A stretch of DNA of 57,190 bases, counting the filler, from Basidiobolus ranarum (lineage: Eukaryota), in NCBI GenBank assembly GCA_040143965.1. It is 3 parts of 3 records of this genome, joined end to end, with 100 filler letters (N's around TTAATTAATTAA, not from the genome) between each part and the next. Parts side by side here need not be neighbours in the genome. Positions count along the whole stretch, not along the records: positions 1 to 19,029 come from JASJQH010007135.1; 2 more parts are not named here. One strand, 5' to 3'. Both the position numbers and the translations under genes were made by a program. The notes beneath the pieces were generated by a model, which saw only the letters and a program-made list of their open reading frames with translations, did not search any database and was not told the DNA's origin. Of this stretch, positions 1 through 57,190 are shown one piece after another (the first letter of the stretch is position 1; each line of letters starts with the position of its first letter).

Positions 1-81
1 AACCAACTAGTGTTTCTACAACTGTAGCCCTCAAACCAACTAGTGTTTCGCTCCCTCGAACTGACTAGTGTTTCTACAACT
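1..81. repeat. Three imperfect copies of ACTAGTGTTTC(TACAACT)
   Basis: Seen: aaccaactagtgtttctacaact at 1, aaccaactagtgtttc at ~35, ctgactagtgtttctacaact at 61. Probably lies in an intron of the minus-strand gene fragment. Confidence 0.8.
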
Positions 82-84
82 CAC

Positions 85-324
85 CAGATAATCTCAATAA
101 AGTCCATGAGGGTGATAAACGTGCTTGGCAAATGTTTATTCCTTCAGAAGGATCTTCAACCCCGGTGCCAACAATCTGACCAATCAAAGTAGTTAGCTCA
201 TGCAGTGAGCCATCATATTCTGGGAGAAGTGAACTCTTGCTGATTATTTGAAGACAATCGAGCGAAGATCGTATGTTGTCAAATCTTGTGTTAAGCATCC
301 CATAGGAGCACAAGCGAGAAAAAT
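85..324 (-). CDS. Probable internal exon of an unknown gene running off the left edge
   Basis: 240-nt open frame (FSRLCSYGMLNTRFDNIR...LLRLS) bounded by a tag acceptor and a gtgagt donor. No recognisable family. Confidence 0.3.
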
Positions 325-810
325 CTAGATTAATTCGGTGGGAGTAGGTGCATGCCAGTTATCATCCCAAGGGATGAGCGATAGAATAGCTTACCTCTAC
401 TTGCATCTGAAGGCGCTTGTACTGGCAGTTAAGGAATGGTTCTATGTTGAAGTGTCATGATCCCCTATTCTTCAAAACCGTAAGTAATCTATACACGCCC
501 TATCGATTTTATGAGCCCCCGCTTGCCCCATATCTTTTTTTGAGCCTCGGATCTATATATACTGAAGGGGCATCCTCAACTAGACAAATTTTGTCTGTAA
601 CAAAGATAACAAATCAGTGGAGCATTAGTGAAATTTTGGTCCCATTGTCAAGACCCCTTCTTTTTACTTGAGATATTCTTAGAGTTAATTATTGAAACAT
701 AAAAGCCAGTTGGATCCAGACTTTCTCTCGTTTAACATTCCCTTTTCCATTAAAACATACGTCTTTCACATCAACCCTTTGTGCTCTCCTGATACAGGCA
801 CACTACAAGC

Positions 811-2030
811 ATGGTTGAGTTCGGCCGTTTTGACAACATCTGTCGTACAATATCTCTGACAGTATGTCCCCTAGTTGGCCCTATAGACCGCCGCACAATA
901 CCTACATGCTACTCACGAAACATTGATATTGGAGGCTTCATTCTTTTTCAACCCGGTAACTATTTTAGAGTGTCCTCGTACAATGACTTTAGCTAATCCA
1001 TGTTTGTGAGAAGCAACATTCACCGTCTATTTGGTCGCACTACTTATGACAGTGATTATGATATATAACATCCGAATGAAGTACACAGCAGTCGGTAAGT
1101 CATTCTCCTTCAATAAATTAAAGGATGAACTCGCAATTGAGCCGTAATTTAGGAAGAAAGGAGATGGTCATGTTTTTCTATCTTTACGCAGCTACTGTAC
1201 TCATGGAAATGCTATTGATTACTGGAATCATACCTATCGGTTCTAGTGTGTACCCAGTAAGGACCAAGCCATCTTTTTCACAATGGTCAATAGCCCCTCG
1301 CTAACACCATAACTCATTTAGTGGCTTACAGCAGTTCATATGGCTCTTACCTCCACCACTATCTGGTGTTTACTTCTAAATGGATTTGTTGGATTTCAAT
1401 TTGCTGAAGATGGGACTGCTTTATCTCTTTGGGTAAATGATGATTTATACACATAAGTGGAATTCACGTCGACTAACTTTGTATGTAAAGTCTATACGAA
1501 TCTCGTCATTGTTTGTATGGGGAGGAGTATTTGCCGTGTCTATTCTGACTTTTCAACAGAACTTAGACTCTACCAATCCTATAGGCCTATGGACCATCTA
1601 TATTGTACTAAATGGTGCCGCAATCATAATCTACTTTGTCTTGCAGGTGATTTTGGTGGTCAAAACTTTAGATGACTGGTGGCCACTAGGTAGGTGACGA
1701 CTAAACTTATGACGCTTGTTTATGGGAGTACTCATTCCATCTATTATAGGGGATATTTTAATTTCGGGGATCTCTTTTGTTGCAGGCCAGGTTGCACTCT
1801 TGAGTTTCTCGCATGAAATATGTGAGGCGGTAACTCACTACTTGGATGGGCTTTTCTTTTCTGCTGGAGCCACGTTATTTTCGATCATGATGATATACAA
1901 ATACTGGGATTCCATAACCAAGGATGATCTTGAGTATTTGGTCGATTATAAAGCGGATCAATGGGAAGTGAAAAATGCAGCGATGGAGGAGGAAATCACC
2001 CACAAGAACACTACAAAGCTTCAACTCTGA
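811..2030 (+). CDS. CHS7: Chs7-family chitin synthase export chaperone (paralogue A), 6 exons
   Basis: Exons 811-955, 1014-1094, 1153-1256, 1322-1432, 1491-1689, 1750-2030, all GT-AG. The spliced protein has Chs7 motifs FGRFDNIC, CYSRN, KYTAVGRKEM, NGFVGFQFAEDGT, WPLGDI and YKYWDSITKDDLE, with multiple TM segments. Confidence 0.93.
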
Positions 2031-2078
2031 GTATGGATATAACAGCAATTAACATTCCATTAAATCATACATCATTAC

Positions 2079-2124
2079 TTCAATTCATAAAGCCTTGTTT
2101 GTTCAATTCATAAAGCCTTGTTTG
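2079..2124. repeat. Perfect 23-bp tandem duplication in the 3' flank of CHS7-A
   Basis: ttcaattcataaagccttgtttg occurs twice in a row. Confidence 0.95.
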
Positions 2125-2532
2125 TTGTTGATTAACTTCATATAGTAAATCTTTTTAAGCAATATTGGTCGGATTATACGTACAAATATAAATTGATGCT
2201 TCTGAATAGAAATCCCGATTCAACAGAATAAGGCTATATTACGCGATATCTATTGCTTTGCGATTATTGATTCGCTTCACGGCTATGTATACGTTATTTT
2301 ACGGTTATTTCTATATCACTTGACGGCTGTTTATATATTACTTTATGGTTATTTTATTTTTGCTGGTGACAAATGCGTATAGAGTCTGGGAAATAGCAAA
2401 AAGTGAATGGCTAACAATGTACACGAGTCTAATGATGAGTTGGATTAGGAGTAAAAAGGAAGTAATATTGATTTCATAGAAATGCATAGAAATGATGATT
2501 GCATTATGTGGTGACTGACAGGAGTGTAGTGG

Positions 2533-3671
2533 TTAGTATCTACCATTGTTGTAGCCCCCCATGTCGTACTTGACATCCCATTGAGCGGTTTTTCCTCCCA
2601 CCGAAAACTCAAGATCCTCTTTAGTGATGGAATCCCAGTACTTGTATGTCATCATTACTGATAGAAGGGAGCACATGACTCCAAAAAACATACCATCGAT
2701 GTAATGAGTTGCGTACACACATATATCCTGAGAGAACACATAGAGCACGACCTGTCCGATGACAAAGAAAGTGATAGCGAAGAGAATATCACCCAAAGGC
2801 CAGCGATCATCCAAAGTTTTGAAAACGAGGATTAATTGAAGGATAAAATAAATCAAGATTCCAGCACCATTGAAGATGAAATAGAAAACCCAAAGAAGTA
2901 ATGGATTGGTGGGACTAAGAAATCCGACCATATTCTTAAAAGTCCCGATAGCAACGAAGAAAGTCCCGCCAAATACGATGAGAGACGATAGGCGAATACC
3001 CTATAAACTATGATTAGATACTATATAGTCACTGAGATGCGTGTGTGTAACTTTACCCAAACAGAAAGAGCAGTTCCATCCTCGAAGATTTGGAACCCGA
3101 CCAATCCGTTGAAGAGCAAGGACCAAACTGAAGCGCATAGAAGACCAACATGGGCAGCTACAAACCACTAAAAAAACCATAAATATCGAGTAACAAAGGA
3201 TTAAACTTAGTATTGTACTAACTGGGTGAATTACGGAAGACGGGGGAATGATTCCTGATACGACAACAGCTTCCACGATAGTCGTAAGCATATATAGAAT
3301 AAAGAAAGTCACCATTTCTTTACGACCTGTGGATGATATGGTTATTATGGGGAAAATAACAATACAAGTTATCTGGTTAAGGCTTACCAACAGCAGTATA
3401 TTTGGTTTTGATGTGGTATATCATAATTACACCCATAACAAGTGCAGCAATATAGATGACCATGACAGCTATTATATTAATGACTTCAGTATCATGAAAT
3501 ATGTCAGTGAAAGAATGAGAATTACTAACCGAACTCGAAAAATAATCTGCCAGCAAATTCAAAGTTTCGTGCATAGCAATGAGGCTCTATCCCATTACCA
3601 TCAGCACCCAGTAAAGAACACACGGTGAGTGGTACCTCACGGCAAATATCATCAAAGCTCCCAAATTTCAT
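2533..3671 (-). CDS. CHS7: Chs7-family chitin synthase export chaperone (paralogue B), 5 exons
   Basis: Starts MKFGSFDDICREVPLTVC at 3671. Contains KYTAVG|RKEM, NGLVGFQIFEDGT, DRWPLGDI and YKYWDSITKEDLEFSVG. Last exon 2533-3000. Confidence 0.93.
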
Positions 3672-4568
3672 ATTTAAAAGTTAGACCTTCGAAAGAAAAC
3701 ACGGTAGAAGAATTAAAAGGAGTCTACTCGAACTATTAGAAGCTCAATAGTCAGAGCGGATAAGTTACAATGTGAAGAAAGTTCAGCTTCTTGACTGGGC
3801 AATCGCAGTTGATGTAGCAGTATGGATGATTTTATAGGATGATCCATGCTTCGTTGTAACTTCTGCAGTAACCATCAACAATTCTAGGGACTCGATCTTG
3901 TTGGTTCACATTATAAATGGTGGAGTGACTCTCAGATTAATCAACGTTTGTACAAACATAATTGTCATTAATAGAAATGCTCTAATTATGGCACACCTGG
4001 TAGTTGGGGGCAAGATCTATACATCCACAACCTAATCTATGCGGTAAATCTAAATTTATTTCACTTAATCGCTGGCTTTTATTGCTCATTAATGCATCTG
4101 CCATGAAGTTAACCCTATCTAGGAATTGGTGCACATTAGACATATATTTTAGGCAGGGTTCGCTCTAACTGCAGGCCTTTATTGGCTAGAGGCAAAACTT
4201 TGATAAGTTCTTGTGGAACCCAGCATCAGACCAATGAGTATTGAGTCAGTCGTGTAACTTGTCTATTAATGTTATTCTATTTTAAACTTAAACAGCTTTC
4301 TAAGATATGTTGATTAACTCGGGCTTATTTTGAGCTCAATGTGGTAGCATAGAGATCAGTGACGTCATATAATTCCACTGGATGACGTTTTCTTGTTAAA
4401 CGAAGGTTTATGCTAGATTGAGGTGTATGATGAATTTTGTACCTCAAGTTATTCCAGTTCACATCTTCTTGGGAATTACGAATAACTAAGGAGAAAGTTG
4501 AAAACATAATATACAGATACTTGGAACAGTTCTGGACTACGCCTTTTTGAGTTTTCTTCTACACTAAA

Positions 4569-7500
4569 ATGGCGAATACTAGCGCATACATGGTGGCTTC
4601 ATTGTTGGAGAAAGTAAATAGACTGTGTGCTTTTGACTTTAAGACCTATGTTTAAAACCTTTCATTTTGTACCTATGTTTTGTCTGTGCGGCAAAAATAG
4701 ATGACCTCCAGCGATACAGATTTTCGATACATGGCAACCAATGACCTGACTAATGAGCTCCAAAAAGACAGCTTTCAGCTAGAAGAATCAACAGAAAAAA
4801 AAGTTGTTGCTGCTGTGCTAAAGCTATTGGATGACAAAAATGGAGAAGTACAGAATCTTGCCATCAAATGGTTAGTATATTTCACTCCTAAACTCTGCTT
4901 GGTATTTTTCTCGCCAGCGTCATAACAGACACACACAAGAGGTTTATCTCAGTTACAGTAGGTATTCAATGATTTCTCATGCATCTTTGTCTGTATCCTA
5001 GTTTGGGTCCTCTGGTCAAAAAACTGCACGAAGCACAACTTCAGGAGATAGTCGATGAATTATGCAGTTTCACTATCCAAAAGCGTGAAGAAAAGCGCGA
5101 TATTGGAAGCATCGGTATTTTCTTCTCTATCAAAAGTCCAGAGAATTGAGATAGGTTTTTTAATGGAGTTACATAAACGGTTTCTTAGGATTGAAAACGG
5201 TTATAGTTGAAATCCCCTCCAATTCAGCTGTGGCTCTCAATATTTGCCAACGCCTTATCCCACGACTCATCTCGCAACTCGATAATGTACCTTTGTTGTT
5301 ATTCATTGTTAAAGCAGGCCAATTCTAAAATGTAATACATAATAGAACACTATCTACGAAATCCAACTAGATACACTGGATGTGATGGCTGAGGTCTTGT
5401 CTCGATTTGGAATTCTCCTTGTTGCCAATCCTCAATTACAGAAATCTATCCAAAACGCATTAATCCCTCTTTTAAACCATTCAAGACCTGCTATTCGTAA
5501 GAGAGCCACTGTGGCCATTGGTAAGCAATCGTCATACACCCATATACTATGAATATTTCATTGATACGTTGTTATGAAGGAAATTTGGTTGTCAACATCG
5601 GAGACGATTTGTTCAACGAACTTGTACAAAAGCTCTTGGTGGAGCTTAAGAAAACCAACAACTCACATGATAAGTCCAAAACGCTAATTTACTGTGTTGG
5701 GACTGTAAGGTAAAGTAGAGACCTTGCACACATCAAGTCTAACAAACATGCTCTAATCGGTGTAATTACTACACAGTCGTTTCAGTGCTCAAAGGTTAGG
5801 CAAGTATCTAGAAGAGATCCTCCCGATCGTTATTATTTATGCTAAAGAGGAGGAGGATGAACTCCGGGAGTATTGCTTACAGGTGAATTTGGATTGCTTG
5901 GTTGACGGATTTGTATGTATGCTAATCAGTTCGACGAATTCAAGGCTTTGGAGTCTTTAGTGTTGAGATGCCCCACTGAGATCACCCATTACATCCCTAC
6001 TATCACGGATTTGTGTTTGGAGTATATCAAATACGACCCGAACTTTGAAGATCCAGACGATGAAGACGAAGAGATCGATGAGAATGCTATGGATGAAGAT
6101 GAGGAGAATGACGAGGATGAATTTGACGAGTATGTTGTAGAACAAGCTTTTACTGATGTAACCATTTCTTATACCTTTTCAACAGCGAATTCTCCGATGA
6201 CGATGATATCTCTTGGAAAGTCAGAAGGTCGGCTTCCAAAGTTTTCTCCGCCATTATATCAACCCGTCATGAACTATTGCCAAAGCTTTACGAGACTGTC
6301 GCCCCTGCTTTGATTGCCAGATTTAAGGAAAGAGAGGAGACTGTTCGTGTTGATATCCTCCAAACCTTCATCACCCTGCTAAGACAAACAATCATTTATG
6401 CTAAGGAGGAGCGAGAGGCACGAGATACCGATGATATTGTTTTCGAAGCCAAGCGCCGGAAACTTCACAATCCTATGGACACTGATGATAGTATGCCTCA
6501 ACTTCTTCGTCAGCAAGTTCCCAAACTAGCCAAGAGTTTATCCAAACAGCTAGTGTCGAAATCAATTCAAACCCGCCAGACTGGTTTCATTCTTTTGCGA
6601 GAGCTGATCACGGTGTTACGTGGAGGGTTGGATTATCAAATTTCTCTTTTTATTCCAGCCATTAGCTCTTCCTTGTCTGGTTCCGATACCACCGTCACCA
6701 ACCATAGCTTTGGTACCAACTCCAATCTCAAAATCGAGGTCCTCTCTTTCTTGAGACAGCTTTTCCGTACCCACCCACCCCATGTATTCAATTCCCATTT
6801 GGAGCGCCTTGCACCTCCTATCATAGCTTCTGTTAATGATAAGTTTTATAAAATCCCATCCGAAGCTTTGTTAGTTTGCAACGAGCTAACCAAGGTGATC
6901 CGACCAATTACATATGTTCCCAACACTGACTCTTACAGTCTCGCGCCTTTGAGTGAGAATTCCAAGTCTTATATTCAGCAGATTTATAAAGCCACTTTAG
7001 CCAGGCTTTTCACTTCAGATGCTGATCAAGAAGTCAAGGAGCGTTCCATCACTTGTTTGGGTGTCTTACTCTCTCAAACTGGAGATGAGTTAAAGCCCGA
7101 ATTAAAGGAATGTATGCCCTTACTTTTGGAGAGGTTGAGAAACGAGATCACCCGACTGACCACTGTGAAAGCCTTTACCATGATTGCTGAATCGCCTGTT
7201 ATCAGTAATGAAGATACTAAAGATGTTGTTTTAGAAGCCATCTCGGAAATCTCATTGTTATTGAGAAAAAATAACCGTCAAATCAAGGCCTCTAGTCTTA
7301 TTTGCCTTAAGGCTCTACTTAAGAGATATGGGGAGTATGTCGATTCGGAAACATTCACTAGCGTACTTGTGGAGCTTAGACCGTTAGTATCGGATTCGGA
7401 TTTGCATTTGCTTCCACTGGCTCTTAACACTCTCGGAGTTGTTCTGAAGGTTAACCCTGGCTCTTTGATCAAAGTCAAAGGTGACATTTTGGAATCTCTA

Positions 7501-9012
7501 CTTAACCTGGTCAAGTCGCCTCTTATTCAGGGAGCATCTCTCGATAGCCTTCTTGAGCTTTATGCTGCATTGGTTCATACCGATGAGAGCGATTTCACTC
7601 CTCTGATGAATAGTCTAACAAGCCTTGTTCGCACTGACTGTGACAATGAACAATCTAGCACCACCAATCAATCATACTCCATAATTGCCCAATGTGCTGC
7701 CACATTATGCTTAAACTCAACAAACAATTGTCAGGCGACTGTGAACTCTTTCATCAATGAGATCAAAGACACTTCGTCTTCGGATTCGATGAAGTGCTTT
7801 TCATTATTGGCTTTGGGTGAGATCGGTCGAAAGATTGACTTGAGCCAGAATGAAGAGCTCCACAGCCTTATTCTTTCGCTGTTTTCATCCCAATTGGAAG
7901 AAATCAAATCTGCTGCTGCTTTTGCTCTGGGTAACGTCGCAGTAGGTAATGTTCCCAAGTATCTTCCCATCATCATTAGCGAGATCAAAGAGCAAAGCAA
8001 GAGACAATACCTTCTTTTCCACTCTTTAAAGGAGCTGATTACTCGTCACTCTCATCAGCAAGATGCCGAAGTTCTCAAGCAATTCGATGGGGAGATATGG
8101 GAGTTGTTGTTCGCCAATTGTGATAGTCAAGAGGAAGGAACCCGTAATGTAGTTGCCGAATGTATTGGAAAAATGACTTTGACCAACCCCCAGAAGTTCT
8201 TACCCGACTTGAAGGCTCAGCTTCAGTCATCCTCACCTCATACTAGAGGGACCGTTGTCACTGCCATTAGGTATACCTTCACGGATCAAACGCAGAGTTT
8301 CGATGATCTGCTTCATCCGTTGATTGTTGAGTTCTTGTCCTTGATGCACGATGGTGATTTGAATGTGCGTAAGATGTCATTATCGACCCTTAACTCAGCC
8401 GCTCATAACAAGCCATATCTAATTCGCGATGTTCTGGACCAATTACTTCCTTTGCTGTATGAAGAGACGGTAGTTCGAGATAATCTGATCTACACGGTTG
8501 AGATGGGTCCCTTTAAGCACAAGGTAGATGAAGGTCTCGAGATTCGTAAAGCAGCGTTCGAATGCATGTATACCCTGTTGGATCATTGCTTGGATAGAAT
8601 CGAGATATTCGGATTTTTGGATCGAGTAGTGATGGGTCTTAACGATCAACAAGATATCAAAGTCCTCGCCCATTTAATGCTTATACGACTAGCTCGTGTA
8701 CTTCCAGCCGCCGTGGCACAGAAATTGGATGATTGCGTTGATCCACTCAAAGCAACCGTAGATCATAAAATCAAACAATCCTCGGTCAAACAAGAGGTAG
8801 AAAAGCATCAAGAGTTGGTTAGATCAGCGCTTCGAGCAGTTGCGGTCATTTCCAAACTTACCGAATCATCCAGTTCACCGAAATTCGATGCTTTCCTAAA
8901 TGAACTGAAAAGTGGAGCTTTGGCAGAAGAATATCAAACGGTCTTACAAGAGACCGATGCTAAAGAGAGTTATCTAAACGGTGGATTTGGAGAGTTCATG
9001 GATTTGAGTTAA
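4569..9012 (+). CDS. CAND1: Cullin-associated NEDD8-dissociated protein 1 (TIP120), HEAT-repeat SCF exchange factor, 9 exons
   Basis: N-terminal [20 protein letters not shown] and [67 protein letters not shown]. Eight GT-AG introns, then a terminal exon at 6186-9012. Confidence 0.96.
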
Positions 9013-9226
9013 ACACCAACACATATTCTATGAAATATATGCATTGCTCCAGTAAGTGAAAAAGTGAGAGCATCGATCCCATTCGATTTTTATGAAAGTG
9101 ATTTTACTGTTTACTGTATAAATAAATTGGATTTATCAACTATTGCTTGGTAAAATGATTTCATAAATAGTTTCATTAAGATTACATGTATAATGCTGCT
9201 AGAAAGTGTAAACATATGTTGCTCTT

Positions 9227-12200
9227 TTAAGGCTGATTAGCAGTTGCAGTTGACTTCATTAAAGTGAGCCAGCCCTCTATACTTTCAAATAATTCCATGG
9301 TTAGACGTTCAAGTGTATCCATTGGAAGTTCATCGTGTTTGCCTGTAGGGGAGGGAGATAGACTTCATTAGATATGGGTTCAAATCGTCTTAATAATTCA
9401 CTCAATCATTTACCGCTGCCCACTAAATTACCGAAGCAGGGGGAATGGTGTTGAGCTCTGACGGTGGGATCTACAGAAATGTAGGAGTTCTAGATGGAGG
9501 AAGTGTTGGCTTGAGACAAGTTAAGTTGCCAAAGAAGAATAGTATGGCTACCTTTACAAACCAGCCACTTTTTTCTGGAGATATCGTGGGTAACTCATCT
9601 CCAGGTATCAGTGACATGAATATTGGATACTTTTCGATGCCATCTAAATGAATTCCTAGTCAGCAACATCAAACACACAAGAATCAGAGGAAACCATAGT
9701 CACCTATAAGTGTCACGAGATGTGCGACTGACACTGCTCCGTATCCTGTAGCAACAAATATAATCTTCTTCTGGGTTGTAGTTCTGAGGAATAGGATTTA
9801 GATGAAGTCAGGTTGTCTACAGTTTTCTATGGAGACTTACTTTATGTGTCGGTCCCAGATATATCTCAGTAAACGGTCCACAACCCTCCTATCTTCATCT
9901 TGAAAATCATTCTGGATTGATAAAGTGAAGTGAGCAAAAGAAAAGAGGCAGTATTCTCCAGTAGAATCTTACAAAGTATGGAATATTCACGTCTATCAGC
10001 TCCCAATTATTCACCAGAAACTTTCCTAATGTTTTGTTAGCAATATCAAGCTAAACCTTCATTAATAAAACCATTCAGTATTTATACAGGTATTAGATTG
10101 CAATACCAGGCTTGATTCTTTTTGCGAAGTGGCTTTCGGATGATTCCTGTGAAAGCGAAGGCGAATGTGAATGTGAATAGAATCCAGAAGCAATCTAGAC
10201 TGAGAAATCAAGTCTTACATGTCATGTAAAAAAACCACCAAGACCGACGAGATGAGCGTTCGATCGCTAGAGGGAGCGATGGATGTTAATGGAAACGTAC
10301 TGATGTCGTTTACGTGTTACTATCTTCTTACGTTTGGAAAACTTCCTCGTGGAAGTACTCGGGAACATTTGACCCAGTAATGGGGAGTTTTGAGAGGCCA
10401 AATTCATCAATCAGTTTTTTAGAGCGCTCTACAGATAATTCTACGGAAGGAGCACAAGATGATGAGCAGATTATTTGGACGAAACATCTGCACAATGTTA
10501 CTTACTTTGACGCTGCTCTACCCGCTTATTTAGATCATCTACATTTGCCAAGTAAGTTTAATATCGATTACAACGTGGAATAAGAGATTTATAAATCATC
10601 CCATACCAGAGAAAGCCGATTTGATGTTTAGTTCACGTAGAGATTTCCAGTAGACCGAGTGAATTTGTGCCACTTTCTCTATCAGCTCAATACACTTTGG
10701 ACTCGGAATACCCGGCTGAAGTGGTGGAGGGTCTTCTCCAATGAGCACTCGAACACAAGCCAGAGCTGATTCAGAGATTATGTCGTAATTGTAACCGCCC
10801 TAGGATTGATGGTTTAGATGATGTACTTTGTGCCAGTAACGCAAGTCTTACAATCACCTCTAAACTTAGCACTAGCTTTCCACCGGCCAAAGATTTCAAC
10901 TTTTGAGTCATATGGGCAAAGCCTGCGGGTGAGACGAAACTTCCGCCCATCAAATCCCCTGATGTTCGAAATGGTTACAACTATGGTTACTTGATTTCTG
11001 ACTATATAAATATTCACAAAACCTGAGCCAGCGTTAAATCCCGATGCCACTAATATCAAATCAACATAGTTAACTCTACTGTCACTCATACTAATCCCCA
11101 AACTAATCACCTACCGATAACGATCTCTGGGGCAAATTCATAAGCTATTGGCATTAACAGTTTGCTAAAGGCATACAGATAATCGAAATCTCCCATTCCA
11201 GCGCATGGCCAGGGGACGTTGATGGTTCTATGGAGTAAGGTTAGGAATAAGAGAATGGAGAGGGCTAGCTATGTTCACTCACCTTCCCTTGCCTTCGCCC
11301 TCCCCAACTATATAATGGGCAGCGGTTGTTTCGTAGGGATAGAATTTCGCATCCTCGTAGCGATGCAAGGAGAAGTAGAGTACATTGGGGTCAGATAGGA
11401 AGGCCTTTTGAATACCATTTCCTAAAGGTATACATGTCACATGAGAGCTATATAGAACATTACTTGTACGACAATTATCTACCGTGGTGGACATCCCTAA
11501 AACCATTCGCTTAGTAAGAATGTTGAGACAAGAATGCTAACATCTGCCTACCAATCAACTATGAGAATTCTTTTGGCGTGATGATATTTTTGCAGACACT
11601 TCGTAGCTACAGCCTAAATGGATCTCAATGTCAACTAAATGACATCAGGGGAGTGGTTCGACAAACACACATACCACATTATTGTACAAACAGAAACCCC
11701 TTTGGTAAAACATGATATAAGTTACTGTTTCAAATAATCATCATTTGTGTATACTAACATGGGCTATGAAGATGCGGAAGGACGTCATGAAAATATCCAA
11801 GCATCATGAAAATCAGTATCCTGATATGTGTTGAAAGCATCAATTAAATAGGTAGATACCTCGTCGGGTTCGGCGTGATGTCCTCTGTCGATATATATTT
11901 TAGCTTTCTCAAATAAAGAAACACTGCGATAAAGCTACTTACGGTGGTCTAACGATGGCCATTCCGTTTTTGATTTTCCCTTGATACACTGTTCTACAGA
12001 GTTCTATGACGCCACCGCAAGCCAGCTTGGCACAATGGGAAGACATTGAATTCAAGTATAAAGAATCATGTTGATTGGCTAAAGCTGCCAATTTTTCCTC
12101 GGATAATGCTTTTTTATGAGAGGAATATAGATAGTTGAGTAATATACTTTAAAGCAAGTCGGAGGAGTATATAATACCTGAGGAATCGGTGATCTCAGTA

Positions 12201-12499
12201 ACGTGACGTTTGGTATGCACTAATAACAATTCTTCTTCGGTGGCCTCCCGACAGTTAACTTTGGCGCATCTAGATAGGCAGCCTGATGCCGCTATTTTCT
12301 CATAGATGTGGTATGCTCGAAGAGACTCTTCTGGATGTGGTAGTCCAGTAACAACTGGAGCATGATAAGCTAAACGAACATCGTAAACCAGGCCTGTGTC
12401 TGGCCTATGAGTGGGGTGAACTTTGACTTCAGGGGGTGAATCTAGACGTCTTTTCTTCTGATTTGAGTGAAGACGACGGCGACGTGATTTAGTTCCCAT
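9227..12499 (-). CDS. HDA1: Class II histone deacetylase (Hda1/Clr3-like) with probable C-terminal Arb2-like region; very intron-rich
   Basis: Spliced motifs [60 protein letters not shown] and LEGGYN. The start and the stop (9227-9229) were traced by eye; C-terminal exons are less certain. Confidence 0.88.
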
Positions 12500-13094
12500 T
12501 AAGGTATACTTGAGAGAATAAAATAAACACTGGGAAAATATTTATGTATGACAGAGAGAAAGGGGAATATTCATATGTATTAGATATACTTTGGAAATCT
12601 TTTTTAAAGAAATCTTGTGGTTGTTTATTTTTGGTCATCGTTTGTATCATGATTAACCCAAGGCTACTTGACATGATGTTTCTTATTGGTCATTTCGTAT
12701 TTCGTATTTCGATTTCGCATCTCACATTTCGTTTAGTTGATCAGTTTGTATAATAACTGATATTGGCTCATCTATTTTTGAATCACAAATCTAGGAAAGT
12801 GGCTTATGCCTCATTGCTATATATCAATCCCCTTACTCCTTTTCTCTTGCCCTATCATCACTAAAACTAGTGCGAATTCTACTAGCCTTATCCAAGAACG
12901 ATTCTAATCCATGCATTTCCTGGTTGATTAGTTCTTTTGCTATTCCGTTATTGCATTCACCGTCACTATGCCACTTCTATCGTTGTTAAAGCACGACGAT
13001 TGATCATCTCAACAATCTCATCTCAACGACCAAGCGTGTAAGTTTTTGTCAAGGGTAAAATCTCCATGTTCTATTTGGTATCAAGGTATGCGTC

Positions 13095-13207
13095 CTGTCT
13101 CTTTATTGGATCCATTATAACCGTATACAAGCACCACCAAAACTGTCTCTTTATTGGATCCATTATAACCGTATACAAGCGCAGACGATGGAATAGCACC
13201 ACCAAAA
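13095..13207. repeat. Local duplication (38 bp exact, A-B-A-C-B pattern)
   Basis: ctgtctctttattggatccattataaccgtatacaagc at 13095 and 13143; gcaccaccaaaa at 13131 and ~13196. Confidence 0.9.
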
Positions 13208-13372
13208 ATAACCAGTTCATTCTCAAAAATCATCCGATTTAATAATTCCTTTAATGTCTATTTTTTATAAGGGAATGGGCATGGGAAAGGGAAGAGAAGG
13301 TGTATATGAGTAGGCAGATTGGGATATTTTGAACCCTGAAAATGATGGGCTTCTAAAAATCAAATGGTTTGT

Positions 13373-14473
13373 TTAAAAACTTTTACGACGGAAGAGTGCT
13401 TTGCGTAGATTATTTCTGATTACTCCTTGTTGGAAACGCTGATAATTCAGGTAACTATTCTTGTCATGCTTGAAAATATCACAGGTGAGTGAGTTCCGTT
13501 CGGCAACGAGGATTTCAAGTGCAGTGGCCACTTGTTGACTAGATAATTCGCATAAATAGCGATCTAACAATACCACACCTAAGATGAATAGAAGCAACCA
13601 ATAGGCCATTGATACTAGTATTTTGCTATGATTGTACAAGTTAATCTGAGAATCTGATAAAGCACTGCTCTTTCTAGAATCGGATCCGGTAATATCAATG
13701 TACATATCAGAAGGAAGGATGGACGTCAACGGAGCACCCTTAGCGTTGTGTTCATGGAAGAATTGAAACTCGGAATACGTTGCAAATGGACAAGGATCTA
13801 ACTCACTTTGGATCAATACCGAGTCTTCTCGGAAGTATGGGCTATCGATACAAGTTACCAGATCCAAATCCAAATCCAAATCTAAATCCAAATCCAAATC
13901 CATCAAATCATCCATTGGATCATCCAGCAAACTAGCTTCTAGTTTAGCTTCTGAATGAACCGCATCATTTGCATCCGAAATCAAGTGCTCCAACATATTA
14001 CATACTCTTTTATAACCTTCATCCAAACATTTTTCCTTTTGTAATGATAAGTCAACATTAGATCACCTCGATACTGACACTGATACTAACGCTGGTCCCG
14101 ATACTGACCTGAATATCCTTGCTGACCGGAAATGTGGTCTCATTCAAACACTTTGTGATGGTAGTGGAGATGTACTCAGCCCTAGATTAGAAGATAAGAT
14201 TATTACTCTTACTTTGCTTGAGTGATGGAGTGATGGCAATAACTTACTCAGAGTCCCGAATATCCTCCATTTGATGGGATGGACGGTGGTCCAAGAGTCT
14301 ATTCAGCGAAGAGCAGAGATTCTCTAGATACACCATCTACCCAACAGAAGCGTTAGAAGAAAGCCACTCGAACACTGAAAGAGAGGATGTACCTTGTCAG
14401 AATTGGGAGTATCAATATCAAACTCACTCAACGTAGCTTCCAGTCTTGATTTAACATAGAATGAGCGGTTCAT
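13373..14473 (-). CDS. Hypothetical protein with one predicted TM helix and an Asp-Leu repeat, 4 exons
   Basis: ATG at 14473 (MNRSFYVKSRLEATL). Three GT-AG introns join in frame to the 217-aa ORF. Hydrophobic stretch MAYWLLLFILGVVLL; C-terminus FRRKSF. No family recognised. Confidence 0.65.
13862..13902. repeat. Coding hexanucleotide microsatellite (ATCCAA)n encoding DLDLDL...
   Basis: atccaaatccaaatccaaatctaaatccaaatccaaatcc is seen directly. Confidence 0.9.
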
Positions 14474-15419
14474 AATCGAGACTTGAAGAGGAACTCCAGC
14501 CCTTTCAATTCTTTAATAATGGCAGTGTAGCGAAGGAGAAGAGGTATGTGCTGTAGTGTAATGTTTGTAGTCTGATGTGTATCCTAGAGCGTAGAAGGAA
14601 CTCTCTGTACTACATATATATACGAAATACTAGTTAAGATACAAACCGATCGACATTACTGTAGTGTGACTTGATGCATTACTCATGCATTCTTCATGAC
14701 TATCTTTTAGTATCCCGTGAGTTGATTGGTCCTTGAAAATGGAAAAATGTGAGGGGGTGAAGAGGCAAGATCAAGCGTACTTCAGTATCAATCTCAATGG
14801 ACCCATTCCAATACCCACAGTTCAACTCGTAGGCCTCCTACACTCGGTAGAGTGGCTCATGTTTCTTTCAGGTGCGCTGGGTTGCAGACAAATGTAACAT
14901 GTGATCAGTCTAAATAGTAGTATTGCTGCTCATACCCTAACCAACTTACTCTCTATCTTCTGTTTGAAATACATCTATAATGTATATTACAAGCTTTTCA
15001 GGGAATTTTGAGTTGAAATTATCTGTATTATAAATCAAAGAACTAGGAGAAACTGGAAATGTTGTAATAAAATGCTATACTCTATACACACTCCATTACT
15101 TCTTTTCACCATTTGGAGTGCTCCTAGTATTTAAAATGACATAGCTTAAGCATCAATATAGTCACATAGTTAGCTACCAGAGTTCCACTACGGTACTCAA
15201 TATCTATATAAGGAACTCACATAATATTCTTACAAACTTGAAAGTTCCAAGATTATGTAATTTTTGCAAACTTGTCCCAGAGACCCTAGGCTTTGCTTGT
15301 TGGAATTAGCATTGTACAAACACCTATATAGTCATGTATAGCTCAGTATTTAGTTATCCTATATTGAACTAAGATATTACTCATTATTCATTATTGGAAT
15401 ATACTTAGAATATTGACAC

Positions 15420-15600
15420 CCACTTAGAAGTTCTCAGATATATATATTTTTCGAAGAAGCCCCAAACTTTGCACACAAGCTCCTGGGACCTTCCTTAACA
15501 TATTCTACACATTAGTTTGTTTATATCTTGACAACATCATAAATGTAAACTGAATACTCAATAAGTGAAACCCACCTATTTCTCAAATTTGCCAAACCAC
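15420..15600 (-). pseudogene. Possible integrase Zn-binding (H2C2-like) remnant; dispersed repeat with 21515-21657
   Basis: An ungapped ~95-nt alignment links it to 21563-21657. Translations are MMLSRYKQTNV*NMLRKVPGACVQSL and MVLLRYVCANLQHVLKRIAGACVTCL, with a CxxC in the second copy. The integrase identity is inference. Confidence 0.3.
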
Positions 15601-16043
15601 TTCCAACAGACTCCCAAATACTTTAATAGAGACCCTTTGCTTGGTAGGCATCATCCTATAACCTACCTGAATATATTCTTTATGTTGGCTTGTCTACTTC
15701 TAGACAAAAGTCCAAAGCTTATCTTCCACCAAAATAAATCATCAAGAAAATCAATATATCTAGCTCACCAAATCACTTCCAACTACTCTCAAAATACTCC
15801 AACTCTTTCTTCAATGAATTGAATTATTGCATTGCTTAGCTGAAAACTGTCTTTCCTTACTAAACTATTATTAGTTGTGCTACCCATATATAAAATATCC
15901 ATAAAACAATCTGTTATATACATCAATATACTCATAGCTTAAGCAACTATGTAGTGACCATTTATCAGGGTTTGGAAAATTGGAATATTAGTGCTTAGAT
16001 CCTGATTATGCAAATAGTACCATCATTAAAATAACAAAGCACT

Positions 16044-16775
16044 ATGAAAATCTTAATGAATTTAAACTCATGCTATAGTAGAAATTACTACATTACTATG
16101 ATACAAGCTGCTTTATCTTTGATAGATATTATATTTGAGGTGGCTACTATGCTGATCAACCACTCTATCAGTGAAGATTGGTTATTATTGGATAATTGTT
16201 ATTTGAATTTTGAAACAGGGAAACTCCATAACCTGGTACCAGCCTTATATATATCAAATGTAATCCAAACCCCATGGAAAGATGAAGATCCTCCTGAGAG
16301 AATTATAGCCTCTCCATTAACTATACTCAAACCATTTCTATGAGAGCTTTTCTTGGATTGCACAGAAAATGAATATGGCAGATTCATCCACAATCTACAA
16401 GTTATTATTGCATAAAGATTGACTGGCAAGGCAAATCTCCACATAGTTATTTTCCATATGGGTTAGGTAGAATTGGTAAAGCTTTGTTCAGTGGGCTGCC
16501 AAAATCCATTTTTGTTGATGAGAATACTTCATTCAATGAAAACAAGCTGCTAATTGATCCTACAAAGTAGTACAGAAATTGTTCAACTTTGCACAACTTC
16601 TTAGAGATTGAAACAATCAAAGAAAGACTATGAAGGTCAAGCTCAGGGCATTGTGCAGCAAACACCATGTCTGAAACAGAAGTAATCTGATAGCTAACTC
16701 AGATAAAAATATTATTTGAAAGAACACTGAATTGACTGAACAGGCATACACAACCCAATTAATAGAATTAATTGA
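16044..16775 (+). pseudogene. Decayed D5-family primase/SF3 helicase (poxvirus D5 / P4-type) remnant
   Basis: D5_N-like LDNCYLNFETGKLHNLVPALYISN, then LQVIIA*RLTGK. After a 1-nt frameshift comes Walker A-like YGLGRIGKALF (16457-16489), then Walker B-like MSETE and ELTEQAYTTQL. Stops and a frameshift are present. Confidence 0.55.
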
Positions 16776-19029
16776 AGCTTTGTATCTCATGTTTGACAGG
16801 CTAAATGCAAAAGAAGAATTGCATCATGTAAGATTCAAATAATATACATATGGCATTGCAATACTTGTAAGGACAGCATAAAACAAAGATATTTATATGA
16901 TAAAGAAACAAACAATATATTCTAAATAACTACCTATGTACCTCCTAGCATTGCCACCAAACCATTGGTAGTCTCACAAATCAAAGCAATACATTTCAAT
17001 GTTAATTCTGGTCAGTATATATAAGGAGGCAAAGTAGGAACTGGATTTGACAAAAGAGGAAACTTCAAAGGCCAGACATAATGAAGTCTTTAGACATATG
17101 GCATAATTTCCTCAAGTGGGCACTTCATGGTACACTGTTAATTCACAAACATTAGAACATAAATTGATGCAACACAATTATCAGTGATACTAAAAAATTC
17201 TGGGGGCAAAGTGATATATTCAAACTATATCTTAAAGATAGCCAAATCATAATGAATGATTCAGAGCAACTAATAGCAGAGAAGATGCCAATTTTAGTGG
17301 AACAAGGATATTATAATAGATCAAGTGATATTGAGAGAGAATTAATAGCTTATTAACTCAAAAACCAACCTCATATAACCACATTATCAAATTACAGCAA
17401 GTACACAAAATGCTTTTAAGAATATATCATATATTCAAAATGAGAACTAATCATGGAGGTATTATGGATATTGTATGTACTTTTGATCTCAGACATATCA
17501 TCATCAACTGATTGACAATAAACAGCCATCAAGATATATATGATGATTTAGCTGATCAATGGTTGATGCCTATACTTTGCAATCTGGGCCAACCATATAG
17601 AAGATTTTCTTTCAATATGCTAGTCCATGTAATCAGCTTATTAACAAATCTCTGCCAAACTTTCAAAGCTCAACAGATTTCATTTGTCATACATGCACTA
17701 CCTTTCCACTAATATTTACAATGATACATCATATCATTGGAAACTATTGTTTCACATATTAGTATTCTTTTGTATTTGACTACTTTGTGCATGTGACCAT
17801 TTCTCCCACTTTGAAGGAGATCACAATCAGGACAAGCATACAAACATATAAGTATAACTAACAAATATTTGATGAATTCATAGTACCAGAAAACCAAAAA
17901 GAAATTGCATTTTTCACCTTAGCAATACCTGATTGTTTAAAAGAAAAGCAGTTGTATACTTATCAACCAGAAAACAGCATTATTCAGTTCTTATCTGGTT
18001 TAACCACCAAGTTCAATTGCAATTCGAACAAGACTCTGCCATTTGGAGGAAGTCAAAATAAAAAATTCAGAGCTAAATATTCACCATTAATGATAAGTAG
18101 AAATCTTGCCTAACATAAGCAGTAAATAGTTTGATATGAATAACAGTGTTTGAATCACTCAGGAGATTCAGTAATGCCATTTCAACTTTACAAATCTTGC
18201 TATTTAATCTTTCATACAGTGAACACTAATATTCCACAGTAACAGCTGTGACACCTACATCATATCATTGATCAATTTGACAAAGGATTCAAACCAATGC
18301 TACCAAAAAATTGTTCAAACTATCAGTTGATACAATTCAAGAGCAGCTCCTGGGGTATATGCAACATTGGCTAATCTGCAAGCCAGTTAAGTTGAGATGT
18401 TATACAGTAATAACATGACATCAAATAATATGCCAGCCTAGTTACCCACGGTTTCATTTCAGTTACTTCCTAAACAAATTGATAGAAACATTAAAGATAT
18501 TCTGATTGCAAAACTCTACTGCCAGAGAGCACAAGAGTAAAGTTAGGCAGAAACACTACTATGAAGCAAACATTCCACTCCAAACACAATCCAGAAGTGC
18601 TTACACTTGAAGAGTGCAGGCTACATAGGAAGTATCAACCTGAACATGCAACTTGCTTTGAAAGGCTGCTAGAGCCTAGCTGAGAGAGAGAAGATTAGCA
18701 GTAACTAAAGAAAATGTTGTCCACTGTAAAACAAACTCAATGGTGCTAGCAATCACTGAGCTTACCCTCTGCAGCTAATTATTGGTTAAAAATTGTCAAG
18801 TCAAATATGATTTCAATCATTTTTTTCAGTTTGAGGAGTGAAATTTCAAAATATCACAAAAGAGTTTCACCTGATTGGCTACAATCTCAGAGAATAACAG
18901 ATCAACACATGTGCAAAAAAAATTACTCAAATTTTACACATTTATGACTTTTTGAGAAAATATGGGCTGTTTGGAGGAACTTTAGAAAAGCAGAGTTGTT
19001 AATAGCCTTGTGAGATAATTATTTATTGT

Positions 19030-19129
19030 NNNNNNNNNNNNNNNNNNNNNNNNNNNNNNNNNNNNNNNNNNNNTTAATTAATTAANNNNNNNNNNNNNNN
19101 NNNNNNNNNNNNNNNNNNNNNNNNNNNNN
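19030..19129. other. Artificial contig linker N44-TTAATTAATTAA-N44
   Basis: Exactly 100 bp. The core at 19074-19085 gives stops in all six frames. Confidence 0.97.
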
Positions 19130-19237
19130 TTAGAGCAATAAACACACGTTTTTGAATAACAGAATTGAGTGCTAAATAATCAGAATATGAATAAACTAAC
19201 TACTAAATAATGAGTTGCTATTTACCTAATTTCAACA
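19130..19237 (-). mobile_element. Terminal part of a Copia LTR (minus orientation) abutting element A
   Basis: Matches the right end of the LTRs at 26785-27137, 31201-31542 and 32951-33301. It ends ...aatttcaaca and is followed directly by pol sequence in the opposite orientation. Confidence 0.85.
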
Positions 19238-21459
19238 GTTTCAGGCTTGGAAATTGAAAACAGCGCTACATTGGATCTGTGTGAAGGTTGCATAGATGGA
19301 AAACCTCACAAACAGCCATTTGCAAGCTCTGGAGAGATCAAATCTACTCAGAACTTTGCCCTGATTCATTCCAATATATAAGGCCCCATGATAAATATCT
19401 CACTAGGTGGCAAAAGTTACTCTATGACCTTTATTGATGACCAAACAAGATATATTTGAATATTCTATCTCAAATCAAAATTTGAAGCCTTAGCTATGTT
19501 TAAGCACCACAGTGTAGTGGTAGAGAAGAAATAAGCACAAAAGTAAGGTAGTATGGAGTGATAATGGTGGAGAATCCTGCTCTAAAGACATTGCTAGTTT
19601 TTGTTCAAAACATGGAATCAAGGTACAAACTACTGTACCTTATACACCACAGCAAACAGGAGTTGTACAATGTGCTAATAAGGCCATAATGGAGTCGGTA
19701 AGATTAATGTTACATGATCAAAAGTTAGACTATCAGTGATGGCCAAATCTGTCTTCACTGCAATCTATATCAAAAACATATGCCCAACAAGATTGCTACA
19801 AATCTTTACTCCATATGAAGCCCCATATGGATCCAAACTAAATATGGATCATCTCAGGATGTTTTGTTGCACAGCATATTGCCTTATTCCTGGTCAAATT
19901 GCTCTATATTAGAACCAAATAGCACAAAATACATATTTATTGGATACTATGATGGATCTAAGCCCTGCAGACTGTTTGCTTCCAAGAATCAGCAGTTAAT
20001 TAGGTGCAGATATGTGATTCTGGATGAAAAGCAAACTTTCCTCTCAAATCATAGTTTGTGATCTAGAAAAGACAATCAGCACTATTCAGGAAGTGTACGA
20101 CAAGATTCCAACTGTATCTGGGCCTATTCAGCTGAAGTTCCCAGCCCACTTGGACCATCATTTGGGACATAGAAGATCATTCAGAAGGAAAAATATGCCA
20201 GGGAACTGATGGAACACTCCCAATGAGGATATCTATGCTTATACAATAATCTGTGACAGGCCACTGACTCTAGAGCAAGCCCTGGAGTGTCCAGAATAAA
20301 GTATATGGGAAGAAGCAATGTCTGATTAGTTTTCTTCGCCTCAGGACAAGAAAATGTGGGTTCTAAGTCCTCTACTATCAGGGAGAAAGCCAATAGGTTG
20401 CAAATGGGTCTACAAAGTCAAAACCCAAGCTGATGGAAATGTAGAAAGGATCAAAGCAAGATTAGTTTCCAAAGGTTATCCCCAGACTCCAAGAGTCAAT
20501 TTTTAGAAGCTTTTGCTCCACTAGCTAAGTTTAGCTACAGTAGATCAATCCTGACATTCTATGCCAACCATTAACTTGATTGACATGGATGTAAAAACAG
20601 CCTTTCTGGATGGAAATCTTGAAATTTTGAAGGCTATAATAATGCAAACTGGGGAGAAAGCCTTGATGATAGAAGCTCAATTACGGGGTACACTTTTTTC
20701 TATGGTACTGGAGCCATAACTTGGAATAGTAAGAACCAACAACCACAGCACTTTCCACTACAGAAGCAGAGTATATGGCTGTCTCTACTCCTACACAAGT
20801 AGCTATGTGGTTAAGGAAGTTATTTACAGACTGAGGATACATGCAAAGATGAGCTATTTCTGCATTAGAAGATATCCAAGTTATATTTCATTAGCCAAAA
20901 ACCCTACATTCACATGCTAGGACAAAAATATAGATACTAGGCATCATTTTGTTAGAGAAGCAATGGTGATTGATATAATTGAACTTGTCTATTGCCCTAC
21001 TGAATAATTTATTGATGACATCTTAACCAAACCTTTAGCTACAGCACTATCTGTATTATTAAGGTATAAGGTAGGTTTAAGAGAAATAAAAATAATTAGT
21101 TGAGTAGGAATTTTTCAAAATAGGCCAATAGCAACTCATTATTTGGTGGTTAGTTTATATATATTCTTACTATTTAGCACTCAATTCTGACATTCAAAAA
21201 TGTGTGCTTACTGCTCTACTTGATAGAAATATCAATTAGATCACTTTTACCAATTTTCACTATTTTCTCAAATCTTCTCCAAATCACCTCCAGTTTTCAC
21301 ACAAGCTTGACAGGCATGTTTTTTGAGCTATGCATGGCCAATAGTTCTATTTCATGGTAAACCATACATAAGACATATTCAATTCAATAAAACTTTAGTA
21401 TCTAATTCACAAATATAAACTTGTCTAAACACCTCCAAAGTACATAAACACTGTTATCA
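19238..21459 (+). mobile_element. Degenerate Ty1/Copia element A (integrase, internally deleted RT, RNase H, PPT, 3' LTR 21111-21459)
   Basis: CEGCIDGK, DNGGE, PYTPQQTGV, PIGCKWVYKVK, KARLV, MDVKTAFLDG, LSTTEAEYMA and IDTRHHFVRE-like motifs in Copia order. Purine tract agttgagtaggaa precedes an LTR ending ttatca. Confidence 0.92.
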
Positions 21460-22346
21460 AATTTGACCTGAAAATACACACATTTCTTGCACTAGCAATT
21501 TATTAGATTTACATACCAACTTAGAAGTTCTAAATTTACTGACTTAACAACTTGCTTCTGAAGCTATAAACATGTCACACATGCTCCTGCAATCCTCTTT
21601 AATACATGTTGCAAGTTGGCACACACATATCTTAACAAAACCATGAACTTACATTGCCATCTATAAAGTTAGCAGCAATATATATGCATAATATAGGAAT
21701 TTATGTGTTCAGAATGCTTACAAAATAAAGTGAAAACAACTCAACCAGCTAACTGATTCTCTTCAACTTTGGCACAGAGTATGGGTAGTGTTTGATTCTG
21801 CTATTAGCATGGCCTTGAGATCACAGTAGCAGTCATAGCAATCTCAATAATGACTTGATGCAAAGACACCTACTCCTTGCATATATACCTAACCTCCAAT
21901 TCACAGAGTGTACCTGCAGCTATCTTAGTTATGCTTGCAACCCCCCCCCCTCACAAAAAGAAAACTTCCAGCCTTAGCAGCAGCCAAAACTGCACCATAT
22001 CCTACATCTCTTCTTTTACTAGATATTTTACCCTATATCACAGTAAGGTAATAGAGCTTCCTATTGCAACTCAACTTGGCCTGACTATCAAAAATGCAGC
22101 AAAAATTCATTCATAGGTACTTTTACTCTGACAGATACACTACATATTTGCTTCTTGATCCAATGCTGTACCAGTCATACACAACAATATCTGTCCATTT
22201 GTGCTTCAAGTAGGAGAAACCATTGTTGCTATGTCTATGCTTGCAATATTGAAGTTTCTTGATAGTTCCATAGTTGGAAATACTGTTTTTTCAGAATGTC
22301 AATTATGTAATATCTATACATTCAAAAGACAGATAGATGAATATAT

Positions 22347-25300
22347 TGTGGCAACTAAGTCAATAACAGCTCATTATGTAGTGAGTGGTTTATTCATATT
22401 CTGGTTCTTTAGCACTCTTCTATGACATTCATAAATGTGTGCTCATTGCTCTGATTGATAGAAATATCAATCAGATCACTTTCATCAATTTTGACTATTT
22501 TCTCAAATCTTCTCCAAGTGATCTCAAATTTGCATCCTTGCTTTACAAGCATGATTGCTATGATCAAAGAACATCCAATAGTCCTTTATTATAGTAAACT
22601 ATGAGTAAGACATATTGTAATCAATAATACTCACTTGTGTAATTAATAAAGAAATCTTATCCTTACACTTCCTTATCTCCAAAGCACTTTATTGAAATTA
22701 TGAGACCCAAGCTATATGCTAAAGGAATGTCTACCAGTACTATTACTAGCATTTTTGCATCCACACACAAGTTTGATGGTGAAGATTCTAACCCCTGGAA
22801 GTTCAGGTTGCAAATATTGCAAGAAAACAAGGATCTTTGAGAATTGGTTACAAGAGATGAAGTAGAGCCAAAGGGACCACAGGAAGCTATCCTTGTCTTT
22901 CACAAGAAGCAGTGGAAGGTGTTCTTTACACTTTTCTACATCTTAGAGACTCTCAATTGAGGCACACCCATTCAGCTAAAAGTTTCCAAACTGTTGGGGA
23001 AACACTTGAGGGACCATATTAGACTAAAAGTCTAGTTTAGGCATATACCATCAGCCAAAAACTTCCAAAATGTTTGGAAAACTCTTGAGGGACTCTATGA
23101 CACTATAAGCCTAGCAATAAGGCTATTTTTTAGAAGAACATATTTCCCAATTTGGATGAAATCTTGTGTTTCCATCGCCAATGATATAAGTTGGATACAA
23201 GCTATGGCACATCAGCTGTCATCCATTGGAGCATCTCCAACTGAAGATGAAATAGTAATAACATTACTTGGAAGCCTGCTAGAAAAGTTTAGGAAACTCA
23301 CAATTGCCCTTAGAATCAAGATGAGAGCCATCAACAATGAAAAATGTTGGAGCCAGGCTTTTGAATGAAAAAGTAAGGAGATTTAATCCTTATCAATGTA
23401 ATGCAGAGCAGGCACTCTTTGAAGCTATAAAACTTCCAACAGGCTCCAATAATGGTGCCTCTAGTTAGAAAGCAATGGTAAGGAAATATTGCAAACAATC
23501 AAGCCATTTGATCAAAGATTGCAGAAAATGCTTTTTGCTGAAAAGCTAAATTTGGAACAGGCAAGTCAACTAAGCACTGATGGACATCATATATCTTTGT
23601 CTGCCTTATCATTAACCATCAAGGAAGACTCCAAAGGATGGTACATCAAGTTGTGAGCTTCCCAGCCTATGTCAAACAAGAAAAGGGCTTTCCAATATAA
23701 AACCACTCCAATCTAGGAAAGCCTACTTATGTGATGCCTATGCACTAAATGTGGTTAGTTAGGGCACAGATTAGCTGAAATAAACCATATATTTAGATAC
23801 ACCAGCTGCAAAACTGGATGAATTGGTTGATGTACCAAGTGTAGGCATGATTGTCCTCTCAGTAAGTAGTCCAACAGCTCTAGGACTGGGTAACATGCTC
23901 AGTAAGGCTGGATGCTCTATCACATAAAAGAATAGTACTAAATTAACAACTGGATTCACAACTCAAAACTTAAACAAGCTGGAAATCTACAAAACACTCT
24001 GACCATGGAAACCTGGCCCTAACTGGTGAAATAAGCTTTCAAATAAAGCAGAAAAGATTAGGCCATGTCAGGCAAAAACACTGACCCAAATGATACAAAA
24101 TCAGCTTTTTTCAGGTTCAAAAATTCAAAACCTAATCAAATTGGATCCCTACAAAGAATTCATGTATTGAGAACATCTCAGGCAGCCATTTCCAAGCTCT
24201 AAAGAAGTCAAACCAACCCAGAATTTTGCTCTGATGCCTTTTGATATGTGTGAGCCCATGAATAATGTCTCACCATGTTGCAAAAGATACATCATGTCCT
24301 TCATTGATGGCAATATCAAATATTCAAGTGTGTTCCTTGTCAAATCAAAATCCAAAGCCTTGGCTACATTCTAGGACTACAAAGCAATAGGAGTGAAAGA
24401 CTCAACACAAAAAAAAGGATACAAAGGAGTGTTAAATACTACTTTCAGGGCTTTACTAGTTCTTGCTCTAAACATAATTAAGCAAGACACTACTGTACCT
24501 TATACTTCACACCAAAACATGGCTGCAGGAACATGCTAATATATCATAGTGGAGATGGCAAGAGCAATGTTACAGTAGCAAAAGCTAGATATTCAATGTT
24601 GGGCTGACTCTATCTCCACTGTAGTGTTTATCAAAAACATATGCCCAACAAAAATACCATAAGCTCTTGTGTCATTTAAAGCCCTATATGGATTCAAACC
24701 AAGTGTGGATCAACTTGGGACCTTAGGTTACACAGCTTATTTTCTAAATCCAGTTGACAAATGCTCTAGATTAGAGCTCAAAGCAGTAAATGTATATTTC
24801 TTAGCTAGTGCAATGAATATACCGCCAAAAACTGTTTAATAACAAAAATCACCAGTATATTTTGTGCGGAGATGTGACTTTTGATGGCATGCAAATTTTG
24901 CATCTCACATCATTGTTCTAGATCAAGAAAACACAATCAGCACTATTTAGGAAGTGTTTGACAAAATTCTAGTGGTATCAGAGCCCAAATCAGCCAAAAA
25001 CTCAGCCCCAATTACATCAAATGAGGAATGAGGACCAACAGGATTAGCCACACAAGGGTTAAGGCAGGGTACTGGTGGAACCTTTTGATGTCATTGTCTA
25101 TGCTTATGCAGCATTCAGTAACATGCAGCACACTATAGATTAAGCTGTACAGTGACCACAATCAAAACATTTGAGAAGCAATATTTGATGAGTTTTCTTT
25201 GCTTTAGGACAGTAAACTATGGGTCTGAGGTCCGCTACCATCAGGGAGAAAGGAAATAGACTGCACATGGGTCTACAAAGTTTGAAACCAAGCTGCTGGC

Positions 25301-26419
25301 ACCATAGAGAGACAAGGAAAGATTAGATGCAAAAGGTCAATCCCAGACTCCAGGAGTTGATTTTGATGAAACATTTGCTCCAGTAGCTATGTTTAGCTTC
25401 ATTAGAGTAATCCTGGCACTCTGAGATGTCCATTAACTTGATTTACACAAATGCATGTAAAAATAGCCTCTTGGAGTAGAAATTTAGAAGAGATCTTTAA
25501 GGAGCAACCAGAAAGATTTGTTGACTCAAACACCAGGATATGGTCTGTAAGCTACAAAAACTGCTATGTATACTCATCAAGCACCCAGAGTATGGTTAAG
25601 CAAATTAGATTTTTATTTGCAATCACTGGATTTTCAAAATACAAAACAAATCACAGTATTTCTATCAGAACAATAAAAAATAGTATCCTTATCTTGGCAC
25701 TATTTGTGGGGTACCTCATCATAGCTGTAAATGATCTTGAAGCACTCAATCAGATGCAAATCTGCTTATTAGATTAGTTTCAGATGACTGATGTTGGTAA
25801 ATCAAGTTTTTTCCTTGGAACCCAAATCAAGCAAGATAAACCAAAGCAGAAAATCATGTAGAAGAAATCTTAATACAACTTTGACATCCTAAAATGCTGC
25901 AACATGGAGAATAGCAGGCCTGTATCAACACCTATGGAACCCAATATGTAATTAATCCAAATTTCATCTAACAATACCCAAGGTGACTCAAATCAAAGCC
26001 CAGAGTCCTTTATCAAGCCATGGTCAGTAGTTCAATGTATACAACAGTTGGAACACATCTAGATATTCCCATGGCAATGGGAACTATGAGCTAATACCAC
26101 AAAAGTCTACAATCTCAGCACAATACAGCAGTAATACAAAGATCCAGGTATTTGACATAAGTTGTAAATCAAGTTCTGGAATAGTCTGGTATTGCTGATA
26201 CAGACAGGGGTAAGCACCTGGATGATGGGAGATCAACAATTGCGTACACTTTTTTCTATGGCAATGGAGCATATAACTTAAAATAGTATGAAGCAACCAG
26301 CTGTAGCAATTTCCATTACAGAAGCAGAGTATAGGTCTGCCTCTGCTACTACACAAGAAGCTATGTGGTTAAGGAAGTCGTTTACAGACTTAGAATACAT
26401 GCAAAGTACATGCTATTAC
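22347..26419 (+). mobile_element. Degenerate Ty1/Copia element B (5' LTR 22347-~22695, gag-pol, 3' truncated)
   Basis: LTR homologous to the others, a PBS-like ttatgagaccca and gag ATG at 22727. Integrase, RT and RNase H remnants carry many stops. Similarity ends abruptly in RNase H. Confidence 0.9.
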
Positions 26420-26784
26420 GGTAATTGTGAATGGTGCTCATAAATATTTTGAAACTTCCTGCTTTTCACAAAATTGCATGGAACCAATTTTCATCATTAA
26501 TATATTAAAATCAAAATACTTCTGCAAGAAAGGGGACTTTGAGATACTTATGCACTAGAAGAAAATACTGCAAGACTATCACTAAGCAAAACCTTTCTAC
26601 AGGTTGAAGAAGCACAGAACACCTTTGATAAAATATGTCATAATGTTAGAAAAAAATTGCTAAGCAAATGACAATAAGATATAGAAAGGATTGGAATGTT
26701 CCTATCTTAGTGCTTCTACTGCAGAGAAGATGTTTTCAAGAAGACATATCTTTAAATCAAACATGTATCCAAGAGCTAACAATC

Positions 26785-29700
26785 TGATAACATTGTTGAG
26801 GGGATTTGGAAGTGTTTGGGACAAGATTTGGATTTGTGAATTAAACACTTAAGTTTTATTGATTTGAATATGTTCTATTTATAGTTTACTATCAAATAGG
26901 ACTATTACATATGCTTAGATCATAACAAACATGCCTGTTAAGCATGGGTGAAAATTTGAGGTGATTTGGAGAAGTTTTGAGGAAATAGTGAAAATTGGTA
27001 AAAGTGATCTAATTGTTATAGCTATCAATTAGAGCAATAAACACATGTTTTTTGAATGACAGAATTGTAAGATAAATAATCAGAATATGAATCAACTAAT
27101 CACTAAATAATGAGTTGCTATTTACTAAAATCCAACATTCCCGCTAAACTAATTATTTTGTATAACTCTTAAACCTAACTTGCATCTTGATAATTCAAAT
27201 TGTGCTTTTGCAAATGGTGTTGTTAAGATGTTAGCAATTGTTTCTTCTGTAGGGCAATAGGCAAGTTCAATTATATCATTCTTTATTGCTTCTCTAACAA
27301 AACGATGCCTAATATTTATATGTTTTGTTCTAGCATGAAATGTTGGGTTTTTAAATAATGAATTACAACTTTGATAGTCTTCAAATACAGCAATAGCACA
27401 TTTGCATGTATGCTAAGTCTGTAAATAACTTCCTTAACCACATAGCTTCTTGTGTAGTAGCAGAGGCAGCCATATATTCTGCTCCAGTAGTGGAAAGTGC
27501 TATGGTGGGTTGCTTCTTTCTAATCCAAGTTATGGCTCCATTACCATAGCAAAAAGGGTACCCAGTTGTTGATCTTCTGTCATCAAGACTGCTTCCCCAG
27601 TCTGCATCACTGTAGCCTTCAAAATTTGTTTTACTGCATTTTTGTGCGCAGATCTGGGATTTTGAATTATTGGCTGACAGTTCCCACTGCCACAGCAATG
27701 TCTGGACAAGTTCCAACCATTGTATACATTAAACTACCCACCATGGATTGATAAGGGAACTCCAGGCTTTGATTTGAGTCATTATGGGCCAAATCAGATG
27801 AATTTTGTTTAATTTCACATTGGGATCCATTAGTGTTGAGACAGGCTTGCTATTCTCCATGTTGAAGTATTTCAGGATGTCTAGAAAGTATTTAGACTGA
27901 TTTGGCATGATTTTTAGATTGGGTTTATCTCTCTTATTATGGATTTCAAAAAAATAACTTAATTCACCCATATCAGTCATGTGAAATTGGTTTAATACGC
28001 TGCTTTTTGTCTGATTAAGTGCTTTTAGATCATTTGTGGCTATGATTAAGTCATCCACATATAGTGCCAAGGTAAAGATCCTATTTCCAGTTGTTTTGAT
28101 GTTAATATTGTGATCTGCTGTGCATTTTTGGAATTCAGGTGATTCCCAATAGTTATCTATCTTGTTACGCCATGTCCTGGGTGCTTGCTTGAGTCCATAA
28201 AGGATTTTTGCAGTTTACAAACAATATCAGGGTGTTATGGGTCCACAAATCCCTCTGATGACTCTGTATAGATCCCTTCTTCTAGATTCCCATGCAGAAA
28301 GGCTCTTTATACATCCATTTGATGTAAATCAAGGATATGAATGGCTGAGAGTGCCTGGATTGATCTAATGGAGCTATACTTAGCTACTGGAGCAACAGTT
28401 TCATTAAAATTAACTCCTGTAGTCTGGGAATAACCTTTTGCAACTCATCCTGCTTTGTACCTTTCTATGGTTCCATCAGCTTGGTTTTTGACTTTGTAGA
28501 CACATTTGCAACCTATTGGCTTTCTTCCTAATGGTAAAGGACTTCAAACACATGTTTTATTGCCCTGAAGTAGGGAAAACTCATCAGGCATTGTTCTTTC
28601 CCTTAATATTGATTCTGGATACTCCAGAGCTGGATCTAGAGTCTGTGGTTCATCACAGAATGCTGCATAAGCATATACATCATCCTTGGTAGTGTTCCAA
28701 CAGTATCATGGCTTATTTCTCCTTCTGGATAATATTCTGGGTCCTGAATCATTCTCTGATGTAATTGGGACTTGACTTTTTGTTGAATGGGGCTCAAGTA
28801 GAGCTGGAAATTTGTCAGAAACTTCCTGAATAGTGCTGATATTGTTTTCTGGATCAGGAGCTGTGATTTGAGGTGAAGCATTTGCTTTTTCATCATAAAT
28901 TACATCTCTGCACTTGATTAACTTCTGATCTCTGGTATCAAACAGTCTGTAGGCCTTAGATCCATCACAGTAACAAATAAATATGCATTTTCTGTGTTTA
29001 GGTTACAATTGAGAGCATCTTTGAGCAGGAATAAGGCAATATGCCATGCAACCACAAATCCTGCAATGATCCTTATTTGGTTTTGGTCTATATATGTCTT
29101 CAAATGGAGTAGAATTTTGTAGCAATCTTGTTGGGCATCTGTTTTTGATATAGACTGGACTTGTTCTCTATGATAGTGCCAAATTGTGCTGTATATATCA
29201 TATTGGATAAAGTATTATAAAATTTATACGGCACTATTTGGCACTATCCACCACCCTCTGGCATGATCAATTTCAATGACATTTACTTTAATATATTGAT
29301 CCAAGGTTTGATAAATCCTGGCACAATTGAACAAGTCCACTGCAGTGGAGACAGATTCAGCTCAATATTTGTAATCTAATTTTGATCATGTAACATCGAT
29401 CTTGCCATCACCACAATGGTCCTATTAGCATGTTCTGCAACTCCATTTTGCTGTTGAGTATAATGTAGAGTAGTTCATTGCTTAATTCCATATCTAGAAC
29501 AAAAACTAGTAAAGTCTTTAGAGCAGTTTTCTCCACCATTGCCACTCCTGAGTACCCTTATTTTTTGTGTGGATTCTTTCTTTACCATTGTTTTGTAGTG
29601 CTTGAATGTAGCTAAGGCTTCAGATTTTGATTTGCAACTGACTACCCAAGTATATCTAGTTTTGTCCTCAATAAAGGTCATAAAGTAGCTTTTCCCACCT

Positions 29701-31542
29701 AGTGAGATGTTTTTTATGGGTCCACATAGGCCAGAATGACTCAGGCCAAAATTCTGATTGGATTTGATCTCTCCAGAGCTTAAAAACAGCAGTCTGTGAT
29801 GTTTTCCATGAATTCAACCTTCATACCAATCCAGTTTAGTAATATTTCTAATGTCTAAGCCTGAACAAGCAGATTTCATATCATTTGATTTATTTTGTGC
29901 TCCCCAATGGGGCCTAATATTTTGTGCCATGTTGGACAGCTTATTTCACTGGTTTTGGCCAAGTTTGTATGCTCAGAATGAAATTTGTTTATTTCTAGCT
30001 TGTATAAGTTTTGACTTTTGATCCCAGTAGCTAATTTTGAATAATTCTGATCTGCAATAGTGCATCCAGCCTTACTGAAGACAAAATTTAGTCATTGAGT
30101 TGTTGCTAGGCTTACTAAGAGCTAATTCATGGCTATATTAGGTACATATAGTACATCATCCAATTTTGCAGATGGTGTAGCTGAATTTTTGTCTAATTTA
30201 GCACAACTGTGCCCTGACCAACTGCATCTAGTGCATAGTCATCACCTAAGTTGACTTTTCATGTATTGATTGGTTTTAAGCTTGAAGACCAATCTTTGCT
30301 GCTTGACATGTGCTGGAAAGCTCTTGACTCAAAATACCACATTTCTGAGTCTTCTTTAGTGGTTACTGATAGGGCAGACACAAATAGATAATCCCTATCA
30401 GTGCTTACTTGATTTGCATGTTCCCATTTTAGCTTATTGGCAAAAATTCTTTTTCTGCCATCTTTGATAATATAGCCTGGTTTCTTGCAATACTTGCAGA
30501 TGATTGATTTCCTATTATGGGCACCATTATTGAAGTCTGTTGGACATTTACTGCTCCAAAAAATGCCTGTTTTGCATTATTTTGCTAAGAAATAGATCTC
30601 CTTAATTCCTCATTTGAAAGCCTAGCACCAACATATTCCATTACTAATGGCTCTAATCTTGATTCCTGGGCAATTATGAGGCTCCCAAAGTTGGCTGGCA
30701 GGCTCCTAAGTAGTGTCATGACTAAGTCATCTTCATTTAGAGGTGCTCCAATGGATGAGAGCTGATATACCACAATTTTTATCCAATTTATATGATTAAG
30801 CATAGAATAATCAAAATTCATCTGAATTGAGAATAATTTTCACCTAAGATATAGCATATGAGCCAGACTTTTAGCCTCATATAGTCCCTCAAGTGTTTCC
30901 AAAGCATTTTGGATGTTTTGGTTGATTGTATAAGCCTCTATTGAGAGTCTCTGAGATGTGGACAAAGGGTAAAAATTGCTTTCCTCTGCTTCTTGTGAAA
31001 GGCGAGGATAGCTTCTGGTGGTCCCTTTGGCTCTATTTCTTCTCCTGTAACAGTGCTAAAGGTCCTTGTCTTCCAGCACCATTTGCATCTTGAACTTCCA
31101 AAGGTGAAAGTCTTCACCATCTATCTTCTCTGTGGATGCAAAAACATTGATAATAGTACCGGTAGACATTCCTTTAACAGCTAGCTCAGAGCTCAAAAGC
31201 TGATAAAATAGTTTCAGGGGTTTGGAAGTGTTTTGGACAAGATTTGGATTTGTGAATTAGACATTTTAGTTTTATTGAACTGAATATGTCCTATTTGTAG
31301 TTTACTATGAAATAGGACTATTGGATATGCTTAGATTTCAACACACATGACTTTAAAGAATGGGTGAAATTTGTGGTGATTTGGAGAAGTTTTGAGAAAA
31401 TTGGCAAAAGTGATCTGATTTATATTTCTACCAATTATAGCAATGAATGCACATTTTTGAATGACAGAAATGAGTGCTAAATAATCAGAATATAAGTAAA
31501 TATACTACCCAATAATGAGTTCCTATGTACCTAATTTCAACA
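26785..31542 (-). mobile_element. Full-length degenerate Ty1/Copia element C with both LTRs and 5-bp TSD
   Basis: LTRs at 26785-27137 and 31201-31542 with TG...CA ends; flanks caatc / caatt; PPT next to 27137. ORF pieces LYVDDLIIA (RT), GYSDADWG and ALSTTGAEYMA (RNase H), LRSGNGGE (integrase). Confidence 0.95.
29157..29338. mobile_element. 182-bp MITE inserted in the integrase of element C
   Basis: Perfect 10-bp TIR GGACTTGTTC...GAACAAGTCC with a 3-bp TSD ACT. Removing it restores the sequence seen uninterrupted in element A (~19750-19790). Confidence 0.9.
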
Positions 31543-32008
31543 CAATTAAGCTATATATATCAAAGTCACTGTTTTAGGGAATAAAATGTAATGCCTCCAA
31601 GTACCTACTACTGATCAAAATATCATAGTTGCAGTCCTGAATAGCCAACTACATACATTGTACAACCTATCCATGGCTTCAAAATTCTTCACTTATGATT
31701 TGATCTAAGATCTTATGATGCTAATAAAAGAGTGAAGAAAATACTTGAAAACACTATGGGAAACCATGCCGTAATGGTCAAAGTTACTTTACAAAGCAAA
31801 GTGCCATTTTATATGAAACAGCTGGTGAATAATGCAAGGATTTGTTTACAAGAGTTACAAAAGAAGAAAAATGAACTGAAGCAGGTAATGTGCCTACAAC
31901 TGTGGATTGTTTCTATCTGCCCTCTCTGAGGCTATCAAATGAGTCGCATAATTTGTCTATTCAGTCTGCAGCATGTATACACTATTGAAATTATTTAGGG
32001 AGAAAAAT

Positions 32009-32054
32009 TGGTCAGGCCAGGACTTGAACCTGGGAGCTCCCTCACTCTCAGTCC
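32009..32054 (-). pseudogene. tRNA-like 3' half (T-arm / B box), tRNA pseudogene or SINE relic
   Basis: Minus strand reads ccagg-ttcaagt-cctgg (5-bp stem, 7-nt loop), then cctgacca and a T-run. No matching 5' half was found. Confidence 0.4.
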
Positions 32055-32950
32055 TTATATGCTATGCCTATATACTCCATATGTTCCTCTTTGGGAATTA
32101 CTGCTTGTACCACAAATCACCAGACTTTCAACATACACTACATGGAAGAAAAGCATAGGTATAATGATTATTAAGAAATTCCAATCAGACAAGCTTTTGA
32201 GAGTGATGTAACAGTCATTGCAACGCATGGATATGGCAACAATCAGAGCTGATTGAAGTGGTGTTTCCAAAAGAAAAAGTATATAGTATTACCAATGTAC
32301 AACATCTTGTAGATATTGCAAAGAACTTAGTCTCTGCATACACAGCCCCCTTGATAGGTTGAAAATGCATTTTAATCAGTTGAGATGCTTCTTCAATGAT
32401 TGTAATGGTGTTTATTTATCTTGGGGAGAAAAGAATCCATGTATACACAAACTGAAATATAATTCAAGGGCTTTGGCATATGCACAAGTTGGTTTTATTC
32501 ATACAAACAAAATGATCAAAAATTACCTGATTTTTCACAAATGAAAATATGGGAAGGTTATGTATACTAAAAACAAGCCAGGTAGCCACTCAAAAGCTCT
32601 GCTTTAATCAAATCTGTCAAAAAATTGGATTTAATTCATGGCAATTTATGTGAATCTATGTATAATAAATCTATGGGTGGAAAGAGGAAGTTAACCACCT
32701 ATGTGGATGCTTATTCTAAATTTAATCTGGCTATATTGTGGAAAAGATTTTGTGGAGACTGGAACTGGAAAAAAATTTACAAGAACACATGCTAACAATG
32801 GTGGAAAACTCACTTCAAAACTGTTTAATCAATTAGGCAAAGTTGCTGCACTTAAATTGGATACTTTTGCTCCTTATTCATAGCTGTAAGAAAGATCTGT
32901 TTATGGAGCTAACAGGACTAAAACAGTGATGGCAGCTTCTATCAATACTA

Positions 32951-33301
32951 TGATAAAAGTATTTGGGGATTTAGAAGTGTTTTGGACAAGATTTAGATAT
33001 GTGAATTAGACACTTACGTTTTATAGAATTGAAAGAGTCCTATTTAAAGTTTACTATGAAATAGAACTATTTGATATGCTTAGATCATCACAAAGATGCC
33101 TGTTAAGCATGGGTGATAATTTGTGGTGATTTGGAGAAGTTTTGAGAAAATAGTGAAAATTGGTAAAAGTAATCTAATTGATGTTTCTATCAGTTAGAGC
33201 AATAAACAGATGTTTTTGAAGGGCAGAATTGAGTGCTAAATAACCAGAAGATGAATAAATTAACTGCTAGATAATGAGTTGCTATTTACCTAATTTCAGC
33301 A
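32951..33301 (-). mobile_element. Solo LTR of the same Copia family
   Basis: tgataa...ttcagca, colinear with the element C LTRs, with no adjacent PBS or PPT. The TSD is poor (tacta / aaata). Confidence 0.88.
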
Positions 33302-33899
33302 AAATATGCCATAGGATCTTAAAATGTTTATATAGAATCTGATGCTACAGCTATTTATCTGCATAATAGGAGATATACTATAGGTGAGTCCAACTCTTGA
33401 CTGTATCAAGATTATTTTAGAGCTTGCTGCCATTAAAAGAAGTTGAATATCTTTAGATGCATTGTGCATGTTGCAATTATGACCAATATGGGTGCTACTG
33501 TCATCCAATAGGCAAAAATGCTTACCTTTAAGTTATTGTTTGCAAACTAAGGCCTGCAGACAAATACATGCCATGTATTCAAAATATATCTAGTCCTGGG
33601 ATGTTTGATTTGACAGATAGAAATGCTTTCACTGAAAATGAACTTAGATGCAAATAAGGATCAATCTTCTTCCAATAAAATTGTTTCAATATCACCAGAT
33701 CCAGTACAAGAAAGAAAACAACATTCCTGTGGACCCTTTAGTCAGAGTAAGAGCTATGGAAGAGCCTGATGAAGTGCCAGCTAGTACCTTTATACAAAGC
33801 CATCCTATTAAATCAGCTCCAGAATTGCCTTGATTATGTTCCCAACAAAATTACAGCTAATATGAGCTGGATTGGATCCACCCTTCTCAAAATGTGACC

Positions 33900-35850
33900 A
33901 TTAGAAGAGCATTACTACATTGATGGCTTTTACTCTACCAGAGATTTTGATGGTGTCATATTGGCTTTATAATGGTATTTCAACATTAAATACCAATGCT
34001 GAGATATTGAACTACAACATATCACATGTGTTATTTGATTTCCTACAAAATTTGGAAAAACCCAACAGTGGAATGGTAAATTACTAGGTTTACTGCCACA
34101 GAAGTTTGAATCAATATGCTGTGCCAGCTTCAAAACAGTGGAAAATTGCTGAACATCTGAAGCTTATGATAGCACTCACACTTGGCAAATAGCTTACTCT
34201 TCTGACCATTGACAATGAGAATAGGTACTTGGATGTTGGTAAATTTTCATAACAACTTAAGCCAAATATTGCTAACTTCAAATCATAAAATGTCCTGTCT
34301 CAAGTAGAAGTGTCTTTGCTCAAATTAATTCCCACATGGCTCAATCAATGATACCTTGTATCTTGCTGCATCTCACCAAGAAGTCTGTCTTATAGCTACT
34401 CTGGGAATATCATCACATTATGATAAAAACAAGATGCTGAATTATAGAGGTACTGAATTGGTATCAATGTATTGGGCTTTGTTGCTTTTATTGCTCACTA
34501 GCATGTCATGAGCATATCAAAAAGAGCCCTGTATTGGAAGGTTGATATAGTCTGCAGTCTTCTTATCAATTTCATTATATCCATTATTGATTTTGTTGAT
34601 AGCTGTTAATCTGAATAGCATATGGCAATACCAGTGATTAAACATAGAGCATCATTTGACCACAAAAAGTAAGTGCATAGTCCTTGATGGGAAGCTCTGG
34701 CTCCTGCTTATCCACATTAACAATATAACCATAGGCTTATGGCTAATCCCAAGTTCAATACTTGACTAACAATTTGAAATAATGACATTAGTGAGGATTT
34801 TAAAACCAACCAGGCTTCAGTTAGTAAAAGCATGAAGTTTAGTGTTGTACTTAGAAGTTAGTAAAGCATACTTCTGGTAGTGTAAACTCTATTAATTGGA
34901 CAGAATCTTCAAAAAGGTGGTGCATTATGCCCACAGAAGCCTCCAAGTTTACCAATGCCAGGTATATCACCAATAAATATGAAGCCCTGACAAAAAAAAT
35001 CAATTAAATCCAAATGGGATGTAACCTTTTAGTGCACAAGACCGTCAGAGACCTATCTCAATATTGTGAGAATGTATACAACCAGAGATTCTGATGGCAA
35101 GTGATGGCTTCTTAATGGTACCATGAAGATAACCATACATGGTGAACTAATGATCTTCATATTTGGCATACATTATTTAATTTCCAACAATTAAACAAAA
35201 TGACCAATTTTCAAATTATGAATTACAGGTATTACTGGTATAGGATTTTGAATTTATATGTATGCCTTTGTTGAGAAATTTTAGGCCTTGTTTTCCAGCC
35301 ATAATGTGAAACAAAAAATACAAGAATCTGGTTGTGTTTAGTCTCTACATATGCACATACTTGACTGATTGGACATAACTCAACAACATCAATATGCTTT
35401 ACCAGCAAACTAATGGTGGAAAAATTGCTCAACACTGGAAATTTTGAACAGCACTGACACTTGGCAAATAGCTAACTCTTATTACAACTCACAATGAGAA
35501 TAAGCTCTTGGATTTTGGCAAATTTCCATAATGAATTCAGCCAATATATCCCTGACTTGCAGTCAACAAATGTCCTGCCACAAGTAGATGTGTTGTTGCT
35601 TGAATAGATTACCCCATGGCTATCTCCATCTATCTCACCAAGAAGTCTGTCCTGCAGCTTTCCTAAAAATACCATCAGATTATCACACAAGCAAATTAAT
35701 CCAATTATAGAGGTACTTACTCTGTGTCCATGGATTGGGCTTTGTTGCTGTTATGGTGCTCAAACAATGCAAAAACCCGGGAGCACATTGAAAAGAGCCC
35801 TTTGTTGGAAGGTTAAAATTCTATGGAGTCTCCTTGCCCCATTGCACAAC
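33900..35850 (-). mobile_element. Decayed CACTA/EnSpm-like transposase remnants, with a ~400-bp direct duplication
   Basis: GDIPGIGKLGGFCGHNAP at 34919-34971 resembles the GDxPAxxKLxGxxGH motif of CMC/EnSpm transposases. Segments 34135-34545 and 35413-35815 are diverged copies of each other. Confidence 0.5.
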
Positions 35851-36619
35851 ATCCATGACCAATATTGCTGATTCTTTGTTAATCAGATTAGCATTTGATT
35901 GGATTGAACTCTCCACTCCTCAATAATCAAAGCTGCTTCCTTGACTGTAAGTGTTATGAGTGGACTAATGTTTGCCAATAACAAAGAGTCCATAACAAAA
36001 CCTTTGTCTTCTTCTTCAACTTCTGATATACTACCTTTGGTACTGGAATAACCAAGGTCAACATCTAGCAGCAAGTCCTCAAAGTTGTCTGGACTTACTG
36101 GTTTGACCAAAGTTGCATTTTGACCTACACCATTCTGGTCATATAACTGTGGTAACTCCATGATATCTTGACTTTTGGCAGTGTTACCAGAACTTTGAGG
36201 CACACTACAGTCAGTTGACTCAATGGGCAAAACTAAAGTTGATTTAGTGCACTTATTACTGTTGTTATACCCCAGGCTTTGTCCAGCTGGTGGCTTTGTA
36301 CAGTGACTTTGCTTATGGTTATTTTTTCAATGAAGCCTCCAGCTTTCATAGCACAATAATTTGTGACAATAATATCAGGGCTTCTTTAAACATTTGTATT
36401 ATGGCATGAGAAGGATATTGTGGAGAAAAGAACACCTCCCACATAAGGGTGGTATTTTAGGTATAGCCCATCAATATCATCAGCTGATTCTGAGATGGTG
36501 TCACAGATGAGTCATCAGGTGATTTACAAAATATTTTTGGTAATGGATGGCAATATTGGTATATTACAAGCTGTTTCTAAGCAATTTCATTACACCAAGT
36601 TTACTCTCTGAAAATTGCA

Positions 36620-38121
36620 ATGCCATTCAAAAAGCGTTCAAAATCCAAGTCAAAATTGGCTTCCAAGCCAAAGCCTGCTGGCACAAAAGGAAAAAAACCA
36701 GCAAGAACGGAGGACTTAATTGATGAGCACTCTAGTGATCCACTATCCACTTTGGAAGGCATTAACATGCTGGAAACTAACTCAAGTAGTGATGAAGCAT
36801 TAATCAATTTACCAGATGTGTTCCTTTCCAGCAATAGTGCAAGTGAAGAGATTGTAATACCCCAATTAAATAGTAAATCAATAGTTGAGCAAAGTTCAAC
36901 CAAAACACCATCAACACCATCAACTTTTGAAATGGCAACTTTGCTCACTATTAAACAACCCTCCATAGAAAATTTGGATAGAAGTATTACAACAAGGGAA
37001 TTTCAGGCAGAACACTGTGGTGATTTGTATGCAATCTTAAGTAAAAACTATGAAGTTGCTATACAAGCCATAACAAGCAATAATGCCACAATGTCGCAAT
37101 TAATGCAGCACTTGGAAGCAACTAGTCAACAGTTAGAGATTCACTCAACAATGATACAAGACCTTCAGAATCCTGTACTTGAGCTACAGCAGCTTGCTGC
37201 TCCCTCCATCCATTCTCATACAGGACTTCAATCAATCCCACACCATACATATGAATGTCACCATGACAATCTAGCAAAGCAGAATATGTGTTGGACCATT
37301 AAGCCTATGCAACAACCCAAAATTGCTTGGGCACATGAAAGTAGAAATCTCATTGGAAAACCGGCAAACCCAAAGACTCTGAATGTCAGAGCTGCCGTCA
37401 CTTGCTCCAATGATGAGTGGTTTAACATTTTGGAAACTGTGTGGAATCTTGCCCAAAATCACCTGGCTTTGAGCCAATTGTGGAAAAACCAAAAACCAGG
37501 CGTTACTCTGAAGGTTCTTGACTTATTTCATATAGCTTATCCTGGGTCTTTGCAAGCAAATGGCAATTGGGCTAGTATAGGTCTATTCATGAAACATTTG
37601 AAAAATGTACACAATAATTGACTTGGAAAAGAAAGAAAAGTAGCCAAAGAAGTACTGAAGGAGCAGGAAGTTAGTAAACTCAAGGGAAAAGCAAAGGAAC
37701 CAGGGAGTTTAGGCTCTACTGTCCCACTTACCAAATTCTTCACACCATTACAAAGATCTGCATTTCCGGAGTCAGATATACTGGCAAAAAAGCTCAATTT
37801 CACCCTGGAACCAGGTGCACCAGTTGGAAGAGTGCTAAATTTAAAAGTTTATCCAACACCTGGCACCTCTCAACATGCCAAAACACCAGCAAATAAAACT
37901 CATGGCTCTTCAACCTCAACTGGTACTTTTCAAAGTGTTGAAATTAACCCCAAAGGTAAAGGCAAGCAAAAAGCAGCACAAACACCACAAAGCACCCTCA
38001 GTAGTGACACACTACAAGGATGTACAAAAATAGTCAAAGTGCTTGAGGAGTATTTTCAACAGTATGAAGGGAAAAATGCAGTGCAAGTATGCAGAAAGTG
38101 GCTTCAGAAGAAGAACATTCA
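36620..38121 (+). pseudogene. ~500-codon intronless ORF with one in-frame TGA; probable transposon accessory gene
   Basis: ORFs 36620-37621 and 37832-38173 share a frame, and there are no stops between 37622 and the contig end. Basic N-terminus, coiled-coil-like middle and a Trp-spaced helical domain. Confidence 0.6.
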
Positions 38122-38221
38122 NNNNNNNNNNNNNNNNNNNNNNNNNNNNNNNNNNNNNNNNNNNNTTAATTAATTAANNNNNNNNNNNNNNNNNNNNNNN
38201 NNNNNNNNNNNNNNNNNNNNN
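38122..38221. other. Artificial contig linker N44-TTAATTAATTAA-N44
   Basis: Identical in structure to 19030-19129; core at 38166-38177. Confidence 0.97.
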
Positions 38222-39130
38222 TTCAAGCAGTACATCAGAGATCAAACTACCACCCCTTCAAGAGGTGTACGTGGTATGTAAGAATTTTGCTGTGAAGCGC
38301 GCATTACTTTTGGACTCTGATTGCACTGTAAGCAGTACGTCAGAGGTCAAACTACCACCTCTTCAAGAAGTGTACGTGTTATGTAAAAATTTCGCTGTTG
38401 TTCGTATTGTCAAGGATATTTTCTATGTTCTCCAGAATACACTCTGGAAAATCACTGTAATAAACAATCATTTCGATGAGCTCAGTCCTCAACCTCTCAG
38501 CTGGGATTGGTTGTTATCTAACCTCGTAAAGAACCATATTATTTTTGTAGAATTGGTATTGTTTGACCTTGAATCACTCAACTTGTGCCCGTCTTTGGAA
38601 GAACTCTACTTAATAGGCTATGTTGAGAATGCTAGTAGTAGCCCTGTAGCCGCATTTAGACCAGTTCTAAAGTTACCAAAACTTCAATTTATCACGTTGT
38701 ATAACAGAATATGTAACAGATTCAACTTTGGCTCTCTCGAATACTCCCCATTGCTAGAAACTATCGACATTTTTCATAACAGGCTCATCCCTTCCAATAC
38801 AGTCACTTCAATCATCTTATTGGACATGGACTTGGGACTGGAAGTTACCGCGTTTAAAAAAATTGTCACTGGTTGGAGAATCAAGTCAGCCATAAGTGTA
38901 AAGAGTTCTACTTTAAAAAGCTTGAATTCTTTGGCGTGACGTTATCTACTCTCTTACAACGATACATGTCGCAAGTTATAGATATCCATCTTATAAAATT
39001 CCCTCATATTCGATACGTACACTCCACGTTAACTCTGACAGATGCTCATATTTAACAGCATGGGGTATATCGGGCTGAAAGTAAGAAATATGGTAATGTA
39101 TGGAGGTGCGGCTTAGTGAATTACATAATG
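38222..39130 (+). pseudogene. F-box/LRR family pseudogene (3' half; internal duplication, deletions, frameshifts)
   Basis: Contains KLPPLQEVY twice, LSWDWLL and LESLNLCPSLEEL. The frame is lost before WTWTWDWKL and internal blocks are missing relative to intact copies. Confidence 0.88.
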
Positions 39131-39202
39131 AGTGTTCTATAGGATAAAGTGATGTTGAGAAACAAGTCTGCTTCAATGTTATTAAAACCGTGGCTTACAA
39201 GA

Positions 39203-39270
39203 TCACACTAAAGCCTAGTAAGTGACCAGACAATTGAACTATGAGTAAATTGTTGCAGATTGGAAAATCG
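39203..39270 (+). promoter_or_regulatory. Conserved upstream module of the F-box/LRR genes (first copy)
   Basis: A tcacactaa..taagtgacca..agtaaat(t)tgtt motif recurs at ~42080, 46728, 49519, 51166 and 54958, about 250-310 bp before each ATG. A TATA-like atataaat lies ~80-100 bp before the ATG. Regulatory function is inferred. Confidence 0.5.
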
Positions 39271-39511
39271 ACTTACCATTTGGCATTCATTAACAAATTG
39301 CATGCACTAACCATTTAGCCTAGTTGTGATTCTTAGTATTGGATCAAATGCATAATCCGGACTGCTATTGTGATCATGCTGCGGCATTGTATTCATATCA
39401 AGTTTGTCAAAATAAAAGCCAACTCGGATATAAATATTCTTCCAAGGCAATGGCACTATATCCTTACCACTCCTCACTCTCCTTGCTTCCAGCTTTAAAT
39501 TTGCTTTAAAA

Positions 39512-41500
39512 ATGTCACAACTTCGAGTCTCCACAGAGATAATTACCCTCATTATTTCGTATCTTGCATATGAAAAGCGTACACTCCACTCCTTGCTTAC
39601 AGTCAACAAGGTCTGGTACAATGCTACTATACCTATCCTGTACAAGAATCCTTTCCGCCCATGCTTTTGGGATAGCACTTCGGAGGTCAAAAAACGAGAA
39701 GTATTATACCTTCTCTTAGCATCCTCGAACCTTCCACCTAAACTAGCAAGGTCCTTGAGAGAATTTTTGAACCAGACCTTGACTGAATGGGACCCTCCAA
39801 CAGCTCCATTTACAGTGAACTATCTAGACTACTACACTGAAATTAACTATTTGGAGTGGGAGCATAGTAGAAGTGAAAAATATTCCTACGTGACAAGAAA
39901 ACTTAACCATAAAGATGACCGAACCATTAACTTGTTACTTTGTGAACATAATGCGAAGAAACTCAAGAGTGTATGTTTGCCAATCTTGGGCATGAAGTCT
40001 TACTTGCCGTTAGCTACAAGAATGTCTTCTCTGAAACAGCTGAAGTATTGTAGGATAGACAAAGATCAGACCCTCATCACTTATGACCAAGATATCGCAA
40101 TAGTAAGAGATGCGATTGAGTTTGTCAAAGCTCATGTTGAGACCTTTGATGGCATCTTAGCCGAGATCAAGCTTCCAGATCTTAGTGACTTGAAATGTGA
40201 TAGAAATCAGCTAGACGTACAAATCTGGGACATAATCAAACTCCTGAAACGACCTAGCTTAATTGAGGTAGATGCCTCTTATAACTTTTGTCGGTACATA
40301 CAAGGGCCAACTGTTGAACATCTTCGAGTGTTTAGTGCCCCACTCATGAGAGATGAAGTAAAAAAACCACACTGGGACTCCGATTCTTTAATTCAGCGTT
40401 GTCCTAAATTGGAAAAAATCTGTTTCTGTCCATCCAGATCAAACAGTTTCAAGTGGGCAGTGGAAAAGCGTGATTTACTTGTAGACTCCGGCTCCTCTTT
40501 AAGCAGTACGCCGGATATCAAACTACCACCCCTTCGGGAGGTATATGCAAAATGTCAGAAAATTTCTGCCCTCCTTATTGTCCAGGATATTATCTATGCT
40601 TTCCCGAATACAATCAGAGTTATTAGTGTAGAAGAAACATTTTTCCGTAATCCCTATCTTGCACCTCTCAGCTGGGATTGGTTACTACCTAACCTTGTAA
40701 AGATCCAAATACATTTTGTAGACTTTACTTTGTTTAACCTTGAATCACTCAACTTTTGCCCGTCTTTGAAAGAACTTGGCCTCATCAGCCATAGTAGGGA
40801 ACGTGGCAGTAGCCCTGAATTTGGCCCGGTGCTTAGACTACCAAATCTTCGAAAAATCTCATTGCTCAATGGAATATGTTATAAATTCAATTTTGCCTCC
40901 CTCAAAAACTCACCATTGTTAGAAACTGGTTTTTTCTTCGAAAACGGCTCGTCTTCCCCAATACGGCCATCCGACCCACCTTGTTGGACATGGAACTGGG
41001 ACTGGAAGTTGCCGCACTTGAAGAACCTGACACTGATAGGAGAATCAGCTACCCTATTTCAATTCCGCTTATTGGATTCATGTCCACGACTGGAACAGCT
41101 TAGTCTCAACATTGGTGAATACCATCGAACATTAACCTTGAATGAGATACTTAATACAGATGTTTCAACTGAATGTGTGAGCCATGTAGTACCAGTACAT
41201 AAAATCAGCTGTAAGTATAAAGAGTTCCGCCTTACAGGGTTTAAAATCTCTGGAGAGACATTATCTGCCCTCTTACAACGATACATGTTGCATGTTACAG
41301 AAATCCATCTTGATAAATTAGTAGGATTAACCAGCACAGACATCATAAATGTAACTCAAAAATTGCCTCATATCCGATACGTTCACTCTACATTAACTTT
41401 AACAAATGCTGATATTGACCAAAATAAGATGTATTTGGCGGAAAGTAAGAAATACGGTGAAGTATGGAGGTGTGGCTTCGTTAATTACATGATGAGATAA
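39512..41500 (+). CDS. F-box-like / RNI-type LRR protein, copy 1 (662 aa, intronless)
   Basis: N-terminal EIITLIISYL..TLHSLLTVNKVW..IPILYKNPF is F-box-like. Repeated CPxLxxLxL / LPxLxxLxL LRR motifs follow. Confidence 0.85.
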   Translation: MSQLRVSTEIITLIISYLAYEKRTLHSLLTVNKVWYNATIPILYKNPFRPCFWDSTSEVKKREVLYLLLASSNLPPKLARSLREFLNQTLTEWDPPTAPFTVNYLDYYTEINYLEWEHSRSEKYSYVTRKLNHKDDRTINLLLCEHNAKKLKSVCLPILGMKSYLPLATRMSSLKQLKYCRIDKDQTLITYDQDIAIVRDAIEFVKAHVETFDGILAEIKLPDLSDLKCDRNQLDVQIWDIIKLLKRPSLIEVDASYNFCRYIQGPTVEHLRVFSAPLMRDEVKKPHWDSDSLIQRCPKLEKICFCPSRSNSFKWAVEKRDLLVDSGSSLSSTPDIKLPPLREVYAKCQKISALLIVQDIIYAFPNTIRVISVEETFFRNPYLAPLSWDWLLPNLVKIQIHFVDFTLFNLESLNFCPSLKELGLISHSRERGSSPEFGPVLRLPNLRKISLLNGICYKFNFASLKNSPLLETGFFFENGSSSPIRPSDPPCWTWNWDWKLPHLKNLTLIGESATLFQFRLLDSCPRLEQLSLNIGEYHRTLTLNEILNTDVSTECVSHVVPVHKISCKYKEFRLTGFKISGETLSALLQRYMLHVTEIHLDKLVGLTSTDIINVTQKLPHIRYVHSTLTLTNADIDQNKMYLAESKKYGEVWRCGFVNYMMR

Positions 41501-41650
41501 TTTCCAAACCAAACTAGAAGAAGATTTAAGAAATAAAGGTCTTTGTATGCTTCTAAAGCATTCAGTTGTTACCTGTCTACCATGTGAACTTTGTATCACC
41601 TGTTTTTAAATCACCAAATATAACGAGCCAGGTAGGAAATTAGCAACAAA

Positions 41651-41805
41651 GATAATTGCTCTTATTATTTTGTATCTTGTATACGTAAATAATACTCACT
41701 ATTCCCTACTCATGGTCAACAAGGTATTTTTGAATGTGGACTGAGACAAATTATATTCCGGCCCTACGACTGCTCCGATTACAGTGAATTATCTTTATTC
41801 CTCTG
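41651..41805 (+). pseudogene. Short N-terminal F-box/LRR fragment
   Basis: Degenerate match to the IIxLIIxYL..VNK and APxTVNYL coding segments, with the intervening sequence deleted. Confidence 0.65.
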
Positions 41806-42327
41806 AGTGAGCGGCAACATACGAAAATATATATTCTATGATTTTGCAAGCTAAAATGCTTATATGATAGCTCCCACAAAGGTTAACCTATATTCAAGTT
41901 TGCATACTTGTCCAAGCATTTTTTGAATAATGCACATTTATTCAACTGAGCTGAAGAGGCCCAACAATTTCACAGGAAAGTGTCTCACTTGATCAGTTGG
42001 ATAAAAAGGATGCCATCTACTTTATTGAATAAAGTGAAGTTAGGAAACAAGTTTATTTGGATATTACAAGTATATTGCCGTCACACTAATGACAAATAAG
42101 TGACCAAGTGAGTGAACGACAAGTAAATTTGTTACCGACTAGATTGCAATGTCTTGATCCTTAATAGTCGCCAAAATCAAAATCCAATGCTAATGCTGCG
42201 ACATTGTGTGCATATTGAACATATCAAAAAGATAGGGAATTTCTGATATAAATATGCTTAAGATTACACGCCACTTTGTCTCTGTCATCACTCACTCACC
42301 AATTCCAGTGTTAAGCTTTCTTTGAAG

Positions 42328-44373
42328 ATGTCACAACTTCGCATATTCACTGAGATAATTACCCTCACTGCACCATATCTTGCATGTGAAAAGAATGCGC
42401 TCCATTCCTTGCTCACAGTCAACAAATTGTGTTTTATCACAGCTGTACCTATCCTGTACAAGAATCCTTTTCATCCGCGGTTTTGGGGACTCACTTCAAA
42501 AGTCAACAAACGAGAAGTGTTATACCTTCTCTTGGCTTCCTCAAATCTTTTACTTGAACTAGAAAACCCCATGACAGAATTGTCGGAATGGGATTTGACT
42601 GAATCTGATCTTCCAACTGCTCCATTTACGGTGAACTATCTTGACTACTACACTGAAATCAACTATTTCGAGTGGGCACGTATTAGCGATGAAAACTATT
42701 GTTATGTAACAACAAATTTTAACCTTGAAGTTGACCAGATTGTCAACTTTTTATTTTGTAAATACAATGCAAAGAAGCTCAAGAGCATGTATTTACCAAT
42801 CTTGGACATGAAGCTTTACTTGCCGTTGGCTACAAGAATGTCTTCGCTGAAACGGCTCGAGTATGATAGGATAGAAAACGATGATGCTTTTGCCACTTAT
42901 GATCAAGGTATCGTAACAATACAAGATGCGATTGAGTTTGTCAAAATTCATGTGGAGACTTTTGGCGACGCCTTAACAGAGATCAAGATTCCAGATCTTA
43001 GCGACTTGAAATGTGATAGAAATCAGCTAGATATACAAATTGGGGAAATAATTAATCTGCTGAAACGACCTAGCGTAATTGAAGTAGATGGCACCTATGA
43101 TTTCTGCAAGTACATCCAAGAACCAACTGTTGAACATCTCCGAGTGTTTAGGGGCCCACTTATGAGATATAGAGCAGAAACGCCCAACTGGGACTCCGCA
43201 TCTTTATTTCAGCGTTGCCCTAAATTGGAAAAAGTTCGTTTTTGTCCATCCGGACCAAACAGTTTCAAGTGGGCAGTGGAGAAGCGTGCTTTACTTTTAG
43301 ATGCTGGTCCCTCTTTCAATCGTACTTCAGGTATCAAACTACCCCCTCTTCGAGATGTGTGTGTGATATGTAAGAATTTTGCTTCTCTTCGCTTTGTCGA
43401 GGATATTATCTATGCTTTCCGGAATACAATTAGAAACATCATCGTTGTGGAGGAAACACATATCACTGAGCACAGTCCTCAGCCTGTCAACTGGAATTGG
43501 ATGTTACCTAACCTTGTAAAGATCCAAATACAGTTTGTAGACTTCACTTTGTTTGACCTTGAATCACTCAACGTGTGCCCGTCTTTGGAAGAACTCAACT
43601 TAAACGGCTTTAGTGAGTATTGTAGTAGTCGCCCTGAATTTCGCTCGGTGCTCAGGTTACCCAATCTTCGTAGTATAACATTGCTCAACAGGATATCTCT
43701 CCAATTCAATCTTGACTCTCTCAAATACTCACCATTGTTAGAAACTATCATGCTTTCTGAAAAAGACGCATCTCTTTCGATGCCATCATCCGACTCACCA
43801 ATCTGGACATGGACCTGGAACTGGAAGTTGCCGCGTTTAAAGAAGTTGTCACTGATTGGAGAATCAGCCGCCCTCTTTCAATTCCACTTATTGGATTCAT
43901 GCCCACGACTGGAACATCTCTATCTCTACATTGGAGAGTACTATCGAACCTTTACCTTGAAAGATATACAAAAAACAGATTTATCTACAGAATGCGTGAG
44001 CCAAATAGTGCCGAGAAATGAAGTCAGTCATAAGTGTAAAGAGGTTTACTTTAGAGAGTTTGAAATCTCTGGAAAGACGTTGTCTACTCTCTTACAACGA
44101 TACATGTCGCAAGTTACGGAAATCCATCTTATTGAAGTAGACGGATTAACCAGCGCAGACATCATAAAGGCAACTCAAAAATTGCCTCATGTTCGATACG
44201 TACACTCTTCGTTAACTTTAACAGTTGCTGACATTCGAAAGAATGGGATGTATCAGGTCGAAAGTAAAAAATATGGCGAAGTGTGGAGATGTGGCTCCGT
44301 GAATTACATTATGAGACATTCACTAAACCAAGTTAGAACTAAAGTTATAAAGTCAGGGTCTTGGTATATCTAG
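42328..44373 (+). CDS. F-box-like / LRR protein, copy 2 (681 aa from ATG)
   Basis: Colinear with copy 1 along its full length; ATG at 42328. Confidence 0.85.
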   Translation: MSQLRIFTEIITLTAPYLACEKNALHSLLTVNKLCFITAVPILYKNPFHPRFWGLTSKVNKREVLYLLLASSNLLLELENPMTELSEWDLTESDLPTAPFTVNYLDYYTEINYFEWARISDENYCYVTTNFNLEVDQIVNFLFCKYNAKKLKSMYLPILDMKLYLPLATRMSSLKRLEYDRIENDDAFATYDQGIVTIQDAIEFVKIHVETFGDALTEIKIPDLSDLKCDRNQLDIQIGEIINLLKRPSVIEVDGTYDFCKYIQEPTVEHLRVFRGPLMRYRAETPNWDSASLFQRCPKLEKVRFCPSGPNSFKWAVEKRALLLDAGPSFNRTSGIKLPPLRDVCVICKNFASLRFVEDIIYAFRNTIRNIIVVEETHITEHSPQPVNWNWMLPNLVKIQIQFVDFTLFDLESLNVCPSLEELNLNGFSEYCSSRPEFRSVLRLPNLRSITLLNRISLQFNLDSLKYSPLLETIMLSEKDASLSMPSSDSPIWTWTWNWKLPRLKKLSLIGESAALFQFHLLDSCPRLEHLYLYIGEYYRTFTLKDIQKTDLSTECVSQIVPRNEVSHKCKEVYFREFEISGKTLSTLLQRYMSQVTEIHLIEVDGLTSADIIKATQKLPHVRYVHSSLTLTVADIRKNGMYQVESKKYGEVWRCGSVNYIMRHSLNQVRTKVIKSGSWYI

Positions 44374-44544
44374 AGGTTCCGACTCCTACTTATCCACCTT
44401 GGTAACTTTGTATTATAGTCATCAGTATAATATAATTCAAGTGGTCAGTACAAACTCAGGGACCTTATACTTCTATATGTTACCTGTATAAATATACCTG
44501 AGTTTTTTGGTGATTGTTGCCCTACTTGGAACTCATTGCAATAG

Positions 44545-44885
44545 ATGTAGTGCCAAGAAATGAATTCAGCCGTAAGAGCAAAATGTTCAACCTCAAAGGA
44601 TATGAAATCTCGGGGGAATCGTTGCTTGCTCTCTTGCAACGATACCTAGCGGATATGACGTAAATTCATCTTGCTGGATTGAAAGGATTAACCAGCACAG
44701 ATATCATAAATGTAACTCAAAATCTGCCTCGTATTCGACACCTACACTCTACGTTAGCTTTGACGGATGCGGATATTCAACAAAATGAGATGTACTTGGT
44801 GGAATGTAGGAAGCGCGGTAAAGTGTGGAGGTGTGGCTCTGTGAATTATATTCTGAGAAATTCACCCAAACAAGCTAGAGCTTGA
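44545..44885 (+). pseudogene. C-terminal F-box/LRR fragment most similar to copy 4
   Basis: Matches ~53120-53464 (..VWRCGSVNY.LRNSPKQAR) and has an internal stop. The following ~300 bp match the 3' flank of copy 4. Confidence 0.85.
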
Positions 44886-46359
44886 GGTTTAAAATAGAGG
44901 TCTTTGTATAGATCTAAAGAGTTCAATTGTTTATGTCAACTAGAGGAATAGTAATAAAACAAGGGTCTTCGTATGCCTCTAAAGTGTTTCATTGTTACCT
45001 ATCCACCATACAAACTCTGTATTGCACACATATAAATATGATGACATTGGTTGCGGAATATAAAGAGTTAGGTGCAAACACTCAAGTTCTTTGATAAGTT
45101 TTCTGTATAGATATACTAGAGCATGTGAATTCCTTTGGTCGTTGTGATGCTGCATATATTTTTATGATATTTTTTTGCAATTCAAGTGTGCATTGTTGGC
45201 GATATCTCCCATTGTTGTTTAAGAAAAGCTGTATTCTTGCTGTAACGGGTTTTATCTCTCATAAATAATACCTGTAGGAATCTTTAGAAATGAAGTTATT
45301 GAGAGACATTTATTAGTTGATCAGGAATGTAAAATATATAAGCTTTTTGATGGTCGCTGTCCTGTTGAGAATGCCTTACTGCAGATGCCGTTACTAGATG
45401 ACTTGAATCGAAACACAGAGTACAAAATGGTTGTTTAAATGTAACAGTGAAAGTAACATTGAGGTATATTTGAGTGAACTAGACGTATGGATTGGAGACA
45501 ATTCGAAAATACTAGTATTTTACATCAAAACTATAATATTCTATTTGACGCTAATCATATCATTTTATATGTTACAACAAACTCCGAGGTTCTTACATAT
45601 TCTGTCTAAATATGGCAAATCCGTTAGGTGATATCTGTGGCGCATAGTGTAATTTTATATTAATCAGGGTAGGCTTATTCGAAGATGATTTCTGTGACGG
45701 TTTTAATGACCAACTGAGGTAAATATTGATATCATGACTTGGATTTGTACGATCTGCAGTTGCTCTCATTATGGTTATTCTTGTGACCGTTTTTATTGAC
45801 GATAGCACTGCAGTACCGCACACGTTTTCAGAATGAAAAATAAAATCTGTTTGCTGTAAATTATCTTGACTACTTCACCAATTTTGTTTGAAATGAATGT
45901 CATCAGCACTCGATTTCTGCCATTCCACGAACTCTTGGCCGCATTATCCACATCCTATTTTCCAACTATAGTACGAAGCAAATCATGGGGATTTCTGCTG
46001 TTATATAATCCGATATATACGTATGTATACAGCATCTATTTTATGGAGCGATACTCATTGTATGGCTTGGATATCCAAGAAGATTGCAAGATCGTGATTT
46101 AAATGGTAAGAATGGCCATCATAGCTAGCTGTAACTGCATTTGGCATAGGTTTGACCCAACATCTAAACTACCAAATCGTCGAAAATTCGAAATGGTCAG
46201 TTTTCTGCATTGAATTTTGCCTTTCGCCAATATTCACCGCTACTGGAATCACTCAAACTTCGCGAAACACTGCTGATTCGATCAACTGGCTCGCCTTTAT
46301 GAGTATGGATTTTGGATTGGCATTTTCTACGTTTAAAGATAGATCTTATACATCAGATA

Positions 46360-46485
46360 TTCGGTTTGATTCGAGTTCTCCTTTAAACAATACGTCAGAT
46401 ATACAGTTACCACCCCTTCGAGAAGTATAAGTGGTATAGAATAATTTCGTTCCTCGTCGTATTGACAAGGATACTATCTATGTAT
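46360..46485 (+). pseudogene. Short mid-gene F-box/LRR fragment
   Basis: Encodes DSSSPLNNTSDIQLPPLREV* and the following degenerate codons. Confidence 0.7.
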
Positions 46486-46982
46486 CCTGACATGGTTGAT
46501 TTATGAATCAACACTATCTGTTTGTATACAGGCCAAATATATCGCCAATAAAAGGCCTTGTCTGAATAGTTCTATTGAAAACATTTATTTGAATTGTACA
46601 AAAAAGAACCCATCTTCAGACCTCCACCTCAATGATTAGCAGTTGGGTTTTTAAAAGATGATGGATGTCATCTGTGAAACGTTCTATGGAATAAGAGAGA
46701 TTAGGTAACTAGTCCACTTTGATAAGGTCACACTAATACCAAATAAGTAACCAGGAAAGCAAATAACCAGTAAATTTGTTACAGTTTGGAACATCTGTGA
46801 ACTGTTTAATGTAGTAGCGATTCTTATTAATGGCTAGAATCAGGAGTCAGACTGTTGTGTCAGTTATACTGTGACATTGCATATAAATTAAGCTCATCAA
46901 GGGAAAAGACTTTTATTAAAATGACGCTATCTCCCTATCTTTTCTCACTCTCATTCTGTCCAGGGTTGAGTTTGCTTTGAAA

Positions 46983-48890
46983 ATGTCCCAATTTTCAGCA
47001 CTAGCTGAAATAATTCCCCTTGTTATTCCATATCTTGCATATGAAAAGCACACACTCCATTCCTTGCTTACAGTCAACAAGGTGTGTTTCAACGTTGCCG
47101 TACCTATCCTGTACAATAATCCTTTCCGCTCATGCTTTTGGAACAGCCCTTCGAGATCCAATACACAGAAGATTCTATACCTTCTCTTAACTTCATCAAA
47201 ACTTGCCCCTGAACGAACAAGATCCACAACAGAATTGCCGGACCCGACTTTGGATGGATGGGATCTTCCAACTTCTCCATTTACAGTGAACTATCTTGAC
47301 TACTACACTGAAATCAATTATTCGGAGTGGGCATGTCTTTATGATGAAGGGTCTTTTGAGAAGATAAGTGGCTTAGGCCTTGCAGTTTGCCGCTCCATCA
47401 ACTTCTCAGTTTGTGAATATAATGCAGAGAAGCTCAAGAGTGTGTGTTTGCCAATCCTAGACGTGAAGTCTTACTTGCCGTTAGCTACAAGAATGTCTTC
47501 TCTACAACGACTTGAGTTTTATTGGGAATATAAAAAGCATAATTATATTGTTGATGATCGAGATATCCTAGAGATGCAAGATGCGATTGAGTTTGTCAAA
47601 ATCCATGTGGAAACCTTTGGCGACACCTTAACCGAGATCAAGATTCCAAATCTTATTGCCTTGAAATGTGAGGGAGATCCGCTCGATGTACAAATCTGGA
47701 ATTTAATCAGAACTCTGAAGCGACCTAGCGTAATTGAAGTGGATAGCCCTTATGGTTTTTGCAAGTATATTCAAGGACCAACTGTTGAACATCTCCGAGT
47801 TTTTAACGGCTCACGCACGAACGATGATAGATTATACAGTGACTGGATGTCTTTCGTTCAGCATTGTCCTAAATTGGAAAAAATCCAGTTTTTTATGCCT
47901 GGACCTGACAGTTTCAAGTGGGCAGTGGAGAGGCGTGCTTTACGTGTAGACTCTGGCCTCTGTTTAAACAACGCAGCCGATATAAAACTACCACCCCTTC
48001 GAGATGTAGACATGGAATGTATGTTTGTATCTTCCCTTCCTACTTTCAGAGATATCATCTATGCTTTCAGAGATACACTCAGAAATATCATTGTGAAGGA
48101 ACATTTTTTAATCAGAGCTGAGAGTCTCAAATGGGATTGGTTTCTACCTAGTCTTGTAAAGATCCAAATAGAAAATGCTGACTTGACTTTGTTTGACTTT
48201 GAATCACTCAACTTCTGCCCATCTTTGGAAGAACTCTACCTAATCAGGTCTAGATGTAAAATCGACTCTGTAACTGAGTTTGGCCCAGTGCTTAGGCTAC
48301 CAAATCTTCGCAAAATTCAATTGGAGTTCGGAACATCTTATAAATTCAACTTTACCTCTCTCGAATACTCACCGTTACTAGAAAGTCTCACACTTTCCAA
48401 TGATGGATCATCTATTCTACGGTCAACCGACTCACCTTGCTCGACGTGGACTTGGGACTGTAGATTACCGCATTTAAAGAGCCTGTGGCTGGTTGGAGAA
48501 CCAGCTGCCCTCTTTCAATTTCGCCTATTGGATTCATGTCCATTGCTAGAAAATCTTAGTCTCAACCTTGGGGATTACCATCGAACATTGACTTTGAATG
48601 AGATACTCAAAACAGATGTGTCTACTGAACATGTGAGCGAAGTAATATCAAGAAATGAAATCAGCCGTAAGCGCAAAACTTTTTACTTACACGGATTTAA
48701 AATTTCTGGAGAGACATTATTTGCTCTCTTACAACGATACATGACGCACTTTGCGGATATCCGTCTTTACAAACTAGGAGATTTAACCAGCACAGACATC
48801 ATAAATGCAACTCAAAAATTGGCTCATGTTCGAGATGTAAAGTTGTCATTTAGTTTAACAGGTGCCGAAATTCAACATAATGGTACTTAG
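46983..48890 (+). CDS. F-box-like / LRR protein, copy 3 (635 aa from ATG; C-terminus truncated)
   Basis: The most divergent copy. It lacks the terminal ..VWRCGxVNYxMR segment present in copies 1, 2 and 4. Confidence 0.82.
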   Translation: MSQFSALAEIIPLVIPYLAYEKHTLHSLLTVNKVCFNVAVPILYNNPFRSCFWNSPSRSNTQKILYLLLTSSKLAPERTRSTTELPDPTLDGWDLPTSPFTVNYLDYYTEINYSEWACLYDEGSFEKISGLGLAVCRSINFSVCEYNAEKLKSVCLPILDVKSYLPLATRMSSLQRLEFYWEYKKHNYIVDDRDILEMQDAIEFVKIHVETFGDTLTEIKIPNLIALKCEGDPLDVQIWNLIRTLKRPSVIEVDSPYGFCKYIQGPTVEHLRVFNGSRTNDDRLYSDWMSFVQHCPKLEKIQFFMPGPDSFKWAVERRALRVDSGLCLNNAADIKLPPLRDVDMECMFVSSLPTFRDIIYAFRDTLRNIIVKEHFLIRAESLKWDWFLPSLVKIQIENADLTLFDFESLNFCPSLEELYLIRSRCKIDSVTEFGPVLRLPNLRKIQLEFGTSYKFNFTSLEYSPLLESLTLSNDGSSILRSTDSPCSTWTWDCRLPHLKSLWLVGEPAALFQFRLLDSCPLLENLSLNLGDYHRTLTLNEILKTDVSTEHVSEVISRNEISRKRKTFYLHGFKISGETLFALLQRYMTHFADIRLYKLGDLTSTDIINATQKLAHVRDVKLSFSLTGAEIQHNGT

Positions 48891-49769
48891 CAAATGGCCA
48901 AAATTGCAGTGTATTAGATTTTTCCTTATTGACAAGTATTAAACCTTCAAATATGTCAAGATATTGTTTGTTGGTAATTTATGCTTTAAAGGAGATTCCT
49001 GAAGTAATTTCTGCCTCTACATAATTTCCAAAATGGGTAGTCATATCTGGCCTCATACAATTTTATCACATTGTATACAATCTGCTAGGCTATATGAGAT
49101 ATTGTGTTGAATGGGGCCTAATTTGATGCATATGTTTTTTTATTTACGGGAAATGAAACATGTCACCTACAATTTTTATTTCTAACCAACAGGATTTGTT
49201 TCATCAACATTAAGTAAATTATCAAGATGTTTGGAGAAATTATTACTTAAGGAGCTTCAAACCACTGAATACTTAGAAACAGTATTTTCTTTATATATGG
49301 AAAATTAGAATAGCTATCAATATCAAAATCTTTACTGTATTAAAATTTTGATAATTTAGTAAACTCCTATCTACTAGTGATTGGTTTTGAGTGATTTGGT
49401 TGCTGTTGGTGTGCATCTTATATCAGAAGCATACATTGCCAAAACCATAATGTAAATAGTTCAGATCTGTTATAGCGTAGTGTTTGGAAATATAGTCAAT
49501 AACAAAATAAATAAATAATCACACTAATAACAAACAATTATCCAGGCAAGAAAATGACGAGTAAATTTGTTACTGATTGGAACAATTGCTAACCATTCAT
49601 TTTGTAGCGATTCAATTGTTTCCTATCTATCATGCACACTTTGTATTCCATAGTTATAAATAGATAATTTAGAACTTTTCGGTAATACTTTGGTGTAATT
49701 TCATACAAATCATGTGACACAACACTACTTGATTGCTGTAAGTTTTTAATAACTAACCAAGTAAATATT

Positions 49770-50543
49770 GATTTCGTGACTTGGATTTGTACGATCGGCA
49801 GTGGCTCTCAATATCGTTATTCTTGTGACTGTTTCTATCGGCGGTAGCACTTTAGACGGATCCAATCTAGTACTCAGGCTACCAAATATTTGAAGCCTCG
49901 TTCTGTTAGACAAGATATCTTACAGATCCAACCTTGCTTCTCGCCAATAATCATCATTACTAGAGACACTCATATCCTTCGAAATACGCTCATCTCTTCC
50001 GATACTGTCACCCAACCCACCACACTGGACTTAGACCGAGGACTAAAAGTTGCCGCGCTTGAAGTAATTGATACTAGCTGACAAATCAGTACCCACTTTC
50101 AATTTTGTTTATTGGATTCATGTCCATTACTGAAATAACTTAATTTCAACTTGGGAGAGTTTCATCAAGCACTGCCCTTGGATGAGATACTTAGAACAGA
50201 TTTACCTTCTGAAAGCATGAGCCAAACGGTATCAGGAGATGAAAATAGTCACAAATGCAACAAACTCAACTTTGAAATCACTGCAGAGGCATTATGTGTT
50301 CTTTTTCAACGATACATGTCCGATGTTAGAGAAATCCATCTTGCTAAATTCCAAGGATTCACCAACCCAAAAATTATAAGTGCAACTCAAAAATTGTCTC
50401 ATATTCGATACGTACGATCTATGCTGACTTTAACTGATGCTGATATCGAACTAAATGGAATGCATTTAGTGGAGATTAATGAACAAAGTATAGTGTGGAT
50501 ATATGGCTCCATTAACTACATTATGAGATATTTACTAAACTAG
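49770..50543 (+). pseudogene. 3'-third F-box/LRR pseudogene
   Basis: Frameshifted VLRLPN.., FQFCLLDSCPLL and FQRYMSDV..INYIMR segments. It follows an orphan upstream module at ~49519. Confidence 0.85.
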
Positions 50544-51442
50544 AATAGAGCAAGAGTTGAGAAATATGGATCTTCATATACATTTAAAGGACTCATTGCT
50601 ACCTATGTACCATGTCAACTTGGTATCGCACACTTATATTTACAATATGATACATTATGAGGCTCAAGCTCAGAAAAGCGTTTATACTATTATACGTTTT
50701 CTGTATAAATATAATTGAGTTTTTTGATAATCATTGCCCTACCTGAACTCTACTGAAGCGGATGCTCTTACTAGATGGCTGTGATACAGTAGAACTTATG
50801 CCCTAACGTATGGAATCACATTATTGTTTTGATGCCACATGAGAATTTCATGATTTACAAACACGTAGTCAGGTGGCTTAGAAAGAAGTATGGATAACCA
50901 TTCGTAAAGTGAGTTGAAGAAACTATGATGATATTACTGTCACGCAACTGTTTATCTATATATGATTTCATTATATATTCTCAGAAGTTGTGTATAAGTA
51001 CAAACCGATGCTTTTCAGATGGTGTAATTAGCAAGGGAGCCAATCGTTGTGGTGAACAAGTGGTACCTATCACTTGCATATTATACAGATAATAATAATC
51101 TAGGGAATAAGAGAGAGGTTAGGTAACAAGTCCACTTCAATGTCACAATAATTGTGGTTTACAAGACCACGCTTAAGACAATTAAGTGACTAGGTAAGTG
51201 AATGACAAGTAAATATTTTATTGCTTGGAAAATATGTTGACCTTTCAGTTTTGTAGCAATTCTTGATAGTAGCCAAAATCAGGATACAGGCCAAGTCACG
51301 GGGATACTACTGCGGCATTGCATGTATTACAGATTTATCAACACAAAAGATTTCTAAAATATAAATATACTTCTGCTGCAATAACGCTATATCCTGACCA
51401 CTCTCCATATTCCTTGCTTTCAGCTTTAAATTTGCTCTGAAA

Positions 51443-53464
51443 ATGTCACCACTTCTGGTATCCACTGAAATAACTACTCTCATTATTTCGTATCTTGAGT
51501 ATGAAAAGCATACACTTCATTCCTTGCTTACAGTCAACAAGATGTGTTTCAACGCAGCTATACCTATTCTGTACAAGAATCCTTTTCGTTCGTGCTTTTG
51601 GAAGGACACTTCGGAAGGCAGAAAACGAGAGGTGCTATACCTTCTCTTAGCTTCTTCGTGTCTTCTATCTAAACTAACAAAATTCACGACAAAATTGTCG
51701 GATTGGGCCTCAACAGAATGGGACCTTCCAACAGCTCCATTTACAGTGAACTATCTAAACTATTACACTGAAATTAACTATTCGGAATGGGCACGTATTA
51801 ATAACGAACAATATTCCTACGTAACAAGGAATTTTAACTTTAGAGTGGACCAAACCATCAGCTTCTTATTTTGCGAACATAACGTAAAGAAGCTAAAATG
51901 TGTATGTTTGCCGATATTAGACATGAAGCCTTACTTGTCATTGGCTTCAAGAATGCCTTATTTACAACGGCTGGAATATTGTAGGTTGCATAAAGATCAG
52001 ACTACGGCTACCTATAACCAAGATATCTTAGCAATACAAGATGCGACTGAGTTTGTCAAAATTCATGTGGAGACTTTTGGCGACACCTTAACCGAGATCA
52101 AGATTCCAGAATTAAGTGACCTGAAATGTGATGGAAATCAGCTAGGTAAACAAATCTGGGATATAATCAAACTCCTGAAACGACCTAGCGTAATTGAAGT
52201 GGATGACTCCTATGACTTTTGCCAATACATTCAAGGGCCAATTGTTGATCATCTACGAGTCTTTAGGGGTTCACTCATGAGAGATAGAGGAGAAATACCT
52301 TACTGGGACTCCGCATCTTTATTTCGACGTTGTACTAAATTAGAGAAAGTCAGTTTCTGTCCGTCTGGGTTAGACAGTTTCAAGTGGGCAGTGAAGAAGC
52401 GTGCCTTACTTTTAAACTCTGATTGCTCTGTAACCAGTACGTCAGAGGTCAAACTACCACCACTTCAAGAAGTGTACATGGTATGTAAGAATTTCGCTGC
52501 TCTTCGTATTGTCGAGGATATCATCTATGCTTTCCGGAATACAATCAGAAAAATTACTGTGGTGGATAAACATTATGTGTTCAGTCCTACACCTCTCAGC
52601 TGGGATTGGTTATTACCTAACCTTGTAAAGATCCATATGATTATTGTAGATTTGACATTGTTTGACCTTGAATCACTCAACCTGTGCCCGTCTTTGGAAG
52701 AACTCTGCATAACCACCAGGTGTAGGAGGGATGACACTGTAGCTGAATTTGGCCCAATTCTTAGGCTACCGAATCTTCGAAGTCTCACGTTGCTTAACAG
52801 AATATCTCACGAATTCAATTTTGGCTCTCTCGAATACTCACCACTATTAGAAACTATCATGTTATGGGATACCAGCGCATCTCTTCCTACCCGGCCATCC
52901 GACTCACCTTGCTGGACATGGACCTGGGACTGGAAGTTGCCACACTTAAAAGAGTTGAAACTGAATGGAGAATCAGCTGCCCTCTTTCAATTTCGTTTAT
53001 TGGATTCATGCCCATTACTGGAAAAGATTTTCCTCGATACTATAGAGTACCATCGAACATTATCCTTGAATGAAATGCTCGGAACAAATTTATCCAGTGA
53101 AGGCATGCTGAAAATAGTACCAAGAAATGAAATCAGCCGTAAGTGCAAAGAGTTCTACCTTACAGGATATGAAATTTCTGGAGAAACATTGTTTGCTCTT
53201 TTGCAACGGTACCTAGCGGATGTGACGGAAATTCATCTTCTAGAATTAGATGGATTAACCAGCACCGATGTCATAAATGCAACTCAAAAACTGCCTCATA
53301 TTCGATACGTACACTCTACGTTAACTTTGACGGATGCGGATATTCAACAAAATGAGATGTATTTATTGGAATGTAGGAAGCACGGCAAAGTGTGGAGGTG
53401 TGGATCTGTGAATTATATTATGAGAAATTCACCCAACCAAGCTAGAGTTAGAGTTATAAAATAG
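51443..53464 (+). CDS. F-box-like / LRR protein, copy 4 (673 aa)
   Basis: Intact ORF colinear with copies 1-3. Confidence 0.85.
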   Translation: MSPLLVSTEITTLIISYLEYEKHTLHSLLTVNKMCFNAAIPILYKNPFRSCFWKDTSEGRKREVLYLLLASSCLLSKLTKFTTKLSDWASTEWDLPTAPFTVNYLNYYTEINYSEWARINNEQYSYVTRNFNFRVDQTISFLFCEHNVKKLKCVCLPILDMKPYLSLASRMPYLQRLEYCRLHKDQTTATYNQDILAIQDATEFVKIHVETFGDTLTEIKIPELSDLKCDGNQLGKQIWDIIKLLKRPSVIEVDDSYDFCQYIQGPIVDHLRVFRGSLMRDRGEIPYWDSASLFRRCTKLEKVSFCPSGLDSFKWAVKKRALLLNSDCSVTSTSEVKLPPLQEVYMVCKNFAALRIVEDIIYAFRNTIRKITVVDKHYVFSPTPLSWDWLLPNLVKIHMIIVDLTLFDLESLNLCPSLEELCITTRCRRDDTVAEFGPILRLPNLRSLTLLNRISHEFNFGSLEYSPLLETIMLWDTSASLPTRPSDSPCWTWTWDWKLPHLKELKLNGESAALFQFRLLDSCPLLEKIFLDTIEYHRTLSLNEMLGTNLSSEGMLKIVPRNEISRKCKEFYLTGYEISGETLFALLQRYLADVTEIHLLELDGLTSTDVINATQKLPHIRYVHSTLTLTDADIQQNEMYLLECRKHGKVWRCGSVNYIMRNSPNQARVRVIK

Positions 53465-53964
53465 AGGTCTTCGTGTAGATCTAAAGTTTTCAATTTTTAA
53501 CGTCAAATAGAAGAATAGTTATGAAACAAATGTCTTCGTATGCTTCTAAAGTATTTCATTGTTACCTATCCACTGTATAAACTCTGTATCGCACATATAT
53601 AAATATGATGACATTGCCTGGGAATACAAAGAGCTGGGTACAAACTCTGAAGTTCTTTGATAAGTTTTCTGTATAGATATACTGAAGCTTTGTGATTCCC
53701 TTGCTTTTTGTGATGTTACATATATTTGTATGCAGTACTGTAAGTAAATGACTTTTGAATCTATTATTTTTTTGCAACTCAATTGTACTTAATTGGCTTT
53801 ATGTTCCTTTACTGTTTAAGATAGGCCGCATTCTGTGTGTTATAGTTCTACTACTATACTATAGTATAATTTTATACCAATCAGAGTGAGATTAATTGAC
53901 TGTTTTAATATTCCAAAATGATTTCTGTGACGGCCTTAATGACTAACTGAGGTAAATATTGATA

Positions 53965-54410
53965 TCGTGACTTGGATTTGTACAATCGGCAGTTGCTCTT
54001 AATATCGTTATTCTTGTGACCGTGTCTATCGGCGGTAGTACTTTAGACGAATCCAACCCAGTGCTCAGGCTACCAAATATTTGAAGGCTCATTATGTTAG
54101 GCAGGATATCTTACAGATCCAACTTTGCCTCTCTCCAATAATCACCAGTACTAGAAACTCTTATATTCTTCGAAACACGCTCATCTCTTCCGATACTGTC
54201 ACCCGACTCACTTTGCTGGACTTGGACCTAGGGTTGAGAGTTACCGGGCTTAAAGTAATTGACACTAACTGACAAAGCAATATTCACTTTCCATCCCGTT
54301 TATTGGACTTGTGTCCATTACCAGAATAACTTAATTTCAACATTGGAGAGTACCATCGAATATCGTTCTTGGATGAGGTACGCGGAACTGATTTGCTTTC
54401 TGAAAGCATG
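53965..54410 (+). pseudogene. F-box/LRR pseudogene fragment, duplicate of 49770-50220
   Basis: Shares frameshifted sequence with the 49.8 kb fragment, followed by a deletion of the C-terminal part. Confidence 0.85.
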
Positions 54411-55234
54411 AACATAGTATTATAAGATATTTACCGAACTAAAATTATGCAAGAGTTAAGAAATATGGATCTTTATATATTTAAAGGCTTCATTACTACT
54501 TATATACCATGTAAACTTTATATCACATTTATATTTAATATATGACACATTGTGTGAAACTCAAGCTCATAAGGTCGTTTATACTATTATGCGTTTTCTG
54601 CATAGATATAATAAGGTCTTTTGATAATTGTCGCCCTACCTGGAATATACTGAAGCAGATTCTCTCACTAGATGGCTGTGATACAGTAGAACTTATGCCC
54701 TAACGTAGGGAATCAAATTATTGTTTTGATGCCACATGGGAATTTCATGATTTACAAACACGTAGTCGGGTGGCTTAGAAAGAAGTATGGATAACCATTA
54801 GTAAAGTGAATTGAAGAAAAAGAAAGGAGCTAATCATTGGGAGGGGGACGAGTTGTGCTTATTACTTGCATATTATACAGATAATAATAATCTAGGGAAT
54901 AAGAGAGAGGTTAGGTAACAAGTCCACTTCAATGTCACAATAATTGTGGTTTACAAGACCACGCTTAAGACAATTAAGTGACTAGGTAAGTGAATGACAA
55001 GTAAATATTTTATTGCTTGGAAAATATGTTGACCTTTCAGTTTTGTAGCAATTCTTGATAGTAGCCAAAATCAGGATACAGGCCAAGTCACGGGGATACT
55101 ACTGCGGCATTGCATGTATTACAGATTTATCAACACAAAAGATTTCTAAAATATAAATATACTTCTGCTGCAATAACGCTATATCCTGACCACTCTCCAT
55201 ATTCCTTGCTTTCAGCTTTAAATTTGCTCTGAAA

Positions 55235-57190
55235 ATGTCACCACTTCAGGTATCCACTGAAATAACTACTCTCATTATTTCGTATCTTGAGTATGAAAAG
55301 CATACACTTCATTCCTTGCTTACAGTCAACAAGATGTGTTTCAACGCAGCTATACCTATTCTGTACAAGAATCCTTTTCGTTCGTGCTTTTGGAAGGACA
55401 CTTCGGAAGGCAGGAAACGAGAGGTGCTATACCTTCTCTTAGCTTCTTCGTATCTTCTATCTAAACTAACAAAATTCACGACAAAATTGTCGGATTGGGC
55501 CTCAACAGAATGGGATCCTCCAACAGCTCCATTTACAGTGAACTATCTAAACTATTACACTGAAATTAACTATTCGGAATGGGCACGTATTAATAACGAA
55601 CAATATTCCTACGTAACAAGGAATTTTAACTTTAGAGTGGACCAAACCATCAGCTTCTTATTTTGCGAACATAATGCAAAGAAGCTAAAATGTGTATGTT
55701 TGCCGATATTAGACATGAAGCCTTACTTGTCATTGGCTTCAAGAATGCCTTATTTACAACGGCTGGAATATTGTAGGTTGCATAAAGATCAGACTACGGC
55801 TACCTATAACCAAAATATCTTAGCAATACAAGATGCGACTGAGTTTGTCAAAATTCATGTGGAGACTTTTGGCGACACCTTAACCGAGATCAAGATTCCA
55901 GAATTAAGTGACCTGAAATGTGATGGAAATCAGCTAGGTAAACAAATCTGGGATATAATCAAACTCCTGAAACGACCTAGCGTAATTGAAGTGGATGACT
56001 CCTATGACTTTTGCCAATACATTCAAGGACCAATTGCTGATCATCTCCGAGTTTTTAGAGGCCCACTCATGAGAGATAAAGGAGGAATACCAAACTGGGA
56101 CTCCGCATCTTTATTTCAGCGTAGTCCCAAATTAGAGAAAGTCAGTTTCTGTCCGTCTGGGCCAGACAGTTTCAAGTGGGCAGTGAAGAAGCGCGCTTTA
56201 CTTTTGGACTCTGACTGCTCTTCAAGCAGTACATCAGAGATCAAACTACCACCCCTTCAAGAGGTGTACGTGGTATGTAAGAATTTTGCTGCTCTTCGTA
56301 TTGTCGAGGATATCATCTATGCTTTCCAGAATACAATCAGAAAAATTATTGTGGTAGATACACATTACATTGAGTTCAGTCCTACACCTCTCAGCTGGGA
56401 TTGGTTATTACCTAACCTTGTAAAGATCCATATGATTTTTGTAGATTTGACAATGTTTGACCTTGAATCACTCAACTTGTGTCCATCTTTGGAAGAGCTC
56501 AGTTTAATCGACGTGTATGAAGAAGGTAGTAGCGACCCTGTAACCGAATTTGGCCCAGTGCTGAGGCTATCAAATCTTCGAAGTCTCACGTTGCTAAATA
56601 GAATATCTCACAAATTCAATCTTGGCTCTCTCAAATACTCACCACTATTAGAAAGTATCCTGCTTCTCGAAACAGGCTCGTCTCTTCCGATACGACCATC
56701 CGACTCACCTTGCTGGACATGGACCTGGGACTGGAAATTGCCACGTTTAAAGAAGTTGACACTGAATGGAGAATCAGCTGCCCTCTTTCAATTCTGCTTA
56801 TTGGATTCATGTCCACTACTGGAAAAGCTTTGCCTCAGCATTAGAGAGTACCATCGAACATTATCCTTGAATGAAATGCTCGGAATAAAATTATCTACTG
56901 AAGGCGTGATGCAAGTATTACCAAGAAATGAAATCAGCCGTAAGTGCAAAAAGTTCTACCTCACGGGATATGAAATCTCTGGAGAAACATTGTTTGCTCT
57001 TTTGCAACGGTACCTAGCGAATGTGACGGAAATTCATCTTTTTGAGTTAGAAGGATTAACCAGCACAGATATCATAAACGCAACTCAAAAACTGCCTCAT
57101 ATTCGATACGTTCACTCTACGTCACCTTTGATGGATATGGATATTCGACAAAATGAGATATATTCGGTGGAATGTAAGGATCATGGCAAA
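55235..57190 (+). CDS. F-box-like / LRR protein, copy 5 (open to the window end; missing from the ORF track)
   Basis: ATG at 55235 (MSPLQVSTEI). The 1956 nt equal 652 codons and are still in frame at the end (..VECKDHGK). The ORF track reports no closed ORF in this frame. Confidence 0.85.
   Translation, partial: MSPLQVSTEITTLIISYLEYEKHTLHSLLTVNKMCFNAAIPILYKNPFRSCFWKDTSEGRKREVLYLLLASSYLLSKLTKFTTKLSDWASTEWDPPTAPFTVNYLNYYTEINYSEWARINNEQYSYVTRNFNFRVDQTISFLFCEHNAKKLKCVCLPILDMKPYLSLASRMPYLQRLEYCRLHKDQTTATYNQNILAIQDATEFVKIHVETFGDTLTEIKIPELSDLKCDGNQLGKQIWDIIKLLKRPSVIEVDDSYDFCQYIQGPIADHLRVFRGPLMRDKGGIPNWDSASLFQRSPKLEKVSFCPSGPDSFKWAVKKRALLLDSDCSSSSTSEIKLPPLQEVYVVCKNFAALRIVEDIIYAFQNTIRKIIVVDTHYIEFSPTPLSWDWLLPNLVKIHMIFVDLTMFDLESLNLCPSLEELSLIDVYEEGSSDPVTEFGPVLRLSNLRSLTLLNRISHKFNLGSLKYSPLLESILLLETGSSLPIRPSDSPCWTWTWDWKLPRLKKLTLNGESAALFQFCLLDSCPLLEKLCLSIREYHRTLSLNEMLGIKLSTEGVMQVLPRNEISRKCKKFYLTGYEISGETLFALLQRYLANVTEIHLFELEGLTSTDIINATQKLPHIRYVHSTSPLMDMDIRQNEIYSVECKDHGK

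Follow-up and report, generated by a model that had tools for sequence, protein, structure and literature searches.

A decayed helicase-only SF3 helicase gene of the P4/D5 family in a CpG-free block linked to fungal genes of Basidiobolus ranarum

Positions 16044-17511 of the window, by which is meant the entire stretch of 57,190 nucleotides of Basidiobolus ranarum DNA that was analysed, linkers included, hold what is very probably a dead, intronless gene of about 490 codons that encoded a helicase-only SF3 helicase of the P4/D5 family and belonged to an integrated, silenced element. The gene aligns over its full length with a protein of the same species, is decayed, lies in DNA that has lost nearly all of its CpG dinucleotides and is linked to fungal genes. 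The block around it would represent a mobile or viral element, for the class of which the stand-alone helicase permits no more than a guess.

Homology and decay of the helicase gene

The window consists of three sequence pieces joined by linkers, of which the second (38122-38221) is identical to the first, and the region of interest is cut off at 19029 by the end of its contig, which is followed by the N/TTAATTAATTAA linker (Table 1). A phmmer search with the frame-0 read-through of 15900-19028 against 1,835,955,588 proteins yielded one strong match (E 7.6e-41), here referred to as P0004, which is the 492-aa B. ranarum hypothetical protein K7432_015886 (NCBI KAK9760276.1), named 'SF3 helicase domain-containing protein' in UniRef and encoded on a 3,699-bp contig. 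The same search also returned P0005 (E 1.5e-4), a repeat protein rich in Cys and Gly whose similarity is scattered over six short stretches; it was rejected as spurious. Local tblastn and a frameshift-aware alignment place residues 1-492 of P0004 on 16044-17508. Six in-frame pieces, collinear and each 48-56% identical, cover the protein in the frame order 3>2>1>3>2>1, with 247 of 487 codons identical (50.7%). M1 of P0004 coincides with the ATG at 16044 and the reading ends in a TGA at 17509-17511, both the start and the stop being common to the two copies. P0004 is the sole close relative found, no other having come to light among 15 billion public proteins.

The frameshift-aware alignment furthermore shows that the pseudogene has accumulated 11 in-frame stops and five one-base deletions, with frameshifts at 16455, 16679, 16918, 17067 and 17354. 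A mitochondrial-plasmid origin or an alternative genetic code was rejected, since a single TGA stands at a Trp position and the other three stand at Arg (two) and Cys. A preliminary description of this DNA had recognized a fossil D5-type SF3 helicase gene, which the collinear alignment to P0004 confirms, and had placed it at 16044-16775 with one frameshift. The gene reaches 17511, and two of the five frameshifts already fall within the shorter interval.

Table 1 Features of the region around the helicase pseudogene
Feature	Position	Strand	Basis or remark
Block nearly CpG-free, holding the pseudogene and running into the contig end	14880..19029	.	CpG counts
Upstream flank inside the CpG-free block	14880..16043	.	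Pfam, six read-through frames: 0 families
Full-length pseudogene of a helicase-only P4/D5-family SF3 helicase	16044..17511	+	phmmer, tblastn, frameshift-aware alignment
D5_N-type motif NCYLNFETGKL (P0004: NRYLNLETGKF)	16194..16226	+	Sequence and P0004 alignment
Walker A / P-loop remnant YGLGRIGKA (P0004: YGLGRNGKG)	16457..16483	+	Alignment
Insertion of about 50 residues between Walker A and B (approximate bounds)	16520..16740	+	Alignment A1, columns 817-866
True Walker B remnant LYLMFDR (P0004: RCVIFDE)	16780..16800	+	Alignment; catalytic Glu to Arg
Motif C remnant ITTYVPP (P0004: ITTNVLP)	16926..16946	+	Alignment; sensor Asn to Tyr
Arginine-finger position (P0004 R316), now Gln (CAA)	16977..16979	+	Alignment
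Downstream flank inside the CpG-free block, ended by the contig end	17512..19029	.	Pfam, PHROGs, PDB phmmer: nothing
Artificial linker N44-TTAATTAATTAA-N44	19030..19129	.	Joins separate pieces; not biology

Four of the five catalytic positions are altered in the pseudogene. The Walker A motif of the family is GxxxxGK[S/T] with an NGKS signature; in the window copy the Lys is kept and the invariant Asn is replaced by Ile, while the S/T position is occupied by Gly in P0004 and by Ala in the window. The Walker A of P0004 thus ends in GKG instead of GK[ST], as does that of P0006. The Walker B acidic pair, the motif C Asn and the arginine finger are all intact in P0004 (VIFDE, TTN and R316), which has its catalytic residues in place, whereas the corresponding residues of Walker B, motif C and the Arg finger have been lost from the window copy, which is therefore a dead member of the family. 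The columns of these three motifs are invariant in alignment A1, and the sequence change at the Arg-finger position could be accounted for by a CGA>CAA deamination.

The insertion of about 50 residues is common to the window copy and P0004 and is missing from six distant relatives (alignment A1). It bears on the motifs listed in the preliminary description, all of which are present in the sequence (NCYLNFETGKL, LQVIIA*RLTG, YGLGRIGKA, MSETE and LTEQAYTTQL). The string MSETE had been taken for Walker B, but it lies inside the insertion and the true Walker B is LYLMFDR further downstream; similarly, LTxxxxxTQL had been read as a family motif, but it is located in or next to this lineage-specific segment.

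The bridging relative and the family assignment

The family of P0004 is indicated by several searches. The protein scores 109.0 bits (E 2e-31) against the NCBIfam model TIGR01613 ('phage/plasmid primase, P4 family'), for which the cut-off is 108.7 and which covers the C-terminal part of P4-family primases, and it matches DNA primase/helicase families of PHROGs down to E 4.7e-28. In a tblastn search against phages, 158 of 50,697 records match (best 4e-15), with annotations as DNA primase or P4 family primase. The Pfam D5_N score of 18.5 bits is below the 22.4 cut-off, and DUF5906 and Pox_D5 give no match at E<=1; distant relatives of P0004 carry D5_N, DUF5906 and Pox_D5. By Pfam, P0004 contains D5_N only and no primase domain. 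The term 'primase-helicase' used in the preliminary description is therefore not supported for this gene, which shares its start codon with the 492-aa relative.

The decayed sequence itself responds poorly to profiles. Its read-through frames match no Pfam family, even over the helicase, and the only PHROGs match is the unnamed phrog_14683 (E 0.061), away from the motifs. An HMM built from 8 distant relatives, P0004 excluded, matches the window at E 0.2 (16188-16280, the D5_N motif) and at E 0.38; neither value is significant, although these are the only matches of this HMM in the window and they are mutually collinear. A 102-aa ORF from the window has no homologue in a word-indexed search and no phage match by tblastn. 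Since the window sequence alone is not significant against any profile, its membership of the family depends on one bridging protein, and the sequence comparisons suggest that the window copy belongs to the P4/D5 family by transitive homology through P0004. Of the HMM and translated search that had been proposed as a check, the translated part thus succeeded as a frameshift-aware match to P0004, but the profile matches of the window did not reach significance.

Structural models agree with this assignment. In a Foldseek search of the PDB with the AlphaFold model of P0004, which is poor (mean pLDDT 47.9) and had D5-type relatives in its input alignment, the top matches are MPXV E5, vaccinia D5, the SaPI5 primase-helicase and ASFV PrimPol (E 1.7e-10 to 1.4e-7, TM 0.35-0.45). 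The Atlas model (pLDDT 0.69) has TM values of 0.63-0.70 to D5_N/DUF5906 clusters, and among the ten clusters listed as its structural neighbours there is one (TM 0.70) made up 100% of viral members, most commonly Preplasmiviricota. A D5_N collar and an AAA+ SF3 core are thus found in the predicted fold of P0004. At the sequence level, a PDB search with P0004 alone finds neither poxvirus D5 nor ASFV C962R at E<=10 and the SaPI5 primase-helicase only marginally (E 0.066), while profile A1 matches poxvirus D5/E5 and ASFV C962R with E 1e-15 to 3e-36.

The CpG-free block and its contents

The pseudogene is embedded in a block of 4.15 kb in which CpG has virtually disappeared. The observed/expected ratio of CpG is 0.03 in 15001-18000 and 0.09 in 18001-21000, compared to 0.66-0.82 in 1-15000, and that of TG/CA in the CpG-poor stretch is 1.32-1.36. 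Only four CpG are left in the block (15191, 15452, 18025 and 18449). The last dense CpG is at 14875, so that the edge of the block is sharp (about 14880), and the block continues for over 1 kb beyond the gene in both directions. The depletion affects all four NCG contexts, and TpA is not in excess. Classical RIP was rejected, the TpA/ApT (0.84) and (CA+TG)/(AC+GT) (1.51) indices being the opposite of its signature. The same pattern of CpG loss is borne by a copia nest in piece 2 of the window. The block shares no repeats with the rest of the window and has no second copy within it, and no inverted repeats of note occur inside it. On the same uninterrupted piece lie the fungal genes for Chs7 (E 5e-50) and CAND1. 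The CpG-free block is probably silenced repeat or foreign DNA. Of the preliminary reading as a silenced endogenous viral element, the CpG-depleted block linked to fungal genes has been borne out, and the viral or Polinton-like assignment has not.

The flanks of the gene provide few clues to this assignment. The downstream flank was searched with Pfam, PHROGs and PDB phmmer on the plus frames, with Pfam on the minus frames and, in frame 0, against 1.84 billion proteins; PDB phmmer on the three plus frames gave a chance match only (E 0.42). Neither pPolB, TVpol, rve integrase, major or minor double-jelly-roll capsid, FtsK-type packaging ATPase nor protease was detected in 14880-19029 by Pfam and PHROGs in six frames, and no terminal repeat or target-site duplication was seen in this interval, which comprises the one available side of the block. 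Similarly, none of the NCLDV core genes (PolB, RNAP subunits, MCP, A32 and VLTF3) was detected in the 4.15-kb block, and Pfam shows no Prim-Pol, Toprim or PriCT match in the six frames of 14880-16043. These negatives weigh little because the same profile searches missed the helicase pseudogene, which is genuine, and because only 1.5 kb of sequence follows it before the contig breaks off.

A divergently oriented H2C2-type integrase had also been proposed immediately upstream of the helicase. In rve integrases the HHCC zinc finger has the form H-x(3-7)-H-x(23-32)-C-x2-C and precedes a DDE core, and a regex scan for an HHCC-like pattern covered both strands of 14880-16043. None occurs on the minus strand, 15420-16043 included, and the minus frames give no rve, zinc-finger or other Pfam match, so that this proposal is not supported. 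The single HHCC-like pattern is on the plus strand (15151-15267), and 13% of shuffles yield one.

Relation to known systems and origin of the element

The detectable sequence relatives of P0004 are from tailed phages, and the order of motifs is that of the P4 family including SaPI5 (PDB 7OLA): D5_N 'NG..DL.TG', LQ...GY.LTG, Walker A and Walker B, followed by K..TGGD, the motif C Asn and the Arg finger. This family also includes helicase-only phage forms of 415-500 aa with a separate primase gene, and the nearest phage relative of P0004 is such a helicase-only protein with an AEP primase gene just upstream. In contrast to these, the fungal pair is only 22-26% identical to its non-fungal relatives, has some 50 additional residues that separate its Walker A from its Walker B motif and is known from a fungal chromosome where the window copy is dead. 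The D5/E5 proteins of poxviruses and ASFV C962R are predicted to share the helicase fold and collar domain with P0004, but they are 785-972 aa long and have a fused N-terminal AEP primase, whereas the fungal protein has 492 aa and no primase. A third comparison is with mavirus-related pPolB elements (pMVRE group 1) and Polinton-like viruses (PLV), which are integrated in eukaryotic genomes including those of fungi and, in the account of PMC13215967, often have a DUF5906 SF3 helicase that stands alone. The block yielded neither the pPolB nor the TIRs by which these elements are defined, and no sequence link to the helicase exists.

The preferred explanation is that of an integrated element with its own replication gene. 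An intact protein of this type, with a D5_N collar motif, an ATPase core formed by Walker A/B and motif C, and a C-terminal domain, would by analogy with solved relatives, which are hexamers, form a ring and unwind the DNA of its own element in an ATP-driven manner, presumably at the site where an integrating virus, plasmid or transposon-like element starts its replication, after which a separate primase and polymerase would copy the unwound DNA. The element, or a piece of it, would have integrated beside ordinary fungal genes, where the host may have handled it as it does its own retrotransposons, by CpG cytosine methylation followed by deamination until virtually all CpG was lost. The gene then decayed, gaining stops and 1-bp deletions and losing the Asn of Walker A, the Glu of Walker B, the Asn of motif C and the arginine finger. 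As no primase is fused to the helicase, the likeliest guess would be a small element, either capsid-less or of the virophage/PLV type, in preference to a piece of a giant virus; the helicase-only form accords less well with the giant-virus D5 than with elements of mavirus/PLV type or plasmid-like ones.

A more specific reading, that the block is what remains of a Polinton-like virus, a virophage or a pPolB element related to mavirus, 10-25 kb in length, in which the helicase was one gene besides a pPolB or primase-polymerase, an integrase and possibly capsid genes, is conceivable but doubtful. The helicase-only architecture and the viral, mostly Preplasmiviricota structural cluster agree with it, and in pMVRE group 1, as described in PMC13215967, a stand-alone DUF5906-type SF3 helicase is the commonest gene besides pPolB, with hosts among protists and fungi and one fungal lineage that is capsid-less. 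However, the fungal hosts among the supplement entries of that study are Glomeromycota, with Basidiobolus figuring there only as a screened genome, the relatives of P0004 by sequence are tailed phages, and no relative was found in IMG/VR with P0004, with P0027 or with a degenerate pattern of the shared 8-residue peptide as query. Furthermore, no pPolB, rve, double-jelly-roll capsid, packaging ATPase or TIR was found in 14880-19029 in six frames, and the Polinton-like class put forward earlier was for this reason not upheld. The viral or Polinton-like class is unproven, as the flanks gave no homology in searches that had likewise failed to see the helicase.

The D5 primase-helicase is a core gene of Nucleocytoviricota, and an endogenous giant-virus fragment would be in line with the first Foldseek matches (poxvirus E5/D5) and with the NCLDV-like elements with D5 helicase-primase that, according to PMC7017919, occur in several phyla of fungi, with Basidiobolus meristosporus and B. 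heterosporus among the hosts. Such an origin is nevertheless improbable, as no fused primase domain was found and the ATG and stop are shared with P0004, sequence matches of P0004 to the poxvirus and ASFV proteins are lacking in the PDB, no other NCLDV core gene was found in the block, and the only two relatives of 862-2460 aa that were found are Toprim-fused and 24% identical. A lone phage or bacterial gene that arrived by horizontal transfer, was later duplicated or inactivated and was swallowed by heterochromatin is likewise unlikely, even though all detectable non-fungal relatives are of phage or plasmid type. Identity is 22-26% to every one of these, and no sequence nearer to the helicase was found in 185,579 prokaryote genomes, JGI metagenomes and IMG/VR. 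A JGI/GTDB match to residues 316-432 (30%), a 268-aa ORF of a Sedimentisphaerales MAG, has ordinary bacterial genes as neighbours and was set aside as irrelevant. In addition, the window copy and P0004 share the insertion and differ at 240 of 487 codons, which is indicative of a long and independent evolution within eukaryotes, and the CpG-free block runs well beyond the gene on both sides. Chance resemblance of motifs in non-coding repeat DNA, which the short ORFs and the absence of Pfam and PHROGs helicase/primase matches on the window frames might suggest, is refuted to near certainty by the strength of the P0004 match and by its collinear, full-length alignment with common start and stop.

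Implications

What the region shows is one dead gene of a known helicase family, which would be the trace of a self-replicating DNA element that became established at this site in the past. To our knowledge, very little is known of the DNA viruses and virus-like DNA elements that fungi harbour, and the published evidence consists largely of molecular fossils; those on record are NCLDV-like insertions and mavirus-related pPolB elements in Glomeromycota. In the present case a replicative helicase of the P4/D5 type lies on one piece of DNA with undoubted fungal genes, beside which it has aged in place, and this linkage and ageing argue that P0004, although encoded on a short Basidiobolus contig, is genuinely fungal-resident and not a contamination. 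It may be suggested, tentatively, that fungal nuclear genomes contain an undescribed family of DNA elements, virus- or plasmid-like in nature, of which the window copy and P0004 would be the first two examples. If true, such elements would replicate by means of a stand-alone P4-type SF3 helicase marked by the 50-residue insertion and would form a lineage apart from both the NCLDV-like insertions and the pPolB elements on record from Glomeromycota. Intact copies together with their neighbours, if found, would define the type of element that uses this helicase in fungi.

Identification of a decayed helicase gene

The D5-type fossil proposed in the preliminary description is real, and represents a complete gene that clearly belongs to the P4/D5 SF3 family, as seen through an intact relative. 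All motif strings quoted for it are present in the sequence. Searches with the read-through frames of the region recovered no Pfam family and no phage match by tblastn, and PHROGs gave a single weak match (E 0.061), to a family without a name; a word-indexed search with a 102-aa ORF was empty. An exhaustive phmmer search of 1,835,955,588 representative proteins with P0001, the frame-0 read-through of 15900-19028, yielded two matches at E ≤ 0.001. The stronger is P0004, a protein of 492 aa (E 7.6e-41) recorded at NCBI as a hypothetical protein of Basidiobolus ranarum (KAK9760276.1) and in UniRef as 'SF3 helicase domain-containing protein', where it is the sole member of its 90% cluster; its gene lies on a 3,699-bp contig. 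The other, P0005 (E 1.5e-4), is a Cys/Gly-rich repeat protein matched over six short stretches and was rejected as spurious.

Residues 22-491 of P0004 align by local tblastn to 16092-17502, passing through frames 3, 2, 1, 3, 2 and 1, and a frameshift-aware alignment covers all 492 residues; the encoded residue is the same at 247 of the 487 aligned codons. Six in-frame segments, each 48-56% identical to P0004, together span it, and the alignment contains 11 in-frame stops and five frameshifts. The ATG and TGA of the window copy coincide with the ends of P0004, indicating a self-contained gene of some 490 codons without introns. The frameshifts are all single-base deletions relative to P0004, with zero insertions; either the host or the assembly technology may be biased towards deletions. 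One CpG deamination can explain 24 of the 240 mismatched codons (many of them Arg to Cys, His, Gln, Trp or stop), while 73 differ by one other transition, 78 by one transversion and 65 by at least two changes. This spectrum shows that the window copy and P0004 are old relatives, not recent duplicates.

In the window copy, Walker A retains its Lys and has lost its Asn, the Walker B Glu has become Arg, the motif C Asn has become Tyr, and the Arg finger is now Gln. Two of the strings described earlier correspond to no family motif: 'MSETE', regarded as Walker B-like, aligns with IPENI in an insertion, and 'LTEQAYTTQL' aligns with SAKNAHTAQL just ahead of Walker B. As an independent check, an HMM built from eight distant relatives without P0004 was run against the six-frame translation of the whole window. 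It gave only two matches, at 16188-16280 (E 0.2) and 16714-16896 (E 0.38), both within the pseudogene and in the correct order. Since these are non-significant, family membership of the window copy depends on P0004 as a bridge.

Coordinates of features in the three pieces of the window
Feature	Position	Strand	Remarks
Chs7 chitin-synthase export chaperone	2533-3000	minus	Pfam E 5e-50; piece 1
CAND1/TIP120 gene	6157-9012		piece 1
Histone-deacetylase fragment			piece 1
Helicase pseudogene, ATG	16044	+	
Frameshifts	16455, 16679, 16918, 17067, 17354	+	one base missing each
Walker A		+	YGLGRIGKA
Walker B	16780-16800	+	LYLMFDR
Motif C	16926-16946	+	ITTYVPP
Arg finger	16977	+	
Helicase pseudogene, TGA	17509-17511	+	
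Linker	19030-19129		artificial
RVT_2	27729-28214		copia nest, piece 2
rve	29475-29813		copia nest, piece 2
Linker	38122-38221		artificial
Paralogue fragment	38225-38939		piece 3
Paralogue array, including one fragment	39434-41500, 42262-44373, 46920-48890, 50139-50543, 51398-53464	+	piece 3

Family assignment and relatives

Within the P4/D5 SF3 family, the P0004-type protein belongs to the helicase-only forms; since it has no primase domain, the earlier term 'primase-helicase' is a misnomer. P0004 scores 109.0 bits (E 2e-31) with NCBIfam TIGR01613 ('phage/plasmid primase, P4 family', C-terminal part), where the cut-off is 108.7 bits. It also matches DNA primase/helicase families in PHROGs (E down to 4.7e-28) and, with a best E of 4e-15, 158 of the 50,697 phage records, at 22-26% identity. 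In Pfam only D5_N is detected, below threshold (18.5 vs 22.4 bits), with neither DUF5906 nor Pox_D5. Six homologues emerged from 7,614 candidates of comparable length and two from 5,841 longer ones, all at 22-26% identity and all carrying D5_N and DUF5906 together with various primase domains. The invariant columns in the alignment of P0004 and six relatives include the G, N, G and K of Walker A, the Walker B Glu, the motif C Asn, the Arg finger and the K and T of the KxxTGGD motif; P0004 and the window copy both have about 50 extra residues between Walker A and Walker B.

The profile of this alignment matches African swine fever virus (ASFV) C962R in the PDB (E 2.7e-36), as well as the SaPI5 primase-helicase and poxvirus D5/E5 (the latter at about 1e-15). 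P0004 alone reaches SaPI5 at just E 0.066, with no poxvirus or ASFV protein matched. Its AlphaFold model is weak (mean pLDDT 47.9, pTM 0.50); Foldseek with this model returned uniformly D5/E5, SaPI5 and ASFV helicases (E down to 1.7e-10, TM 0.35-0.45). The Atlas model (pLDDT 0.69) gave TM 0.63-0.70 to P4-family primase or D5_N/DUF5906 clusters. The P-loop of P0004 (residues 145-152) and of P0006, its nearest distant relative, has GKG at its end where GK[S/T] is canonical, which raises the question whether Mg-ATP binding is of the usual kind in this subgroup.

No close relative of the fungal helicase was found in IMG/VR, nor in JGI metagenomes and 185,579 prokaryote genomes. The last two sets gave only a 30% match of P0004 residues 316-432, to a bacterial ORF among ordinary bacterial neighbours. 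This 268-aa ORF (L001 9839-10645, from a 602-kb metagenome contig; L018 5001-5321, from a Sedimentisphaerales MAG) resembles the C-terminal domain of P0004 only and has an HNH-AP2 gene and a DNA methylase nearby; it may represent the C-terminal DNA-binding domain of the helicase occurring on its own. P0006 has 16 relatives in IMG/VR. At the one locus examined (L007), the P0006-type gene belongs to a tailed phage whose other genes include those for terminase, portal, DNA polymerase and recombination, and a separate AEP primase gene is located about 330 bp upstream of the helicase gene, showing that members consisting of a helicase alone operate together with a primase from another gene.

Genomic setting and probable silencing

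The window contains two identical artificial linkers (44 N, TTAATTAATTAA, 44 N) and therefore consists of three separate pieces instead of a continuous sequence. The region 15420-19029 reaches the end of piece 1, which is free of internal N and carries ordinary eukaryotic genes, among them Chs7, a fungal family, which points to a fungal host. Adjacency across the linkers, such as that of a copia integrase at 19240 onwards to this region, has no biological meaning.

CpG o/e, at 0.66-0.82 in 1-15000, drops to 0.03 in 15001-18000, and TG/CA rises to 1.32. The last dense CpG is at 14875, four CpG are left in 14880-19029, and NCG is depleted in all four contexts. The copia nest of piece 2, with its RVT_2 and rve matches, has the same composition signature. 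Classical RIP was considered and rejected, as TpA/ApT (0.84) and (CA+TG)/(AC+GT) (1.51) are the opposite of its signature. We infer that CpG sites in DNA handled by the host as a repeat were methylated and deaminated over a long time. No part of the block recurs elsewhere in the window, and no Rfam family or notable tandem repeat was found in it.

Six-frame Pfam searches of 14880-19029 were empty, as were searches of the plus frames against PHROGs and PDB, and the large phmmer search, in frame 0 only, gave no match outside the helicase. These negatives say little about other decayed genes in the flanks, because the same methods miss the genuine helicase. In the flanks, stretches poor in stops stand out only mildly; they favour the plus strand, which composition can account for since this strand is A-rich and T-poor. 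The supposed adjacent integrase is rejected: no HHCC-like pattern occurs on the minus strand of 15420-16043, where an H2C2 remnant had been proposed, and 13% of shuffles also give a pattern like the single plus-strand one at 15151-15267. Of the 2.2 kb of coding-like DNA described earlier as unexplained, the remainder of the helicase gene accounts for 0.74 kb, leaving 1.5 kb unaccounted for.

Several decayed Ty1/copia copies, lying in both orientations, make up the nest of piece 2 (19130-38121), which has a CpG o/e of 0.01-0.09 and many long inverted and direct repeat pairs. At the end of this piece (36581-38120), two adjoining Lys/Ser/Thr-rich open frames of 346 and 166 aa match no Pfam family; CpG o/e is back up to 0.25 there, and the frames may belong to a younger element or gene bordering the nest. 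Piece 3 holds a tandem array of four intact-looking intronless paralogues (about 660-700 aa, all on the plus strand) and two fragments, with normal CpG content and a weak LRR (F-box-associated) match (E 7e-4) as sole family signal, which looks like a lineage-specific expanding gene family.

Origin of the helicase fossil

The helicase fossil lies in probably host-silenced DNA adjoining fungal genes. A block of 4.15 kb ending at a contig break does not discriminate between a virus, a Polinton-/virophage-like element, a plasmid-like element and a lone transferred gene. Endogenous NCLDV-like elements sharing a D5 helicase-primase are reported from several fungal phyla, including two Basidiobolus species (PMC7017919). 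A giant-virus origin is considered unlikely for this fossil. The favoured source is a small element that integrated, replicated itself and carried its helicase as a stand-alone protein. In a report on mavirus-related pPolB elements, DUF5906 is the commonest other domain, one fungal lineage is capsid-less and 'likely to be plasmids', and Glomeromycota are the fungal hosts among the supplement matches (PMC13215967).

A full-text literature search found no paper on this helicase lineage, which is not proof that none exists. A preprint reports dsDNA viral regions in 0.89% of fungal assemblies (bioRxiv 10.1101/2025.04.19.649669). What makes the fossil of interest is how rare its lineage is, with a single relative in about 15 billion proteins, and how few DNA elements of this type are known from fungi.
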